A DNA stretch of 64,000 nucleotides from Candidatus Kapaibacterium sp. (GTDB lineage: Bacteria > Bacteroidota > Ignavibacteria > Kapaibacteriales > Kapaibacteriaceae), in contig JBGAJM010000002.1 in assembly GCA_044224925.1 (NCBI GenBank), positions 78,332-142,331 of the forward strand. The letters run 5' to 3'. The position numbers and the translations under genes were made by a program. Position 1 is the stretch's first letter. Every line of letters starts with the position of its first letter. This document shows positions 1 to 64,000 of this stretch, in pieces. A model generated the notes under the pieces. It did no database searches. It was given only the letters and a program-made list of their open reading frames with translations, and had not been told where the DNA came from.

Positions 1-229
1 GGCCTTGGACCCGATCTCCACGGGAAAGGTCGAAGAGCTCATTACCCAACTCAAAGACCAATACACCATCGTCCTCGTCACGCACAACATGCAACAGGCC
101 GCACGTGTGAGCGACTATACCGGCTTCTTCCTGATGGGGAAGCTCATCGAGTTCGATCGCACGCGGACGATCTTCACCAGTCCGTCGAAAAAAGAGACGG
201 AAGACTACATCACCGGACGATTCGGTTGA
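1..229 (+). CDS. pstB: phosphate ABC transporter ATP-binding protein PstB, C-terminal fragment (5' end lies outside the window)
   Basis: The 74-aa tail ...[31 protein letters not shown]...[11 protein letters not shown] is a typical PstB C-terminus (H-loop region). TGA is at 227-229 and phoU follows directly. Confidence 0.85.
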
Positions 230-245
230 TCGCAAGGACCAGACC

Positions 246-959
246 ATGAACAGAACCTTTGAAGAAGACCTCGATAAACTTCGCACGCGCCTTGTACGAA
301 TGGGGTCGCTTGTCGAAGAGCAAATGGAATTCGCCATTCGGGCACTCAACGAGGGCAATGCAGAGCTGGCCAAGATCGTGACGGAGCGCGACGATAAGGT
401 GGACAAGCTCGACCTGAAGATCGACAAGCAATGTCAGCGCATCTTCGCCCTGAACCAACCGGTGGCCTCAGACCTGCGGCTGTTGCTCACGGCCGTCAAG
501 ATCAACAACGAACTCGAACGCATCGGCGACATGGCCTCCGAGCTCGCCTCCATGGTGATCCATACACCGGCCTCGGTGGAAATGGCACGCCGGATCAACT
601 TCTCGCGCATCACGTCGATCATGTTCAAGATGCTGAAGGCAAGTCTAGATGCCTTCATCAACAACGATCCGGAGATGGCGGCCCACATCCTGCCAACCGA
701 TAGTACCGTCGACACGCTCTATGATTCCCTCCGCTCCGAAGTGGTGGAGCTGATGAAGTCCGACGCATCCCTGATCGACGCCGGCGCGACCCTTCTCATC
801 GCGCTTCACGACGTTGAACGCGTGGCAGACCACGCCACGAACATTGCCGAGAACGTGATCTTCTTGGTCGAGGCAAAGCTCGTGCGACACCGTGCCGTGA
901 ACGACGAGCAGAGCGCCTTCAACCCGATGGAACCTATGGCGGACGCAGACAACGACTGA
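246..959 (+). CDS. phoU: phosphate signalling complex protein PhoU
   Basis: 237 aa with two PhoU repeats containing NNELERIGDMA and HDVERVADHATNIAENV. It lies 17 nt downstream of pstB. Confidence 0.9.
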   Translation: MNRTFEEDLDKLRTRLVRMGSLVEEQMEFAIRALNEGNAELAKIVTERDDKVDKLDLKIDKQCQRIFALNQPVASDLRLLLTAVKINNELERIGDMASELASMVIHTPASVEMARRINFSRITSIMFKMLKASLDAFINNDPEMAAHILPTDSTVDTLYDSLRSEVVELMKSDASLIDAGATLLIALHDVERVADHATNIAENVIFLVEAKLVRHRAVNDEQSAFNPMEPMADADND

Positions 960-983
960 CCGCTTTGTCGTAGATTGCGCCCC

Positions 984-1850
984 ATGTCCACCACCACCAA
1001 AGGCATCATCCTTGCCGGAGGCAGCGGCACCCGTCTCTATCCGATGACGGCGGCGTTCTCGAAGCAGCTGCAGCCCGTGTACGACAAGCCGATGATCTAC
1101 TATCCGCTGTCCACCCTGATGATGGCCGGCATTCGCGACGTGTTGATCATCTCCACGCCGTACGACACCCCCACCTTCGAACGATTGCTCGGTGATGGTT
1201 CCCGATTGGGCATCTCCATCACGTATCGCATTCAGGATGCCCCGCGCGGGATCGCAGAAGCGTTCCTGATCGGGAAGGACTTCATTGGCAACAGCAATGT
1301 ATGTCTCATCCTCGGCGACAATCTCTTCTACGGAAAGCTCGACTTCCTTCGCACGGCGCTCGACGGAACAGATGGCGCAACGGTGTTCGGCTATCGCGTC
1401 ACCGACCCCGAGCGATACGGCGTTGTCGAGTTGGCACCGGATGGAAGCATCCTCAGCATCGAAGAGAAGCCCGAGCATCCGAAGTCGTCGCTGGCCATTC
1501 CTGGTCTGTATGTCTACACCCCCGACGTCTGCACCATCGCAGCCGAGCTCACGCCCGGCAAGCGTGGCGAGCTCGAGATCACGGACGTGCATGCGGAGTA
1601 CTGGAAGCAGAACAGATTGCGCGTGATCGAAATGGGAAGAGGCATTGCCTGGCTCGACACCGGAACACCAGAGAGTCTGATCGAGGCAGGGACCTTCATC
1701 CATGCGATCGAGAAACGTCAGGGACTGAAGATCGGATGCTTGGAAGAGGTCGCCCTGAATCGCGGCTTCATCACGCAGGAAGAGTTTCGTGCCACGGTCG
1801 AGGCCCTCCCCCGCTCCGAGTACCGTCGATACTGCGAGCAACTCCTGTGA
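984..1850 (+). CDS. rfbA: glucose-1-phosphate thymidylyltransferase
   Basis: N-terminal GIILAGGSGTRLYPMT nucleotidyltransferase motif, with RmlA-like sequence throughout. I chose the ATG at 984 over the TTG at 975 used by the ORF track. Confidence 0.88.
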   Translation: MSTTTKGIILAGGSGTRLYPMTAAFSKQLQPVYDKPMIYYPLSTLMMAGIRDVLIISTPYDTPTFERLLGDGSRLGISITYRIQDAPRGIAEAFLIGKDFIGNSNVCLILGDNLFYGKLDFLRTALDGTDGATVFGYRVTDPERYGVVELAPDGSILSIEEKPEHPKSSLAIPGLYVYTPDVCTIAAELTPGKRGELEITDVHAEYWKQNRLRVIEMGRGIAWLDTGTPESLIEAGTFIHAIEKRQGLKIGCLEEVALNRGFITQEEFRATVEALPRSEYRRYCEQLL

Positions 1851-3142
1851 TGGCACCTGCACGTCGATCCATCGTCACCACCTTCCAGGAGTTCGTCCGC
1901 TCGTCCGCATCCGCAGGCATCATCATCGTTGCCTGCACGGCGATCGCCCTACTCTGGATCAACTCGCCGTTTTCGGCCAGTTATCACGCCCTCCTTGCCA
2001 CCCCGCTCCATATCACCGTCGACACGTTCCATCTCGACTTCACCATCGAGCATTTCGTGAACGATGGACTGATGGTGATCTTCTTCCTCGTCGTGGGATT
2101 GGAGATCAAACGCGAGCTGCTCGTTGGTGAGCTCTCGTCGCGGAAGAAGGCCATGCTCCCGATGATCGCCGCTGTGAGCGGCATGCTGGTGCCCGGCCTG
2201 ATCTATGCGCTCTTCAATGTCGGAACACCTGCCATTCGCGGATGGGCCGTTCCCGTGGCCACCGATATCGCCTTTGCCTTGGGCATCCTTGCCTTGCTTG
2301 GCGATCGCGTTCCTCTTGGACTGAAGATCTTCCTTGCCGCCCTTGCCATCGTCGACGATCTGTTGAGCGTCGTGGTGATCGCCTTGTTCTATACAAGCAC
2401 CCTGCACATAGGGAGTCTGCTGTGGGCGGGCGCCATCGTGGTCCTGCTGATCATCGGCAATCGCGCCAACATCCACTCGCTGCTGTTCTACGGACTTGCC
2501 GGTATCGCACTCTGGTTGTGCTTCCTCTCGAGCGGTGTGCATCCCACCATCAGTGGCGTGGTCTTGGCCATTTGCATTCCATCGCGCGCGCGCATCGACC
2601 AGCGATCGTTCCTGCAACGAACGCGCGATCTGGTCGACAGGATCGTTGCCAGAGAAGAGCAGCAGAACGATGCCATCCATGCCTTGGAGACCTTGTGCGA
2701 GCACGTCCAATCGCCGTTGCATCGCATCGAGCATGGACTGCAGCCATGGGTGTCGTTCGGCATCATGCCGCTCTTCGCCATTGTGAATGCCGGCGTGGAG
2801 TTTCGAAGCGACGTGGTCACACATCTCATCTCACCGGTATCGCTGGGCATCATGTTGGGTCTGTTCCTCGGAAAGCAGATCGGCGTCTCGTTCGCCGTTT
2901 GGTTGAGCCTTCGACTGCATTGGGCAGAGCTTCCCGCCAACGTGTCCATGCGCAACATCTATGGCGTTTCCATTCTATGCGGCATCGGCTTCACGATGGC
3001 CCTCTTCGTTGCACACCTGGCCTTCACGTCGAACGCCGATCTCGACATTGCCAAGTTGAGCATCCTGGTGGGATCCTTCGTGAGCGCCATTGTCGGTTCG
3101 TTCCTCCTCCGTTCTTCACTTCCCAAAGCGGCCACTGCATGA
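1850..3142 (+). CDS. nhaA: Na+/H+ antiporter NhaA
   Basis: Internal ATG at 1850 in the frame of ORF 1301-3142; it shares one nt with the rfbA TGA. The 430-aa polytopic protein has the NhaA motifs FFLVVGLEIKRELLVGEL and PVATDIAFALG. Confidence 0.88.
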   Translation: MAPARRSIVTTFQEFVRSSASAGIIIVACTAIALLWINSPFSASYHALLATPLHITVDTFHLDFTIEHFVNDGLMVIFFLVVGLEIKRELLVGELSSRKKAMLPMIAAVSGMLVPGLIYALFNVGTPAIRGWAVPVATDIAFALGILALLGDRVPLGLKIFLAALAIVDDLLSVVVIALFYTSTLHIGSLLWAGAIVVLLIIGNRANIHSLLFYGLAGIALWLCFLSSGVHPTISGVVLAICIPSRARIDQRSFLQRTRDLVDRIVAREEQQNDAIHALETLCEHVQSPLHRIEHGLQPWVSFGIMPLFAIVNAGVEFRSDVVTHLISPVSLGIMLGLFLGKQIGVSFAVWLSLRLHWAELPANVSMRNIYGVSILCGIGFTMALFVAHLAFTSNADLDIAKLSILVGSFVSAIVGSFLLRSSLPKAATA

Positions 3143-3456
3143 TCCTCTACTCCGTAAGCGTTGTTGTCCCGGTGGACCTTGCCGACGAATGGTCGAACTG
3201 GATGCAGACCATTCACATTCCCGATGTGATGGCAACAGGGATCTGGAAGGAGGCACGGTTCTCGCGTGTGCACGAGCCGGTGATGGACTCGCATGTGACG
3301 TTTCAAACGCAGTATCTCTGCAGCTCGTATGACGACTTCGATCGATATCGTGAAGAGCACGCTCCGGCGCTCCAAGCGCATCACAACGAGCTCTTCGGTA
3401 CGCGCGTGATGGCAACGCGCAGCGTTCAGGAAGTGGTCGCGGAATTCACGGCATGA
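3139..3456 (+). CDS. DUF4286-like small protein
   Basis: 105 aa starting MILYSVSVVVPVDLADEWSNWMQTIHIPDVMATG.... This matches my memory of the Bacteroidota DUF4286 family. The start overlaps the nhaA stop as ATGA. Confidence 0.65.
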   Translation: MILYSVSVVVPVDLADEWSNWMQTIHIPDVMATGIWKEARFSRVHEPVMDSHVTFQTQYLCSSYDDFDRYREEHAPALQAHHNELFGTRVMATRSVQEVVAEFTA

Positions 3457-4103
3457 ACCCTCGTTCGTGGTTCACGTCCGCCGTTGGACGTAAGAATGCA
3501 GAGGCGACCACGGGAACGTTGTTGCTGCTCTTTCTGATCGAGCACATGGTGGGCAATCTGCTGTTGCTCCTTTCTTCTCCCGCACTGTATCAGTGGTACA
3601 CCACCACACTCGGACACTCCATCATCGTGCGAGTTCTCGAGGTTGCGCTCTTTGCGTTGTTCGTTGGACATATCGTGATCGGCTATATCATTCGCCGCCA
3701 TCACCGGCGGATCATGCACCAGAAGTCGCACTTGCGCGAGCCGAAGAATCCGTTCACGCGCTACGTGTCCTATACCGGACTTGCCATTCTCATCTTCATG
3801 CTCGTGCACCTGTGGCGCTTTTTCGTGCCCAATCGGATCACGATGGTGGATTCGATCGATCTCTATGCCGAGGCGAATGCAGCGTTCTCGAACGTGTGGT
3901 ATACGCTGTTCTATGTGGCATCCATGGCCATGCTCTCGTTCCACCTCGTGCATGGGATCCGCAATGCTGTGGTGAGCTTCAAGCGCATTCCCAAGCACTG
4001 GATCCCGAAGTTGCGACGTGCATCCGTGTGGGTCGCTGTGATCGTGCCCGCCATCCTTGCCTACACGGTGGTGCACGTCTACGTTCGATCGCTTCTTATG
4101 TGA
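3453..4103 (+). CDS. succinate dehydrogenase/fumarate reductase cytochrome b subunit, b558-family-like (orphan)
   Basis: 216 aa with about 5 TM helices. The N-terminus ...SAVGRK...TG..LLLFLIEHMVGN matches the b558 SdhC/FrdC pattern. His residues sit in the helices (IEHMV, VGHIV, LVHLW, FHLVHG). The start overlaps the upstream stop as ATGA. Confidence 0.65.
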   Translation: MNPRSWFTSAVGRKNAEATTGTLLLLFLIEHMVGNLLLLLSSPALYQWYTTTLGHSIIVRVLEVALFALFVGHIVIGYIIRRHHRRIMHQKSHLREPKNPFTRYVSYTGLAILIFMLVHLWRFFVPNRITMVDSIDLYAEANAAFSNVWYTLFYVASMAMLSFHLVHGIRNAVVSFKRIPKHWIPKLRRASVWVAVIVPAILAYTVVHVYVRSLLM

Positions 4104-4455
4104 GCGTGGCGAGCTGTTCGCGCTGTGCTTTGGTCAGACCTTTCGCTACGAGAGCGTACGACGAATCGATCATGTCGGTGATCACCTGCACGGGAACACT
4201 TCCATCCATGCGCACAGAGCTCCAATGCTTCTTGTTCAGGTGATAAGCCCCCTGAATTGCATCGTAGCGCTCGCGCAATTCGATGGCCTGCTCAGGGTCG
4301 GTCTTCAGCGAAACGGATAACGGCACGGCATCCAATCCTGCAAAGGCAAAGATCTTTCCCATCACGCGGATCGTGAGCGTGTCGGGTCCAAAGGGCATGT
4401 CTTCCGACGTGCCCGGCTTTGCAAGACAGTACGATCGGAACGACTCAATGTCCAT
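4096..4455 (-). CDS. MmcQ/YjbR family DNA-binding protein
   Basis: 119 aa with [32 protein letters not shown]...[10 protein letters not shown], typical of the YjbR/MmcQ fold family. Confidence 0.7.
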
Positions 4456-4819
4456 CGTGAATTCGAAACTCTTCCACCGGCTTGCCGCCGATAAGATGTT
4501 CCTGGATGATGCGTTCGAGAACCTTTGGTGTGCAGGAGTGATACCACACGTTCTCGGGATGGACCACTGCGATCGGCCCCATCACGCAGACGCGCAGGCA
4601 ATTGGCCTTGGTGCGGAACACCTTGCCGGGCTCACTGAGCTCGAGCTCCGAAAGTCGGTCCTTCAAATAGTCCCAAGCCTTGAGCCCTTCCTCCATGCTG
4701 CAGCACTTTGCCTTTGTTTGGTCGGCACACAGGAAGATATGGCGGGCATGGGTGCCGATGCCGAGTTTGGCGGCCTTCTCGTCGAGTTTGTCGTGAAGGG
4801 CGTTGTCGCGCTTGCTCAT
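4445..4819 (-). CDS. thioredoxin-like [2Fe-2S] ferredoxin family protein
   Basis: 124 aa. Cys pattern [14 protein letters not shown]...[11 protein letters not shown], typical of (2Fe-2S) ferredoxin-domain proteins. It overlaps the downstream gene by 11 nt. Confidence 0.65.
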
Positions 4820-5247
4820 GAGATCTCCTGTGCAATGGTCATGTGGCGTGCAAGTGCTGCACGCAGATCGTCGGGAATGCGCCGTGCCTTGCGGGTAACG
4901 GTATCGACACAGACGGTGGTGCAGGTGCCGCGAGCGGCCACCGTACGCTGTCCGTCGTGGAGACGCACGATGGTGATGTCCTGTCGGAACGATGCACGTC
5001 CGATCTCGCCGATGTGCAGTGCAACTTCCACTTCATCATCCAGCATCACGGGTGCGAGGAAGTCGACGTGATACTGCACACGCAAGATGTAGGCACCAAG
5101 GGCCTTCATCCCTTCTGCGCTGTACGGATATCCGCAGTCTCGCATCAACTCCGTTTCGGCGATCTCGAACAAGCGGGTCGATGTTCCGAAGTACATGATC
5201 CCCGCAGGATCGCAATCGCTCCACCGGATCCGGTCGCGAACGATCAC
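4816..5247 (-). CDS. acyl-CoA thioesterase, 4HBT/YbgC-like hotdog fold
   Basis: [22 protein letters not shown]... matches the YbgC-type N-terminus with its catalytic Asp. I chose the GTG at 5247, which overlaps the upstream TGA as GTGA. The ORF-track start at 5412 would overlap the upstream gene by 170 nt. Confidence 0.7.
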
Positions 5248-6113
5248 TTCTTGACCACCAATCCGTTCAGGGCGGCTTGCAACACCGGACTCATCTCTGC
5301 GAAGATCTCTGTCCCGCAATAGCTGAGTGCCTGCACCATGCCCTTGGTCCCCGAATAGAAGTAGGCCAGATAGGTCACGTCCACGCCTTCGTCCTTCATC
5401 TCGATCATGCATGCCGTGATGGGTGTACCGTTCACGATCAGATTCGCGCGTTCCTTCACGGTCACTTCCTTGGCCGACTCCCGCATGCCTTCTACAAAGG
5501 CATCGATGAAGGTGTCGATGGCCAGGAACTGCTTCTGCGAGATCACGGCCACGAAGGCCGTTCCATCCGTATGGGTGAACTCGATGTCGGCACCTTCAAT
5601 GGTCTGCTGCTTGTTCTTCACCCACACCTTCGGGTCGACGTAGAACATCGCGCCTGCCGTCAGTGCATACTTCTTCGTTGCCGACGTCGGCTTGGTGAAC
5701 GTCTTCTGGGCCTGCATCGAGACAGCGCCAAGCAGAACAAGGAGAAGGATCATCGCAGCGGCACGCGCGCGGAACATCAACCGGATCACATAGGACACAT
5801 AGACCCCGCAGAGAATGGACATTGCAGCAAGCGGCCATACTTCGGGCTTGATCTCCGTTTCCCAACCCATCACGACACGAATGGCGCGACCGAGCGAGAG
5901 AAGCGTGGCAAGTGTTCCGAACACCATTACGGCCGCCGATGCTTGAAACACAGGCTTTTCGAATTGCTCCTTGCGAGCAAGGAGCGTGAGTACGAACAAG
6001 ATCGCTCCAAAGCTGGCAGGGATCAGGGTGGCAGGGCGCTGAATGGCAAGGAACGAACCGGTGCCAACGAGCACGAGCAACGAGGCGATCACGAATCGGA
6101 ATCGCTGGATCAT
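5244..6113 (-). CDS. hypothetical membrane protein (4-TM N-terminal part plus C-terminal globular part)
   Basis: 289 aa. The start overlaps the thrS stop as ATGA. I recognise no family. Confidence 0.55.
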   Translation of the reverse strand: MIQRFRFVIASLLVLVGTGSFLAIQRPATLIPASFGAILFVLTLLARKEQFEKPVFQASAAVMVFGTLATLLSLGRAIRVVMGWETEIKPEVWPLAAMSILCGVYVSYVIRLMFRARAAAMILLLVLLGAVSMQAQKTFTKPTSATKKYALTAGAMFYVDPKVWVKNKQQTIEGADIEFTHTDGTAFVAVISQKQFLAIDTFIDAFVEGMRESAKEVTVKERANLIVNGTPITACMIEMKDEGVDVTYLAYFYSGTKGMVQALSYCGTEIFAEMSPVLQAALNGLVVKK

Positions 6114-8032
6114 GCGCCTGGTACGTTCAGTGCAGTAAAGAGAGCCTTCACATCGGTGACGGCCATGGTGCCCTTATCACCCTCGCCATGCTTTCGCACG
6201 GCAACGGCATTGGCTTCGATCTCCTTTGAACCGATCACAAGGGCGAACGGAACTTTCTTCTGCTCGCTCTCGGCGATCTTTCGAGAGATCTTCTCGTTGC
6301 GCACGTCCAGATGCACACGGAATCCCATGGCCTCGAGTTCGGCCGTCAGGTCTGTTGCATAGGAGTAATGCGCATCGGCAATGGGCAATACACTTACTTG
6401 CGTTGGCGCCAGCCAGAACGGGAAGTTCCCGGCATAGTGCTCGATGAGGATGGAAATGAAACGCTCCATCGAACCGAACGGCGCACGGTGAATGATCACC
6501 GGACGGTGCTTTGCGTTGTCGCTTCCCGTGTATTCAAGGTTGAATCGTTCCGGCATGACGTAGTCCACCTGCACCGTTCCGAGCTGCCACTTTCGGCCGA
6601 TGGCATCGCGCACGATGAAGTCGATCTTCGGTCCGTAGAACGCCGCCTCGCCCAATCCGATGAAGTAGTCGAGTCCCATCTCGTCTGCCACATCCTTGAT
6701 CTCTTGCTGCGCGATGTTCCAGAACTCGATGTCGCCACCGTACTTCGATTCGTTCTCGTCGCGGAAGGAGAGTCGTGTGCTCACTTCCATTCCGAAGGTG
6801 CTGAACACCATTTGCGTGAGTTCGGCAACGTTCTTGATCTCTTGCTTGAGTTGATCGTGTGTGCAGTAGATGTGGGCATCGTCTTGCGTGAATCCGCGCA
6901 CGCGCGAAAGTCCGTTCAACTCTCCCGACTGCTCATAGCGATATACCGTCCCGAACTCGGCAAGGCGAAGTGGTAGGTCGCGATAGGAGCGAGGCTTGGA
7001 GGAGTAGATCTGGTGATGGTGCGGACAGTTCATCGGCTTCAACAGATAGTACTCGTCCTCGATCTGAATGGGCGCGAACTGCGACTCCGAGTAGTACGGA
7101 TAGTGTCCGGATGTTTTGTAGAGTTCGAGATTGCCGATATGCGGCGTGATCACTTCCTGATAGCCGCGCTTCGTCTGCTCTTCGCGCAAGAACGCTTCGA
7201 GACGTCGACGTAACAGCGTCCCGTTCGGAAGCCATACGGGCAGACCTCCGCCGATCATGGGCGTGATCATGTAGATCTCGAGTTCGCGACCAAGCTTGCG
7301 GTGATCCCGTCGCTCCGCCTCTTCGCGTTGCTTGATGAAGTCTTCGAGTTGCTGCTTCTTCGGGAACGACACGCCATAGATGCGCGTGAGCTGCTTGCGC
7401 TTCTCGTCACCGCGCCAGTAGGCGCCGGCAACCGACAGAAGCTTCGGATACTTGATCATTCCGGTGCCGGGCACATGGGTGCCCCGACAGAGGTCCGTGA
7501 ACTCGCCTTGACGGTAGAACGTGATCTCGCTGTCCTTCAGTCCTTCGAGAAGCTCGAGTTTGTACTCGTCGTTCTTCTCGGTGAAGTAGGCAACAGCATC
7601 GGCCCAGTTCATCTCGATGCGCTCGTAGGGAACGTCGCGCTTGACGAGCTCCATCATCTTCGCTTCGATGGCCGGCAGATCCTCCACGCTCAGCTTCTTC
7701 TCGCCGGGCAGGTCCACATCGTAGTAGAAGCCCTGTTCAATGGGAGGTCCGATGCCGAACTTCGTGCCGGGATAGAGTGCCTCGAGCGCTTCGGCCATCA
7801 AGTGGGCCGTGGAGTGCCAGAAGATCTCGCGTCCGGTCTCGTCGTCGAACGTGACGATGCGCACCGAGGCATCTGCCGTGATGGGCCGAGAAAGGTCGTA
7901 GGGAACGTCGTTCACAATAATGCCCAGCGCTACGCGCGCCAGACCTTCGCTGATGCTCTTCGCAAGGTCCATACCGGTCGTACCGGAGGCCACTTCGCGC
8001 ACATCGCCGTTGGGGAGGGTGATCTTGATCAT
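6110..8032 (-). CDS. thrS: threonine--tRNA ligase
   Basis: 640 aa from MIKITLPNGDVREV (TGS domain), with class II core motifs and an anticodon-binding domain. I chose the ATG at 8032 over the upstream TTG/GTG extension in the ORF track. Confidence 0.95.
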   Translation of the reverse strand: MIKITLPNGDVREVASGTTGMDLAKSISEGLARVALGIIVNDVPYDLSRPITADASVRIVTFDDETGREIFWHSTAHLMAEALEALYPGTKFGIGPPIEQGFYYDVDLPGEKKLSVEDLPAIEAKMMELVKRDVPYERIEMNWADAVAYFTEKNDEYKLELLEGLKDSEITFYRQGEFTDLCRGTHVPGTGMIKYPKLLSVAGAYWRGDEKRKQLTRIYGVSFPKKQQLEDFIKQREEAERRDHRKLGRELEIYMITPMIGGGLPVWLPNGTLLRRRLEAFLREEQTKRGYQEVITPHIGNLELYKTSGHYPYYSESQFAPIQIEDEYYLLKPMNCPHHHQIYSSKPRSYRDLPLRLAEFGTVYRYEQSGELNGLSRVRGFTQDDAHIYCTHDQLKQEIKNVAELTQMVFSTFGMEVSTRLSFRDENESKYGGDIEFWNIAQQEIKDVADEMGLDYFIGLGEAAFYGPKIDFIVRDAIGRKWQLGTVQVDYVMPERFNLEYTGSDNAKHRPVIIHRAPFGSMERFISILIEHYAGNFPFWLAPTQVSVLPIADAHYSYATDLTAELEAMGFRVHLDVRNEKISRKIAESEQKKVPFALVIGSKEIEANAVAVRKHGEGDKGTMAVTDVKALFTALNVPGA

Positions 8033-8066
8033 GACGGCAAAATACGAAACCCCGCCATGGGCGGCG

Positions 8067-9230
8067 TTACGGTGCCTCGACGGCCTTGGGTGGACGGCGA
8101 CTTCCGTCGTAGATCTCGTACTCGAAGAGCCTGCATTCGAGGTCTGCGCTGTAGAAGACCATGCGCTTCTTGGCCGCCAGACCAACGTGTTTCACCAGTT
8201 CGAGATTGCCGGTGAAGATGTAGGCCCAATAGCCCTTGCACTTCTGCTTGAAGAAGTCGCCAATGTCCGCATACACATCGATCAGCGCCGAGACGTTGCC
8301 AAGGCGCAGACCGTATTCCGGGTTCAAGACAATGGCGCCGGGCGCCGGAGGGATTGGGGTCTCGGTGAAGTCGCACACGCCCGTCTCGATCAAATGCAAC
8401 ACACCGGCCGCCTTGGCGTTCTCGCGCGTGGCCTCGATGGCGCGCCGATCGTTATCGCTGCAGAGCACAAAGGGCGATCGGCTCTTGCGTTCCTTGCTCC
8501 TTGCCTCCTTCACCATGGCATCGAAGACCTTGGGATCGTACGGTTGCACGTGCATGAATCCGAAGTTCGTGCGCGTGAGACCCGGCGCGCGGTTGATGCC
8601 GAGAAGGGCCGCTTCGATGCCGAGCGTTCCACTGCCGCACATGGGATTCACAAAGACGGTGCCTGGCTCCCACTGCATGGAGAGGATCACGGCAGCCGCG
8701 AGCGATTCGCGCATGGGAGCCTTGTGCGGGTTCAGACGATAGCCGCGGTCACTGAGCGATGTGCCGCTCGTGTCGACGTAGATCATGGCAACGTCGGCGT
8801 GCCAATACAGATAGAGCACGGCGTAGTCGTTGCTCGACCCGCTGTCGGGTCGACGTCCGGTCTTATCGCGCATGCGATCGACCACAGCATCCTTGCACTT
8901 GACATTGGCGAACAACGAATTGTCGATGCACGGTGTTTTCACGCTCGAGACCACGCTCACGTATCCGTCGGGATCGATCCAGCGTTCCCATTCTACGCTC
9001 TTGACGCCGGCATACATGGCATCGGGCGATGTGGCCTTCCATTCGTGCAAGCGCAACAGCACACGATGCGCGGTGCGCAACCAGAGATTCAATCGCATGC
9101 AGTCTTCGAACGTGCCCTGCGTTTCCACGCCTGCCTTATGCATGGCAACAATGGGAAGGCCAAGGGCTTCGACTTCGGCGGCAAGGATGCGAGGCAGTTC
9201 GAGCGGACACGTGATCAGGATCGGATACAT
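8067..9230 (-). CDS. THUMP-domain class I SAM-dependent RNA methyltransferase (RlmL/COG0116-like)
   Basis: 387 aa from MYPILITCP.... It has a THUMP-like N-terminus, the SAM-binding motif NPMCGSGTLGIEAAL and the catalytic NPEYG (NPPY-type) motif. Confidence 0.8.
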   Translation of the reverse strand: MYPILITCPLELPRILAAEVEALGLPIVAMHKAGVETQGTFEDCMRLNLWLRTAHRVLLRLHEWKATSPDAMYAGVKSVEWERWIDPDGYVSVVSSVKTPCIDNSLFANVKCKDAVVDRMRDKTGRRPDSGSSNDYAVLYLYWHADVAMIYVDTSGTSLSDRGYRLNPHKAPMRESLAAAVILSMQWEPGTVFVNPMCGSGTLGIEAALLGINRAPGLTRTNFGFMHVQPYDPKVFDAMVKEARSKERKSRSPFVLCSDNDRRAIEATRENAKAAGVLHLIETGVCDFTETPIPPAPGAIVLNPEYGLRLGNVSALIDVYADIGDFFKQKCKGYWAYIFTGNLELVKHVGLAAKKRMVFYSADLECRLFEYEIYDGSRRPPKAVEAP

Positions 9231-9350
9231 GAGAACTCCACGTGAACGCGAATGGAAAGGATGTGCACCGGACCGCGATCGATCCGAGTGCGCAACAAGC
9301 AAATTAGGTGCGATATGCTTCAAAAACACCATTCACAGCCACGGCAACCC

Positions 9351-9635
9351 CTAGATGGTAGATCGCTCTTCCCCATTGAACATGGGGCGCGTATCGATCT
9401 CTAACCGTGCAAGGATCTCCATCGCCTCTTCTCGCGTTGTTCCACACATGTCTTCGCGTGGCTGGAGTGTACCGCAGAATGTAGGGCGTTCGGGCAGACC
9501 GAAGAGTTTGCAGGTGAGATCGGCACGAAGTTGCACGCAGGGTACACCGGCGGGTTTGCCATTGGGCATGCCGGGAATGGCCGATGTGATCGAGGGCGCA
9601 ATGCAGCAGGCTGCGCAACCGGTGCGACAGTTCAT
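9351..9635 (-). CDS. YkgJ-family cysteine-cluster protein
   Basis: 94 aa beginning MNCRTGCAACCIAPS (CxxxCxxCC motif). The start overlaps the aminotransferase stop as ATGA. Confidence 0.7.
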   Translation of the reverse strand: MNCRTGCAACCIAPSITSAIPGMPNGKPAGVPCVQLRADLTCKLFGLPERPTFCGTLQPREDMCGTTREEAMEILARLEIDTRPMFNGEERSTI

Positions 9636-10807
9636 GCGGCTGCGAGGACGTCGTGCAATGCGGCAATGAATTCGTCGACGTCCGTCTCGGTGATGATGTA
9701 GGCCGGCACAAGACGGATGACCGTTCCGGCCGTTGCGTTGGCGATCACTCCGCGCTTGAGGAGTGCCTGTACGAAGGGGGCGGCTTCGGTGGTGAGGACG
9801 ATGCCTTGCATGCAGCCGCGTCCGCGGATCTCGCTCACAAGCGTCGGATGTGCGCGCTGGACCGCGAGCAAGTGCGTGTGCAGATAGGTGCCGATCTGTT
9901 GCACATGCTCCATCTGTCCGCCAAGCACTTCTTCCATCACAGCAATGCCCGCTGCACAGGCCACGGCATTGCCGCCATACGTTGTGCCATGCATACCGCG
10001 ATCGAACAATGCGGCCGCTTCTTCGGTTGCAAGGATCGCACCGAGGGGAAGTCCACCACCGATGGCCTTTGCGCAGATGACGATGTCGGGCTTGATCCCA
10101 TACCGCTCGAAGGCAAAGAACGAACCCGTACGTCCAATGCCCGCCTGCACTTCGTCGGCAATGATGAGCACACCACGATCACGTTGGATGGCAGCGAGGG
10201 CATCGACAAACTCTGGCGTTGCCTCACGCAGTCCACCCTCCCCTTGCACGAATTCCAGCATGATGGCACACGTGCTCACGTCGACGCGCGATGTGAGTGC
10301 GTCGACGTCGTTGTACGGAAGAACAAGTGTGTTCGGCAGGAACGGCCCCATGCCCTCTTTGTAGAGCGGCTTGTCCATGATGGACAGTGCACCATAGGTT
10401 CTGCCGTGGAAGCCGCCGCTGAAGCCAACAACATCGTATCGTCCGGCCTTGCTGCCATACCGCCTTGCCATCTTCATGGCTCCATCCGTGGCCTCGGCAC
10501 CGCTGTTGGTGAAGAAGACGCGCGGATAGCGGGAGGCGTCGCGCAAGAGCTCGGCAAGACGGACCTGCGGCTCCTGATAGAAGAAGTTCGAAACGTGCAT
10601 GTATCGCTTGGCCTGGTCGATCACGTTCTGCACGACGTGCGGATGCGAGTGTCCAAGAGCGTTCACGGCGATACCGCCGAGAAAGTCGAGATAGACGGTT
10701 CCGTCCATTGCCGTGATGCGACATCCGGATGCAGAAGCGATCTCGATGGGAAGTCGCGAATAGGTTTGGAAGATGACGTCGTGTTCGCGTTCGGTCAGGC
10801 TGCGCAT
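9632..10807 (-). CDS. argD: class III PLP aminotransferase, acetylornithine aminotransferase-like
   Basis: 391 aa with GGIAVNALGHSHP, ADEVQAGIGRTG and a PLP-lysine region CAKAIGGGLP. The symbol is by similarity only. Confidence 0.8.
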   Translation of the reverse strand: MRSLTEREHDVIFQTYSRLPIEIASASGCRITAMDGTVYLDFLGGIAVNALGHSHPHVVQNVIDQAKRYMHVSNFFYQEPQVRLAELLRDASRYPRVFFTNSGAEATDGAMKMARRYGSKAGRYDVVGFSGGFHGRTYGALSIMDKPLYKEGMGPFLPNTLVLPYNDVDALTSRVDVSTCAIMLEFVQGEGGLREATPEFVDALAAIQRDRGVLIIADEVQAGIGRTGSFFAFERYGIKPDIVICAKAIGGGLPLGAILATEEAAALFDRGMHGTTYGGNAVACAAGIAVMEEVLGGQMEHVQQIGTYLHTHLLAVQRAHPTLVSEIRGRGCMQGIVLTTEAAPFVQALLKRGVIANATAGTVIRLVPAYIITETDVDEFIAALHDVLAAA

Positions 10808-10808
10808 A

Positions 10809-12347
10809 CTATTTCTTCAGGATCTTGATCTCGACACGACGGTTCAGTTGTCTGCCCTCGTCCGTTGCATTGTCGGCGATCGGTTTCGTTTCTCCATAGC
10901 CGACGCCAACGATGCGACCCGGCTCGAGCTCTCCCATCTGGATGATGTGGTCGGCAACGGCCTGCGCACGTGCATGCGAGAGCTTCAGGTTGTAGTCGTC
11001 CGGACCAACGAAGTCCGTGTGTCCCGCCACTTCGATGATCATCGTTGGGTACTGCTTCAGGATCTCTGCCACACGCATGAGCTCGGGATGTGACTGCGGA
11101 CGGATCGTTGCTTTGTTGTAATCGAAGAACACATTCTTCAACACGAAGTACTGTCCTTCTTCGATCGGCACCAGATACAGGTCCCGTTCGATCTCTTGAT
11201 ACGTGGTCACCTTCGTGACATCGATATTATCGCTCTCGCTCAGAAAGCCGGGAGCCGACGCACGGAAGGCATACTCATAGCCTGCCGGCAGCACGATCTT
11301 GTAATCACCCGTGAGTGGCGTGGAATGCGCCTCTCCGGCAGGTGCATTCGTTTCCATGATCTCGTAGACGATCTCGGCAGAGATCGGTTCGCCGGTCTTC
11401 TTGTTCAACACTCGGCCGTAGATGAGCACCACCGGACGTGGTCGAACCCGCTCAGGCAGACCAACACGAAAGATGTCGCCCGCTCCAATGGTGTTGGAGT
11501 GCGACACGTAGTAGGCATAGTCACCCTTGGCAGGGATGGTGTAGTAGAGATCCCATCCCGGTGTGTTGATCGTTGGACCGAGATTCTCGGGAACCGACCA
11601 ATTCGTCCACGTAGAATCCTGACGGCGCGAGACGAACACGTCGTACGACCCGAAGCCTCCGTGTCCGTCCGACGAGAAATACAAGGACACACCATCAGAG
11701 CTTAGGAACGGTGTGAGTTCATGACCGATGGAGTTCAGCACCGGACCGAGACTCGTTGGTTCACTCCACGAACTATCCGGCTGCAAGAAGCAGACGTAGA
11801 GATCCTTTCCGCCCTTCGTGTCCTTGCGCTCGACGGCCATCACCATCGTTCGACCATCGTTGCCGAGCGAGTACTCGGTGTAGGTGGCAAGGTTGTAGAA
11901 GTTCTTGATCTTCACCGGCTTTGGCATTTCCCAACCACCGGAGATACGGTGCGAGATGGCCACGCTTCGTTGTTGTTGCTGCCGCGCCTCGCCATACGAA
12001 TCTCCCAACAGGATGGTGTTCCCGTCGGGCGTGATGGAAAGAAGGTAGTTGTGATCTCTGTTGTTGAGGGGAGGACCGATGTTCTTGGCCTGACCCCATG
12101 TCCCGTCGGCCTGCAACTCCGAATACCAGATGTCCTGGCGTGCACCGCCCAGGTTCTCGGGAGAATCACTACGAACGAAGTACAACGATCTTCCATCCGG
12201 TGAGATCACCGGAAGAAGATCGTCGTACACGCTGTTCACCGTTGGTCCAAGATTGACTGGCCGGAACGTCGAGTCTATGATCCGTTGCTGTGCTGAAAGT
12301 GGCAAGGCAGCAAGGAGGAACGCTATGGTGAGGATCGTACGCTGCAA
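10809..12347 (-). CDS. OmpA-family protein with TolB-like (PD40) beta-propeller repeats
   Basis: Signal peptide ...LAALPLSAQQ, repeated ...SPDGRSLYF/SDG..LYFSSD motifs and a C-terminal OmpA domain (GHTDFVGPDDYNLKLSHARAQAV...NRRVEI). The apparent start codon is TTG. Confidence 0.82.
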   Translation of the reverse strand: MQRTILTIAFLLAALPLSAQQRIIDSTFRPVNLGPTVNSVYDDLLPVISPDGRSLYFVRSDSPENLGGARQDIWYSELQADGTWGQAKNIGPPLNNRDHNYLLSITPDGNTILLGDSYGEARQQQQRSVAISHRISGGWEMPKPVKIKNFYNLATYTEYSLGNDGRTMVMAVERKDTKGGKDLYVCFLQPDSSWSEPTSLGPVLNSIGHELTPFLSSDGVSLYFSSDGHGGFGSYDVFVSRRQDSTWTNWSVPENLGPTINTPGWDLYYTIPAKGDYAYYVSHSNTIGAGDIFRVGLPERVRPRPVVLIYGRVLNKKTGEPISAEIVYEIMETNAPAGEAHSTPLTGDYKIVLPAGYEYAFRASAPGFLSESDNIDVTKVTTYQEIERDLYLVPIEEGQYFVLKNVFFDYNKATIRPQSHPELMRVAEILKQYPTMIIEVAGHTDFVGPDDYNLKLSHARAQAVADHIIQMGELEPGRIVGVGYGETKPIADNATDEGRQLNRRVEIKILKK

Positions 12348-12917
12348 TTACTTCCTTGTGATCTTCATCGAGATCTTCTCGAGTGGATTATCACGCTCGT
12401 CGCGTGGCGAGTTCACAATGGCGTCTGCAACTTCCATGCCCGTGACCACTTCTCCGAAGACCGTGTATTGTCCGTCGAGGAATGGTGTATCTGCAACGCA
12501 GATGAAGAACTGTCCACCGAAGCTGTTCGGATCGTTCGTACGTGCAGCCGAGAGGGTTCCGCGCTTGTGCTTGACCGTGGTGCTGAACTCTGCCGGTACC
12601 TTGGTCGGATAGCCGCCGGTTCCCCACGATTCCTTCGATCCCTTGATGGAGTTCGGATCGCCACCTTGGATCATGAAGTTCGGGATCACACGGTGAAACG
12701 CCGAACCATCATAGTATCCTTCCTTGACGCGCTCATCGAAGAAGGCGCAGTGCTTTGGAGCAACGTCGGGCATGAGGCGCAAGACGATCTTGCCAAGTTC
12801 CTTGCCGCCTTGTGTGACCGTGATCACATATTCGGGAGCCTTTGCTTTTTCGCCGGCGACGACCATGGTAACGGCTGCAAGCATCAAGAGGCCTGCGAGT
12901 GAAAGTGTGTGAAGCAT
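12348..12917 (-). CDS. peptidylprolyl isomerase, cyclophilin type, secreted
   Basis: Cyclophilin motifs FHRVIPNFMIQGGDP and GQFFIC, with an N-terminal signal sequence. I chose the ATG at 12917 over the TTG at 12941. Confidence 0.85.
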   Translation of the reverse strand: MLHTLSLAGLLMLAAVTMVVAGEKAKAPEYVITVTQGGKELGKIVLRLMPDVAPKHCAFFDERVKEGYYDGSAFHRVIPNFMIQGGDPNSIKGSKESWGTGGYPTKVPAEFSTTVKHKRGTLSAARTNDPNSFGGQFFICVADTPFLDGQYTVFGEVVTGMEVADAIVNSPRDERDNPLEKISMKITRK

Positions 12918-12964
12918 GTTGGATGAAGTGTAGTGGAACAAACTGACAAATGATGAGCGACAAC

Positions 12965-13666
12965 TTACTGCGGTTTGATGACGAACGACCTGATAACGAT
13001 GGGTTTTTTCGGAATGCCGTCCGTGTCTCCAAAGGAACCGGGCTCCACGTCGACGGAATTCATCTTGTCGACAACGTCCATGCCCTCGAGCACGCGACCA
13101 ACGATGGTGTACTGATACGGAATTGCACGGGCATTCGTGTTGCAGATGAAGAATTGACTCGTGGCGGAGTTGGGCATGGGCTTGTGCGCCATGGCCACAA
13201 CGCCGCGCTGATATCCGATCCTGGCACTCGGGCTCGTGGAATCCAGCTCGTCAGGCAGCGGTTTGCCATCTGCCGTCTGTCCGCCTCGCCCCCATTCCGC
13301 CCTTGCCGATGCATCCTTCGTTTTCGGATCGCCCATTTGCACCACAAGGTCCCGTGCCACGCGGTGCACGAGGATGCCGTTGTAGAATCGCTTCGCAGCG
13401 AGCGCCACTATGTTGTTCACGGCGCGTGGTGCATCCACACCGTAGAATCCGATGGTGATGGTGCCCATGGACGTCACCAACGTGCCCACATGGGTGATCA
13501 CTGCCGTATCGGCCGAGGCGCGATCGGACGTGTCCACCACGCGCGGAGCAGGTGCCTCCATTTGCTGCAAGGGCGGTTGTTCGACAGGCTTTTGAGCGCC
13601 ATCGGTGCAGCCGCACATCACCGCAATGGTGGCAAGAACTAGGACGATGCGCAGACGTGATCTCAT
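12965..13666 (-). CDS. peptidylprolyl isomerase, cyclophilin type, lipoprotein
   Basis: Lipobox ...IAVMCGC, with the cyclophilin core VHRVARDLVVQMGDP and SQFFIC. The start overlaps the uppP stop as ATGA. Confidence 0.85.
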   Translation of the reverse strand: MRSRLRIVLVLATIAVMCGCTDGAQKPVEQPPLQQMEAPAPRVVDTSDRASADTAVITHVGTLVTSMGTITIGFYGVDAPRAVNNIVALAAKRFYNGILVHRVARDLVVQMGDPKTKDASARAEWGRGGQTADGKPLPDELDSTSPSARIGYQRGVVAMAHKPMPNSATSQFFICNTNARAIPYQYTIVGRVLEGMDVVDKMNSVDVEPGSFGDTDGIPKKPIVIRSFVIKPQ

Positions 13667-14517
13667 GGTTGTACGATCCCTGCGGCGATGAGCGCCAACA
13701 GGATGCCTCCAAGAACGATGCGGTAGACGATGAAGACCGTCATGCGATGCGTTCGAAGGAAGCGTAAAAGAAATGCGATGGACCAGTATCCGGAACCAAA
13801 GGCCACAAGGGTCGCGGCGAGCAATTCCGGTCCACCATCTCCCACCGAGATGTGCTTGATCTCATGCATGAACTCAAGCACACCGGCCCCCAAAATTGCA
13901 GGAATCGACAATAAGAACGAAAAACGGGCAGCACTTTCGCGCGTCATTCCACGGAAGAGACCGGCCATGATGGTGGTCCCGCTTCGCGACGAACCCGGCA
14001 TGAGCGCCAGTACCTGTGCGAATCCCACGGCGAGTGCGTCCATCATTCCAAGGTCCTTCTCCGTGCGCTTCAGTGTTGCGATCCGATCTGCGATCCACAG
14101 TAATACGGCCACACCGATCATCGACGATGAGATCAAGACAAGGTCCTTTGTGAGCGAACCCTCGATGACCTTCTTGAGCGCCATGCCGATGACCACGATG
14201 GGCAGACTGCCCACGATCACGAACCAGCCCATGCGCGCATCGACGCTTTGCTCGGCAAAGGGCTTGCGACGCGAGCCAATGTTCTGCGAGAGGAAGGCGG
14301 CAAGGATGGAACGGATGTCCTTGGCAAAGTAGACGAAGACAGCGGCGAGCGTGCCGAGCTGAATGGTGGCCATGAACGACGTCCACCGTTCCGGATGCGC
14401 AGGGTCGTGCGCACCAAGCAACGCAGAGACCAACGTGAGATGCGCTGTGCTGCTCACGGGAATGAATTCGGTAAGGCCTTGGACCAGTCCAAGGATGATG
14501 GCCTTGATCAACGTCAT
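13663..14517 (-). CDS. uppP: undecaprenyl-diphosphate phosphatase
   Basis: 284-aa polytopic protein with BacA/UppP motifs EFIPVSSTAHL and PGSSRSGTTI. Confidence 0.9.
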   Translation of the reverse strand: MTLIKAIILGLVQGLTEFIPVSSTAHLTLVSALLGAHDPAHPERWTSFMATIQLGTLAAVFVYFAKDIRSILAAFLSQNIGSRRKPFAEQSVDARMGWFVIVGSLPIVVIGMALKKVIEGSLTKDLVLISSSMIGVAVLLWIADRIATLKRTEKDLGMMDALAVGFAQVLALMPGSSRSGTTIMAGLFRGMTRESAARFSFLLSIPAILGAGVLEFMHEIKHISVGDGGPELLAATLVAFGSGYWSIAFLLRFLRTHRMTVFIVYRIVLGGILLALIAAGIVQP

Positions 14518-14541
14518 AGATGTTCGGTCGTTACGAGTGGG

Positions 14542-17358
14542 TCAATGTGCTTCATACCAACTGCTGCCAATACCGGTGTCGACGATCACAGGAACTCCTT
14601 CGAGCGGAAGGGCATGTTCCATTTCGTGCTTGACCATGGTGCGGAGCACGTCGACCTCGTCGTCGAACACCTCGAACACCAATTCATCATGCACCTGCAA
14701 CATCAACAGCGAGCGCAGACCGAGCTCTTGCATGCGAGCGTGGACGCGGATCATGGCCAGCTTCATCATGTCGGCCGCTGTGCCCTGGATGGGCATGTTC
14801 ACTGCCGCACGTTCGGCCGCTGTGCGCAGACCTCTGTTGTTCGCATTAATAAGGGGGAAGTGTCGACGTCGTTTGCACAGCGTCTCTGCATAGCCGTTAA
14901 GGCGTGTCGATTCGATGGTGGAATCGATGTAGTGCTTGATGCCCGCATACTTGGAAAAGTAATTGTCGATGATCTGCTGTCCTTCCGTACGCGCGATCCC
15001 CAGTTGTTGCGCCAGACCGAAGGCGCCTTGACCGTACATGATGCCGAAGTTCACGGTCTTGGCCACGCGACGTTGATCCGACGTCACCGCATCGATGGGC
15101 ACGTCGAACAGTGTGGCAGCCGTTGCACGGTGCACATCGGCACCCGAGGAGAAGGCGGCCAACAATCCGGGATCCTGCGAGATGGATGCCATGATGCGCA
15201 GTTCGATCTGCGAATAGTCGGCAGAGAAGATGTGGGCATTCTCGAATTGCGGAACGAAGGCCTTACGGATCTGTCGACCCAGCTCGCTGCGAACGGGAAT
15301 GTTCTGGAGGTTCGGATCGGTCGACGAAAGACGTCCCGTTGCGGCCACCGTCATGTTGTACGTGGTGTGCACGCGACCTGTGCGCGCGTTGATCAGACGC
15401 GGGAGCGACTCCACATACGTACTGCGAAGCTTTTCCACTTGTCGATAGTCGAGGATCATCTGTGCAATGGGATACATCTCCGAGAGCTCCGTCAGCACAC
15501 TGGCATCGGTGCTGTAGCCGGTCTTCGTCTTCTTCGTGGCCGGAAGCATGAGCTTCTCGAAGAGCACTTCTCCCAACTGTTTGGGTGACGAGATCACGAA
15601 CTCCTGTCCGGCCTCTTTCCAGATCTCCTTCTCAAGGCGCACGGCCTCGTCGCGCATGAACACGGCCAACTCGCCAAGGGCCGCCGTGTTGATAGCGATG
15701 CCGTTGAACTCCATGTCGATGAGCACCTCTTCGGCCTTGAACTCGATGTTCGTGGCAAGGTCCATGAGCCCTTCACGTTCAAGCGCCGGCGCAAGCTTGT
15801 TGCGAAGCTTGAGCGCCACATCGGCATCCTCGGCGGCATAGTCTGCAACGCGTGCGGGATCTACCTCTGCCATGTTCAATTGCGATGCCTTCTTCTCGCC
15901 AATGAGCGTGGTGATGGAGATCGGCTCATAGTCGAGCCATCGCGATGCAAGTGCGTCCAGATTGTGCGGCAGATCGGGATCGAGCAAATAGTCGGCCAAC
16001 ATCGTATCGAAGGCAATGGGTTGCACGCGGACGTTGTAGCGACGGAAGATGAGTGCATCGAACTTGAGATTCTGTCCACACTTCCCAACGGCAGTATCCT
16101 CCAACATCGGTCGCAGTGCATCGAGCACCGGTGCAATGGGCAACAGTTCTGCGTGCTTGTGATCTTCGGCCGTGAAGAGTCCGCCCGGGTCGGACGGGTC
16201 TCGATCGTCCACGGCCACATAGAATGCACGTCCTTCGCGAGCACAGAGGGCGATTCCAACGATGCGACACGACATGGCATCGAGTCCGGTGGTCTCGAGG
16301 TCCACGCTCAACAATGTCGTCCCCGCAAGCTCCCGCATCATGCTCTCGAATCCGCCGGTGGTGTGCACCAACTCGTACGAATGCTCCACGTCGGCAAGAC
16401 GTTGCAAATGGGACGGTGGCGGGGCGTCGGCCGAGGTGGCAAGGGATGTCGACGGATCCACAGGTGCCCCTGCCTCCTCGCTTCCCTCCGCCATCTTCTT
16501 GTACTTGTTGCGGATCTGATGGAAGCCCATGGTGGCGAAGAAGGCATCGATGTCGGCAAAGCGAATGGGCTTGCGATGCAGGTGTTCGCGAACGTGGTTG
16601 ACGGGAACGTCGAGGGCAATGGTGACGAGCTTTTTGGAGAGGAAGGCCATGTCGCGATGTTCGATGAACTTCTTGCGCACGGACTCGCGCTCGATCTCGT
16701 CGAGATGGTCGTACAGATTCTCCACCGTCCCATACTTCTCGATGAGCGGAATGGCCGTTTTCTCGCCCACGCCCTTGACGCCGGGGACGTTATCGGACGA
16801 GTCGCCGATCAGGGCGAGCACGTCGATCACATGGTCGGGCTTGACGCCGAACTTCTCTTTGACGCGCTCGGCATCGAAGACGTCGTACTGGGCAACGTCC
16901 TTGCCGGGGCGGAGGATCTTGACGTGTTCGTCGACGAGCTGGAAGTAGTCCTTGTCGGACGTGAGGCACAAAACCTCCCGTCCGCTCGCCGCTTCACGAC
17001 GTGCGATGGTGCCAATGATATCATCGGCTTCCCAGCCCGGCAACTCCACCTGCTCCAGTCCCATGAGCTGGATGGCCTCTTTGATACGACCGAGCTGTGG
17101 GACGAGATCTTCCGGAAACGCATCGCGATGTGCCTTGTACTCGGCATACATCTCATGTCGGAAGGTGGGTTCCTTTGTATCGAAGACCACGGCAATGGCC
17201 TCGGGGTCGTACTTCTCCAGAAGCGACGTGAGGATGTTCACAAATGCGAATACGGCGAATGTCGGCTCGCCATCCGAGGTCTTCATGCCCGTGCGCAGAA
17301 GCGCATGATAGGCGCGAAAGACCAGGGACATACCGTCAACGAGGATCAATGGGCGCAT
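14542..17358 (-). CDS. polA: DNA polymerase I
   Basis: 938 aa from MRPLILVDGMSLVFRAYHA (5'-3' exonuclease), followed by a 3'-5' exonuclease-like region and a family A polymerase domain (ADYSQIELR, QVHDELVFE). Confidence 0.95.
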   Translation of the reverse strand: MRPLILVDGMSLVFRAYHALLRTGMKTSDGEPTFAVFAFVNILTSLLEKYDPEAIAVVFDTKEPTFRHEMYAEYKAHRDAFPEDLVPQLGRIKEAIQLMGLEQVELPGWEADDIIGTIARREAASGREVLCLTSDKDYFQLVDEHVKILRPGKDVAQYDVFDAERVKEKFGVKPDHVIDVLALIGDSSDNVPGVKGVGEKTAIPLIEKYGTVENLYDHLDEIERESVRKKFIEHRDMAFLSKKLVTIALDVPVNHVREHLHRKPIRFADIDAFFATMGFHQIRNKYKKMAEGSEEAGAPVDPSTSLATSADAPPPSHLQRLADVEHSYELVHTTGGFESMMRELAGTTLLSVDLETTGLDAMSCRIVGIALCAREGRAFYVAVDDRDPSDPGGLFTAEDHKHAELLPIAPVLDALRPMLEDTAVGKCGQNLKFDALIFRRYNVRVQPIAFDTMLADYLLDPDLPHNLDALASRWLDYEPISITTLIGEKKASQLNMAEVDPARVADYAAEDADVALKLRNKLAPALEREGLMDLATNIEFKAEEVLIDMEFNGIAINTAALGELAVFMRDEAVRLEKEIWKEAGQEFVISSPKQLGEVLFEKLMLPATKKTKTGYSTDASVLTELSEMYPIAQMILDYRQVEKLRSTYVESLPRLINARTGRVHTTYNMTVAATGRLSSTDPNLQNIPVRSELGRQIRKAFVPQFENAHIFSADYSQIELRIMASISQDPGLLAAFSSGADVHRATAATLFDVPIDAVTSDQRRVAKTVNFGIMYGQGAFGLAQQLGIARTEGQQIIDNYFSKYAGIKHYIDSTIESTRLNGYAETLCKRRRHFPLINANNRGLRTAAERAAVNMPIQGTAADMMKLAMIRVHARMQELGLRSLLMLQVHDELVFEVFDDEVDVLRTMVKHEMEHALPLEGVPVIVDTGIGSSWYEAH

Positions 17359-17388
17359 GGGACAAAGATACCGTATGTTTGCCCGCAT

Positions 17389-18309
17389 ATGCTTCCCGAC
17401 GTTTGGCTGTATGGCGGCTTTGTGCTGCTCGTCCTTTTCCTGTTGGCGTTAGACCTCGGGATCTTCAACCGTACGCCACACGTGGTGCGCCTGAGCGAGG
17501 CATTGGGATGGACGGCCGTGTGGGTGACCCTGGCCATTGCCTTCAACGGATTTGTCTATGCCACGCGCGGACCGGTGGCCGGCAAGGAGTTCTTTGCCGG
17601 ATACCTGCTGGAGCAGTCGCTCTCCGTTGACAATATCTTCGTCATCATCCTCGTGCTGCGCTACTTCAAAGTGGCGCCACAGTACCACCATAAAGTGTTG
17701 TTCTGGGGCATCATTGGCGCACTCGTGATGCGCGGATCGATGATCGCACTGGGAACGGCCCTACTCTATACCTTCCACTGGATCTTCTACATCTTCGGCG
17801 CCTTCCTCATCATCACGGGCATTCGCATGGCCCTGAATTCCGAGGATTCCGACGAGATCCACGAGAACGTCTTCATTCGCTGGTTGCGATCGCACATGCG
17901 CCTGACCAACGAGTATCATCAGGACCAGTTCACGGTGCGAAAAGATGGCGTGCGTTATGCAACACCGCTCCTGCTGGTGCTGCTCGTGGTCGAGGCGACG
18001 GATCTTGTCTTCGCCTTCGATTCCATTCCCGCCATCTTCGCCATCACGCGCGATCCGTTCATCGTCTTCACCTCCAACGTCTTCGCCGTGATGGGACTTC
18101 GCTCCCTGTTCTTCGTCGTGGCCGGTGTGATGAATCTGTTCCACTTCCTGAAGTACGGACTGGCCGTGATCCTCACGTTCATCGGTGTGAAGATGATCGT
18201 CGAGGAGTGGTATCACATTCCCATCGACATCGCTCTCGCCGTGATCGCCAGCGTGCTCACTATATCGATCCTGGCAAGCATGTTGTTCCCCGAGAACAAG
18301 AAGGCATGA
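17389..18309 (+). CDS. TerC-family integral membrane protein
   Basis: 306 aa from the ATG at 17389, in the frame of ORF 15880-18309. TerC signatures EQSLSVDNIFVI and EATDLVFAFDSIPA are present. Confidence 0.85.
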   Translation: MLPDVWLYGGFVLLVLFLLALDLGIFNRTPHVVRLSEALGWTAVWVTLAIAFNGFVYATRGPVAGKEFFAGYLLEQSLSVDNIFVIILVLRYFKVAPQYHHKVLFWGIIGALVMRGSMIALGTALLYTFHWIFYIFGAFLIITGIRMALNSEDSDEIHENVFIRWLRSHMRLTNEYHQDQFTVRKDGVRYATPLLLVLLVVEATDLVFAFDSIPAIFAITRDPFIVFTSNVFAVMGLRSLFFVVAGVMNLFHFLKYGLAVILTFIGVKMIVEEWYHIPIDIALAVIASVLTISILASMLFPENKKA

Positions 18310-18770
18310 ACATCCGCACGGTGTGCGCGTTCTTAGTGACGGCCGTGGTGCTCGCGGCCTGCGCGTCGTCGTCGAAGATCGAGACCACGGGCGACCCGCG
18401 GATCGACGACGTGCTCCACACCGCAGGATCGCTCCTCGGAACATCGTATTGCGCCAGCGGCACCACGCCCGATTGCTTCGATTGCAGCGGCTTCGTCTCC
18501 TACTGCTTCGGCCATTCCTCCCTGCTCCTTCCCCGCTCCTCTCGCGAGATGTATGCATGGCAAGGCGGCAAGGATGTTGCGCGGACGATGTTGCAGCCCG
18601 GAGACCTGGTCTTCTTCAACACCGGTGGAGAGCGGATCTCGCATGTGGGCATCGTGGTCGGGAACGAGCGATTCATTCACGCATCCACATCGAGCGGCGT
18701 GATCATCACCTCGCTCAACGATCCGTACTGGAAGTCGCGCTACGTGGGTGCGCGACGCGTATTGCGATAG
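18306..18770 (+). CDS. NlpC/P60 family peptidoglycan hydrolase lipoprotein
   Basis: Lipobox VVLAACAS, catalytic Cys motif DCSGFVSYCF and the His region ISHVGIVV. The start overlaps the terC-family stop as ATGA. Confidence 0.85.
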   Translation: MNIRTVCAFLVTAVVLAACASSSKIETTGDPRIDDVLHTAGSLLGTSYCASGTTPDCFDCSGFVSYCFGHSSLLLPRSSREMYAWQGGKDVARTMLQPGDLVFFNTGGERISHVGIVVGNERFIHASTSSGVIITSLNDPYWKSRYVGARRVLR

Positions 18771-18810
18771 TGAACAGTGTATCTTTGTCGATACTGTCCT
18801 TGAGGGAACC

Positions 18811-20454
18811 ATGACTCGAATTCTTGCCTGCATCGCCGCCATTCTCGCAACGCCACTTGTGCTGTTCGCGACCACCATCACGGGTACCGTGACAAGCAGA
18901 ACCGGCGCTCCATTCGTTGTGGCCCACGTCCACCTTGCCGATGCAATGGGACGTCCTTCACAGTCCGTTGCGGCAAAGAAGGACGGATCGTATTCGCTGA
19001 AGACCTCGCTCACAGGACTGTATTACGTCACGTTCACGGCCGTTGATCATCGCATGGCGAAAGAGCGCTTGCTGCTCGCCGGACAGAAGAGCGTTGTCGT
19101 GAACGGGACGTTGGTCCCGAACGCCGCAACGAACGAGATCGACTCGGTGCTCATCACCGGTGACTTCAATCAGTTCGCGGCCACGGCTGCCATGCGACGT
19201 GGCGACAACGGAACGTTCGTGTTCGATGTAGCGTGGCCTGCAAAGACCATGCGGTATCAGGTACAGATCTTCACCAAGGGCATGTCGCCAGCGGCGCTGC
19301 GAGAGTTGCATACCGTCAACGGCACACAGTTCACTTCCGTCGAATACGATAGCGGCGGAGACTATCGCAGCGTGATCTCCGTAACAGGAGGCAAGGCCTC
19401 GATCACCTTCGATCCTCGCCGACTTGTGGTAGCCGACAAGGTCGTGCCACAGGTTTCCATTGAGACACCTGCCGATCTCGAGCGCACCACCTACATGAAT
19501 GCATCGGATGCCTTGGTGAACAAGATCGTCGGAGGGTTGCGAGTGGCCGGCCGCGATACGGCTCGTCAACGGTCCATGCAAGACACCGTGCACGCACACA
19601 TTGCCCGTGTCCTTGCTGAGCCTGCGAGCACAACGGATCCGTTGCTGCGCGCTCTGCGAACGATCCGACTCCTCTTGCTCGCAGACTATGCTGCCGACAA
19701 TCCGCCATCCGAACAAGAGCCCATCTGCAAGGCATTTAACGGCACGTCTCCTGCATCACCTGCGTGGTCGTGCGCACCCACGATCATCCGTCAGGGCATG
19801 ATGCTCTGCGGCGACACAACGAATGCCTACTACACCAAGGTGCTTGCCGCGAACACATCGAATGGTGTACGTCCGGTGGCACTGCTTGCCATGCTGGAGC
19901 GATCCTTCGATCGTGGTAACAAGGCAAAGGTCGCACAATACTATGGTCAACTCACCAAGGAGTATCCCGATCATTGGGCCACCGATCGCGCTCGCAAGGA
20001 CTATTCGCCGGATAAGAAGATCCTCGTTGGGAAGCGCGTTCCAGCCTTCTCCTACGTCAGCCTCGACGATCCGCGTGTGACGTTCACGCCGGAATCGTAT
20101 AAGGGCAAGTATGTGCTCATCGACCTTTGGGCCACGTGGTGCGGACCGTGTGTTGCAGAGATGCCAAATCTCCATAAGGCCTATGAGAAGTTCAAGGGTC
20201 CTGACTTCGAAGTTCTGAGCCTTAGCATGGACCAAGACAAAGATCGGATCACACCGTTCCGCAAGAAGTGGGCGATGCCATGGAATCATGGCTTTGCGCC
20301 CGGCGTGTGGGAGAGTCAGATCGCAGAGTTGTTCGAGGCGAGCAGCATTCCGAAGCCGATCCTCGTGGGACCCGATGGAACGATCCTTGCGATCACCACG
20401 GGCTTGCGCGGCGAAGATCTTGAGAAGACCTTGTCTACGTATCTGAAGCGTTGA
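18811..20454 (+). CDS. secreted TlpA/thioredoxin-family protein with N-terminal carboxypeptidase-regulatory-like domain
   Basis: Signal peptide, then ITGTVTSRTGAPFVVAHV...DGSYSL (CarboxypepD_reg-like). The C-terminus is a thioredoxin fold with WATWCGPCVAEMP. Confidence 0.72.
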   Translation: MTRILACIAAILATPLVLFATTITGTVTSRTGAPFVVAHVHLADAMGRPSQSVAAKKDGSYSLKTSLTGLYYVTFTAVDHRMAKERLLLAGQKSVVVNGTLVPNAATNEIDSVLITGDFNQFAATAAMRRGDNGTFVFDVAWPAKTMRYQVQIFTKGMSPAALRELHTVNGTQFTSVEYDSGGDYRSVISVTGGKASITFDPRRLVVADKVVPQVSIETPADLERTTYMNASDALVNKIVGGLRVAGRDTARQRSMQDTVHAHIARVLAEPASTTDPLLRALRTIRLLLLADYAADNPPSEQEPICKAFNGTSPASPAWSCAPTIIRQGMMLCGDTTNAYYTKVLAANTSNGVRPVALLAMLERSFDRGNKAKVAQYYGQLTKEYPDHWATDRARKDYSPDKKILVGKRVPAFSYVSLDDPRVTFTPESYKGKYVLIDLWATWCGPCVAEMPNLHKAYEKFKGPDFEVLSLSMDQDKDRITPFRKKWAMPWNHGFAPGVWESQIAELFEASSIPKPILVGPDGTILAITTGLRGEDLEKTLSTYLKR

Positions 20455-22717
20455 TCTCGGTCTGCCGAAGTAACGACGTCACTTCGTCGATCATCGGCTG
20501 TTCCTTGATGTGCTCGAAGATGGAAAGCGACTCCTGCAGATCGGCACGTGCATCTGCCGTGGCACCGCGTTCATGACGGAGAATGCCGCGCGTGTAGAGG
20601 GCGATGCCAAGACCATAGTGATCGCCGATGGCCCGTTTCGTGGTGATGCTCTGTTCGATCAACGCAAGAGCATCGTCCCATCGTTGCTCCCGATAGGCAA
20701 GCTGTGCAAGGTTCGTGCGCAGCGACGATGCTCCCACCACATCGCCGATCGTGTCGTGCAACGCAAGCGCACGTGAGAAGCGCTGCTGCGCTTCGTCCGT
20801 TCTGCCAAGATTCAAGAGTGCGATCCCCGCATTGTTCTGTCCGCGTGCAACGCTTGCCGTTGCGTGTACACGCTCAAGTGCCTCGATGGCATTGTCGAAC
20901 AGTGCCAGTGCCCGATCGTTCTCTCCCTGCACAACATAGATCCGTCCCATGTTGGAGAGGGCGATGCCAAGTCGTTCATCATCCTCTGCTTCGCGTGCCG
21001 CGTCCACCGAATGCTGGAAGAGCTCCAAGGCTTCGGTCGGCCGACCGTGCGTCTCCTCCACGATACCAAGAGCGCTGTAGGCCGTGGAGATACCTCGCAG
21101 ATACGCATGCTCGCGAGCGCGCGTCAAGGCTCGCTCTGCGAGCGAGGCCATGAGCGTGGGATCTCCGTCCATGTTGGCGCATGCGGCCAGTCGACAGTCG
21201 ACGTCGACGATGCGCTCGTTGTCGTGCAGTTGTTCGAACAACGCTCGCGCTTCGGCATAATCTTCCGTGGCCTTGTCGAGCACACGCTTGAACTGTTCCA
21301 CCGTACCACGTAGCATGAGCGCGGAAGCGCGCACATCCACGTCCACCGACGGACGTGCGAGCGCACGCTCCAGCAACATGAGCACTTCCTGCTCTGCGAA
21401 CACCGTCCACGCGATCCGCGCACATTCGAGTTCCAGTCGTGCCGCTTTGGCATGGTCGCCCATGGCACCATAGTGCGTTGCGAGTCGGTTGATGAGATGT
21501 GGGTGTTCCGAACGGACGCGACCGGCGAGCATCGATTCGAGCTGTTCGGCAATGGCCGCATGCATGAGCTCTCGCTCTTCCAAACCCAACCGTGCATACA
21601 GTGCACGATGCACGATCACATTCGTGAATTCATACGCCGGCATCTCTTCACCATACACGCGTTGCTTACCAAGTGCACGGACAAGCAGGTGATCCTGCTC
21701 TGCCTTGCGAAGAAGTTGCGCAAGCGGCAGTGCCTCGACGCCGGCGATGGAGCGGACGATCGTTGACGTGAACGTCTCACCCTCAGCAGCAGCGGCACAA
21801 AGCACGTCGCGAAGTGTTGGATCGAGTCGACGTAGTCGCTCATCCACAATGGCCTCGGCAGTTCGCGGTATGCCAATGGTATCAAGGTCCACCTTGCCGC
21901 CTTCCGGCAACAACTCCACCATGCCTTGCACCACCAGCGGATTCCCACCACTGATGCGGGCGAGCTTGTTCACGTCCACACGTTCGGTGGTCGCCCCGAT
22001 CATGGTGCGGATCTCATCGGTGGACATCGGGTCGACGCAGAACGTTTCGCACAATGCATAGCGTGTGAGCTCGCGCTCCACGTGGAGCAGTGCATGCTCT
22101 GCGCCATCGCGCGACGTGCGCACATCGTCGGGACGGTAGGCCACTACACACGTGATGTTCCCTTTGGAAGCACGTGCAAGAGCGAAAAGGAGATTGATGG
22201 ACGAGTCGTCGGCCCAATGCGCATCGTCGATCATCACGACGACGCGGTGTTGTTCGGCAAGAGCGGTGAAGAAGCCGATGCACTGATGAAAGACGTGCTC
22301 ACGCGAGGCTGCCTGCTCGGGCGTTGACCGACCGGTGCGATGATCGCGCACGATGGCCACGGTCTCGACGGTCGACTCGATCACATCACCCACAATGGGT
22401 ACGAACTTCACCCACGCAAAGGCGAGATCGGCGATGAGTCGCTTCGTGGTCGACGTCGGCGCTTCATCTGCCAACTCTCGCATGAGCGAGACCCACGGAT
22501 GCAACGCTTCCACGGCACCAACGTGCATACCGGCAATGGGGGCGGAGCAATCGACGTCGGCCACGCAGAGCTGCGGGTTGTCGTTCAGAAGCGTCGATCG
22601 CACGGAACGCAGCAACGTCGACTTCCCGATCCCGGCCTCTCCGGTCACGAACACAACAGGCCGCTCGCCGTGAAGGCAAGCGGCCATGATCGTTGCATGG
22701 AGTTCGGGTCGGGTCAT
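20435..22717 (-). CDS. AAA_16-like STAND ATPase with C-terminal TPR repeats (no recognisable output domain)
   Basis: Walker A GEAGIGKSTLL, Walker B VVVMIDDAHWADDSS, and a long C-terminal run of 34-aa TPR-like repeats (ALELFQHSV..., ALALFDNAI..., AQQRFSRAL...). Confidence 0.7.
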   Translation of the reverse strand: MTRPELHATIMAACLHGERPVVFVTGEAGIGKSTLLRSVRSTLLNDNPQLCVADVDCSAPIAGMHVGAVEALHPWVSLMRELADEAPTSTTKRLIADLAFAWVKFVPIVGDVIESTVETVAIVRDHRTGRSTPEQAASREHVFHQCIGFFTALAEQHRVVVMIDDAHWADDSSINLLFALARASKGNITCVVAYRPDDVRTSRDGAEHALLHVERELTRYALCETFCVDPMSTDEIRTMIGATTERVDVNKLARISGGNPLVVQGMVELLPEGGKVDLDTIGIPRTAEAIVDERLRRLDPTLRDVLCAAAAEGETFTSTIVRSIAGVEALPLAQLLRKAEQDHLLVRALGKQRVYGEEMPAYEFTNVIVHRALYARLGLEERELMHAAIAEQLESMLAGRVRSEHPHLINRLATHYGAMGDHAKAARLELECARIAWTVFAEQEVLMLLERALARPSVDVDVRASALMLRGTVEQFKRVLDKATEDYAEARALFEQLHDNERIVDVDCRLAACANMDGDPTLMASLAERALTRAREHAYLRGISTAYSALGIVEETHGRPTEALELFQHSVDAAREAEDDERLGIALSNMGRIYVVQGENDRALALFDNAIEALERVHATASVARGQNNAGIALLNLGRTDEAQQRFSRALALHDTIGDVVGASSLRTNLAQLAYREQRWDDALALIEQSITTKRAIGDHYGLGIALYTRGILRHERGATADARADLQESLSIFEHIKEQPMIDEVTSLLRQTEINASDT

Positions 22718-22726
22718 GCGCGCATA

Positions 22727-23209
22727 TTACCGCTCGTCGGCGCTTGGACCATACATGCCGGGTACCGGTACGTCCAAGAGCCGCAGGTAGACGCTCAACT
22801 GTCCGCGATGATGAACGGTGTGATTGAAGCAAAAGCTCCGCAGCGTGACACCCTTGGGCATGGTGAAGATCACATGGTCGCCGCTACGCAACGTCCACGG
22901 TTCTTCAAGCTGCGCCGGTGTAAGGCTTGCAATGTGCTGGCGTGCCTCGGCCGCAAGGTCATCAAAGGTGGCAAGGAGCTCTTCGCGATTGGATGGTGCG
23001 TGTTGCGCCCGTGGTGCGGCAAGGTCCAGCTCATTCTGTCCAATGGTCATCGTTGCCCACCATGGCATGGTCGCAACGTGCGTTGCGAGCTTGCGCAAGG
23101 TGTACGACTTGGCATGCGGCTGCCAATCGAAATGTTCTTCGGGAACGCGCTCAAGGATCTTACGCGTGCTTTGATTCTCGTGATCGAATTCGGCAAGAAG
23201 GTGTTGCAT
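22727..23209 (-). CDS. DinB-family protein
   Basis: 160-aa four-helix-bundle pattern with His triad candidates (LATHV..., HTVHHRGQL). It lies 9 nt upstream of the STAND ATPase on the same strand. Confidence 0.75.
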   Translation of the reverse strand: MQHLLAEFDHENQSTRKILERVPEEHFDWQPHAKSYTLRKLATHVATMPWWATMTIGQNELDLAAPRAQHAPSNREELLATFDDLAAEARQHIASLTPAQLEEPWTLRSGDHVIFTMPKGVTLRSFCFNHTVHHRGQLSVYLRLLDVPVPGMYGPSADER

Positions 23210-23320
23210 ACGTTTGATCTCACTACGTGAAGTGGTACATACAGCATCTGTTAGGAAAGGAAATTACTAGAGATCCGGCACTGTACAGCCGAAAGCTCAT
23301 TGCAGTCAGCGTCGACGTCA

Positions 23321-23740
23321 CTATTGCTCAGTGTAGTGGAAGCTGTCATACATACGTTGAGAACCTCGTCGAACGGTTATCCGCGTAGGTGTTTCAAGCA
23401 TCAGGGAGTCCACATTCCAAGCGTGCTGAGCATTGTACGGAGACTGGAAGAATATGGTGTCGAATTCAAGTACGAGTGAGCACCCACTGTCCAACGTGAT
23501 AATTGCTGTACCTAACACATCGGGGTCGCCATCTCGGTCCATGAAGTGCACATCGTGTACACTATCCGAAACAGAACCAAGAATATCTCCCACTCTCAAA
23601 CCCTTGAGCGAATCAAAATCACGCGATTCCATTTCATGAACATGTCGCTTCCCGTGTACATGCTCTTTATCCGAACACGCATTTAGAAGTCCGACAACGC
23701 AGCATACAACAAGTGTTATCCGATGCGCTTTGCGTGTCAC
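23321..23740 (-). CDS. hypothetical lipoprotein (low-GC ORF)
   Basis: 139 aa with lipobox VVGLLNACSD. The GTG start overlaps the upstream TGA as GTGA. Sampled lines give about 42-50% GC against about 57-63% in neighbouring genes. Confidence 0.5.
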   Translation of the reverse strand: MTRKAHRITLVVCCVVGLLNACSDKEHVHGKRHVHEMESRDFDSLKGLRVGDILGSVSDSVHDVHFMDRDGDPDVLGTAIITLDSGCSLVLEFDTIFFQSPYNAQHAWNVDSLMLETPTRITVRRGSQRMYDSFHYTEQ

Positions 23741-23785
23741 TTGTCACTCGTCACTTGTAACTCGTCACTCGTAACTCGTAACTGT
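23737..23785. repeat. seven tandem imperfect heptamers T(C/A)ACT(C/T)G
   Basis: Read directly: tcacttg tcactcg tcacttg taactcg tcactcg taactcg taactgt. The array spans the 3' end of the beta-lactamase-like ORF and the GTG start of the lipoprotein ORF. Confidence 0.85.
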
Positions 23786-24672
23786 CCGAACGCCATGTTC
23801 CCGATCGCCGCTATCGCTGCTTCCGTTGCATTGGGCGACATGTGCGAGTGGTTCACGAACACAGAGATCACCACTATACCAACATGCGGCACCTCGATGA
23901 TCCCCACGTCGTTCACGGCCTCGAGGTCGGAGAGGGTTGCCTCGGTGAAGTACGTGCCCGTCTTATGCGCCACCGACGTACCCGGCGGCAACTGGCCTTT
24001 CAACCGATCGGGCGACGTGCGGGTCCGGCGAAGCTGTTCGAACAACCATGCCGTGTTCTTCTTGTTCAGCAGGCGTCCTCGATAGGCGTCGAGCAGCAGA
24101 CGATTCATTTCAGAGGGAGTACTCCAGTTCATCCGCAATCGGTCGTGCGTCATGTCGCGATAGAACGTGCCCATGTCCATGGCCATGTATCCATGTTCCC
24201 GAAGCCAGGACGAAACGACCGCTGTACCACCGATGGCATCGAGGATCTCATCGGTGGCCAGATTGTCGCTTTGCGAGACCGACGCCGAGATCGTCGTTCG
24301 GAGATCCGTGGTGAATGGTCGCTGATGCGCGTCGCGAAGTGGACTGTACGTGTCGAGCGCCATCTCGGCCGAATCGTATCGCACCCGCTGTTTGAACGAG
24401 AGCGTTCCCTGCTCGACCATGTGCAATGCGAGAACGCAAAGCGGGAGCTTGATGGTGCTCATCGCAATGAACGTGTCCCGCTCATGAACGCCACAGTGGA
24501 TCGTTGGTCCGTGATCGGGAATGATATCGATCGATACGCCGATGGTCGCGTCCTGCCTCGCAACGAACGCCTCGAGTTGCTGCTGAAGGGATCCTTGGGC
24601 AAGGAGGCATGGCGGCAAGTACAGAGCAAGGCCAAGGATGCAGAGTGCGATCGAGCGAAGAGGGATCATCAT
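23737..24672 (-). CDS. class A beta-lactamase-related serine hydrolase
   Basis: Signal peptide, then SxxK (MSTIKLP), SDN (SQSDNLA) and KTG (HKTGT) motifs in canonical order. An ExxLN omega-loop motif is not evident by eye. Confidence 0.75.
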   Translation of the reverse strand: MMIPLRSIALCILGLALYLPPCLLAQGSLQQQLEAFVARQDATIGVSIDIIPDHGPTIHCGVHERDTFIAMSTIKLPLCVLALHMVEQGTLSFKQRVRYDSAEMALDTYSPLRDAHQRPFTTDLRTTISASVSQSDNLATDEILDAIGGTAVVSSWLREHGYMAMDMGTFYRDMTHDRLRMNWSTPSEMNRLLLDAYRGRLLNKKNTAWLFEQLRRTRTSPDRLKGQLPPGTSVAHKTGTYFTEATLSDLEAVNDVGIIEVPHVGIVVISVFVNHSHMSPNATEAAIAAIGNMAFGQLRVTSDELQVTSDK

Positions 24673-24916
24673 GGCAGAAGGTGTTGATTCGAAGAGATCT
24701 GAATGTCAAAGGTAGCCAATCTTCACCTCCGGCATCCCGCACGTACATGCCTTGATGACACTATCCCGTCATTATGGCAACATCCCTGCCGCCATCCTGT
24801 CCTTTTGACATGATTTTCGAGTTTGGCACGGTTCTTCAAGGCCTGTTTTCGGCGTGGGAGACGAATTCCCATGCATTGAACTCGATCATCAACGTTAACC
24901 TCAAAAGGACCCCACA

Positions 24917-26821
24917 ATGGGAAAGATCATTGGAATCGACCTTGGCACAACGAACTCCGTTGTTGCCGTCATGGAGGGCAGCTCGCCCGTCGTGATCGCG
25001 AGTAGCGAAGGGATGCGCACCATTCCGTCGATCGTCGGCTTCACGAAGAGCGGCGAGCGACTTGTAGGACAGGCCGCCAAGCGCCAGTCCGTTACCAATC
25101 CGAAGAACACCGTCTACTCGATCAAGCGCTTCATGGGTCGCACCATGAACGACGTGACCGAAGAAGCGAAGTCCGTTCCGTATGCCGTTGTGGCCGGCGA
25201 GAACAACAGTGCACGCGTCGACATCGACGGTCGCCTGTATTCGCCCCCCGAGATCTCTGCCATGATCCTTCAGAAGATGAAGCAAACGGCAGAGGACTAT
25301 CTCGGTCAAAAGGTCACCGAAGCCGTGATCACCGTACCGGCCTACTTCAACGACGCACAACGTCAGGCAACGAAGGATGCCGGCGAGATCGCAGGACTCA
25401 CCGTGCGCCGTATCATCAACGAACCAACGGCCGCTGCTCTTGCCTATGGCATGGATAAGAAAGGTCAGAACCAGACCGTCGTTGTGTACGACCTTGGTGG
25501 CGGTACGTTCGACATCTCGATCCTCGAGATCGGCGAAGGCGTCTTCGAAGTGAAGAGCACCAATGGCGATACGCACTTGGGTGGCGATAACTTCGACCAT
25601 CGCTTGATCGAATTCCTTGCCGATGAATTCCAGAAGCAAGAAGGTATCGATCTGCGCAAGGATGCCATGGCGCTGCAACGTTTGCGCGAAGCAGCAGAGA
25701 AGGCCAAGATCGAGTTGTCGCAGATGCTGCAAACCGACGTGAACCTTCCATTCGTCACGGCAACGGCCGACGGTCCGAAGCACTTGAACATTTCCATCTC
25801 GCGTGCAAAGTTCGAATCGCTCTGCGTCGATCTCTTCGATCGCTCGCTGCGCCCATGCGAACAAGCACTGAAGGATGCAAAGCTCACACCATCGCAGATC
25901 GACGAAGTGATCCTCGTGGGCGGCTCCACGCGCATTCCGAAGATCCAGGAGCTCGTGAAGAACTTCTTCGGCAAAGAGCCGAACAAGGGCGTGAACCCCG
26001 ATGAAGTGGTGGCCGTTGGCGCAGCGATCCAAGGTGGTGTGTTGGCCGGCGATGTGAAGGACGTGCTCCTTCTCGACGTCACCCCACTCACACTGGGCAT
26101 CGAAACCATGGGCGGTGTGCTCACGCCGATGATCCCCGCGAACACGACCATTCCGCATCGCAAGACAGAAACGTTCTCGACCGCATCGGACAACCAACCA
26201 TCGGTAGAGATCCACATTCTGCAAGGCGAGCGTCCGATGGCCTCCGACAACAAGTCGCTTGGCAAGTTCCACCTCGATGGCATTCCACCGGCACCGCGTG
26301 GAGTACCGCAGGTCGAGGTCACCTTCGACATCGACGCGAACGGCATTCTGAGCGTTGCTGCAAAGGACAAGGCATCGAACAAGGAACAGTCCATCCGTAT
26401 CACATCGTCGAGCGGCCTCTCCAAGGATGAGGTCGAGGCCATGAAGCGGACGGCGCAGGAACATGCCGCCGAGGACAAGAAGCGCAAGGAAGAGATCGAA
26501 CTCCGCAATCAAGCCGACAACCTTGTCTACTCCACCGAGAAGCAACTCAAGGAGTTCGACGAGAAGCTCGATGCAGCAACCAAGGAGAGCATCACGAAGG
26601 CAAAGGACCGTTTGGCCGATGCACTCAAGAACAACGCGGCCGACATCAATCCGGCCCTGGATGCCCTGAATCAACTGTGGAGCGAGGCATCGTCCAAGAT
26701 GTACGCTCAAGGCGCACCGGACGCCGGTCAGCCTGGCGCAGGTGCAGGCGCGGCCGGAGGCGAGGAGCCACAAGGCGGCAAGGTGGAAGAGGCAGACTAC
26801 ACGATCGTCGACGAGAAATAA
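24917..26821 (+). CDS. dnaK: molecular chaperone DnaK (Hsp70)
   Basis: 634 aa with [22 protein letters not shown] and the [11 protein letters not shown] tail. It is unmistakably canonical. Confidence 0.97.
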
Positions 26822-26847
26822 GTCGGCCCCCACGGCAGAACTTCAAA

Positions 26848-26885
26848 GCGGGTCGGTGCAGCAATGCGCCGACCCGCTTTCTCGT
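26848..26885 (+). terminator. rho-independent terminator after dnaK
   Basis: GCGGGTCGG-tgcagcaatgcg-CCGACCCGC forms a perfect 9-bp stem followed by TTTCTCGTT, 27 nt after the dnaK stop. Confidence 0.7.
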
Positions 26886-26921
26886 TATGAGCGGCTCGTC
26901 CACGATGCGTATACTTGCCAT

Positions 26922-27941
26922 ATGAGCGCTACCACCAGATCCAAATACGTCGAGCTCACCGAGCACACAACACAGCAGGTTGCCCTGTTCGCATCGCTGG
27001 TCATCGGATGTTGTGTGGTCTTGATGCTCTTCATCGCCACTCCCGCCATGGAATCGTTCTTCCGCGCCTTTCTGCGGAGTGAAGTGCTTCACGATGGCGA
27101 GAAGGTCGTGTATCGCATTTCCGAGAACCGACCCGAAGAGATCATTGAAACACATACCATCGGAACATGGGCCTTGGTGGACGAGAAGTCGGCACAGCAG
27201 ATCGCGACACGACCGGACATTCCCGTTCCTGCCGAGTATATCTTCAAGCCTCTCATTTCTCTTACTCCGATCGTGATCGTGGCCAGTGTCCTCCTTGCCG
27301 CCGTCATCACGACCTTGCTTCCTCCGGGCATCGGCCTTGTTCGACAGAAGATCGAACGCGAGATCCTGAACGTGTTGGATCGCCTTGCGTGGTCGCTCTA
27401 TGGAGAGCACACGGCCGAGGAGATCAAGACGCTCACACGCGATATCACAATGGCCGACACGCGCCGATTGCACGATCTGGCCGAGATCTACAACGTTCAC
27501 TTCACAGATCTCGAACTCCTCCAGCGTGCACTCCGTTGGAGGGTGTCGAGTGGATTCTCCAAGCTGATCCATGTGCACGACGGCGTGAAGTTCTACATGC
27601 GCGAGTACTTCACGGATCGATACAGCAATGCCGTTCTCGGTGTGGTGTATATCGGCGCGGCGATGTTGATCATCGTGATCGGTATTCGTGGTTTGAAATT
27701 CCTTCCCGCCTCCGATCCCTCCGTGGTCCTTGGAGCCTTGAGTCTCGAGTTCATGCTGTTGATCACGTATGCGGCCGTGCTGATGTACGGACGTCAAGAA
27801 GATCAGGGTGGATTCGACCTTGCACGGAATCCTGCATCGGCCACGTCCGCCATGTCCACCGGTGATGCCGATGCCGAGCAACTCTTGCGGGCATTCCTAG
27901 GCCTCCAACGTTCTACGTCGGGAGCGAACCGCAATGACTGA
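26922..27941 (+). CDS. hypothetical 4-TM membrane protein
   Basis: 339 aa from the ATG at 26922, the first start after the dnaK terminator. TM segments lie near aa 20-43, about 110-133 and two near the C-terminus. The stop overlaps the next start by 8 nt. Confidence 0.55.
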   Translation: MSATTRSKYVELTEHTTQQVALFASLVIGCCVVLMLFIATPAMESFFRAFLRSEVLHDGEKVVYRISENRPEEIIETHTIGTWALVDEKSAQQIATRPDIPVPAEYIFKPLISLTPIVIVASVLLAAVITTLLPPGIGLVRQKIEREILNVLDRLAWSLYGEHTAEEIKTLTRDITMADTRRLHDLAEIYNVHFTDLELLQRALRWRVSSGFSKLIHVHDGVKFYMREYFTDRYSNAVLGVVYIGAAMLIIVIGIRGLKFLPASDPSVVLGALSLEFMLLITYAAVLMYGRQEDQGGFDLARNPASATSAMSTGDADAEQLLRAFLGLQRSTSGANRND

Positions 27942-29913
27942 GACACGGCCATTGATCGGAAGGGCGGATGCGTGCGACCGGATCCTACAAGCTTGCGTGC
28001 GCACCACGAAGGGAAGTGGTGATGTGTTGATCGTGCGCGCCGAGCCCGGCATGGGAAAGAGTGCACTGCTCTCGTGGGTGCAGGATGCATGCAAGGCAAC
28101 GCTTCCGGACCTTACCGTACTGCGTGTGGACTGTCGCCCCCCGATCGGGTCGTTCCATGCCGGCGGCATCCAGCCACTTCAACCATTCGGTCATGCGATC
28201 GAGCAGATGTATCTCCATAGCGGCGCTGCAGCAAAGAAGCGGCTTGCGTTGAACATCGGCATGTCGGTGCTTGCATCCATCCCCATCGCCGGCGATCTGT
28301 TCTATGCCGTGAAGGCCATCTCGCAGGACGTGAGTGAATACAAACGCGAGACGTCGGCCCTTCAGCAAAAGAAGCGCGCGGCCGTTGACGAATGTATCGA
28401 GACGTTGACATCCATTGCGGAGCGGCAGCCCTATGTGTTGCTCGTTGACGATGGACATTGGGCCGACAGTCAGAGCGTTGAAGTGCTCCGCGCTTTGGTG
28501 GACCTCTCGCACCGACTTCCCTTGTTGCTTGTGTGGACGGTCACGTCCACCGTTGCACAGCGCATCAATCCAACGCTCACATCACTGATGCACACGCCGG
28601 CGATCTCCGACCACATCATCGGTCTGCAATCGCTATCGCTGGAAGACAGCACGGCCATTGTGCACGAGCTGGCTCCAGGTCATGACGTTGCAGCGCCGAT
28701 CCTGGCACGTCTGCACGACCGAACCGCCGGCATCCCCGGCATCCTTGTCGAGTACGTGAAGTATCTCGAGCGCACCGGTGATTTCTCCGACGATCTTGCC
28801 GTGACGATCGGTGAACATCCGAACACCGATGTTGTACTGCAGGAGATCCCCGAAGAAGACGCCGTGATCCTCTCGTTGTGTGCGGCCGAAGGACAGGAGT
28901 TCACGGCCTTCATGATCTCGTCGCTCATGAACACGGATGTGCTCACGACCGTGAGGGAACTGCGGAGACTTCAGCAGCAGACCGGACTGATCAAGAGCCT
29001 GGGCATGCGCACACGATATGGCGTGAAGACCACCACCTATGAATTCTCACAGTCGTTCGCCTATACCTACTTCCTGCATCGTCCGGAATACGAGGAACGC
29101 AAGGCTGTGCATCAGCGCATCACCGATGTATTGCAGAAGGAATTCACGCAAACACCGCACGACGAGATGCGATCGCAGCTCGCCGTCTTCATCGCCGCAC
29201 ACAGTGCCGAAGCCGAAGACCTTGCCACAACGGAGCGTATGCTGGCCATGTCGGCAGACCATGCACAAAGCGTTGGCGCAGACGATATACGCGGATTCAT
29301 CATCCGCGATCTTCTGCCGAGATATGGCGGTGGTTCCGAGAGCGACGCTGCCATGTCGGTAGATGTCACAACCGTCGAAATCTCCGATGGACGCGATGGT
29401 GGCGGAACACTCTCAACAACCATGAGCTTTGCCGATCGCATTCGCGTTCTCAGCAACATGCTCATCGATGGACGGGCCTTTGACGTTGCCGAGCATTGCT
29501 CTGCCATTCTCGTCGATACGAACGTTTCGTTCACGACGTCGGAGCGCATCACGTTGCTTTGTCTTGGCGCACGGGCCTTTGCGGAACGCGATGCCTTGAT
29601 GGATGCCGAGACGAACCTGCAGCGCGCCGAGCAGCTTGCGGCCGGAAGTCCGCGAGAACTTTGCACGATCTTGAATGTTCGTGCAACGATCCAGCAACGC
29701 CAGGGCGATCTCGAAGCTGCACGAGAACTTCTCTTCGTGGCCGCACGTCACGCCGAGTCGCTCCCAATGCCAAGTCGACTCCTGACTCTCTCGAACATCG
29801 TCTTGCTTCTTCGCGCCATGAACGATCCCGGCGCCGAACGCTATGAGCGCGTTGTGCGAAAACTCACCACTGAACTTTCATGGAACGCGTTGCGTGCCGA
29901 TCTGAGGTTGTAA
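27934..29913 (+). CDS. AAA_16-like STAND ATPase with helical/TPR-like C-terminus (paralog of 20435-22717)
   Basis: Walker A EPGMGKSALL and Walker B VLLVDDGHWADSQS. It shares the inter-Walker landmarks (DC..PI, QPF, IPIAGD) with the other copy. The C-terminus is TPR-like. Confidence 0.7.
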   Translation: MTETRPLIGRADACDRILQACVRTTKGSGDVLIVRAEPGMGKSALLSWVQDACKATLPDLTVLRVDCRPPIGSFHAGGIQPLQPFGHAIEQMYLHSGAAAKKRLALNIGMSVLASIPIAGDLFYAVKAISQDVSEYKRETSALQQKKRAAVDECIETLTSIAERQPYVLLVDDGHWADSQSVEVLRALVDLSHRLPLLLVWTVTSTVAQRINPTLTSLMHTPAISDHIIGLQSLSLEDSTAIVHELAPGHDVAAPILARLHDRTAGIPGILVEYVKYLERTGDFSDDLAVTIGEHPNTDVVLQEIPEEDAVILSLCAAEGQEFTAFMISSLMNTDVLTTVRELRRLQQQTGLIKSLGMRTRYGVKTTTYEFSQSFAYTYFLHRPEYEERKAVHQRITDVLQKEFTQTPHDEMRSQLAVFIAAHSAEAEDLATTERMLAMSADHAQSVGADDIRGFIIRDLLPRYGGGSESDAAMSVDVTTVEISDGRDGGGTLSTTMSFADRIRVLSNMLIDGRAFDVAEHCSAILVDTNVSFTTSERITLLCLGARAFAERDALMDAETNLQRAEQLAAGSPRELCTILNVRATIQQRQGDLEAARELLFVAARHAESLPMPSRLLTLSNIVLLLRAMNDPGAERYERVVRKLTTELSWNALRADLRL

Positions 29914-32741
29914 TGCAGCTTGCCTTGATCCTTCTCGTCCTTGCCACCCTTCCCACCTTCGCACAGCTCGGCAATCCGCATGAACGGCTGATGGAGCGTG
30001 CGCATCCGACTCCTGTTGCGAATCCGGAATATGAAGGACTCGAATGGCATCCTCCATTCGTTGTGCAAGGCACATTCCCCTCCTACTTCTTGAATGTGGA
30101 TCTCATCGGAGAGGAGAAGGACCAATCGCCAACGCAGAACGAGTCGTCCATTGCCATCGACCCGTTGAACCCGAAACGTCTGATCGCATCGGCCGTGGAT
30201 TATCGTGGCAACTCATCCACATGGGTGTACAATAGCACCGATGGTGGACGGACGTGGAAGAACACCAATCTTGGATTCGCTCGACCGGACTGGCAGAGCA
30301 CGAACGATCCCAGTGTGGCCTTCGACCGATCCGGTCGCGGCTATCTGTGCTATGGCGGCTTCAACCGCACCACACCTTCGTTGGGTGAGAACGGCATCTT
30401 CGTTTCCATCACCACCGATGGTGGCAACACCTGGGGGCCGCGCCACGTACCGGTGATCCAGCACGTGGGACAGCAAACACCCGACTCTGCATTCGAAGAC
30501 AAGTACTACGTCCATCCCGACACAGCATCGGCCTCTCCATTCCGAAACAGAGTGTACATACCGTGGAAGCGCGTGATCAATCGCGATTCGTCGACGCAGA
30601 TCGTGATCTCACATAGCACCGATCTCGGCCTCACGTGGTCTGTACCGGTGAATGTGAGCGATCGATTCCTCGGTGTGAGCGAGGACACCACGTACGGACA
30701 GAGCTTCCCGCTCGCTCGCACGTCGCCGGATGGAGCGGTGCATCTTGTATGGAACAGCGGAACAGAGAAAGCGATACGCTATGCGCGAAGTACGGATGGT
30801 GGTGTGAGCTTCACTGCACCTGCCATCATTCAGCGGTACCGACCGTATGCTGTGGCCACCACCATCAACGGCACAACGAATCACCGTCTCAAGGGTACCG
30901 TTCGCGCAGAGACCTATCCGTCACTCGCCATCGACAACACCAACGGTCCGCACCGTGGCTGGCTCTATCTCGTATGGAGTGCCGATGGTGTGCCCAACAT
31001 CTACTTCTCGCGTTCAAGCGATGGTGGAACGTCATGGTCGACGCCGACCATTGTGCACTCCGACACAACGAACGATCAGTTCTGGCCATGGCTGTGTGTG
31101 GATCCGGCAACGGGCGATGTGGCCGTGATGTATTCCGACTCGCGTGATGATGCCGCGAACATTCTCGTGAACACGTATGTGAGCTTGAGTACGGATGGCG
31201 GCACAACGTGGACGGACCGACGGGTGGGTGATGATCTGAATGACATCCGACGCAATCCCTTCGGCGGCGTGTTCTCCGGCGATTACAGCGGCTGCGACAT
31301 GCTGAACGGCATGATCTATCCGTCGTGGGTGGACATGCGCAACACCTACACGACACCTGCCGATGACGATGTGTACACGGCCGTGATCAACACGCGTGCG
31401 CCGGAAGCACCGACGACGTTCGTTGCACGCGCACTACCGGATGATGCTACCAAGGCCAACCTTCAATGGTCGCCCGTGACGAAGCGCTCTTTCGGTCAAG
31501 CACTTGATGGTTCGATGTTGTCGTTCGATCTGTATCGCGGCACCACGAAACTTGCAACACTTCCGGGGTCGACAACGACCTACATTGACACCGGCCTTCA
31601 ACCCTACACCGAGTATCGATACACGTTGGTGGCCATTGCAGGAACCGACACCGCATCGCCTCGTCATGCATCTGTCACCTCCGGCGGCTCTCGCCAACCT
31701 GCAGCACCGGTATTGCACTCGGCAACGAACGACATCAACCGCGCCCTTGCCTCCGTGACCCTTCCTACGCTTCGTGCCGATTCCCTCACGCCTCTTTCCG
31801 ATCTCGCAGCATTGGTGTGGTACTCGGATAGCACGGTCGTCGCGACAGTACCGCTTGTAGCATCGGATACAGGCACAACGCAGGAATTTGGCGTTGCGCT
31901 CCCACGTGGGTGGCATCTGCTCAGCGCTGCGGCGCGCACGACCACCGGAGCAATGAGTGTACGCTCGAATGCGATCCGACTCTTCGTTGGTTCGCTCGAC
32001 GGATACACGGAACGGTTCGATTCGATTCCGCGATTCTGGGTGCTTCGTGGTTCGTGGAGCAGAGAAACGGCGTTCGCAAAGAGTGTGCCCGGGGCCTATA
32101 CGGAGTCGCCGAGCGGACCGTATCGTTCATCGGCTCGCGACACGGTGATCATCTATCCAACAACGGTGCACGGACCCGATGGCGGCGTGCGACTTACGTT
32201 CTGGCATGCGGCCTTCATCGATCCGTCCGACACGGCCTTTGTCGAGTATGCCACGTCCGTCGACTCGCCAACGTGGACCACACTTGGTGCCTACAACGCG
32301 GGCAGCAACGCTCGGTGGTCCGATACAACAAAGAGCGACGATGCATGGCGGTTCGAGAACATCGTGTTCTCAACGCCGCGGATCACCGATACGATCTATG
32401 CACGCCTTCGCTTCCGTTCCAATGCGGCCAGGAATTCCGATGGCTGGTTTGTCGACGATATCTCGTTCGAGCAGACAACGTCGGTGGACGAAACCACAGA
32501 TCTGCAACGAAGCGTCTATCCGCAGCCGGCCTCTACCTCATGCACACTTGGACTGCTCACGTCCGACGTTGTGATCGATGCCGATCTTCTGACGCCATCG
32601 GGCGCATCCGTTGGTGTTGCATGGAAGCAGGAACAGACTTCGTTGGTGATCGACGTGCGCTCATGTGCACCGGGCATCTATGCTGTGCATGCAACAACGA
32701 CCAAGGGCATCATCCGACAGATGATCGTCGTCGCGCGTTGA
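29913..32741 (+). CDS. secreted Asp-box (BNR) beta-propeller, sialidase-like, with T9SS C-terminal sorting domain
   Basis: Signal peptide MQLALILLVLATLPTFAQ and six SxDxGxTW/F boxes (STDGGRTW, TTDGGNTW, STDLGLTW, STDGGVSF, SSDGGTSW, STDGGTTW). The C-terminus ...SVYPQPASTSCTL...GIYAV...VVAR is CTD-like. The ATG shares one nt with the upstream TAA. Confidence 0.75.
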   Translation: MQLALILLVLATLPTFAQLGNPHERLMERAHPTPVANPEYEGLEWHPPFVVQGTFPSYFLNVDLIGEEKDQSPTQNESSIAIDPLNPKRLIASAVDYRGNSSTWVYNSTDGGRTWKNTNLGFARPDWQSTNDPSVAFDRSGRGYLCYGGFNRTTPSLGENGIFVSITTDGGNTWGPRHVPVIQHVGQQTPDSAFEDKYYVHPDTASASPFRNRVYIPWKRVINRDSSTQIVISHSTDLGLTWSVPVNVSDRFLGVSEDTTYGQSFPLARTSPDGAVHLVWNSGTEKAIRYARSTDGGVSFTAPAIIQRYRPYAVATTINGTTNHRLKGTVRAETYPSLAIDNTNGPHRGWLYLVWSADGVPNIYFSRSSDGGTSWSTPTIVHSDTTNDQFWPWLCVDPATGDVAVMYSDSRDDAANILVNTYVSLSTDGGTTWTDRRVGDDLNDIRRNPFGGVFSGDYSGCDMLNGMIYPSWVDMRNTYTTPADDDVYTAVINTRAPEAPTTFVARALPDDATKANLQWSPVTKRSFGQALDGSMLSFDLYRGTTKLATLPGSTTTYIDTGLQPYTEYRYTLVAIAGTDTASPRHASVTSGGSRQPAAPVLHSATNDINRALASVTLPTLRADSLTPLSDLAALVWYSDSTVVATVPLVASDTGTTQEFGVALPRGWHLLSAAARTTTGAMSVRSNAIRLFVGSLDGYTERFDSIPRFWVLRGSWSRETAFAKSVPGAYTESPSGPYRSSARDTVIIYPTTVHGPDGGVRLTFWHAAFIDPSDTAFVEYATSVDSPTWTTLGAYNAGSNARWSDTTKSDDAWRFENIVFSTPRITDTIYARLRFRSNAARNSDGWFVDDISFEQTTSVDETTDLQRSVYPQPASTSCTLGLLTSDVVIDADLLTPSGASVGVAWKQEQTSLVIDVRSCAPGIYAVHATTTKGIIRQMIVVAR

Positions 32742-33773
32742 TCACTCTCCGGCGCGAAGCGTGAACGTGATCGTGGTGCCAGCACCTTGTTCGCTCTCGA
32801 CGTGCACCGTTGACTGATGTGCTTCAAGGATGTGCTTGACAATGGCCAATCCCAGTCCCGTTCCCCCAACGGCGCGTGAACGGTCTTTGTCCACGCGATA
32901 GAATCGTTCGAAGATGCGTGCAACCTGATCTTTCGGAATTCCGATTCCTGTGTCGGCGATGCGCACGATCACATCGTCGCCTTGCCGCCTTGCCGACACG
33001 ACCACTCGACCATTCGGTACGTTGTACTTGATCGCATTATCGATCAGGTTCGTGAGCACCTGCGTGAGTCGCTCCTTATCTCCGTACACCATCACATCAT
33101 CGTGCATGGATTCATCCAGTTGCACGTGCACGGAACGTTGTGTAGCGCGGATCTCCATGGTCTGCACAAGGTCCTGCAACACCGACGCGATATTGAAATA
33201 CCGAAAACTCAGTCGAAGCTCACCGGATTCGATGCGCGAGATATCGATCAGATCGCTGAGCAACGCATTCAAGCGCATTGCATTCGAATACGCCTTCTCG
33301 AGAAAGGGACGGCTCACATCCGGATCTTCCAGCGCTCCATCGAGCAGTGTTTCGAGATAGCCTTGCACACTGAAGATCGGCGTGCGGAGTTCATGCGAGA
33401 CGTTGGCAACGAACTCACTGCGAACACGCTCGAGTCGGCGCAGTTCGCTGATATCCGTGCTTGCCTTCTCCGCCATGCGGTTGATGGCCGTGGCCATGCC
33501 GAGCACCTCTTCAGAGGCCGACGCTGGAATGATGATGCGCTCGGAGGTCGCACCTTCGGCAATGGCCGTCGTGATCTCGCGAACATCATGCAACGGTTGG
33601 ACGACCGATCTGCGAAGGAGGGCGGCAAGGAGGAAGGAAGCGGTCACAATGGTCACGACCACAACGAGGAATGTCTGCGTCCGATCGGTGAGCGTCCACA
33701 TGGACAAGGACACGACTCCGATCACCACGAACACCCACGTCCACACGATGGTAGCTACGGAAGGATGTTTCAC
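32742..33773 (-). CDS. two-component sensor histidine kinase (HAMP-HisKA-HATPase)
   Basis: Two N-terminal TM helices separated by only about 8 residues, H-box SHELRTPI, and N/G boxes (DNAIKYN, DTGIGI, GGTGLGLAI). The start codon is GTG. Confidence 0.85.
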   Translation of the reverse strand: MKHPSVATIVWTWVFVVIGVVSLSMWTLTDRTQTFLVVVVTIVTASFLLAALLRRSVVQPLHDVREITTAIAEGATSERIIIPASASEEVLGMATAINRMAEKASTDISELRRLERVRSEFVANVSHELRTPIFSVQGYLETLLDGALEDPDVSRPFLEKAYSNAMRLNALLSDLIDISRIESGELRLSFRYFNIASVLQDLVQTMEIRATQRSVHVQLDESMHDDVMVYGDKERLTQVLTNLIDNAIKYNVPNGRVVVSARRQGDDVIVRIADTGIGIPKDQVARIFERFYRVDKDRSRAVGGTGLGLAIVKHILEAHQSTVHVESEQGAGTTITFTLRAGE

Positions 33774-33782
33774 GAGTGGAAT

Positions 33783-34484
33783 TTACTCGTGTTCGCGGAA
33801 TCGATAGCCAACACCTTTTACAGTTTCGATCCAGGCGCCGTATTTGCCCAGTTTCTCGCGGATCTTGGAAACGTGCACGTCGACGGTTCGATCGACCACA
33901 AAGACGGACTCACCCCAGATCCGACGCAGCAAGGATTCGCGTGTGAAGACCTTGCCGCTGTTCGACGCAAGGAAGGCAAGAAGTTCGAATTCCTTCTTTG
34001 GGAAGAAGCTCTCGCGAGAATCGATGCGGACCGTATAGTTCTGGCGATTGATCTCGATCGAACCGATGCGCATCACTTCGGGAGCGGCGATCGTCTCCGT
34101 CCGCACTTTCTCATTCCCACGTCGGAGGATCGATTTGGCACGTGCGATCAACACGCGGGGTGAGATCGGCTTCTGGATATAGTCGTCGGCACCCAGTTCC
34201 AGTCCGAGGATCTGGTCGATCTCGCCGGCCTTGGCCGTAAGGAACATGATGCTCACCGACGCCGTGGCCTCGTCCTTGCGCAAGGTGCGACACACTTCGA
34301 AGCCATCCATGCCGGGCATCATCACGTCGAGGATGATCAGATCCGGGAGCACTTTTCTGGCAACTTCTACGGCCTGGGTACCGTTGGCGGCCGTATAGAC
34401 CTTGAAGCCCTCTTTGGAGAGGTTGTATGAGATCAGGTCCAGAATGTCCTGCTCATCGTCGACCACGAGGATCTTTGTTTCCAT
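33783..34484 (-). CDS. response regulator transcription factor, OmpR/PhoB family
   Basis: 233 aa from METKILVVDDEQDI, with receiver Asp in LIILDVMMPGMDG and a winged-helix C-terminus ending ...IETVKGVGYRF. Confidence 0.9.
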   Translation of the reverse strand: METKILVVDDEQDILDLISYNLSKEGFKVYTAANGTQAVEVARKVLPDLIILDVMMPGMDGFEVCRTLRKDEATASVSIMFLTAKAGEIDQILGLELGADDYIQKPISPRVLIARAKSILRRGNEKVRTETIAAPEVMRIGSIEINRQNYTVRIDSRESFFPKKEFELLAFLASNSGKVFTRESLLRRIWGESVFVVDRTVDVHVSKIREKLGKYGAWIETVKGVGYRFREHE

Positions 34485-34559
34485 GTCCAAAATTACGCCC
34501 TCTTGACATGGCGTGAACGATGTATGGGCTTTAAAAATTGGTAACTTAAGACCACTGAC

Positions 34560-37500
34560 ATGGTTTGGCCGACCCTCCCATCGCGTCCTTGCCACCTTGC
34601 TCGCTGTACCGCCTGTTCACTTGCGTGGCTCTTGTTCGTGTTCATCACGATGGGCACGGTACTGCGCTCCCAGACCGAGACCACGAACTGGTACTTTGGG
34701 GATCTGGCCGGCATCACCTTCCGCAACGGCGTTGCCGAATCACTCTCGGACGGAATGGTCAGCACCAACGAGGGCAGTGCCGCCATCTCGGATCCTACCA
34801 CCGGCGACCTGCTCTTCTACACCGATGGCGTGACGGTCTACAACAGACTTCACGAAGTGATGGTGGGTGGAACCGGACTCAACGGCGACCCATCGACGAG
34901 TCAAAGTGCCATCATTGTTCCGCAGCCCGGTAATCCGTTCGTCTTCTACATCTTCAATCCTGCACCGATCACGTCGGCACAATTGAATGGCCGTTGCTTC
35001 TGTTTGTGGATGAGCGTGGTCGACCTTCGCAAACAAGGTGGCTATGGAGAGGTTGTTCGGAAGAACGAGCAACTCACCACGGACATCACGGAACACATCA
35101 CAGCGACGAAAGATTGTGCCGGTGATGGCTACTGGATCGTCGTCCACAGCAAGGTAAGCAGACACTTCTACTCCTATCACCTAACGCGCGACCGCCTCGA
35201 CCCAACACCCGTGATCAGCGATGCGGGAGACCCCACGTTGAGCGTCCGCGATGCGGGACAGATGCATATCTCGCCGGACTCGCGCAAACTTGTGCTCACG
35301 TCGGCAGCAGGCAACTCCCAAGTGTTCGAGTTCGACTATGCCACGGGCATGGTCTACAACGGCACCACGCTGTTCCCTGCAAGCATTGGCGGCTCACACT
35401 ACGGTGCAGCATTCTCGCAAGACTCGCGCAAGCTCTACATCGCCGTGTCGAATCAGGATGACACGATGCCGGCAATGGTCTACCAGTTCACGTTGGATCA
35501 ACTTCGATCGATCGACATCGTTGCATCACGCAAAGTGGCGGCTCGGTTGTCAGGCACCTTCTCGTGGACACCGTTGCAATTGGCACTCGACGGAAGGATC
35601 TATATCTCAAGAGCGGGCAGAAGCTTCCTGTCGTGCATCTCTTCCCCGCAGAACGAGGTGGACTCGTGCGGATTCATCGACACGGCCGTCGTCCTCACGG
35701 GACAGTGCCGATACGGCCTTCCCAACATGATCGGTAGCATGCTGCGTCCACCGGATGCCGTGTTGCGAGATTGCAAGGCACCGCAGGCCAACTTCTCGGT
35801 CGATACGATCTGCGCCGGATCGTGTGCGCAATTCCAAGACAAGAGCATTGGCACGATCGACACCTGGGAATGGTTGTTCGACAATGCGATCCCGTCGGTA
35901 TCAGCACAAAAGGACCCTGGCGCTATCTGCTATGCCCGTGCCGGCACCCATGCCGCCTATCTGATCGTGAAGAATGCCTACGGGGCCGACACCGTATTGA
36001 AGTACATCGTCGTGAAAGAGCAACCAGCGATCACGATCGATCCTGCACCGGTGATCTGTGCAGGAACATCGGTCACCTTGCAAGCACGTGGTGGAGTGAA
36101 GTATTCGTGGTCCCCATCCGTTGGCGTCCAGGGCTCCGAAACGGCAACTCCCACTGTTGCGCCGACGGTGACAACGACGTATGTGGTGACCGGACTTGGA
36201 GCCAATGGCTGCTCCGATACGGCAAGTGTGGTCGTTCGCGTGGCATCGCCGCACGGCGGTCCGGACGTGACCATTTGCGGCGGAGGGTCCGTCCGCATGC
36301 GCGCCTCCGGGGCAACGTCGTATGAATGGTCACCGCGTGCCGGACTCTCCAATGCCTTCGTAGCGGACCCGGTGGCATCCCCATCCACGACCACCGTTTA
36401 CACTGTTACGATGACGGATGGCACGTGCGTCGTCGTTGATACTGTTGTGGTCACCGTTGCATCGACGCTCGTTGTGACCATCGAAGGTCAGCGAGAGATC
36501 TGTGAAGGCGATGCCACGTCGATCTCTGTTCAGGGCGGATCGAGCATCGTATGGCAAAAGGCGGCGGGGATCAGCGACACGTCGTCATTCACACCGGTGT
36601 TCGATCCGGTCACGACCACCACCTATCACTTCACGGTCTCGTCGGGATCGTGCCTTCTGTCGGACTCGGTGACCATCACTGTTCATCCTCTTCCAACGCT
36701 CTCTGTTGCAGGATCGATCACGATCTGTCCGGGCGACTCCACGACGATCACGGCCACCACGGATCCCACAACGTCGATCGTGTGGCGTCCATCGACCGGC
36801 TTGAGCGACTCCACATCGACGGCACCAACGGCGGCTCCATCGTCGACAACACTGTACCGCGCCTATGCACGAACACCACAGGGCTGCATGCGTGTTGATT
36901 CCGTGTTGGTGCGCATCGAGCCGATCGCATTGGTCAGCGCGGGTCCGGACAAATCGATCTGCGCGGGCGGCAGTGTTCAGATCTCGGGAACAGGTGTTGC
37001 GTCGACGTATCGATGGTCTCCGATCGCGGGACTGAGCGATCCCACATCACTCTCGCCAACGGCATCTCCCTTCGTGACCACTACCTACGTGCTCACAGCA
37101 CAGACAGGATCGTGTGTGGTGACCGACTCCGTAACGGTCTTTGTATCGACCATCTCGATCGATCTTCGTGCGGCCGACACGATCTGTCGAGGATCCGGTG
37201 TAGAGCTCAAGGCGCAGGGCGGCGTGCGGTATGTGTGGACGCCAACGATCGGACTCTCCGATCCGACGATCGCCAATCCGATCGCATCGCCGAACACGAC
37301 AACCACCTACACAGTGCGGGCGACCGACCAGTTCGACTGCTCCGCCGAAAGGTCCACCACGGTCTACGTGAATGGCAACACATCGATCAAGCTTCGGTTA
37401 GGTAGCGTGGTGGCAGGGGCAGGTTCCGATGATGCATCGATGCTCATCATCGCAGAGACCGTCGACGCACAACTCCCTCTCCGTATCGATTCGCTGCATG

Positions 37501-38069
37501 CAGAGATCCGATTCGATGCATCGGTCTTCCTTCCCACCTCGATCGATCGCGGTAGAATGCAAACAGGTATACAGGGCGATGATCGTGTGATGTTCATTTC
37601 GTTGAGCAACATCGACCTGCTGATCACGAGTCAACGACTGGCCGATGTGCGCGGCGTGATCCTGTTAGGTGCGAAGGATACGGCTCGAACGCGTTGGATC
37701 GACGCACGATGGTCGGGAGACGCATGTCCATCGGTCGAGACCGCCGACGGCTACATCTTCGTGAGCGGTTGTTTTCTGCGAGGACGGGCCTTCCGAGAGT
37801 TCACCAATGCAACAATGTCAGTTGGCCTCGATACTGACGCTGATGTCGCAACGTTCACCGTTGGCGGCACCGAGGTGGGAGCACATGCGATCAGTCTGAT
37901 CTCGGTCGACGGTGCCCGTGTATGGTCGTCGTCGTTCAACAGAGCACTGGCCGACACATCGCCCGTGCAGTATCAAGCAGACCTCTCCTCGCTCGCGAAT
38001 GGTGTGTACGTAGCGCAACTCGAATCGCCAATGGGTCCACAATCACTCGTGATCACACTCCTACGGTAA
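34560..38069 (+). CDS. large secreted Ig-repeat protein with PKD domain and T9SS-type C-terminal domain
   Basis: 1169 aa. N-terminal propeller-like region (TNWYFGDLAGITF...), a PKD-like segment (ANFSVDTICAGSCAQFQDKS...) and about a dozen Cys-framed modules (IC.G.SV.L.A.G...Y.WSP..GLS). The C-terminal strands end ...LANGVYVAQL...VITLLR. The exact start is uncertain. Confidence 0.72.
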   Translation: MVWPTLPSRPCHLARCTACSLAWLLFVFITMGTVLRSQTETTNWYFGDLAGITFRNGVAESLSDGMVSTNEGSAAISDPTTGDLLFYTDGVTVYNRLHEVMVGGTGLNGDPSTSQSAIIVPQPGNPFVFYIFNPAPITSAQLNGRCFCLWMSVVDLRKQGGYGEVVRKNEQLTTDITEHITATKDCAGDGYWIVVHSKVSRHFYSYHLTRDRLDPTPVISDAGDPTLSVRDAGQMHISPDSRKLVLTSAAGNSQVFEFDYATGMVYNGTTLFPASIGGSHYGAAFSQDSRKLYIAVSNQDDTMPAMVYQFTLDQLRSIDIVASRKVAARLSGTFSWTPLQLALDGRIYISRAGRSFLSCISSPQNEVDSCGFIDTAVVLTGQCRYGLPNMIGSMLRPPDAVLRDCKAPQANFSVDTICAGSCAQFQDKSIGTIDTWEWLFDNAIPSVSAQKDPGAICYARAGTHAAYLIVKNAYGADTVLKYIVVKEQPAITIDPAPVICAGTSVTLQARGGVKYSWSPSVGVQGSETATPTVAPTVTTTYVVTGLGANGCSDTASVVVRVASPHGGPDVTICGGGSVRMRASGATSYEWSPRAGLSNAFVADPVASPSTTTVYTVTMTDGTCVVVDTVVVTVASTLVVTIEGQREICEGDATSISVQGGSSIVWQKAAGISDTSSFTPVFDPVTTTTYHFTVSSGSCLLSDSVTITVHPLPTLSVAGSITICPGDSTTITATTDPTTSIVWRPSTGLSDSTSTAPTAAPSSTTLYRAYARTPQGCMRVDSVLVRIEPIALVSAGPDKSICAGGSVQISGTGVASTYRWSPIAGLSDPTSLSPTASPFVTTTYVLTAQTGSCVVTDSVTVFVSTISIDLRAADTICRGSGVELKAQGGVRYVWTPTIGLSDPTIANPIASPNTTTTYTVRATDQFDCSAERSTTVYVNGNTSIKLRLGSVVAGAGSDDASMLIIAETVDAQLPLRIDSLHAEIRFDASVFLPTSIDRGRMQTGIQGDDRVMFISLSNIDLLITSQRLADVRGVILLGAKDTARTRWIDARWSGDACPSVETADGYIFVSGCFLRGRAFREFTNATMSVGLDTDADVATFTVGGTEVGAHAISLISVDGARVWSSSFNRALADTSPVQYQADLSSLANGVYVAQLESPMGPQSLVITLLR

Positions 38070-38100
38070 CTCTCCCCCCGGAAGCTCGTATCTTTGCCCC

Positions 38101-40215
38101 GTGAAAACATCGATACGCCCTTCCACCCTCCTCCTTTTCTTCCTGTTTTGTTCCCTCCCTGCCCTTGCGCAGCGTAGAGACAGCACGCGTGTGCGTGATT
38201 CCATCCGAACCTATGCCAAAGAGGGCATTGTGGTCACCGGTACTCGGAACGAAGTGCGCGTGAAGGATTCGCCGGTGCGCGTTGAGGTGATCGGGAAAGA
38301 GCGGATACGGACCACGGCCATGGTAACGCTGGCCGATCTGCTTAAAGAGCAAACGGGACTGTTGATGCAGGGTAACGTGCGAACGGGTGTGCAGATGAAC
38401 GGACTGGGTCCGGACTACACCATGATCCTGATCGACGGACAGCCCATGGTTGGTCGCGTTGCCGGTGTACTCGACCTCTCGCGCGTTTCCGTTGGCAACA
38501 TCGAACGCGTGGAGATCGTGAAAGGACCGATGTCGAGCATGTACGGAAGCGAGGCGCTCGCGGGTGTGATCAACGTGATCACGAAACGCCCGAACGATGG
38601 ATATGGTGGACGCGTATCATCGCAGTACCTGTACCATGGACAGTCTGAGATACAAGCCGAGGGGACGTATGGTTCGGCAACAACGGAGCTGAGTGCCTTT
38701 GCGAATTACAAGAACTCACCATCGTTCACGCTCACGACGTCGAATGGGGAATGGCCGTACTCGTCGTTCGAAGACGGAACGTTGCACCTCAAAGGTCTAT
38801 GGTCTGTCGCAAAGGGATTGAAGATCAAGGGTTCTGCACGAGCGTTCGGTACGCATACGCGAGGGACCTTCGTTGAATCGGTGCTCGGTCAGATCGCCAC
38901 GAACACCGGAAGTGTAGAGCAATATGATCTGAGCGGTACGGCAGGCGTTGAATACACGAGTGGAAAGGCGCACCTCTTGTGCAATGCCTACGCCACGATG
39001 TACAATGAGCGGTACAACTTCGATGTGCCGCAAGGTGAGCGAGGCACGGTGGACGATCTCCTTCGTCGCACAGCTCGTCTCTATGCGCAATACGATCTCC
39101 TGATGGGCGTGAACGATCGGATGACGATCGGTGGTGAGTTCCTGTATGAGGATATCGGAGGCTCGCGGTATTACGACTCCCTCACTCCAGGCTACAAGCC
39201 CTTCTATCGAACGTATGTTGCCTTCACACAATGGGAGGGGCTTCCGAACGATTGGATCTCCTATGTGGTGAGTGCACGCCTGGACGACAACAATGTGTAT
39301 GGAACGGCCATCTCACCGCGCTTCTCCGTTTTGCTCAAACCGGGAGAGCATCTGCGATTCAGCGGATCGATCGGAACAGGATTCAAGGCACCGGATTTCC
39401 GTCAGAACTTCATTGAATTCTCGAACCGACTACCGGGTGCGGGATACGACCTGATCGGCGCGGCCAGACTGGGTGTGCAATTGCAGCCGGAGCGAAGTCT
39501 GTCGTACGATCTCGGCCTCCGCTACGAAGACGCCGTGTTCGATGTTGATGATGCGCACGTGCTCATGAATGCAGAAGTGCGCGCGTTTCGAAACGACCTG
39601 CATAACCTCATCGAGTACTACTTGTATGGATCGTTCGACGGAAGGAACGTGTATTCGTATCGCAACCTTGCGCGCGTGTACACGCAGGGCCTCGAGATCA
39701 ACTTGCGCACCGTTGTGGCATTCGACGATGTTGGTTCGTTCGGGATCTCGGGCGGGTATCAACTTCTCGATGCCATGGACAAGGAAGTGCTCGATGCCAT
39801 CGATCAAGGTCAGGCCGGCACGATCGACAAGCCGCTCACGCGCGACGACTATCATGGACTCTGGGGCAGGTCGCGCAACAGTGGCAACCTGCGGTTCCAA
39901 TACGATTCTCCGGATCGCGCGTGGAGTGCCAACGTGCGATTCCAGTTCATTGGCAGGTATGGCGACGAATCGCTCGACAAGAATGGTATCGTGATCAGTG
40001 AACCGCCACGTCGGGTTCTCGACCGCGACGATGAATTCGTTGAGGGCTATACGGTGATGAACGTTGCATGTACGCGTTCATTCACGATCGGCGAGATGGA
40101 GAATGCTCTTACGATCGGAGCGGGCATGAACAATATCCTCAACGTGTCCAACCCGCAGTATGTACCGGGTCTTGTTGGACGACAGTTCTTTGTGCAGGCA
40201 GGATACCGGTTCTAA
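38101..40215 (+). CDS. TonB-dependent receptor
   Basis: GTG start, signal peptide ...CSLPALAQ, plug motifs (GIVVTGTR, IERVEIVKGPMSSMYGSEALAGVINVITK) and a C-terminal ...FFVQAGYRF barrel-closing Phe. Confidence 0.85.
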   Translation: MKTSIRPSTLLLFFLFCSLPALAQRRDSTRVRDSIRTYAKEGIVVTGTRNEVRVKDSPVRVEVIGKERIRTTAMVTLADLLKEQTGLLMQGNVRTGVQMNGLGPDYTMILIDGQPMVGRVAGVLDLSRVSVGNIERVEIVKGPMSSMYGSEALAGVINVITKRPNDGYGGRVSSQYLYHGQSEIQAEGTYGSATTELSAFANYKNSPSFTLTTSNGEWPYSSFEDGTLHLKGLWSVAKGLKIKGSARAFGTHTRGTFVESVLGQIATNTGSVEQYDLSGTAGVEYTSGKAHLLCNAYATMYNERYNFDVPQGERGTVDDLLRRTARLYAQYDLLMGVNDRMTIGGEFLYEDIGGSRYYDSLTPGYKPFYRTYVAFTQWEGLPNDWISYVVSARLDDNNVYGTAISPRFSVLLKPGEHLRFSGSIGTGFKAPDFRQNFIEFSNRLPGAGYDLIGAARLGVQLQPERSLSYDLGLRYEDAVFDVDDAHVLMNAEVRAFRNDLHNLIEYYLYGSFDGRNVYSYRNLARVYTQGLEINLRTVVAFDDVGSFGISGGYQLLDAMDKEVLDAIDQGQAGTIDKPLTRDDYHGLWGRSRNSGNLRFQYDSPDRAWSANVRFQFIGRYGDESLDKNGIVISEPPRRVLDRDDEFVEGYTVMNVACTRSFTIGEMENALTIGAGMNNILNVSNPQYVPGLVGRQFFVQAGYRF

Positions 40216-40691
40216 ACAGGTTTGAATCCTTCGAACCCTTGTCTGCAGGCATTACAGTAATGCAACGACCGACACAACGTTGGACCGAAGGGAGAACGCA
40301 ACGTGGTGTTATGCGACCCGCAGAACGGGCAGGCCGTATTGTTCAGGACCTCGAGTGAGAGCTCGAGTTCATAGGGCTCAGGAGGGGCAAGGCCATGTTT
40401 GAGAAGGGCGGCACGGCCCTTCTCTGTCAGGAGGTTGGTGTTCCATGGTACGTCGAAGTTCACATCCACGGATACGGAATGTGGACCCAATGCTTCGATC
40501 GCAGCTGTCACATCACGGCGCATCACATCGATGGCCGGACATCCGACGAATGTTGGCGTCATCGACACGCGCACATCGTTGTCATCGGAAACATCAACAA
40601 GGGTGATGATGCCCATGTCGACAACGGAGATCGTTGGGATCTCCGGATCGTGCACTGTTGAAAGTGCGTTCAAGACATCTTCACGGGTCAC
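40212..40691 (-). CDS. paaD: 1,2-phenylacetyl-CoA epoxidase subunit PaaD-like
   Basis: 159 aa with a DUF59-like N-terminus (VHDPEIPTISVVDMGI) and a C-terminal Cys cluster CPFCGS...CNAC, typical of PaaD/PaaJ. Confidence 0.75.
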   Translation of the reverse strand: MTREDVLNALSTVHDPEIPTISVVDMGIITLVDVSDDNDVRVSMTPTFVGCPAIDVMRRDVTAAIEALGPHSVSVDVNFDVPWNTNLLTEKGRAALLKHGLAPPEPYELELSLEVLNNTACPFCGSHNTTLRSPFGPTLCRSLHYCNACRQGFEGFKPV

Positions 40692-40692
40692 G

Positions 40693-41451
40693 TCACCACT
40701 CCGCAGAAGGATCCAAGCGGAACACTTCTGTCATCTCATCCAGCAGCGGCTGTAGGTCGGCCGTGTGAAACCCTTTCCGTCCTCCAAACACCGGAGTGAT
40801 CGCCTGCACATCCGGCATACGGAGCGAGGCTGCATTCACGATGTCTGTCACATAGGCGATCCAACGATCGCGCAGGGCGAGCTCACCTTCGAAGAGACCA
40901 CTCGAGATGATATCGTTCTCGGCATCGGTCGTTTCGAAGATACCGAGTGCGTACGGCATTGCTTCGTCCAAGGCGGCTTGCATGCGCGCCTTACTTTCAT
41001 CACTCCCTTGTCCGCCCAACTGCACCATCCATGTTTGACCATGATAGATGTGATAGCGGATCTCACCACGCATCTTGCGAGCAAGCTTTGCCAGTGGCTC
41101 ATACGAGGAGTGTTGCAGGGCATCGTAGCGCAGTTTCTCCGACGCATCGAACAGGAAATGTCGCACGAGTGAGAAGTCGTATTCGCCGTTTGGCAGTTCC
41201 ACAAACTGACAGCAATGGAAGTCACGTTCGTTGCGTGTGAAGGCGATCGTGTCGGGTTCCTGCTCTCCGAGTTCGTGGAGGAGCGAGTAGAGTGCAAGTG
41301 CATGACCGAGTTTGTCCTGTGCGATCGAGGAGAACGCAATGTCCTCTTCGAGCAACGGACCCATTCCCGTCCATTCTGAATGGCGGTGCGCAATGATCAG
41401 TGAATCATCGGCCATTCGATACAGGAGATCTTTGATCGCATTCGTGTTCAT
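40693..41451 (-). CDS. paaC: 1,2-phenylacetyl-CoA epoxidase subunit PaaC-like
   Basis: 252-aa ferritin-like helical protein (LYRMADDSLIIAHRHSEWTG...IAQDKLGHA). Its length and its position between paaB and paaD fit PaaC/PaaI. Confidence 0.72.
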   Translation of the reverse strand: MNTNAIKDLLYRMADDSLIIAHRHSEWTGMGPLLEEDIAFSSIAQDKLGHALALYSLLHELGEQEPDTIAFTRNERDFHCCQFVELPNGEYDFSLVRHFLFDASEKLRYDALQHSSYEPLAKLARKMRGEIRYHIYHGQTWMVQLGGQGSDESKARMQAALDEAMPYALGIFETTDAENDIISSGLFEGELALRDRWIAYVTDIVNAASLRMPDVQAITPVFGGRKGFHTADLQPLLDEMTEVFRLDPSAEW

Positions 41452-41840
41452 GCCTTCGTTCCTTGCTGTTCTTTCTTGAACTCTTCCACCTTGTTCCGTA
41501 CCATGTAGGCCGAAACATCACGGTACTTTTTCTCCGGCGTTGTTTCGAAGATCTCGCTATCCTCGGAGGGCATCGTTACAACGTCACGTGTGTTCACTAC
41601 CCACAGGTTCAATGTTTGTCCACGACGGGCATACTGTTCCTTGGCCATCAGAAGAGCCAGTTCCTTTGTTGGTGCATGGAGCGATCCAACATGGACATGA
41701 CGTCCGCCACTCTTCTGTTGATGGAACACCTCGTAGGTATGAAACTGATCGAGTTCGTGTTTTGGTTCCAGAGGTTCTGGACGGTCGGGATCGATTTGAG
41801 CCCGCGTCACACGCGGATCGAGAGAGATGATCGTGGCCAT
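41448..41840 (-). CDS. paaB: 1,2-phenylacetyl-CoA epoxidase subunit PaaB-like
   Basis: The core YEVFHQQKSGGRHVHVGSLHAPTKELALLMAKEQYARRGQTLNLWVV matches the PaaB signature. It carries a roughly 30-aa N-terminal extension. The stop overlaps the paaC start as ATGA. Confidence 0.75.
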   Translation of the reverse strand: MATIISLDPRVTRAQIDPDRPEPLEPKHELDQFHTYEVFHQQKSGGRHVHVGSLHAPTKELALLMAKEQYARRGQTLNLWVVNTRDVVTMPSEDSEIFETTPEKKYRDVSAYMVRNKVEEFKKEQQGTKA

Positions 41841-41910
41841 TGGTTCAGATTCTTCTATGAAGGAATGACCGAATTTACGGAATTGCAGTCAAATGTGTCC
41901 GAAATCGGTC

Positions 41911-44247
41911 TTAATGGAGGACGGTCACGGCAACGGCTCCTGCCGGACCGTTCGCATCGAGGAGCAACACATACGGTCCGGTGGGTAGCATGGACACATC
42001 CACGCGGAACACATACCGTACCATGCCGCCTTCCTCCCGTGCCTCTATACTTGTTGCGCGCATCACTTCCCGTCGCACAGCATCCTCGACAATGAGCGTC
42101 GGAACGTCGCCTGGGCCGATGCGCACCACTTCGGTCTCAATGGTCGACGAGGAGGGATTGGGGAACGGTGCCATCATCTGATAGGTGGAACCGGCTCGGA
42201 TGACCGTGGTGGACACAGGGAGGCCGCATCGCGACGTGCCTGTGAGTGTTTCGACGAGGCCCGAGGTAAAGACAGGCACCGGAACATCTCTGCAAGTGTC
42301 GGGGATGATGATCGTATCGACGACCAGGCCCGACTCGATCGTAGAGCAACAGATACGAAGGGTCTTTGTATCAAGCGGAGCGATCACGATCGGGAACTGT
42401 CCTTGTGGCATGCTGCAACGGAGGTTCACGACCATGAACGGTCGCGAGATCACCAAGGGGCGCACGGTGTCGCGATTGCGGATCACGAGGTCCCTGCACG
42501 TCAGGTCGCCAACCGTAACGTCCGGTATCTGCAGTCCGGGGCCGATGTTCGCATTCTGCACATCGATCTGATTGCGAAGGTTGAGGACGACCACATCGAT
42601 ACGATTCGATGTGCCTGGGCATCCATATTCGTCGATGATATCGCAAAAGTAGGTGCCGGCACTTTTCACGGAGATCGACGGAGTGGTCTCCCCTGTGCTC
42701 CACCGATAGGACGTCATGCCTCGTGGAGCCACGAGCGTGACGGAATCGTCCAAACAGATCGTTGTTTTACCCGTGGCCGTGATCGTTGGTTCGAACAATG
42801 GTCGGATATCGGCAACAAAGGGTTTCGATCGTAGAACGCAGCCATTGGTGTCGGTGGCCGTTACCGTGACGGTGGCAGAGGCGCGCACGACGATGGCATC
42901 GGTAGTGTCGCCTGTCGACCAACGGAATGACCGATACGGTCCATTCGTCACGCGAAGCATGGCAGAATCGCCATAGCAATAGGTGGACCCGGAAAGTCCA
43001 TTCAGAATGAGCGGAGCAGTGGTCTGGAACACACGCAGCGTGATCGTATCGGCGGATGCCGTACACGTGAGCGTGTCGAAGGCGGTGATGATGTATCGGC
43101 CGGGCTTACTGGCGTATCGATCCGGTCCTGTGAGACCATCGGACCACTTGTATCGAAGCAGATCGGGCGTCGACGTGAGGAGAACGCTATCGCCCTGGCA
43201 CACATAGACAAGATCACCTTGGGCGATGGTAACGAGACGCGGACGTGCGTTGAAGTTCGACCGGTAGACCTCGGTGCCGACAACGAATCCCAGCGTATCG
43301 CTGACCATCCAGATGTCGTCCAAGTTCGAAGTGGCATCGATCCCACATGCACGAAGCTCCCATGTTCGACCTGCATCCGATGTGTAGTACACTTGCCGTT
43401 CGGAGCCCACGCCCCATCCGGCACGTTCACTTACGAGGAAGGTTCCATAGTTGGTAGAGGGCGTTCGAAAACGCGTCCACGAGGCTCCCATATCCGTCGA
43501 GAAACGGTACTCCCCTGTGACCAATCCGCCGCCGAAGCATTCGCTTCCCGCGCTGGGTACAAGGAACGATCTTCCGACGTGGGAGAGTTCTTCATTCCAG
43601 GTTCGAAAGCCGGACGTGGCAAACTCGTTCCATGTGCGACCGTAGTCATTGGTCGACCATATCATACCGCTCGACGCGGCGTATCCGCTTCCATCGCGAT
43701 ACAGGATCGCATCCGTGAGTCCGGTCCCGATATCGTTCGCTTCAAAGAACGACCACGTTGTCCCACCGTCGGTGGTCCGATAGAATCGAGGTGGTTCTTG
43801 GCAGCCGCCAACGAGATAGACGCCTTCATTCTGCGTCAAGAAGTAGCATCCCCATGGGTTATCGCCAGTGGGAATGTTCGGAGAGACGTTGAACCATGAG
43901 ATGCCACCGTTGTTGGATCGGAAGATCCCGCCTGGTCCGGACGTGTATCCCACGAGTGGTGTCAGGAATTGAATGCTCTCGAGGAACGGGTCACCATTGA
44001 TCCGGGTACCAAGCCACGTGGTCCCACCGTCAGTGGTCCTGATCACTCGGCCATCATCCGAGCAGACCCATCCATAGCGCGGATCGGCGGGCAAGAAGAA
44101 CACGTCCAGGTACATCACGTTCTCGCCGTATCCCGGAGGGAGCACACACTTCGTCCACTGTGCCTCCATAGGCACGGAAGCAAAGGCAAGCAGGCAGATC
44201 AGCGAGCAGATCGCCTGCAGAGCTGCAGAACGGAGTGGAGTGAACAA
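41911..44247 (-). CDS. secreted Asp-box/Ycf48-like beta-propeller plus Ig-like modules plus T9SS C-terminal domain
   Basis: 778 aa with a TTG start and signal peptide ...AFASVPMEAQ. Boxes TTDGGTTW, SNNGGISW, TTDGGTTW, TNDYGRTW, STDMGASW and SDAGRTW are present. Three Cys-framed modules follow (YKWSDG, FRWSTGDT, YRWSTGET). The CTD reads ...PFPNPSSSTIE...GPYVLLL. Confidence 0.75.
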   Translation of the reverse strand: MFTPLRSAALQAICSLICLLAFASVPMEAQWTKCVLPPGYGENVMYLDVFFLPADPRYGWVCSDDGRVIRTTDGGTTWLGTRINGDPFLESIQFLTPLVGYTSGPGGIFRSNNGGISWFNVSPNIPTGDNPWGCYFLTQNEGVYLVGGCQEPPRFYRTTDGGTTWSFFEANDIGTGLTDAILYRDGSGYAASSGMIWSTNDYGRTWNEFATSGFRTWNEELSHVGRSFLVPSAGSECFGGGLVTGEYRFSTDMGASWTRFRTPSTNYGTFLVSERAGWGVGSERQVYYTSDAGRTWELRACGIDATSNLDDIWMVSDTLGFVVGTEVYRSNFNARPRLVTIAQGDLVYVCQGDSVLLTSTPDLLRYKWSDGLTGPDRYASKPGRYIITAFDTLTCTASADTITLRVFQTTAPLILNGLSGSTYCYGDSAMLRVTNGPYRSFRWSTGDTTDAIVVRASATVTVTATDTNGCVLRSKPFVADIRPLFEPTITATGKTTICLDDSVTLVAPRGMTSYRWSTGETTPSISVKSAGTYFCDIIDEYGCPGTSNRIDVVVLNLRNQIDVQNANIGPGLQIPDVTVGDLTCRDLVIRNRDTVRPLVISRPFMVVNLRCSMPQGQFPIVIAPLDTKTLRICCSTIESGLVVDTIIIPDTCRDVPVPVFTSGLVETLTGTSRCGLPVSTTVIRAGSTYQMMAPFPNPSSSTIETEVVRIGPGDVPTLIVEDAVRREVMRATSIEAREEGGMVRYVFRVDVSMLPTGPYVLLLDANGPAGAVAVTVLH

Positions 44248-44270
44248 GGCGGTCAGTTGGTGACTCGTGC

Positions 44271-45098
44271 TTAGTGAACGATCAGGGCCCTCGACCGCAC
44301 GATGCGTCGATCGCTGATCAATGTGATCATATAGGCACCGGTGCGAGCCGGTATCCCTTCAGCCGTGCCGCCATCCCATTGAAAGATCCCATGGTCCGCT
44401 TCTGCGGTGACAGCACCTTCAAAAATACGCTGTCCTTGCATGTCCGTGACGGACACCTCGAAACGTTCTTGTGGCTCGGCAGAGAACTTCACGGTCACAA
44501 GGTTCGAGGAAGGCAGCGGGGTGGCAAGGCTTGTGAAGACGGGGATCGTGGTCTCGGCAACGTCGGTGGTCTTTTCTACAGTGATCTGGACCGGCGTCAT
44601 GTGATTCCAGAGGTCGTTCGCGTCTTCCCGGCCATTTCCATTCACGGCATTCCCCGTCGCCAGGAGATAGTAGGTTCCCGGAGTGGTCGGTGCCTTCCAC
44701 GAGAACGAGAAAGTTGACGTTCCGCTCGACATTGTCCTTGGTGAAGAGTGCGTGAGTTCCCCTCCGCTCAGGAACAGTCCAGGACCTGCAATAAGGGTCC
44801 CCGCATTGGTCTGTGCCGTCAGTGAAGACTTCACGGCAACGTTGATCCCGGCCCGTGTACGAGAGACGTGGGCGACGACAACGGAAAGCTGGATCGTCTC
44901 ACCGGGTTGCAACACGATCGGCTGTGTTGTTGAGAGTGAAACGGTTGTTGCAGAGCTCGCAGTAGAGCCGTGACAGCCACTGCCACCACAACCTTGTGAA
45001 GTAGGTAGGGTCCGTCCCACATACCCACTAGGATTAGCGTATAGGGAGGTGCTCGCCAGTGAGCAAAAGAGGACGAGCAAGAAGTACCGCAGTTGCAT
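44271..45098 (-). CDS. secreted protein of unknown function with CGGSGCHG motif and T9SS C-terminal domain
   Basis: 275 aa with signal peptide ...STSLYA. The mature N-terminus reads NPSGYVGRTLPTSQGCGGSGCHG. The C-terminal roughly 85 aa are CTD-like (...VTVKFSA...TGAYMITL...ALIVH). Confidence 0.62.
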   Translation of the reverse strand: MQLRYFLLVLFCSLASTSLYANPSGYVGRTLPTSQGCGGSGCHGSTASSATTVSLSTTQPIVLQPGETIQLSVVVAHVSRTRAGINVAVKSSLTAQTNAGTLIAGPGLFLSGGELTHSSPRTMSSGTSTFSFSWKAPTTPGTYYLLATGNAVNGNGREDANDLWNHMTPVQITVEKTTDVAETTIPVFTSLATPLPSSNLVTVKFSAEPQERFEVSVTDMQGQRIFEGAVTAEADHGIFQWDGGTAEGIPARTGAYMITLISDRRIVRSRALIVH

Positions 45099-45164
45099 AT
45101 CGATCGATCCGAAGGTGGTGAAGGATTGTTGGTATGATATCCCTGAGCGGAAAAGAGTTACCGC

Positions 45165-45197
45165 AAAAAGAAAGGGCGCACCGAAGTGCGCCCTTTC
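45165..45197 (-). terminator. rho-independent terminator of the giant ORF
   Basis: On the minus strand, GAAAGGGCGCAC-TTCG-GTGCGCCCTTTC forms a perfect 12-bp stem followed by TTTTT, 23 nt after the stop at 45220. Confidence 0.8.
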
Positions 45198-45219
45198 CTG
45201 TTACATGTCGGCGTATGTC

Positions 45220-48200
45220 TTATTGACGTACGAGACGGACTGTCCAGCGTTCGTTATTCGTGGTGACAACTACGTTGTACACACCAGAGGCGAGTTGACC
45301 CATGTCAACCGTGCTCTTGAATTGACCGCCTTGAGCCATATCGTTCACACTGAGGACCTTCTCACCAACCAAGTTGAAGAGTTCGATACGAACCGAACCT
45401 GCTTCGCTTGTGATGGCCGAAACCGTGAACATTCCGTTCGTTGGGTTCGGGAAGATCTCGAGACCGTTGGTGTGACCAGCTACAACGTCATAGTCCACAT
45501 CGGTGAGGATAACGTCGAATGGCTGAGACATCGACGAGCAAGTGTTGTCATCCATGATCTCGACACGATACGTACCAGGGAGAGCTACGATGAGCTTCTG
45601 ATTCGTTGCGCCTGTGATCATTGTGCCATTGCGATACCACTGATATGCATCAGCAACACTGGAGATGGCCTTCAGTGTATCACCAGTACGGTTGATGGTC
45701 GGACGAGCTGGCAGCAGGTTCACCTTGACATTCAGATCCGGCGAAGTGGCTTCGCAACGGGTGTTGTCTGTGACCGTGACAGTGTACTTACCACCATCTG
45801 TTACTGTGATCTCGCGAGTCGTAGCACCGTTTGACCAGTAGTACGACTTGAATCCTGTTGGCGCACTCAATGTGACCGCATTTCCTTCGCAGAAGGTGAG
45901 CGGACCATTTGCTGTGACAACCGGCGAGATAGCTGGCTTCAGTGTGATCTTCACGGTGTCGGATGTACCAACGCAACCGTTGATATCAACAACGCTTACC
46001 GTGATGTTGTCTGTTTGCTTCACAACGATCGTGCGAGCGGTGCCATAGTTCGTTCCAGCGGAGCTGGACCATGTATAGCTGTTGTAGCCTGCTGGCGCTG
46101 TGACGATCACAGAGTCGCCGCTACAAACCGTTGTCGAGCCGATCGTCGTAAGAACTGGCTGTGGCTTAGCATATACGATCACTTCAACCGGTGTGGATGT
46201 ACCTGTGCAGCCATTTGTGTCGGCAATAGCCACAGTGTATTCACCGGATGTTGTTACCGTGATCGAACGCGTTGTTGCGCCATTCGACCAGCGATAGATG
46301 CTGAAGCCTGCAGGAGCTGTCAGAGTAACGCTGCCACCTTCGCAGAATGTTCTTGGACCGCTTGCCGTGATGATCGGCAGTGTGGTTGGGAAGACATTCA
46401 CTTGGATGGAATCAGAGCTATTCGAGCAACCATTGTTGTCTGTTACTACGACCCAGTACAGACCAGTGCGGTTGGCAACGATGTTGCGACCCGTTTCACC
46501 AGTGTTCCAAGCGTAGGAAGCAAATCCAAGCGGTGCGGACAGTGTGACGTCGCCACCTTGGCAGAACGTCGTCGGTCCGCTTGCTGTGACGCGAGCCGTT
46601 GGAAGTTGATTGATCGTAACGTTCAGCGTGTTGAGTACTGTACAGTTGAAGGTATTACGCTCCGACACTGTAAGAGTACCGCCACCAGGCAACGTCCACT
46701 CAACTTGTACGTTCGGCGTGCCTTGACCACCGCGGATGATACCACCCGTGATCGTCCATGCATACGTGTTGCCCGGAACACCTGGTGTACCATACGATTG
46801 GATCGTGTTCTGGCAAACGCTGTTCGGTCCGGAGATCGAAGGCGTTGGGTTCGGGTTGATCGTTACGCTGATCGACGAAGTTGTCGAGCATCCGAAGATG
46901 TTCGTGTGTGTGAGCGTGACCGTTCCGTTTTGTGGAACCGTCGTCGTGTTGAACCACTGAACTCCGATCGAGGTCGTAGCATTCGATACGATCTGACCGT
47001 TGGAAGATACCGACCACGTGTACGTGGAGATAGCTGCCGGAGTCGACGTGATGTTCGACGAATACGTTGCCGTATTGATCGTTTGTGGCGTCGTGTTCAG
47101 GTTCGTTGCACAGACCGGGCTAGGACCAGTGATGATCGGAGCGTTCGGATTTGGGTTCACGGTGATCGCACGCGAGGTTGATGTCGCGCAGACCGGCGTT
47201 ACGCCAAGAACGGTTTCCGTTACAGCCACTGTACCAGGACCTGCTGCACCCCACTGAACAGTGATCGTGTTCGAACCACCACCGCTGATGATCGAACCGC
47301 CTGTTACCGTCCATACCCACGAGTTGCCAACAACGTTCGGTGTCGTGTACGTGTGAACAGAGTTCGCACATACGTTCGGCACACCTCCTGTAGCGCTCGT
47401 GATGTTTGGCGTTGGGATTGGCTTGATGATGATCGAATCCTTCACGGTCGTTACGCATGTAGAGCCAGGAACTGTTTCCGTGACCTGCACGCTTCCACCG
47501 GCGCCCGTGCTCCAAGTGACCGTGATCGAATTCGTGTTCTGACCACCGATGATCGTACCACCAGTGACAACCCAGTTCCAAACGTTGGCTGGTGTTGCGA
47601 ACGTCGTGTAGACGTGCGTGCTACCTGCGCAAACGAGACCTGGACGTTGCGATACTGGCGAACCATAACCGGTCGTGCTGCTGATGGATGGCGTTGGGAT
47701 CGGGTTGACCTGAACCTGACGCGTGACCGTCGTAGCACAACCACCACCGGATGCAGTTTCTGTCAGCGTGATCGTTTGGAGACCTGGCTGGATCCACTGT
47801 ACCGTGATGCTGTTCGACGTTGGGAAGCCTGCTACCGGAGCGAAGCTGTTCGAAGCGGAGATCGACCAGAGGTATGTGCTACCGGCAACGGCTGGTGTCG
47901 AATACGTTTGGATCGTATTCAAACATGCTACCGTGGAACCGGAGATCACAGGTGTTGGCGTATAGGTCACGTCAACATTCTGAACGACCGTGCGCGAGCA
48001 GTTCGTACCGGCTGTTGTCTCTGTGACGCGCAGTGTACCCGTACCGATGATGTTCCAAAGAACGTTCACCGTGTTGGTGTTGCTTGCGCCAGTGATCGAA
48101 CCGCCTGTGGCCAACCAAGCATACGTGTTGCCGGCGTTGTTCTGCGTGGAATACGCGATCGTTTGACCAACGCATGCCTTGCCAACATCGCCAACAGGTG

Positions 48201-51200
48201 TCGTACGAGCGATCGCCGTTGTCGTTGGTGTCTGACCGACGCTCACAACGAGGTTCGCTGTAGCGAAGCATCCACCAGGATTGCTTGTTTCGAGTACCGA
48301 CACTGTTGCGGAGCCTGCATTGTTCCAACGTACCGAGATGGTGTTGGATGCTGCGCCGGAAAGGATCGTACCGTTTGCAGATGGAGTGATGGTCCAAGCA
48401 TACGAGCTACCAGCAGCGTTGGCTGTTGTGTAGGACTCGATGTTGCCTGTACATGTCGTTGCATTGCCAGAGATACTTGGCGATGGCTGATACGTGACGC
48501 TTACGTTCTGTGTCGCTGTACGTGAGCAGTTCGTGCCGGCTGTTGTTTCAACAACGGTCAGCGTCTGATTGCCAAGTACGTTCCACGTTACGTTCACTAC
48601 GCTGATGTTCACACCGTTGCTTGCTCCGACGAATGTACCGCCTGTCACCGACCATACATATGTATTGCCAGGTGTATTAGGTGTCGTGTATCCAACCGTC
48701 GAACCAGCACATGCTTGTGCAAGTGGCGAACCACTTGAACGAGTGATCGCTGTGAGTGTTGGCGTTTGACCAACGGTAACATTCAGTGTTGCCGAAGCGA
48801 AGCATCCACCGGCCGTAGCTGTTTCGAGTACCGATACCGTTTGTGGGCCGTTTGCGGTCCAACGAACAGTGATCGAGTTCGAACCGGCACCGGTCAAGAT
48901 CGTACCACCTGCAGAGACCGTCCATGCATAGGTGTCGCCGGCAACGTTACCCGTCGAATACGTTTCCGTATTGCCGGTACATGTTGTAGCTGCACCAGAG
49001 ATGCTTGGCGTTGGCTGATAGGTGACGTTCACAAGTTGTGTTGCTGTCTTCGAGCAGTTCGTACCGGCGGTCGTTTCTACAACCGTCAGTGTTTGCGTGC
49101 CCACAACATTCCATACAACGTTGACCGTATTGACGTTCACACCCGAGTTCGAACCCGAGAACGAACCGCCAGTAACTGTCCATGCATAGTTGTTGCCTGC
49201 GGTCAGTGTCGTTGCATATGTGATGGTCGAACCAACACATGCGCTTCCGATCGGACCAGCAGGGACAAGACGAAGGATGGCCGTTGCCGTAGGCGTTTGA
49301 CCAACCGTCACGTTCAGTGTTGCTGTTGCAGAGCAGTTACCGTTCGTTTCAACCACTTGAACCGTACGTGCACCTGCACCTGTCCAGTTCACCGTGATCG
49401 TGTTCGAAGCGGCACCGCTCAAGATCGTACCACCACCGGAAGGCAGTGTCCATGCATAGGTGCTACCGGCAACGTTACCCGTTGTGTACGTATCCGTGTT
49501 GGTCGTACATGTGGTCGCATTACCAGAGATGCTTGGAGTTGGCTGATAGGTGACGCTGACGTTCAATGTCGACAGACCCGTGCAGCTTGCGTTCAAGCCG
49601 TTGGTTTCTGTGACCGTCAGTGTCTGATTACCTACCGAAGTCCATTGTACAGTGACGATGTTCGATGAACCACCTGCTGTGATCGTACCACCTGTGACAG
49701 TCCACAAGAAGTTCGAACCGGCGTTGTTCGGGATCTGATACTGGATCGTGGAGTTATTACATGCCTGATTCAATGGCGAACCCGTTACGCGGGTGATCGC
49801 TGGAGATACTGGCTTGTAATAGACACTAACGTTCAGGTTGGCTGTTGCAGAGCAACCGCTCAACGTGTTCGTTTCCGTTACCGACAGTGTTGCAGGGTTC
49901 ACAACGTTCGGGAGTGGATTGTTCCACGTGACCGTACATGCGTTCGTAGCAGCACCGGCAGTGATGACACCGTTTGTTGGAAGCGACCAAGCGTAGGTGT
50001 TACCAGCAACGAATTGCGTGGAGTACGTTACGACGGACAATCCGCAAACTGTGTTCGGACCGTTGATCGATGGAGTTGGAGGACCAGCAACGGTGACGTT
50101 CTGGCTGACCGTTGTTGTGCACTGCGTTGCCGTTACCCACTCGTTGAGTGTCACAGAACCGTTACCAACAACTGTCCAATTCACGTTGATCGACGAAGTA
50201 CCTTGACCGGAGACGATCGTGCCATTTACTGCAGACCAGTTATAGCTGCGACCGGCGACGATCGGAGATACGGTGTATGTGACCGTTTGATTGAGGCAAG
50301 CGCCGCCAACGGTACCGCCAGCCGGAGCTGTGCGTGTGATCGTTGGTGTTGGAGCTGTCACGATCGTTACGGTCTTCGATGCAGACTTCGAGCAGTTCGT
50401 TGCAAGGATCGTTTCCGTCACAGTTACTGTGAAGGATCCGGCAACTGTCGTTTGAACAGTTGCACTTGCTGTGTTCGCGCCATTGGTAATGGAAGCATTA
50501 CCGATAACGGACCACGAGAAGGAGCTCGAAGGAGCATTGTTCTGTGTTGTGTATGTGTAAGCACGATTGTCACAGACGGCGTCCGGACCGTTCACCACAG
50601 GTGTCGGTGTTGGATTGACCGTGACGAAGCGAGTTGTCGTGTTCTGGCAACCTGCAGCGCTTACTTGTCTGAGCTTGACATAGGCATTGTTGTTCGGCGT
50701 ATCAAGCCAGTTGACCGTGATCGATGTGAGCGACAGACCGCTGCGTGTTGCAGGGCTTGCGATCGTACCGAGACCGGCACCGCTGGTGATAAGACCGCCA
50801 ACAACTTCCCAGTTGTACGTGTCTGTTGGATAGACATCAGCGGTGTAGATCACACCAGCTTGATTCTGGCAAACGCTGATCGGACCATTGACAACAGGTT
50901 GTGGCAATGGATAGACCGTTTCATTGAAGGTGTACGTGGTCGAGCAACCGCCGAGACCGGCAGGAAGCGTCACAACGCAAGTCACAACTCCAATGTTCGT
51001 TCCACCAGTAGTGTTCCATTCAGCAACGATGGAGTTCGTGTTCTGACCCGAACGGATAACACCGCTCACAGCACCGGTTGGCATGGTCCACAGGAACGTC
51101 GTGTTCACTGGGAAGACGCAAGACACAGGGCGATTGAGTGTGTACGTTTCGAGGTGAGACTCGAAGCCACCGTAGATACAGGCTTGGCTATTTCCGTCAG

Positions 51201-54200
51201 CCGATGTGATCGCAGCGTCTGCGATCGTCGGATTGACAGTGATCGTACGTGTAGTTGTATCAGCGCAAGCAAACGCGTTTGTCTCAATAAGACGGATCGT
51301 CGCTGTAACTGGGTTGTACACACCATTGCAGCTGAGGTTGTTGACGCCCCATGCAACGTTCAATGGATTGAGCGTACCAAGACCTGTATTGTTTGCCACC
51401 GTCGGTGTCGTGCCAGCAGGTGCGCCTGTGATCAACCAGTCATACGTGGTTGTTGCAGGAACAGCACTTGGACCGGCTGTGTACACTTGATTCGATGGAC
51501 CGCAAACTGTCGTCGCACCAGTGATGTTCGCAACTGGCTTCGGATTGACCGTGACAGCTGTGGCTCCAAAGACGAATGGACAGTTGCTTGCTGGTGTCGG
51601 ACGTGCATACACACCACCGCCAACCGTACGAAGACGAGCGCGAACGTCGAAGTTCACGACTGTTGGAGCAGCAGGGTTCGATGCAAGGACGGAGAGCTTC
51701 GGAATCCATACGGAAACCGGACCACCACCAACTGCACCTTGTACTTCAACGACTGGTGCCATTGAGAGTCCGTTACGACGGATCTCATATGTCACGCCAT
51801 CTTGTGTGCCCGTAAGTGTTACGAGAACATCTTGGTTCCAGCATGTTGGGTTAGCCGTGAAGGAAACAACTTGCGCTGCCGGCAGAGCGAAGACGCGTGT
51901 TGTGACCGTTGTGGGCATGACCGTCGTACATGGGATGTTCGGAGGAGGAGCAAGCGTCATATCCGTAACGCCTGTAACCTGATACTCATAGTTGTCAGCG
52001 TTCAGCAGTGGGTTACCACCGGCAGGGAACGTAGCATCTGTAAGCGTGATCGTACCACCATTGCCGGCAAGTGTCGACGATGGGATGGATACGAATGCAC
52101 CAGGAACGATCGGATTACCCGCGAAGTCGCGGATCTGACGGCGACCCAATGTGTACAGCACCCATGTCTCTGAACTTGGGACGTTGACTTGGATTCCAGT
52201 GAGATCACCTTGGCACGAGAGTGTCGTGACAATAGCTGGTGTTACCACTGCTGGTTGTGGGTTAACGAAGATCTGAGCGTTTGGCGTAACGACATACCAT
52301 CCGCAGTTCACGGCTGGTGTACCGAACGTACCATTCGTTTGCGCTGTGACGCGGAAACGATAGTCCGTTACGTTTGGAGCAACTGCTGTGTAGGCAAGCA
52401 CCGAAGCTGGGATGTTCCAAGCAAGTGCTGCACCCGAACCGGCTTGCGTAGCAACTGCACCTGGAGCCGACCAAGTAGCACCGGCATTTGTCGATACTTC
52501 AAGACGATAGGTATAACCGGCTTGCGAACTTCCTTGTGTAAGGAGAGCTGTCGAACCGGCACAGATGTTCTGTGGCGTAACACCGATCGTTTGTGCGAGC
52601 GGGATCACGTTCAGCGTCACGTTGTAGTCAAGCGTCGTTGTCTGGCATGAAGGCGGCGAAACCGGACCGTTCAATTCAGATACCTTGATCTTACCTGGCG
52701 TCGAACCATACCATGCAACGCGTACTTGCGAAGCACCAAGGATGGCCGAAACACCTGTCGTTGTTGTTGCAGCGATCGGAGTCCATGTACCACCACTGTT
52801 CGTCGAGTAGGCTACGATGTAACCGTTCGACGAGGTCCAGGAGTAGTAGTGACCTGCCACCAGTGGTGTCGAGTAGACGTTCGAACTAGCGAACGTGAAC
52901 GGACCGGCTGGCGTGAGGGCAGGATCTGTGAGTTCTTGACAGGCCGTGTTCGGACCGGAGATCACAGGTGTCGGATTTGCTTCGATGGTAAGGGTGATCG
53001 TGTTCGAGCGTGTACAGCCGTTTCCGTCTGTTGCCGTTACAGTGATGACCTTTGTTCCTACACCACCAAAGTTGTTGATCGTGAATCGATCGTTGATCGG
53101 AGCACCGGCAGGAACGTCAGATTGTACGCCTGTCAAACCACCTGTGCTAGACCATGCGAACGATACGATACCGGCACCGGAAGTGCTCGTTACGTCCAAG
53201 AATGGGAATGGCGACGAAACGCAGAACGTTGTGATGTTCGGAGTGATCGTGATCACTGGAACGGTCGGCAATGCGTTGATCGTGACATTCGTTGTCGTGA
53301 CACCGCTTACGCAGGCGCCATTTTGTGTTTGATACTGGAACGAACCAGCACCACCCGTTGGGACAAGTCCCCACGAGATCGTGATGTTGCCGAGGGCACC
53401 AGAGAAGTTGTTGGCGCCGACGATCGTACCGTTCGTAACACTTGTTACTGTGGTTGTCAAACCGGCCGTACCGTTCAACGTGTAGACGACCGTGGCACCT
53501 GCGCAAGGCGTAAGCGTACCGGCGTTATACGTTGGAGCAGCTGGCGTTTGTGTGACGTTGACGTTGTAGGTCAGCGTTGTCGTACAGTTCGAAGGTGCTG
53601 GACCAGTGATCACGTCTTGGATCGTGACAACACCCGTTCCCGAGTTGTTGTAGTTCACCGTGAAGGTTGGCGTAGCAGCTCCTGCAGAGCTCGCTACGAA
53701 TCCGATACCTGCTGTGATCGACCATGCATGTGCCGAGATCGGACCACCAACGGTGTTGTTCACAACCGTGTAGTTCTGATTGAGTGCACCACCGCAGACC
53801 GCATTTGGTCCGCTGATGTTGCCGTTCGGACGTGGTACGATCGTGATCGTATACGTCTCAACAGCCGAGCAACCTGCAAGGTTCGCATACTCATGGCTGA
53901 TCGAGCCTGTTGTACCTGCACCCCATGTAACTGTGAAGTTACCGAGACCGGCAAACGATGTCGTCGAAGCCGTGAAGGCACCTGACGAGGCCGTGATCGT
54001 ACCACCAATGATATTGAAGGTGTGGTTGTCCGCACCCAACGTCACTGTGTATACGTTAAGGGTCGAGTTCGCACAAGGATTCGTACCAGGCGCAATGCCA
54101 GGTCCGGTAAGTGTGAACGCTGCTGCATTTGGAGTTGCTTGAACCGTCAAGTTGAACGTGCTGGTACCGGAGCAGCTGTACGTTGCAGGTGTTACTTCCG

Positions 54201-56562
54201 TAACAACTACCGTCGCAGCACCCGTATTTGGCCACTGGACGATCACTTGCGTGATGCCAACACCATTGACGGAGTTCGTAGGAGCTACAGCACCAAAGTT
54301 CGTTGCAACGATCTGACCACCATTGTTCACCGTCCATGTATACGTGTTCAGTGCGTTTGGAACGTTCACTGTGTACGAGAACTGGAGCGGGTTCGGTGTC
54401 GTCTGATACGTTGGGTTCGTTCCGGATGGCGCGATGAACTGACATGGCGTGTTCGAACCATTCACAACAGGAGCCGGGTTGGCTTGAACTGTTTGCGTCA
54501 GGTTGTGTGTATACGCTACCGAGCAACCGGCACCGGTCGTCTCAGTGATCGTGATCGACTTAGAGCCTGGTGAGAGCCATGAGATCACCATCGACGTCTT
54601 GTTCAACGTTGGCGTACCGGGGATGTATGCCGCATCTGCACCGGCGAACGTGCCGCCTGCGCTGAGCGTCCATGCGTACGAGTTACCAACCACACCACCA
54701 ACAACACTATAGGTTACATTCTGACCTACACACGGCGTTGCATCGCCTTCCGTCAATGGAAGCTTTGCGACCGGCATTGGGTTCACCGTGATCGCATACG
54801 TGATCGGACCCGAAGAGCAAAGTGCTCCAGGACCGGTCGTGGCGATCAATTGAAGTGTAGCAACAACCGGAGCAGATGGCTGCTGCAGTGTTCCCCATGT
54901 GATGTTCGTGTTCGAACCGCTCGGTGCCGTCACTGCAGATCCTGCAGGAGCACCGGAGAGGGTCCAGTTATACGTAATGCCGGCACCTGCACCACTGAAT
55001 GTGTATGGTCCCGAAGAACCGGTAGCACATTGTGGCGTTGGACCAGCAATAACGCCGGATGGCGTCAAGAAGATCGTGATCGTTTTGTTGCTCGTGACCG
55101 AACAGTTTGTCGGTGCAGGTCCAATTTCTTGGGCCGAGACATTCCAGTTCGAACCACCGAGTGTACCGCCACCAGGGAAGTTGATCGAAGCGCTCAAGTT
55201 CTGACCGCCCGATGGAGTGACGATGGCACCAGGTGCCGTCGTGGCCCAAAGGAACGTAGAACCTGGTACTGTAGCAGCTACTGTGAAGTTCTGTGTTGAA
55301 CCTTGACAAAGATTCGTTGGGCCACCGATCGTCTGGGCCACTGGCACAAGGTTGACCGTGATCACTTGAACATTGCTACGGATCTGCTCACAGTTACTAC
55401 CGAACTGAACGATGGCAGCATACCGCGTGGTAGCCGAGATCGCCGTTGCCGGGAGAAGAACTGGTGAGCCACCAACAATGGCATTCACATAGGAGTCGTC
55501 ACCTTGAGCAGCACCGTTGATATCGTAGGTATCGATGATACCGTTCGTTCCAACGTTGACAAGTCGAGCTGAATATGCTTGCGGACCACCGGCAACCGGA
55601 TCCCATGTCCAGGCTGTGTTCATCACACCACCGTTGGCAACTGCCGGACCACCGACTGGAACCTGACCGTTCGCCCATGTTGCATTATTATGTGCACCAG
55701 GAGCAATGGCGGGGTAGGCAGGAGCATTGCCGCACAAGTTCTCGATACCAATGGTGTGGTTACGTGCAGGGATGACGCCTGGATCAGGGAAGTCCTGAAG
55801 GCGTACTTCGATGCGGTTTGGCGTAAGAGCGTGCGTCGAACCGTACAGGATGACCTGAACAGTTACTTGATTGTATGGGTAGACAAGATTCGGATTGTAT
55901 TGCGACACTCCACGGAACGTGACAACGAGAGCGTTGTTCACTGCACCGACACCGTTCACCGGCTGAATGTCCCAATCCACATCGTCAGCGGCCTGTGGGT
56001 CGATGTCGATGTTGAGGAAGTAGATCGCATGGTTCGGACCAGCAGCGGCTGGGATGTTCTGAGCCACGATCCCCGTCTCTGTGAGTTCGTTGTTGTTCAA
56101 CGGATTGCCATCGCTGAAGCGAATGAATCCGTTCGAACTCACATAGATACCTTCTGCGGCAAGGTTGTGCGTCGATCCGTAATAGACAAAGTCGAAGCCA
56201 CCGGCTTCCTCTGCCGTGATCTCAGCCGCCGTGATGAGTCGAACTTCGTCAGCACCGAAGGGGTTACCTACGACGTTGATGTTGTTCGCATTCCCGGCGC
56301 CGCCCTCTTCGGCCTCGAGGCCGGGCCAAGCCGGATTGGCCACATTATATGTGGTGATTGCAGGTATTCCCGCAACGGCTAATGTCAACGTCGGCGCAGT
56401 CCCGGAGCATACTACCCCTGGTACATGCGATAACGTTGCCGTTTGGGCAACACCCGCAGACACGCCGACTGTCAACAATACAAGGAAGGTCGCGAGCAGG
56501 CTTCGCCAGCTTAGCGCCCCTTGATGTTGACGGAACGTTGTCGCGGAATCAGAACGATTCAT
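45220..56562 (-). CDS. giant (3780 aa) repetitive cell-surface protein: NIDO-like N-terminal region, dozens of Ig/PKD-like modules, T9SS C-terminal sorting domain
   Basis: A single uninterrupted frame. The ATG at 56562 is preceded by GGAGG with a 5-nt spacer, then a signal-like SLLATFLVLLTVGVSAGVAQ. The C-terminus LEIFPNPTNGMFTV...GVYNVVVTT...VRLVRQ is a classical T9SS CTD. Confidence 0.85.
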   Translation of the reverse strand: MNRSDSATTFRQHQGALSWRSLLATFLVLLTVGVSAGVAQTATLSHVPGVVCSGTAPTLTLAVAGIPAITTYNVANPAWPGLEAEEGGAGNANNINVVGNPFGADEVRLITAAEITAEEAGGFDFVYYGSTHNLAAEGIYVSSNGFIRFSDGNPLNNNELTETGIVAQNIPAAAGPNHAIYFLNIDIDPQAADDVDWDIQPVNGVGAVNNALVVTFRGVSQYNPNLVYPYNQVTVQVILYGSTHALTPNRIEVRLQDFPDPGVIPARNHTIGIENLCGNAPAYPAIAPGAHNNATWANGQVPVGGPAVANGGVMNTAWTWDPVAGGPQAYSARLVNVGTNGIIDTYDINGAAQGDDSYVNAIVGGSPVLLPATAISATTRYAAIVQFGSNCEQIRSNVQVITVNLVPVAQTIGGPTNLCQGSTQNFTVAATVPGSTFLWATTAPGAIVTPSGGQNLSASINFPGGGTLGGSNWNVSAQEIGPAPTNCSVTSNKTITIFLTPSGVIAGPTPQCATGSSGPYTFSGAGAGITYNWTLSGAPAGSAVTAPSGSNTNITWGTLQQPSAPVVATLQLIATTGPGALCSSGPITYAITVNPMPVAKLPLTEGDATPCVGQNVTYSVVGGVVGNSYAWTLSAGGTFAGADAAYIPGTPTLNKTSMVISWLSPGSKSITITETTGAGCSVAYTHNLTQTVQANPAPVVNGSNTPCQFIAPSGTNPTYQTTPNPLQFSYTVNVPNALNTYTWTVNNGGQIVATNFGAVAPTNSVNGVGITQVIVQWPNTGAATVVVTEVTPATYSCSGTSTFNLTVQATPNAAAFTLTGPGIAPGTNPCANSTLNVYTVTLGADNHTFNIIGGTITASSGAFTASTTSFAGLGNFTVTWGAGTTGSISHEYANLAGCSAVETYTITIVPRPNGNISGPNAVCGGALNQNYTVVNNTVGGPISAHAWSITAGIGFVASSAGAATPTFTVNYNNSGTGVVTIQDVITGPAPSNCTTTLTYNVNVTQTPAAPTYNAGTLTPCAGATVVYTLNGTAGLTTTVTSVTNGTIVGANNFSGALGNITISWGLVPTGGAGSFQYQTQNGACVSGVTTTNVTINALPTVPVITITPNITTFCVSSPFPFLDVTSTSGAGIVSFAWSSTGGLTGVQSDVPAGAPINDRFTINNFGGVGTKVITVTATDGNGCTRSNTITLTIEANPTPVISGPNTACQELTDPALTPAGPFTFASSNVYSTPLVAGHYYSWTSSNGYIVAYSTNSGGTWTPIAATTTTGVSAILGASQVRVAWYGSTPGKIKVSELNGPVSPPSCQTTTLDYNVTLNVIPLAQTIGVTPQNICAGSTALLTQGSSQAGYTYRLEVSTNAGATWSAPGAVATQAGSGAALAWNIPASVLAYTAVAPNVTDYRFRVTAQTNGTFGTPAVNCGWYVVTPNAQIFVNPQPAVVTPAIVTTLSCQGDLTGIQVNVPSSETWVLYTLGRRQIRDFAGNPIVPGAFVSIPSSTLAGNGGTITLTDATFPAGGNPLLNADNYEYQVTGVTDMTLAPPPNIPCTTVMPTTVTTRVFALPAAQVVSFTANPTCWNQDVLVTLTGTQDGVTYEIRRNGLSMAPVVEVQGAVGGGPVSVWIPKLSVLASNPAAPTVVNFDVRARLRTVGGGVYARPTPASNCPFVFGATAVTVNPKPVANITGATTVCGPSNQVYTAGPSAVPATTTYDWLITGAPAGTTPTVANNTGLGTLNPLNVAWGVNNLSCNGVYNPVTATIRLIETNAFACADTTTRTITVNPTIADAAITSADGNSQACIYGGFESHLETYTLNRPVSCVFPVNTTFLWTMPTGAVSGVIRSGQNTNSIVAEWNTTGGTNIGVVTCVVTLPAGLGGCSTTYTFNETVYPLPQPVVNGPISVCQNQAGVIYTADVYPTDTYNWEVVGGLITSGAGLGTIASPATRSGLSLTSITVNWLDTPNNNAYVKLRQVSAAGCQNTTTRFVTVNPTPTPVVNGPDAVCDNRAYTYTTQNNAPSSSFSWSVIGNASITNGANTASATVQTTVAGSFTVTVTETILATNCSKSASKTVTIVTAPTPTITRTAPAGGTVGGACLNQTVTYTVSPIVAGRSYNWSAVNGTIVSGQGTSSINVNWTVVGNGSVTLNEWVTATQCTTTVSQNVTVAGPPTPSINGPNTVCGLSVVTYSTQFVAGNTYAWSLPTNGVITAGAATNACTVTWNNPLPNVVNPATLSVTETNTLSGCSATANLNVSVYYKPVSPAITRVTGSPLNQACNNSTIQYQIPNNAGSNFLWTVTGGTITAGGSSNIVTVQWTSVGNQTLTVTETNGLNASCTGLSTLNVSVTYQPTPSISGNATTCTTNTDTYTTGNVAGSTYAWTLPSGGGTILSGAASNTITVNWTGAGARTVQVVETNGNCSATATLNVTVGQTPTATAILRLVPAGPIGSACVGSTITYATTLTAGNNYAWTVTGGSFSGSNSGVNVNTVNVVWNVVGTQTLTVVETTAGTNCSKTATQLVNVTYQPTPSISGAATTCTGNTETYSTGNVAGDTYAWTVSAGGTILTGAGSNSITVRWTANGPQTVSVLETATAGGCFASATLNVTVGQTPTLTAITRSSGSPLAQACAGSTVGYTTPNTPGNTYVWSVTGGTFVGASNGVNISVVNVTWNVLGNQTLTVVETTAGTNCSRTATQNVSVTYQPSPSISGNATTCTGNIESYTTANAAGSSYAWTITPSANGTILSGAASNTISVRWNNAGSATVSVLETSNPGGCFATANLVVSVGQTPTTTAIARTTPVGDVGKACVGQTIAYSTQNNAGNTYAWLATGGSITGASNTNTVNVLWNIIGTGTLRVTETTAGTNCSRTVVQNVDVTYTPTPVISGSTVACLNTIQTYSTPAVAGSTYLWSISASNSFAPVAGFPTSNSITVQWIQPGLQTITLTETASGGGCATTVTRQVQVNPIPTPSISSTTGYGSPVSQRPGLVCAGSTHVYTTFATPANVWNWVVTGGTIIGGQNTNSITVTWSTGAGGSVQVTETVPGSTCVTTVKDSIIIKPIPTPNITSATGGVPNVCANSVHTYTTPNVVGNSWVWTVTGGSIISGGGSNTITVQWGAAGPGTVAVTETVLGVTPVCATSTSRAITVNPNPNAPIITGPSPVCATNLNTTPQTINTATYSSNITSTPAAISTYTWSVSSNGQIVSNATTSIGVQWFNTTTVPQNGTVTLTHTNIFGCSTTSSISVTINPNPTPSISGPNSVCQNTIQSYGTPGVPGNTYAWTITGGIIRGGQGTPNVQVEWTLPGGGTLTVSERNTFNCTVLNTLNVTINQLPTARVTASGPTTFCQGGDVTLSAPLGFASYAWNTGETGRNIVANRTGLYWVVVTDNNGCSNSSDSIQVNVFPTTLPIITASGPRTFCEGGSVTLTAPAGFSIYRWSNGATTRSITVTTSGEYTVAIADTNGCTGTSTPVEVIVYAKPQPVLTTIGSTTVCSGDSVIVTAPAGYNSYTWSSSAGTNYGTARTIVVKQTDNITVSVVDINGCVGTSDTVKITLKPAISPVVTANGPLTFCEGNAVTLSAPTGFKSYYWSNGATTREITVTDGGKYTVTVTDNTRCEATSPDLNVKVNLLPARPTINRTGDTLKAISSVADAYQWYRNGTMITGATNQKLIVALPGTYRVEIMDDNTCSSMSQPFDVILTDVDYDVVAGHTNGLEIFPNPTNGMFTVSAITSEAGSVRIELFNLVGEKVLSVNDMAQGGQFKSTVDMGQLASGVYNVVVTTNNERWTVRLVRQ
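45700..55350 (-). repeat. coding tandem array of about 80-95-aa Ig/PKD-like modules inside the giant ORF
   Basis: The recurring pattern is ...C.G....Y.V....GS.Y.W.V.GG.I..G.G...I.V.W...G...V.V.E.....C.......V.V.P.P.I.G.... The last roughly 900 bp switch to the C.GGSVTL.AP.GF..Y.WSNG.T module. Confidence 0.75.
47938..49551 (-). repeat. exact 528-bp (176-codon) two-domain super-repeat, three full periods
   Basis: Codons for TY(Q/T)P(T/S)P(S/V)ISG occur at 47938-47967, 48466-48495, 48994-49023 and 49522-49551, each spaced exactly 528 bp. The intervening DNA is visibly alignable. Confidence 0.85.
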
Positions 56563-56567
56563 ACGAT

Positions 56568-56572
56568 CCTCC
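56568..56572 (-). promoter_or_regulatory. Shine-Dalgarno (GGAGG) of the giant ORF
   Basis: The minus strand reads GGAGGatcgtATG. Most other starts in the window lack such a purine tract. Confidence 0.6.
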
Positions 56573-57072
56573 GATGAAGTGTAACGATATATGGTTGTTT
56601 CGCTGACATGTTGATCCGATGGAACGACCGGAAACACGAATAGGCGCTCTTTGCGCCTTGTGTTCCCCGTCGGTGAAGTAGTTGCGTCCAGAAATTCAGT
56701 CCAATCGTACAGTGTTTTCATGCGCCCCTCACTTGTCGTTTGTGAAAAACACAAAACGACGCACGGCATCCCCACACGGGAATTCCGCTCGTAAAATTCG
56801 CGCCGCTAAAATATCGCTGCATGGAGTGATAACCAAACGGTTTTTTGGCACAGCCACCACCATGAACGCCTCCTGAAATGACCAAACAACGTGATTCACT
56901 GTGGAAAAAACACCACAGTGCCAACCCTTACCGATCTGCGTCGCGCGGAAGCTGACAATGTCTGCTCCACTGCGCCACACCCGCCGAAGCCGTTCAAAGC
57001 CGCCATTCAGCGTCATCCAGTGGTGGACAACGGGCCAATGGGACTTGTTCGGCAGAAGTCTGTTGTCAACTG

Positions 57073-58080
57073 TCATGCCAAGTTTTCCGACCTGGCCTTT
57101 TCAACGTAGCCCCAGAGTCTCTGAATGAGTTCGTCTATCCCTTCGCGACTCACGGCCGAGATGATCTTCGCACCCTTGCGCTTCACGATGGGCCGTTTCG
57201 CTAACTCCTTGCGTTCTTCCGGAGTTAGGACGTCGGCACGGGTCAGGTACACAAGAGATTCGCGCTTTGCAAGCGTGGGATCGTAGGCCTTGAGTTCCTT
57301 TCGCAGGGTGGCGAGGTCGCTCTCTGGGTCCGGACTCTGCGAATCGATCATGAAGACGAGGACCGAAGTACGCTCGATGTGACGTAAGAACTGAATTCCC
57401 AAGCCTTTACCGAGGTGCGCCCCTTCAATGAGCCCGGGTATGTCCGCTACAGTGTAGCTACGACTTTCACCCGCCCGTACCATGCCAAGATTCGGCACCA
57501 AGGTGGTGAAGTGATAGTCGGCGATCTTGGGCTTTGCGGCCGAGATGCTGGCGATCAGTGTTGACTTCCCAACATTCGGAAATCCAACAAGTCCAACATC
57601 TGCAAGGAGTTTCAGCTCAAGTTCCAAGTCCAGCTCGTCGCCCGGACGTCCCGGCTCCGCATTCCGCGGAGCTTGGTTCGTGGCCGTGGTGAACTCGGAG
57701 TTCCCCTTGCCGCCTCGCCCTCCATACGCAACGATGTAGGTCGCCCCATCGGCCTCGAGGTCCACAAGCTGTTCTCCGGACTCTTTGTTTCGTACCACGG
57801 TGCCAGTGGGGACGCGGATGATCACGTCCTCGCCGGACCTGCCGGTGCAGTTGCTGCTGCCGCCGGGCTGCCCGTTCCTGGCCTCGTAGATGCGCTTGTA
57901 GGTGAAATCGAGCAGGGTGCCGAGCTGATGGTCGGCCTTGATGACGATGTTCCCACCCTTGCCGCCATTCCCCCCATCGGGTCCGCCCAATGGAACGTAC
58001 TTCTCACGTCGGAAACTGACAATTCCGTTACCTCCGTCGCCAGCCTTGACGTGGATCGATGCTACATCTATGAAATTCAT
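57073..58080 (-). CDS. obg: GTPase ObgE/CgtA
   Basis: 335 aa with MNFIDVASIHVKAGDGGNG, the Gly-rich Obg fold, and G motifs GFPNVGKST and DIPGLIEGA. Confidence 0.95.
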   Translation of the reverse strand: MNFIDVASIHVKAGDGGNGIVSFRREKYVPLGGPDGGNGGKGGNIVIKADHQLGTLLDFTYKRIYEARNGQPGGSSNCTGRSGEDVIIRVPTGTVVRNKESGEQLVDLEADGATYIVAYGGRGGKGNSEFTTATNQAPRNAEPGRPGDELDLELELKLLADVGLVGFPNVGKSTLIASISAAKPKIADYHFTTLVPNLGMVRAGESRSYTVADIPGLIEGAHLGKGLGIQFLRHIERTSVLVFMIDSQSPDPESDLATLRKELKAYDPTLAKRESLVYLTRADVLTPEERKELAKRPIVKRKGAKIISAVSREGIDELIQRLWGYVEKARSENLA

Positions 58081-58084
58081 TGGG

Positions 58085-59371
58085 TTACGATACTATGAAC
58101 ACGCGGTGAAGTGCCTGGCAGAATTCCATGGCCACGGCTGAATTGGGTTCGATCCTATGCTCGGCAAAGAATCGATCGATCTTTCCTGCCGCCTCTTTCC
58201 AGTGATCGCTCTCGAGGACGGCGTCTACTACTGAGGAATAGATGGAAGTGTTCCCACCAAAAAGCTTTTTGATGACCTTGCCTTGCGTCCGCTCATCGAG
58301 GAGCGTCGCAAAACGGTCTCTGCGAAGACGTACGCGCTCTTCGTCGCCCTCGTCTTCCGTTGTGGACGGTTCCACTGCCGACGCTGGCTCTTCAAGGGGA
58401 AGGTCGGCCATGGGTTCGGCCACGGACTCGGCCATGGGCTCCTCCTCTTCCACGAGCTCTGGTTCCGGGGCCACCACGGGCTGCAGAACCACCGGGGGTG
58501 GGATGACCACCAGTTCGGGGACAGAAGGGGCAGGTGACGGCTCTACGTGGACGTATTCGACCGGTGCCGAGGGCATGCCACCCGCGTCGATCGAGACGAT
58601 GACCTCGTCGATCACTTCCAGCAACTTGGATCGGGTCAGGAACCGGAGGTCCTCCCGATACAACAAGCGCTCCAGCGATTGCGAGATCGGTACCGCTCCC
58701 TTGTCGTCAAGGTAGATGATCACAGCTTCGGTGGGCACGGCCTCGACGGGCAGGTCGGGGTTGTACGTGGCAAAGAACTCATACATGGGCTCCAAGAGCC
58801 GGACGAACTCACCTTGCGACAGATCGAGAATGGCGTCGTTGTCGATCTTCTCGACAATGCGCTCGAATTCGATCACACTGAGGATCTCGAAGGGCGTGTC
58901 GGAACCGCGTGTGCGTGCCCACTGCTCAAATCCATTGATCAGATATCGGTGGTCGTAGAGGTAGTTCAGCCGAAGGAGGATCTCTTGCAAGGGCTTCGTT
59001 GGCTCTCCGCGGAACACGAACCACTTCAGTGTGGTGCGGGGCCGACAGAGATAGTTCAGGCGCGTTTTGGCTGCCGCGTCGATGGTCGCATTGAGTTCTT
59101 CGTGATCGAATCGCGCATGTCGTGCATAGAGCCCGTCAAGCTCGCGAAACAGGTCGCGAAACTCCTGGTGCCCCGTCTCAAATCGCGGGTTCGACGTGCG
59201 TATCGCCTGCTCTTCATGCACCCACCACGCCACTTCAGCCTGAAAGAATGTCCGAAAGGCGGGATGGACGGCCTCGGCCGACATCACCGACTGCAACGAG
59301 ACATAGGGCTGCGGCGTCGCTAAATGCTGACGTAAGTGTTTACGTACGCGTTCAAGTTCCTTTTCAAACAT
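58085..59371 (-). CDS. hypothetical protein with acidic/proline-rich central linker
   Basis: About 428 aa with no TM segment and no family I recognise. It lies 4 nt upstream of obg on the same strand. I chose the ATG at 59371; a TTG lies at 59374. Confidence 0.55.
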   Translation of the reverse strand: MFEKELERVRKHLRQHLATPQPYVSLQSVMSAEAVHPAFRTFFQAEVAWWVHEEQAIRTSNPRFETGHQEFRDLFRELDGLYARHARFDHEELNATIDAAAKTRLNYLCRPRTTLKWFVFRGEPTKPLQEILLRLNYLYDHRYLINGFEQWARTRGSDTPFEILSVIEFERIVEKIDNDAILDLSQGEFVRLLEPMYEFFATYNPDLPVEAVPTEAVIIYLDDKGAVPISQSLERLLYREDLRFLTRSKLLEVIDEVIVSIDAGGMPSAPVEYVHVEPSPAPSVPELVVIPPPVVLQPVVAPEPELVEEEEPMAESVAEPMADLPLEEPASAVEPSTTEDEGDEERVRLRRDRFATLLDERTQGKVIKKLFGGNTSIYSSVVDAVLESDHWKEAAGKIDRFFAEHRIEPNSAVAMEFCQALHRVFIVS

Positions 59372-59418
59372 CAACGCATATTACGATGAAATCAGCTAGG
59401 GGCAAAGGTGGCAAGGCG

Positions 59419-59856
59419 TCAGTAGCCCGCTACTCCGCGTGCGGTCTGGGTGGGTTGGACGGTTTTCTTGACCCGTGCCTCCACCTTTTTCATGATCACG
59501 GGATCGATCGGTGTGGCCTCGGCAGGGGGCGTCACTTCACTGGGGATCACGAGCGACGGCACCGTTGGCACTTCATAGTTGGCCGGGATCTGTACCGGCT
59601 GTAGCTGGACATAGACGAAGTAGGCGATCGTACCCAGAACCCCTACGCCAAGCGAGCCAAAGAGAAGCGCCCGCATGCGACGCATTTGACGGCCTTGACG
59701 GATGATGATGTTCTCGAAGGACTCCGGAAGCACCACTTCCGGTAGTCGATTTAACGCCGCAAGGGCAAGGACAGCCTTTTCGAACTCATCCGTTGCTCGA
59801 ACTTGAGGGAGGTGCTCTCGTAAGAACGAGTCGCGGTCGAACGTGGGTGTGTTCAT
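59419..59856 (-). CDS. putative anti-sigma factor (single-pass membrane protein)
   Basis: 145 aa with one TM helix (LLFGSLGVGVLGTIAYFVYV). The start overlaps the ECF sigma stop as ATGA. The call rests on position and topology only. Confidence 0.5.
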   Translation of the reverse strand: MNTPTFDRDSFLREHLPQVRATDEFEKAVLALAALNRLPEVVLPESFENIIIRQGRQMRRMRALLFGSLGVGVLGTIAYFVYVQLQPVQIPANYEVPTVPSLVIPSEVTPPAEATPIDPVIMKKVEARVKKTVQPTQTARGVAGY

Positions 59857-60452
59857 TGTAGCTCTGGGTATAACTCGGCATACAGACCGCGCAACTGCTC
59901 CTGCAGTTGAGCACGGCCTCTGTTGATACGACTCTTCACGGTGCCAAGTTCCGTCTTCGTCACCTCTGAGATCTCTTCATAGCTCAATTGCTGCAGATCG
60001 CGCAGAATGATCATCTCGCGATACGTAGGAGAAACTTTCATGAGAGCAGATTGGATCGACTGAGCGATCGTGTTGTTGTCGACCCTGTCATCCGGTCGAT
60101 AGGTCTCATCCGGAATGTCCCACGACGGGTCTTCGTCGCTCTTGCGGAACGTTGTCTGCAGCGACGACCCGAACTTGCGTCGATATCGCTTCAGTTCTGA
60201 TTTTGAGAGGTTGGAGGCGATCGTGTACAACCATGTGGTGAACTTCACGTCGCCTGCGTACGTGTGGCCAAACCGATACACGCGCAGGAGGGTCTCCTGC
60301 GCGATGTCGATGGCATCGTCGTAGTTCCCAAGAAAGCGGAAGGCGAAGTTCGTGATGGGGTCCTTATGACGGCGCATGAGGAGGACGAAGGAGTGCTCGT
60401 CACCTTCGGTGAACTTCTTGATGAGTTCTTCATCCGATTGCTGCTGCTGCAT
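59853..60452 (-). CDS. RNA polymerase sigma factor, ECF (sigma-70 group 4) family
   Basis: 199 aa. The region 2 motif is DAIDIAQETLLRVY...FTTWLYTIASN. Region 4 reads LSYEEISEVTKTELGTVKSRINRGR. Confidence 0.85.
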   Translation of the reverse strand: MQQQQSDEELIKKFTEGDEHSFVLLMRRHKDPITNFAFRFLGNYDDAIDIAQETLLRVYRFGHTYAGDVKFTTWLYTIASNLSKSELKRYRRKFGSSLQTTFRKSDEDPSWDIPDETYRPDDRVDNNTIAQSIQSALMKVSPTYREMIILRDLQQLSYEEISEVTKTELGTVKSRINRGRAQLQEQLRGLYAELYPELQ

Positions 60453-61814
60453 TTACCCAAATAATGTTGAGAGGAGGGGCGATATTCTATCCACCGGAAG
60501 ACACGACGACCGCACAGAGATCGAGAGAGCATCTAGACTAGATGTAGGCAAATATACTTGTTTCAGACCTAGCCTCAGCGATTCTTGTACGCGCTGCTCC
60601 GCAAAGGACACATGCCGCACTTCACCCGTAAGCCCCAATTCGCCGATGAAGACGGCGTTCGAGGGGGCAGGAGCGTCCATCACCGAGCTGGCCAAGGCCA
60701 CCGCAACGGCCAGATCGATGGCGGGATCCTGGATCGCGATCCCTCCGGCGATGTTCACGAACACGTCGCTTTGACGTAACTGAACGCCTCCGCGTTTTTC
60801 GAGAATGGCCAGGATCATTTGTAAGCGTTTGGTTTCATATCCGGTGCTCACGCGCTGTGGGACCGAGTATCCGCTGGCACTGACGAGTGCCTGGACCTCG
60901 ACCAAGAGCGGTCTCGTCCCCTCCATCACAGCAACAATGGCCGTGCCCGGTTCACCCGCGCGACGGTGGGAAAGGAGCATTTCCGAAGGGTTGGGAACCT
61001 CATGGAGACCGTTGGCGGCCATATCGAAGACGCCGATCTCGTTCGTACTGCCGTAGCGGTTCTTGAGGGCCCTGAGGACCCGATAGGAGTACATTCCGTC
61101 GCCTTCGAACTGCAGAACCGTGTCCACCATGTGCTCGAGGACCTTCGGTCCGGCGATCATGCCGTCTTTTGTGACGTGACCGATGATGACGACCGGAATG
61201 CCGGAGCTCTTGGCACATCGTGTGAGCAAGGCGGTGCATTCTCGCACTTGACCAACGCTTCCGGGTGAAGAATCGAGCGTGTCCGTGATCATGGTCTGGA
61301 CCGAGTCGATGATGGCCACACTGGGCTTCGTTCGCTCGATGATGGCCACAATGGTCTCGATATTGGTCTCGGAGCAGACATTGATCGAGCTGGCATCGAG
61401 ACCAAGCCGATCTGAGCGGAGTTTGATCTGATGGAGGCTCTCTTCGCCGGTGACATAGAGTGCAGTGCCTTGCTGCCCTGCCGACATCTGCAGCATCAAG
61501 GTGCTCTTCCCCAAACCGGGGTCGCCACCCACAAGGACGATGCTCCCGGGCATCAGCCCACCGCCAAGTACCCTATCAAGCTCGGGGATGCCCGTACCCA
61601 GTCGTGGCGCAATGCTCGTATCCACCTCGTCCAAGGCCAGTACCTGAGCTAGGGAGCGCGCCTCTGAGACCCGCTTGGCGGACGAGCTGCGCGCCTCGCG
61701 ATGCTCGATCTCTTCTACGAGGGTGTTCCAAGACTCGCATTGCGGGCACTTTCCGGCCCATCTCGGTGTTGAGTGGCCACATGCCGTACATCGGTAAACA
61801 CTTCTTGTTTTCAT
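60453..61814 (-). CDS. radA: DNA repair protein RadA
   Basis: N-terminal zinc ribbon CTACGH...CPQC, Walker A GGDPGLGKSTL, the KNRYG (KNRFG-type) motif and a Lon-like C-terminus. Confidence 0.95.
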   Translation of the reverse strand: MKTRSVYRCTACGHSTPRWAGKCPQCESWNTLVEEIEHREARSSSAKRVSEARSLAQVLALDEVDTSIAPRLGTGIPELDRVLGGGLMPGSIVLVGGDPGLGKSTLMLQMSAGQQGTALYVTGEESLHQIKLRSDRLGLDASSINVCSETNIETIVAIIERTKPSVAIIDSVQTMITDTLDSSPGSVGQVRECTALLTRCAKSSGIPVVIIGHVTKDGMIAGPKVLEHMVDTVLQFEGDGMYSYRVLRALKNRYGSTNEIGVFDMAANGLHEVPNPSEMLLSHRRAGEPGTAIVAVMEGTRPLLVEVQALVSASGYSVPQRVSTGYETKRLQMILAILEKRGGVQLRQSDVFVNIAGGIAIQDPAIDLAVAVALASSVMDAPAPSNAVFIGELGLTGEVRHVSFAEQRVQESLRLGLKQVYLPTSSLDALSISVRSSCLPVDRISPLLSTLFG

Positions 61815-61860
61815 AGGATCCGTTCAACACCTTCAAATTAGGGTAAATTCCACGCAGGCC

Positions 61861-62784
61861 ATGAAGAGACCACTCACCCACCATCCCGCGTCGATCGACG
61901 AGTCGATCCGTATCGACACGGCGGTCGCGTACGAGTACTGCCGGCGGCTGACGTTCACGCATGCCAAAACGTTCTACTTCGCCTCACATTTCATTCCGGG
62001 CCGGAAACGGAATGCCTGCTATGCCGTGTATGCGTTCTGTCGGTATGTGGATGATCTCGTAGATGTGGCGATGGAAAGCGGAGATGTGACACCGGCAGAT
62101 GCGCGGCGGATCGTCGGCCAGTGGAACTCCGCCATCCAGAACGTCTACAATGGCCACGCTGCCAACCACCCGATCGTGGTGGCGTGGGAAGACACCCTAC
62201 GTCAGTTCTCCATACCGAGGAACCTCCCGGAGGAGTTGATCGAGGGCGTGCTCATGGATACCACGGTGACGCGGTTTCGGACGTTCGATGAACTGCGGAC
62301 CTACTGCTACAAGGTGGCATCGGTCGTGGGGCTCATGACCTCCGAGATCTTCGGATACACGTCGCCGAGTGCATTGGAGCGTGCGGTCGACCTCGGGATC
62401 GCCATGCAGCTCACCAACATCATCCGTGATGTGCGTGAAGACGCCGTGCTTGGCCGGATCTATCTCCCACAGACCGACCTTGAGCGATTTGGTGTCGATG
62501 AGGCAGACATTCTCGCTCTTCGACAAACGCCTCAGTTGACGGAATTGATCAAGGAACTGGTCCGAACGACAGAGTCCTACTATGAACAAGCCGATCTGGG
62601 CATTCCGCTGTTGGAGAAGGACAGTCGACTGACCGTAACGCTCATGAGCACGAACTATCGAAAGATCTTGGAGGAAGTTCGCCGTCGAGACTTCAACGTG
62701 ATGCAAGGGCGTGTGAGCACGTCGTTGGCCAAGAAGCTGATGAGCATTCCGGCGTCGTGGTACAAGGTACAGCGCGGCAGATAG
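61861..62784 (+). CDS. phytoene/squalene synthase family protein (CrtB/HpnD-like)
   Basis: 307 aa with Asp-rich motifs YAFCRYVDDLVD and NIIRDVREDA. Substrate specificity cannot be assigned by eye. Confidence 0.8.
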   Translation: MKRPLTHHPASIDESIRIDTAVAYEYCRRLTFTHAKTFYFASHFIPGRKRNACYAVYAFCRYVDDLVDVAMESGDVTPADARRIVGQWNSAIQNVYNGHAANHPIVVAWEDTLRQFSIPRNLPEELIEGVLMDTTVTRFRTFDELRTYCYKVASVVGLMTSEIFGYTSPSALERAVDLGIAMQLTNIIRDVREDAVLGRIYLPQTDLERFGVDEADILALRQTPQLTELIKELVRTTESYYEQADLGIPLLEKDSRLTVTLMSTNYRKILEEVRRRDFNVMQGRVSTSLAKKLMSIPASWYKVQRGR

Positions 62785-62808
62785 GGGGTTGGGCGAGCGA
62801 CCCGACCG

Positions 62809-63663
62809 TTAGCGATAGAAGTATCGGATGTTCGTGACGAGGAACTTCCCGTACTCAAAGTCACCGTGGGGCATGTTCCAGATGAAATCGACCTCCGTTG
62901 GGATCATCACGCCCTCGACCTCGCGGTACTCCCTGCACTGCATCGTGAACTGATGCTGTTCGAAGCCACTCTTCAGGTCGCGGAACTTGTCCGTCGTGAC
63001 GATCCGTTCGATCTGACCGATGCTGTTCACATGGACAATGGCTTGAACGGTCGTTCCCTCGTCCGTGATGACGGCGCGGGCACTTGTGGCATCGATCTCT
63101 TCCCACCGGAGTGTGCGCGTGGGCAGGAGTCCCGTTGGCAACCAGACAAGCTCGCAAAGGAAGCGGAACAGCATGGAAGCATCCGTTTCTTCCCCCTCGA
63201 CATCCTGCAAGGAGATCGCACCATATAGTTTGATGTGACCACTGCCACGACCTTCGTGATACGTGAGCTTGGCCGTGCGCCAGAACAATCGATGGTGCTG
63301 TAGAACCGCATCCCAGACGAATCCCGGCTCCATACCGCTGATGTATTCCGTGGCACGTACATCGAACCACGAACTTTCAGGGCTATGGCGGAATTGTGCC
63401 TCTTGTCGGAGTATGGCGTACCGAATGTTCGGTTGGCCCTCTCGCAGCGCGTAATGGAAGTAGCGTTGCACTGGGACCGGCAGGTCTGCAACAAGGGCTT
63501 GACTGAAATTGGGAAGCGTTTGCTTACCGATCGACGCGAGCAAGGCACTTATATGGCGACGTACGAACAGTCGCGAGACCAGTGCGCTCATGCCAATGAG
63601 GACGATCAGCGTCACAACGACAACGCCCAGGATCAAGACCTCTTTCGGGATCGACCAGATCAT
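62809..63663 (-). CDS. conserved hypothetical protein with N-terminal membrane anchor
   Basis: 284 aa from the ATG at 63663, which overlaps the upstream TGA as ATGA. The motif LPVPVQRYFHYAL...GQP recalls a DUF family (possibly DUF6544-like; from memory and unverified). Confidence 0.55.
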   Translation of the reverse strand: MIWSIPKEVLILGVVVVTLIVLIGMSALVSRLFVRRHISALLASIGKQTLPNFSQALVADLPVPVQRYFHYALREGQPNIRYAILRQEAQFRHSPESSWFDVRATEYISGMEPGFVWDAVLQHHRLFWRTAKLTYHEGRGSGHIKLYGAISLQDVEGEETDASMLFRFLCELVWLPTGLLPTRTLRWEEIDATSARAVITDEGTTVQAIVHVNSIGQIERIVTTDKFRDLKSGFEQHQFTMQCREYREVEGVMIPTEVDFIWNMPHGDFEYGKFLVTNIRYFYR

Positions 63664-63992
63664 CGTGTACCTCCGGTGGTCCATCGTTGAAGACGTTGGG
63701 ACGCGAGTTGGAACACCGTCGTCCCGGCAATGAACATGTACACAAAGGGAAGGATCTTGAAGAGTCCACGACGAAGCGTCTGATCGACGACGGCTGACGC
63801 GAAGATCGTTCCGACCACCAGCAGCACGATGAACGTCACAAGGATCCACATCGCCGGCAGGACGATGTTCCAGGAAGCCTTTTTCCAAACGGTAACGGCA
63901 ATGTCAATGGCCACAATGGCAACGAACCCGTAGAAGGTCATCCCCCAGTAGCCCACATCGGAGAGGACGTTCGCGAACATGAGACCGGTCAC
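63660..63992 (-). CDS. small hypothetical membrane protein (N-terminus uncertain, may extend past the window)
   Basis: About 110 aa with 3-4 hydrophobic helices. It is translationally coupled to the downstream ORF. The frame stays open to the window edge. Confidence 0.4.
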   Translation of the reverse strand: MTGLMFANVLSDVGYWGMTFYGFVAIVAIDIAVTVWKKASWNIVLPAMWILVTFIVLLVVGTIFASAVVDQTLRRGLFKILPFVYMFIAGTTVFQLASQRLQRWTTGGTR

Positions 63993-64000
63993 GGAAAGGA

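Follow-up and report, generated by a model that had tools for sequence, protein, structure and literature searches.

What does a single reading frame of 11.3 kb encode in this chromosome, and is its product, as the first-pass annotation proposed, a SprB-like or adhesin-like surface filament? Within the 64-kb stretch of DNA that was analysed (the window), the frame is found exactly as first described, uninterrupted over 3780 codons on the minus strand, from an ATG (56562-56560) to a TAA stop (45220-45222) with zero internal stops, and predicts a product of about 380 kDa. By our own arithmetic from a GC content of 56.8%, 3780 stop-free codons would arise by chance with a probability of about 1e-60. 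The start codon and the N-terminal motif M[NT][RS]F[DG]S are kept in 13 orthologous loci, and the maximal ORF reaches upstream to 56775. The coding sequence and its 3' end are as follows:

45220..56562 (-), coding sequence, 3780 aa plus stop, the frame being counted from the ATG preceded by GGAGGA
45164..45199 (-), intrinsic terminator, 20 nt 3' of the stop, with a 14-bp stem, a UUCG loop and a U5 tail

The terminator had been recognised by its perfect 12-bp stem; the 12 perfect pairs (GAAAGGGCGCAC/GUGCGCCCUUUC) lie at 45168-45199, together with two further pairs, and the fold is very stable (dG -30.5 kcal/mol, z -5.7; equally stable shuffles, 0/200). A generic terminator scan missed this element.

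Repeat genes of this length may collapse or be joined wrongly in assembly, a worry already voiced for this ORF and one that proved unfounded. The orthologue from an independent metagenome-assembled genome (MAG; locus L001) shares 96% amino acid identity and is colinear over residues 1-3739 with three gapped residues, and the metagenome depth over the gene is flat at 9.5x, with neither indels nor joints in the DNA runs. The repeat copies are only 67-81% identical at the DNA level, and Tandem Repeats Finder reported no tandem DNA repeat in the gene. Against the L001 orthologue, dN/dS is 0.087 overall and 0.04-0.19 per region, the exception being the final 49 codons that could be aligned in the C-terminal sorting domain (CTD), with 0.47. 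In addition, 24 RNA-type runs contain 9-40% of the k-mers of the giant gene, with RNA contigs of up to 4.9 kb lying within it and flanking genes near zero; these signals come from sludge, soil and sediment communities, where contig depth measures expression poorly and some runs labelled as RNA may be DNA. The gene is thus intact, under strong purifying selection, and represented by RNA pieces in metatranscriptomes. The idea that the ORF is an assembly chimera, a collapsed repeat or a decaying pseudogene can be set aside as next to impossible: its repeats have diverged, an independent assembly is colinear with it, the depth is even and free of indels and joints, dN/dS is low, and there are transcripts.

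The protein consists of a signal peptide, a head, a long modular stalk and a CTD:

56446..56562 (-), signal peptide, residues 1-39, from sequence inspection, an AF2 model and orthologue conservation
55345..56445 (-), head region, residues 40-406, three parts, 366 aa
residues 40-99 (-), head part 1, small beta unit with Cys52
residues 100-310 (-), head part 2, conserved core domain
residues 311-406 (-), head part 3, beta-sandwich with Cys391
53260..55344 (-), stalk modules M1-M7, residues 407-1101, divergent PKD_6-like, 7/7 detected by a self-trained HMM
51541..53259 (-), atypical block M8-M12, residues 1102-1674, from the module table and HMM
residues 1102-1195 (-), M8, Ig_7-like
residues 1196-1321 (-), M9, PKD_6-like, carrying an insert
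residues 1322-1674 (-), M10-M12, unclassified beta modules with a Cys spacing of 86-95
46600..51540 (-), stalk modules M13-M30, residues 1675-3321, PKD_6 type
47962-49545 (-), two-module super-repeat M20-M25, period 528 nt
45478..46599 (-), four Ig_7 modules M31-M34, residues 3322-3618, plus a degenerate Ig-like module, residues 3619-3695
45223..45477 (-), T9SS type A CTD, residues 3696-3780, PF18962 and TIGR04183

The signal peptide, correctly called before, was evident on inspection from a basic n-region (R3, R11 and R20), an 18-residue hydrophobic core (residues 21-38), and small residues at -3 and -1 of the predicted cleavage site A39|Q40, of which the form (A/S)|Q is kept in all orthologues; the AF2 model places a helix at residues 19-31, within the signal peptide. 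An N-terminal Q after cleavage agrees with the Bacteroidetes Q-rule (PMC5837995).

The head had been described as a nonrepetitive N-terminal region of about 400 residues. Residues 1-406 are indeed free of repeats, but the description missed that they hold a discrete head domain that recurs in T9SS cargo. A Pfam search of the head gave no match, a word-indexed protein search retrieved nothing, and an exhaustive single-sequence search found only 10 matches among 1.84e9 representative proteins. Scanning species-representative genomes with the most conserved motif of the head profile confirmed 160 relatives, mostly in the Bacteroidota. The domain is also found N-terminally in T9SS cargo of other kinds, some of it short, as in P0007 (466 aa, with a Por_Secre_tail). 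Remote relatives (P0008-P0010) show a weak similarity to NIDO of 16.7-19.9 bits (cut-off 25), confined to profile positions 2-57 of 186, and have in common the motif F.F.FYG...SNGF[IL].F...D[LI]DP; in the window protein itself, NIDO (PF06119) had no match at E<=1, and a literature search on bacterial NIDO domains found nothing. AF2 with an alignment modelled the head at pLDDT 75.7 and pTM 0.77, as against a pLDDT of only 30 for single-sequence AlphaFold. Foldseek comparison of this model with the PDB and BFVD returned noise only (E>0.03, TM<0.3), a search that the three-domain model probably hampers, and the head profile had no credible match among PDB sequences. Because neither a recognised adhesive domain nor a structural match was found, ligand binding by the head is suggested by the architecture of the protein alone. 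This as yet unnamed domain occurs in about 160 T9SS-cargo genes across the Bacteroidota.

The stalk comprises about 35 tandem Ig-like beta-sandwich modules, 30 of PKD_6 type and 4-5 of Ig_7 type, nearly all with one conserved Cys pair; the dozens of Cys-framed Ig/PKD-like modules seen at first reading are thereby confirmed, as is the change of module type near the C-terminus. Residues 407-3321 form 30 modules, each between two Cys, with 'Y.W.V.GG.I' motifs, and residues 3322-3618 form four of the 'Y.WSNG.T' type. Both families scored above the Pfam gathering thresholds (PKD_6, 242.6 bits, 11 stretches, E 3e-73; Ig_7 PF19081, 51.5 bits, 4 stretches, E 1.3e-13). A self-trained HMM picked up 26 of the 30 stalk modules, with 77-101 bits for most of M15-M30, 16-22 bits for M13, M14 and M29, and M8 and M10-M12 left undetected. 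The block M8-M12 had no Pfam match at E<=1, and a word-indexed protein search with M9-M13 retrieved nothing; the block is nevertheless kept at 37-53% in the orthologues P0004 and P0001. Conservation varies along the protein: M1-M7 are its least conserved part among orthologues (29-47% identity), and conservation across the family is highest in the Ig_7 block (51-79%). In the super-repeat, M20, M22 and M24 are 68-73% identical and M21, M23 and M25 are 55-61% identical. The degenerate last module (3619-3695) appears BiPBP_C-like in Pfam. In composition the protein is rich in T, N, S and G; charged residues make up only 6%, and there are 82 N-x-S/T sequons.

For the CTD, both curated cut-offs were passed, by Por_Secre_tail (PF18962, residues 3703-3774, 45.8 bits against 27) and by the TIGR04183-type model named for checking the earlier assignment (34.4 bits against 23), so the T9SS sorting domain stands. 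A type B CTD (TIGR04131, or CHU_C PF13585) was found neither in NCBIfam nor in Pfam at E<=1 over the last 171 residues.

The region upstream of the gene is conserved in an unusual manner:

56806..56837 (-), promoter-like element of Bacteroidota type, TTTGG at 56833-56837, a spacer of 19-20 nt, and TATTTTAG at 56806-56813
56722..56805 (-), 5' untranslated leader with two hairpins, H1 (56763-56788) and H2 (56735-56760)
56563..56721 (-), in-frame upstream extension of 53 codons from a conserved ATG (56721-56719)
56567..56572 (-), GGAGGA Shine-Dalgarno-like motif, 4 nt before the ATG at 56562

The promoter-like element is kept in 14 of 14 loci and fits the published consensus (-33 TTTG / -7 TAnnTTTG); inverted repeats of the invertible-promoter type were searched for and none was found. 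Below it, H1 and H2 hold equal positions in all lineages and differ in arm sequence, as judged from individual folds; RNAalifold on the MAFFT alignment recovered the leader hairpins as fragments only. The covariance model (R1) has one match per family locus and none elsewhere in 1.46 Mb. Covariation in the leader is modest, the observed score being reached by 4 of 500 shuffles, and comparison with Rfam was negative both for the window, at gathering thresholds, and for the leader, at E<=1. The folding energy of the whole leader is weakly better than that of shuffles (mean z -1.3), which is too little for us to call the leader an RNA with a global structure.

The upstream ATG lies in frame in all 14 loci, at a distance that is always a multiple of three (159-192 nt), with no in-frame stops, whereas stops do occur in the other frames of these loci. 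This stop-free conservation suggests, from the sequence, an extended pre-sequence or a translated leader, and translation may begin at the ATG at 56721 as well as at 56562, or only there if this is the true start, giving 3833 aa. The extension evolves near-neutrally apart from three short motifs, with a dN/dS of 0.4-0.9 and no third-position excess, and GC by codon position did not discriminate coding from noncoding sequence here. An invariant GGCGC-N5-GCGCC hairpin lies inside the extension (56643-56657), where the frame reads RRKER; our first reading of this hairpin and its GTTT as an attenuator is left unsettled, because the frame analysis shows that the same sequence also encodes RR.ER..VF. 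The first-pass annotation had reported a strong Shine-Dalgarno sequence. The GGAGGA is real, but no GGAGG precedes the putative starts of the 12 other window genes (0/12; these starts are longest-ORF calls, some perhaps misassigned), and the motif sits inside the conserved open frame that begins 159 nt upstream. If that frame is read, GGAGGA also codes for the E-D of a conserved 'SEDR'; the GGAGG is invariant in 14/14 loci, even where the encoded residues have changed. Given this conserved internal GGAGG-ATG, the extension may act as a translated leader or provide a second start instead of belonging to a single signal peptide. Together, the 5' leader and the in-frame upstream ATG probably tune the synthesis or membrane targeting of a very large cargo, and the conserved leader offers a testable case of how the translation start and the targeting of a 380-kDa secretion substrate are set.

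The family is small and comprises proteins of 2,500-3,800 aa in 14 Kapabacteria/Ignavibacteria-like loci, each encoded directly downstream of obg. Upstream of the window gene lie obg and a cytoplasmic-looking ORF of 429 aa, and the order RadA-orf429-Obg-giant gene is repeated in 13 further loci. Downstream follow a choice-of-anchor V protein, a BNR protein and paaBACD, an order repeated in loci L081 and L010. The choice-of-anchor V neighbor carries a type A CTD (TIGR04183, 23.7 bits against a cut-off of 23), indicating that the organism makes other T9SS cargo; of the machinery itself, none of gldK/L/M/N, sprA, porV and porU was found within the window. Literature searches on Kapabacteria T9SS cargo and on the SZAS-90 MAG found nothing, and looking up the exact sequences of the giant protein and of Obg gave no record, which places the window's own genome outside the collection queried. 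The giant protein belongs to a class known for Bacteroidota, and what stands out is its fixed chromosomal position and its odd, conserved start region. To our knowledge, giant Ig-repeat T9SS cargo is common in Bacteroidota, with roles known for SprB and GhpA only. It is noteworthy that a family is fixed beside obg in a whole uncultured sludge lineage under strong purifying selection, and that it is easily detected in metatranscriptomes of sludge, soil and sediment.

We consider it reasonably probable that the protein uses Sec and T9SS and serves as a long thin surface filament, that is, a fibrillar adhesin. Sec would carry the pre-protein over the inner membrane, where it would be cut at A39|Q40, and the stalk modules would fold and form their disulfides in the periplasm, either inside each module or from one module to the next as in GhpA. 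The T9SS translocon would then recognise the CTD. In type A cargo, the CTD is exchanged for a lipopolysaccharide anchor by a PorU-type sortase, and such a sortase would here remove the CTD, with the anchor taking its place; the C-terminus would therefore lie at the outer membrane and the head be distal, about 150 nm out, where it may bind some other cell, the floc matrix or a polysaccharide. Stalk length may have evolved by duplication of the two-module unit. Should its task be to attach cells to flocs or to capture prey, the filament would open a way into the ecology of bacteria that abound in wastewater.

Among the alternatives, a released matrix protein survives best, though we regard it as doubtful: the CTD would be removed and the 380-kDa chain shed as a scaffold of flocs or biofilm. 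Type A cargo is sometimes released into the medium instead of being anchored, and in Flavobacteria many type A cargo proteins are soluble after secretion, which counts for this reading. So do the habitat of the organism (activated sludge and bioreactor flocs) and the composition of the chain, whose few charges and many sequons are compatible with a glycosylated matrix polymer. The polarity of head, stalk and anchor, together with a cell-proximal Ig_7 block and CTD as its best conserved parts, argues instead for a defined basal attachment.

Adhesins usually evolve fast. It is unusual for one to be under strong purifying selection and to keep its synteny across class-level divergence, and this points to a more central, possibly structural or motility-related role. 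A speculative joint reading, which we hold to be improbable, makes the giant protein the subunit of a core, lineage-defining and possibly oligomeric surface appendage of GhpA type in the uncultured Kapabacteria/Ignavibacteria-like clade, with a new head domain and an undescribed leader control. The leader in question has two UTR hairpins and a frame of 53-64 codons, open in all 14 orthologues, that continues into the main ORF and ends in the invariant GGAGG-ATG, in a genome where Shine-Dalgarno sequences are otherwise apparently unused. On the same reading, and with as little confidence, the leader frame could serve giant T9SS cargo as an extended pre-sequence or as a switch between two starts.

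How far the protein resembles GhpA can be judged from structure databases, in which GhpA is its sole PDB sequence match (phmmer, E 2.5e-74, 13 stretches); six modules alone still match GhpA at E 1.2e-16, and the best match is to the Ig_7 block. GhpA is the grappling hook protein A of Aureispira sp. CCB-QB1 (PDB 9flp and others), a 5,898-aa protein that carries 52 repeats and a hook of 1,400 aa and forms heptamers, its gene being followed by porP/porE homologues (bioRxiv 10.1101/2024.01.29.577165). Like the window protein, GhpA is a giant T9SS cargo that starts with a Sec signal peptide and a distal N-terminal module, continues with a stem of tandem Cys-containing Ig-like modules from shared sequence families, which bear disulfides in GhpA, and ends in a sorting domain. 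One explanation is accordingly a rigid, hollow rod of GhpA type, built from several copies lying side by side and used for cell capture or predation; the conservation, fixed synteny and high in situ RNA signal are easier to reconcile with such a core organelle than with a variable adhesin. We nevertheless think it unlikely, as the similarity is limited to the repeats. The window protein has 3,780 aa, about 35 modules and an unrelated 366-aa head, and the head profile did not match GhpA, hook included, at E<=10 in the PDB. Its CTD is of type A and not of the PorP-partnered kind, and no homologue of ghpB (PorP) or ghpC (PorE) lies next to the gene, where obg and the choice-of-anchor V protein are found instead; a PorE-like window gene lies 33 kb away (218.8 bits, under the cut-off of 600). 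T6SS genes are likewise absent from the window. The closest characterised relative is GhpA, by its stalk modules only, and not SprB.

SprB of Flavobacterium johnsoniae (6,497 aa) is likewise a very large, repeat-built surface T9SS cargo and a core gene of its lineage, as the window family is. On this likeness the filament could be a motility adhesin, propelled along the surface on a moving track for gliding, an explanation that we judge very improbable. Three defining features of SprB that could be checked are all missing: SprB repeats (PF13573, no match at E<=0.01 over the whole protein, in line with the earlier remark that the modules differ from the SprB repeat), a type B CTD (TIGR04131/CHU_C), and an sprF/porP-family partner beside the gene; gld genes are also absent from the window.

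The start region recalls the extended signal peptide regions (ESPR, Pfam PF13018) of very large type V-secreted adhesins. In both cases a conserved N-terminal extension, here of 53-64 aa in 14 orthologues, precedes an otherwise normal signal peptide. The window family differs from ESPR in its near-neutral evolution and its internal GGAGG-ATG, and the extension had no match to ESPR or other Pfam signal-extension families.

The remaining comparison is with the fibrillar adhesin-like proteins, for which a survey counted 124 examples, mostly in Bacteroidetes, with Por_Secre_tail as an accepted anchor domain in that group (PMC8286594). The window protein differs from them in a head outside the catalogued adhesive domains, and in being much more strongly conserved (dN/dS 0.087, fixed synteny) than this usually fast-evolving class. 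With them it shares a tandem Ig-like stalk, a terminal nonrepeat domain and a Por_Secre_tail anchor, and it has the tandem-repeat stalk and cell anchor domain by which Monzon et al. define a fibrillar adhesin.

The giant gene lies on the minus strand, which the first-pass annotation had not stated, in an open frame with a maximal extent of 56775 to 45220 in the ORF list of the window. Read from ATG 56562-56560 it encodes 3780 aa, with the coordinates originally proposed (45220-56562). T, V, G, A, N, and S are abundant in the product, which contains 76 Cys and has a charged fraction of only 6%; its mature form has a mass of ~381 kDa and a pI of ~5. GGAGGA stands 4 nt 5' of the ATG, and a terminator hairpin with 12 perfect pairs and 2 more, a UUCG loop, and a U-run follows 20 nt past the stop (dG -30.5 kcal/mol, z -5.7). 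All elements listed in the first-pass annotation, these two included, were found; the finding is real and its description largely accurate.

Pfam recognizes 11 stretches of PKD_6 in the protein (E 3e-73) and a Por_Secre_tail at residues 3703-3774, and NCBIfam a type A T9SS sorting domain (TIGR04183), both C-terminal matches being above their curated cut-offs. A regular cysteine frame (Cys1, 58-98 residues, Cys2, 25-36 residues, next Cys1) was used to cut the protein into 34 modules. Of the first 30, 26 were recognized by an HMM built from 15 core modules; it missed M8, which is Ig_7-like, and M10-M12, which have a longer Cys spacing and are without a Pfam match. The last four modules ("Y.WSNG.T") correspond to Pfam Ig_7 (E 1.3e-13), and a fifth, degenerate Ig-like module directly precedes the C-terminal sorting domain (CTD). 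As the PKD_6 stretches give way to Ig_7 in the last four modules, the change of module type along the protein described initially is borne out. Pairwise identity between modules is mostly 20-45%, with the exception of a two-module super-repeat (M20/22/24 mutually 68-73%, M21/23/25 mutually 55-61%), which has a period of 528 nt and copies only 67-81% identical in DNA.

Assembly collapse, for which a check had been advised, leaves no trace here, and the gene is intact. Tandem Repeats Finder detects no DNA array in it, so that nothing is long and identical enough to collapse. The orthologue in the species-representative MAG "Bacteroidetes bacterium SZAS-90" (locus L001) is colinear over residues 1-3739, with three gapped residues and an identity of 96.0% in amino acids and 92.6% in nucleotides. 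Between the two, dN/dS is 0.087 overall and 0.04-0.19 in every region except the final 49 aligned CTD codons (0.47). Contigs of a bioreactor metagenome show zero differences to the window over 44000-45901, 45998-54194, and 54223-58200, with a flat depth of 9.5x, and the DNA runs are free of indels and joints. The gene is also clearly transcribed in situ: 24 RNA-type runs, most with a metatranscriptomic label, contain k-mers of it and come from sludge, activated sludge, soil, and sediment, and RNA contigs as long as 4,937 nt fall within it while the depth of the flanking genes is near zero in rRNA-depleted libraries, contig depth being a crude measure and DNA possibly present in some libraries.

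The gene order RadA-(ECF sigma)-orf429-Obg-giant gene is kept in 13 loci, and downstream the order giant gene-choice-of-anchor V protein-BNR protein-PaaB/A/D is found wherever a locus extends far enough. Obg is 98% identical to that of the window in the SZAS-90 MAG and 59-69% in the 12 distant loci. By this synteny and these identities, the giant gene is no island but belongs to the core of a deep lineage and has been inherited vertically. The orthologue-bearing MAGs are labelled Candidatus Kapaibacteriota, Ignavibacteria, or Melioribacter among others, several also "Hyphomicrobiales" or "Bradyrhizobiaceae". Four loci of the latter kind (L006-L009, "uncultured Hyphomicrobiales"/"Bradyrhizobiaceae") have the same RadA-orf429-Obg-giant gene synteny, and L009 also the T9SS-tail ending of the family; because the synteny is identical these labels are probably wrong, and the contigs are probably mis-binned or mislabelled members of a Kapabacteria/Ignavibacteria-like clade. 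Across the orthologues, conservation is best in the cell-proximal Ig_7 block (51-79%), the CTD (56-68%), M26, and the head core (52-56%), and least in the distal stalk, M1-M8 (29-47%). One orthologue, P0002 (locus L003), ends at a contig edge and carries a two-module unit (HRQPTVPVITRTSPAGNANQAC...) in at least five nearly identical copies, which point to a recent stalk expansion; stalk length would thus change through duplication of such units, and repeat collapse is a real risk in that assembly.

The 300 nt 5' of the giant gene are conserved in 14 loci (L001-L010, L017, L018, L022, and L081). In the window the promoter, the hairpins, and the upstream ATG lie within 56563-56838, and the elements, all on the minus strand, are in order:
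TTTGG, 19-20 nt, TATTTTnG, minus strand: candidate Bacteroidota-type promoter, conserved in the 14 loci
Segment of ~84 nt after the promoter, minus strand: two hairpins, H1 and H2, with arm sequences that vary by lineage
ATGA after the H1/H2 segment, minus strand: invariant in the 14 loci
GGCGC-N5-GCGCC after ATGA, minus strand: invariant in the 14 loci
..GGAGGATCGTATG after GGCGC-N5-GCGCC, minus strand: last element, invariant in the 14 loci

A covariance model of H1-H2 has one match per family locus, including two loci outside model building, and none elsewhere in 1.46 Mb. The covariation is modest (66% paired cells vs. 62% in shuffles, 4 of 500 shuffles reaching the observed score), slid controls score lower, the folding energy of the whole leader is unremarkable (mean z -1.3), and Rfam contains nothing similar. 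An upstream ATG at 56721 is invariant and in frame with ATG 56562 in 14/14 loci, and its frame is free of stops in all of them, whereas the other frames contain stops. The two sub-segments measure 58/64/67/70 nt and 80/83/86/92/95/98/113 nt, so all indels are multiples of three. The 53-64 encoded residues retain M..[RL]Y, [RG]R.[ERGK]R[LPQ]..F, and [SL]EDR-M while the rest drifts; dN/dS in this frame is 0.4-0.9 with no third-position excess, and no match to known extension families was found. Translation of the region between the two ATGs, in the frame of the giant ORF, is thus very probable, the conserved upstream ATG suggesting an extension by 53-64 aa, a leader that is translated, or a dual start: the region would belong to an extended pre-sequence of ~92 aa, or the upstream ATG would be one of two alternative starts. 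RNA contigs span the leader and do not resolve its 5' end. Since cleavage by signal peptidase would fall at A39|Q40 both ways, the mature protein would be the same from either start. GGAGG is invariant even at loci where the encoded residues are altered, and absent before the putative starts of 12/12 other window genes (obg, radA, polA, thrS, bacA, and others), these being longest-ORF calls of which some may be misassigned. The GGAGGA at 56567-56572 is exceptional in this comparison, in keeping with Bacteroidota, which in general do without Shine-Dalgarno sequences. A 115-aa ORF (56729-57076, minus) lies across the conserved promoter and leader. It matches no family, no ORF of similar size is called there in L081, and it is probably not a gene.

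Other genes of the window are:
10809-12347, minus strand: 512-aa PD40 beta-propeller and OmpA-like protein, possibly a PorE-like T9SS accessory protein, scoring far below the cut-offs of NCBIfam T9SS_PorE (218.8 bits, cut-off 600) and CHU_0125 OmpA-like (228.5, cut-off 620)
20435-22717, minus strand, and 27934-29913, plus strand: two STAND-type AAA_16 ATPases, one with TPR repeats and one partly similar to TOMM kinase/cyclase fusion proteins
34560-38069, plus strand: 1169-aa secreted-looking protein with Ig_7
41911-44247, minus strand: 778-aa secreted-looking BNR/Ycf48-like propeller with Ig_7
44271-45098, minus strand, directly downstream of the giant gene: 275 aa with a signal peptide, a CGGSGCH motif, a choice-of-anchor V domain (110.9 bits), and a T9SS CTD of type A that narrowly exceeds the cut-off; such a gene adjoins the giant gene in L010 and L081 too
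59419-60452, minus strand, three genes upstream of the giant gene: ECF sigma factor, kept in 8 of 13 syntenic loci, then a 145-aa single-pass membrane protein, probably its anti-sigma factor

The 778-aa and 1169-aa proteins have weak CTD-like C-termini (E 0.03-0.1 with a local CTD profile). The neighbourhood is rich in probable T9SS cargo, and a regulatory link from the ECF sigma factor to the giant gene is possible.

The head (residues 40-406) has no Pfam family. An exhaustive phmmer search with residues 1-405 gave only ten matches among 1.84 billion representatives, the best four being proteins of 2,910-3,744 aa; the three complete ones share the N-terminus MNRxDSA..., the Ig_7 block, and the C-terminal ...RWTVRLVRQ, and the fourth, P0002, has its C-terminus cut off. 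Scanning one genome per species with a profile confirmed 160 head relatives, among them about a dozen giant orthologues 2,500-3,800 aa or more in length. Many shorter proteins of Flavobacteriales, Saprospiraceae, and Chitinophagales have the domain N-terminally and end in typical T9SS tails, such as P0007 (466 aa; head, PKD, and Por_Secre_tail), and by this architecture the head appears to behave as an autonomous module delivered to the surface by the T9SS. Alignment of the family with four remote relatives defines a core of ~200 aa with invariant F123, F125, G129, N144, G145, F146, F149, G164, N177, D186, P189, F216, G272, and E274. Three remote relatives match NIDO at 16.7-19.9 bits (cut-off 25) over profile positions 2-57 only; since these scores are sub-threshold and partial, the nidogen-like resemblance is a lead, not membership. 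AlphaFold with the family alignment predicts an all-beta, three-part head (pLDDT 75.7, pTM 0.77), for which Foldseek gives no significant match in either PDB or BFVD.

The best-supported model, and a fairly probable one, is an anchored stalk that presents the head after Sec and T9SS export. The protein would be exported by Sec and cleaved before Q40, a conserved residue that fits the Bacteroidetes Q-rule (PMC5837995), and would fold and form disulfides in the periplasm. The folded chain would then cross via the T9SS, whose translocon accepts folded cargo (bioRxiv 10.1101/2024.01.29.577165). Its CTD would be removed and the protein lipid-anchored. The stalk of ~35 modules would extend ~150 nm, as scaled from the 240 nm of GhpA, the grappling hook protein of Aureispira, and the typical Ig-domain rise of ~4 nm, and would present the head to some ligand. 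That the protein is instead released, as a matrix protein, is unlikely.

GhpA is the only relative with a solved structure (E 2.5e-74). It is a 5,898-aa T9SS cargo forming 240-nm heptameric rods; it has a hook at the N-terminus and a stem in which 52 Ig-like repeats bear disulfides and O-glycans, and its gene is followed by porP/porE homologues (bioRxiv 10.1101/2024.01.29.577165). The stem modules and the overall polarity recur in the window protein; the hook and the neighbouring genes of GhpA are missing, and the CTD is type A. A GhpA-like oligomeric appendage is a doubtful reading, somewhat more so than release. The resemblance to the gliding adhesin SprB proposed initially does not hold for the repeats, the CTD type, or the partner gene, and a SprB-like motility adhesin is very improbable; an artefact is scarcely credible. 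The giant protein belongs with the giant Ig-repeat T9SS cargo, a familiar class, and is raised above the routine by its deep synteny and constraint, the strong in situ RNA signal, the unnamed recurrent head domain, and the conserved in-frame leader. With fibrillar adhesins it shares a stalk of tandem Ig-like domains and a Por_Secre_tail anchor (PMC8286594); it departs from them in a head that is not among the catalogued adhesive domains and in a conservation that is unusually strong for that class.
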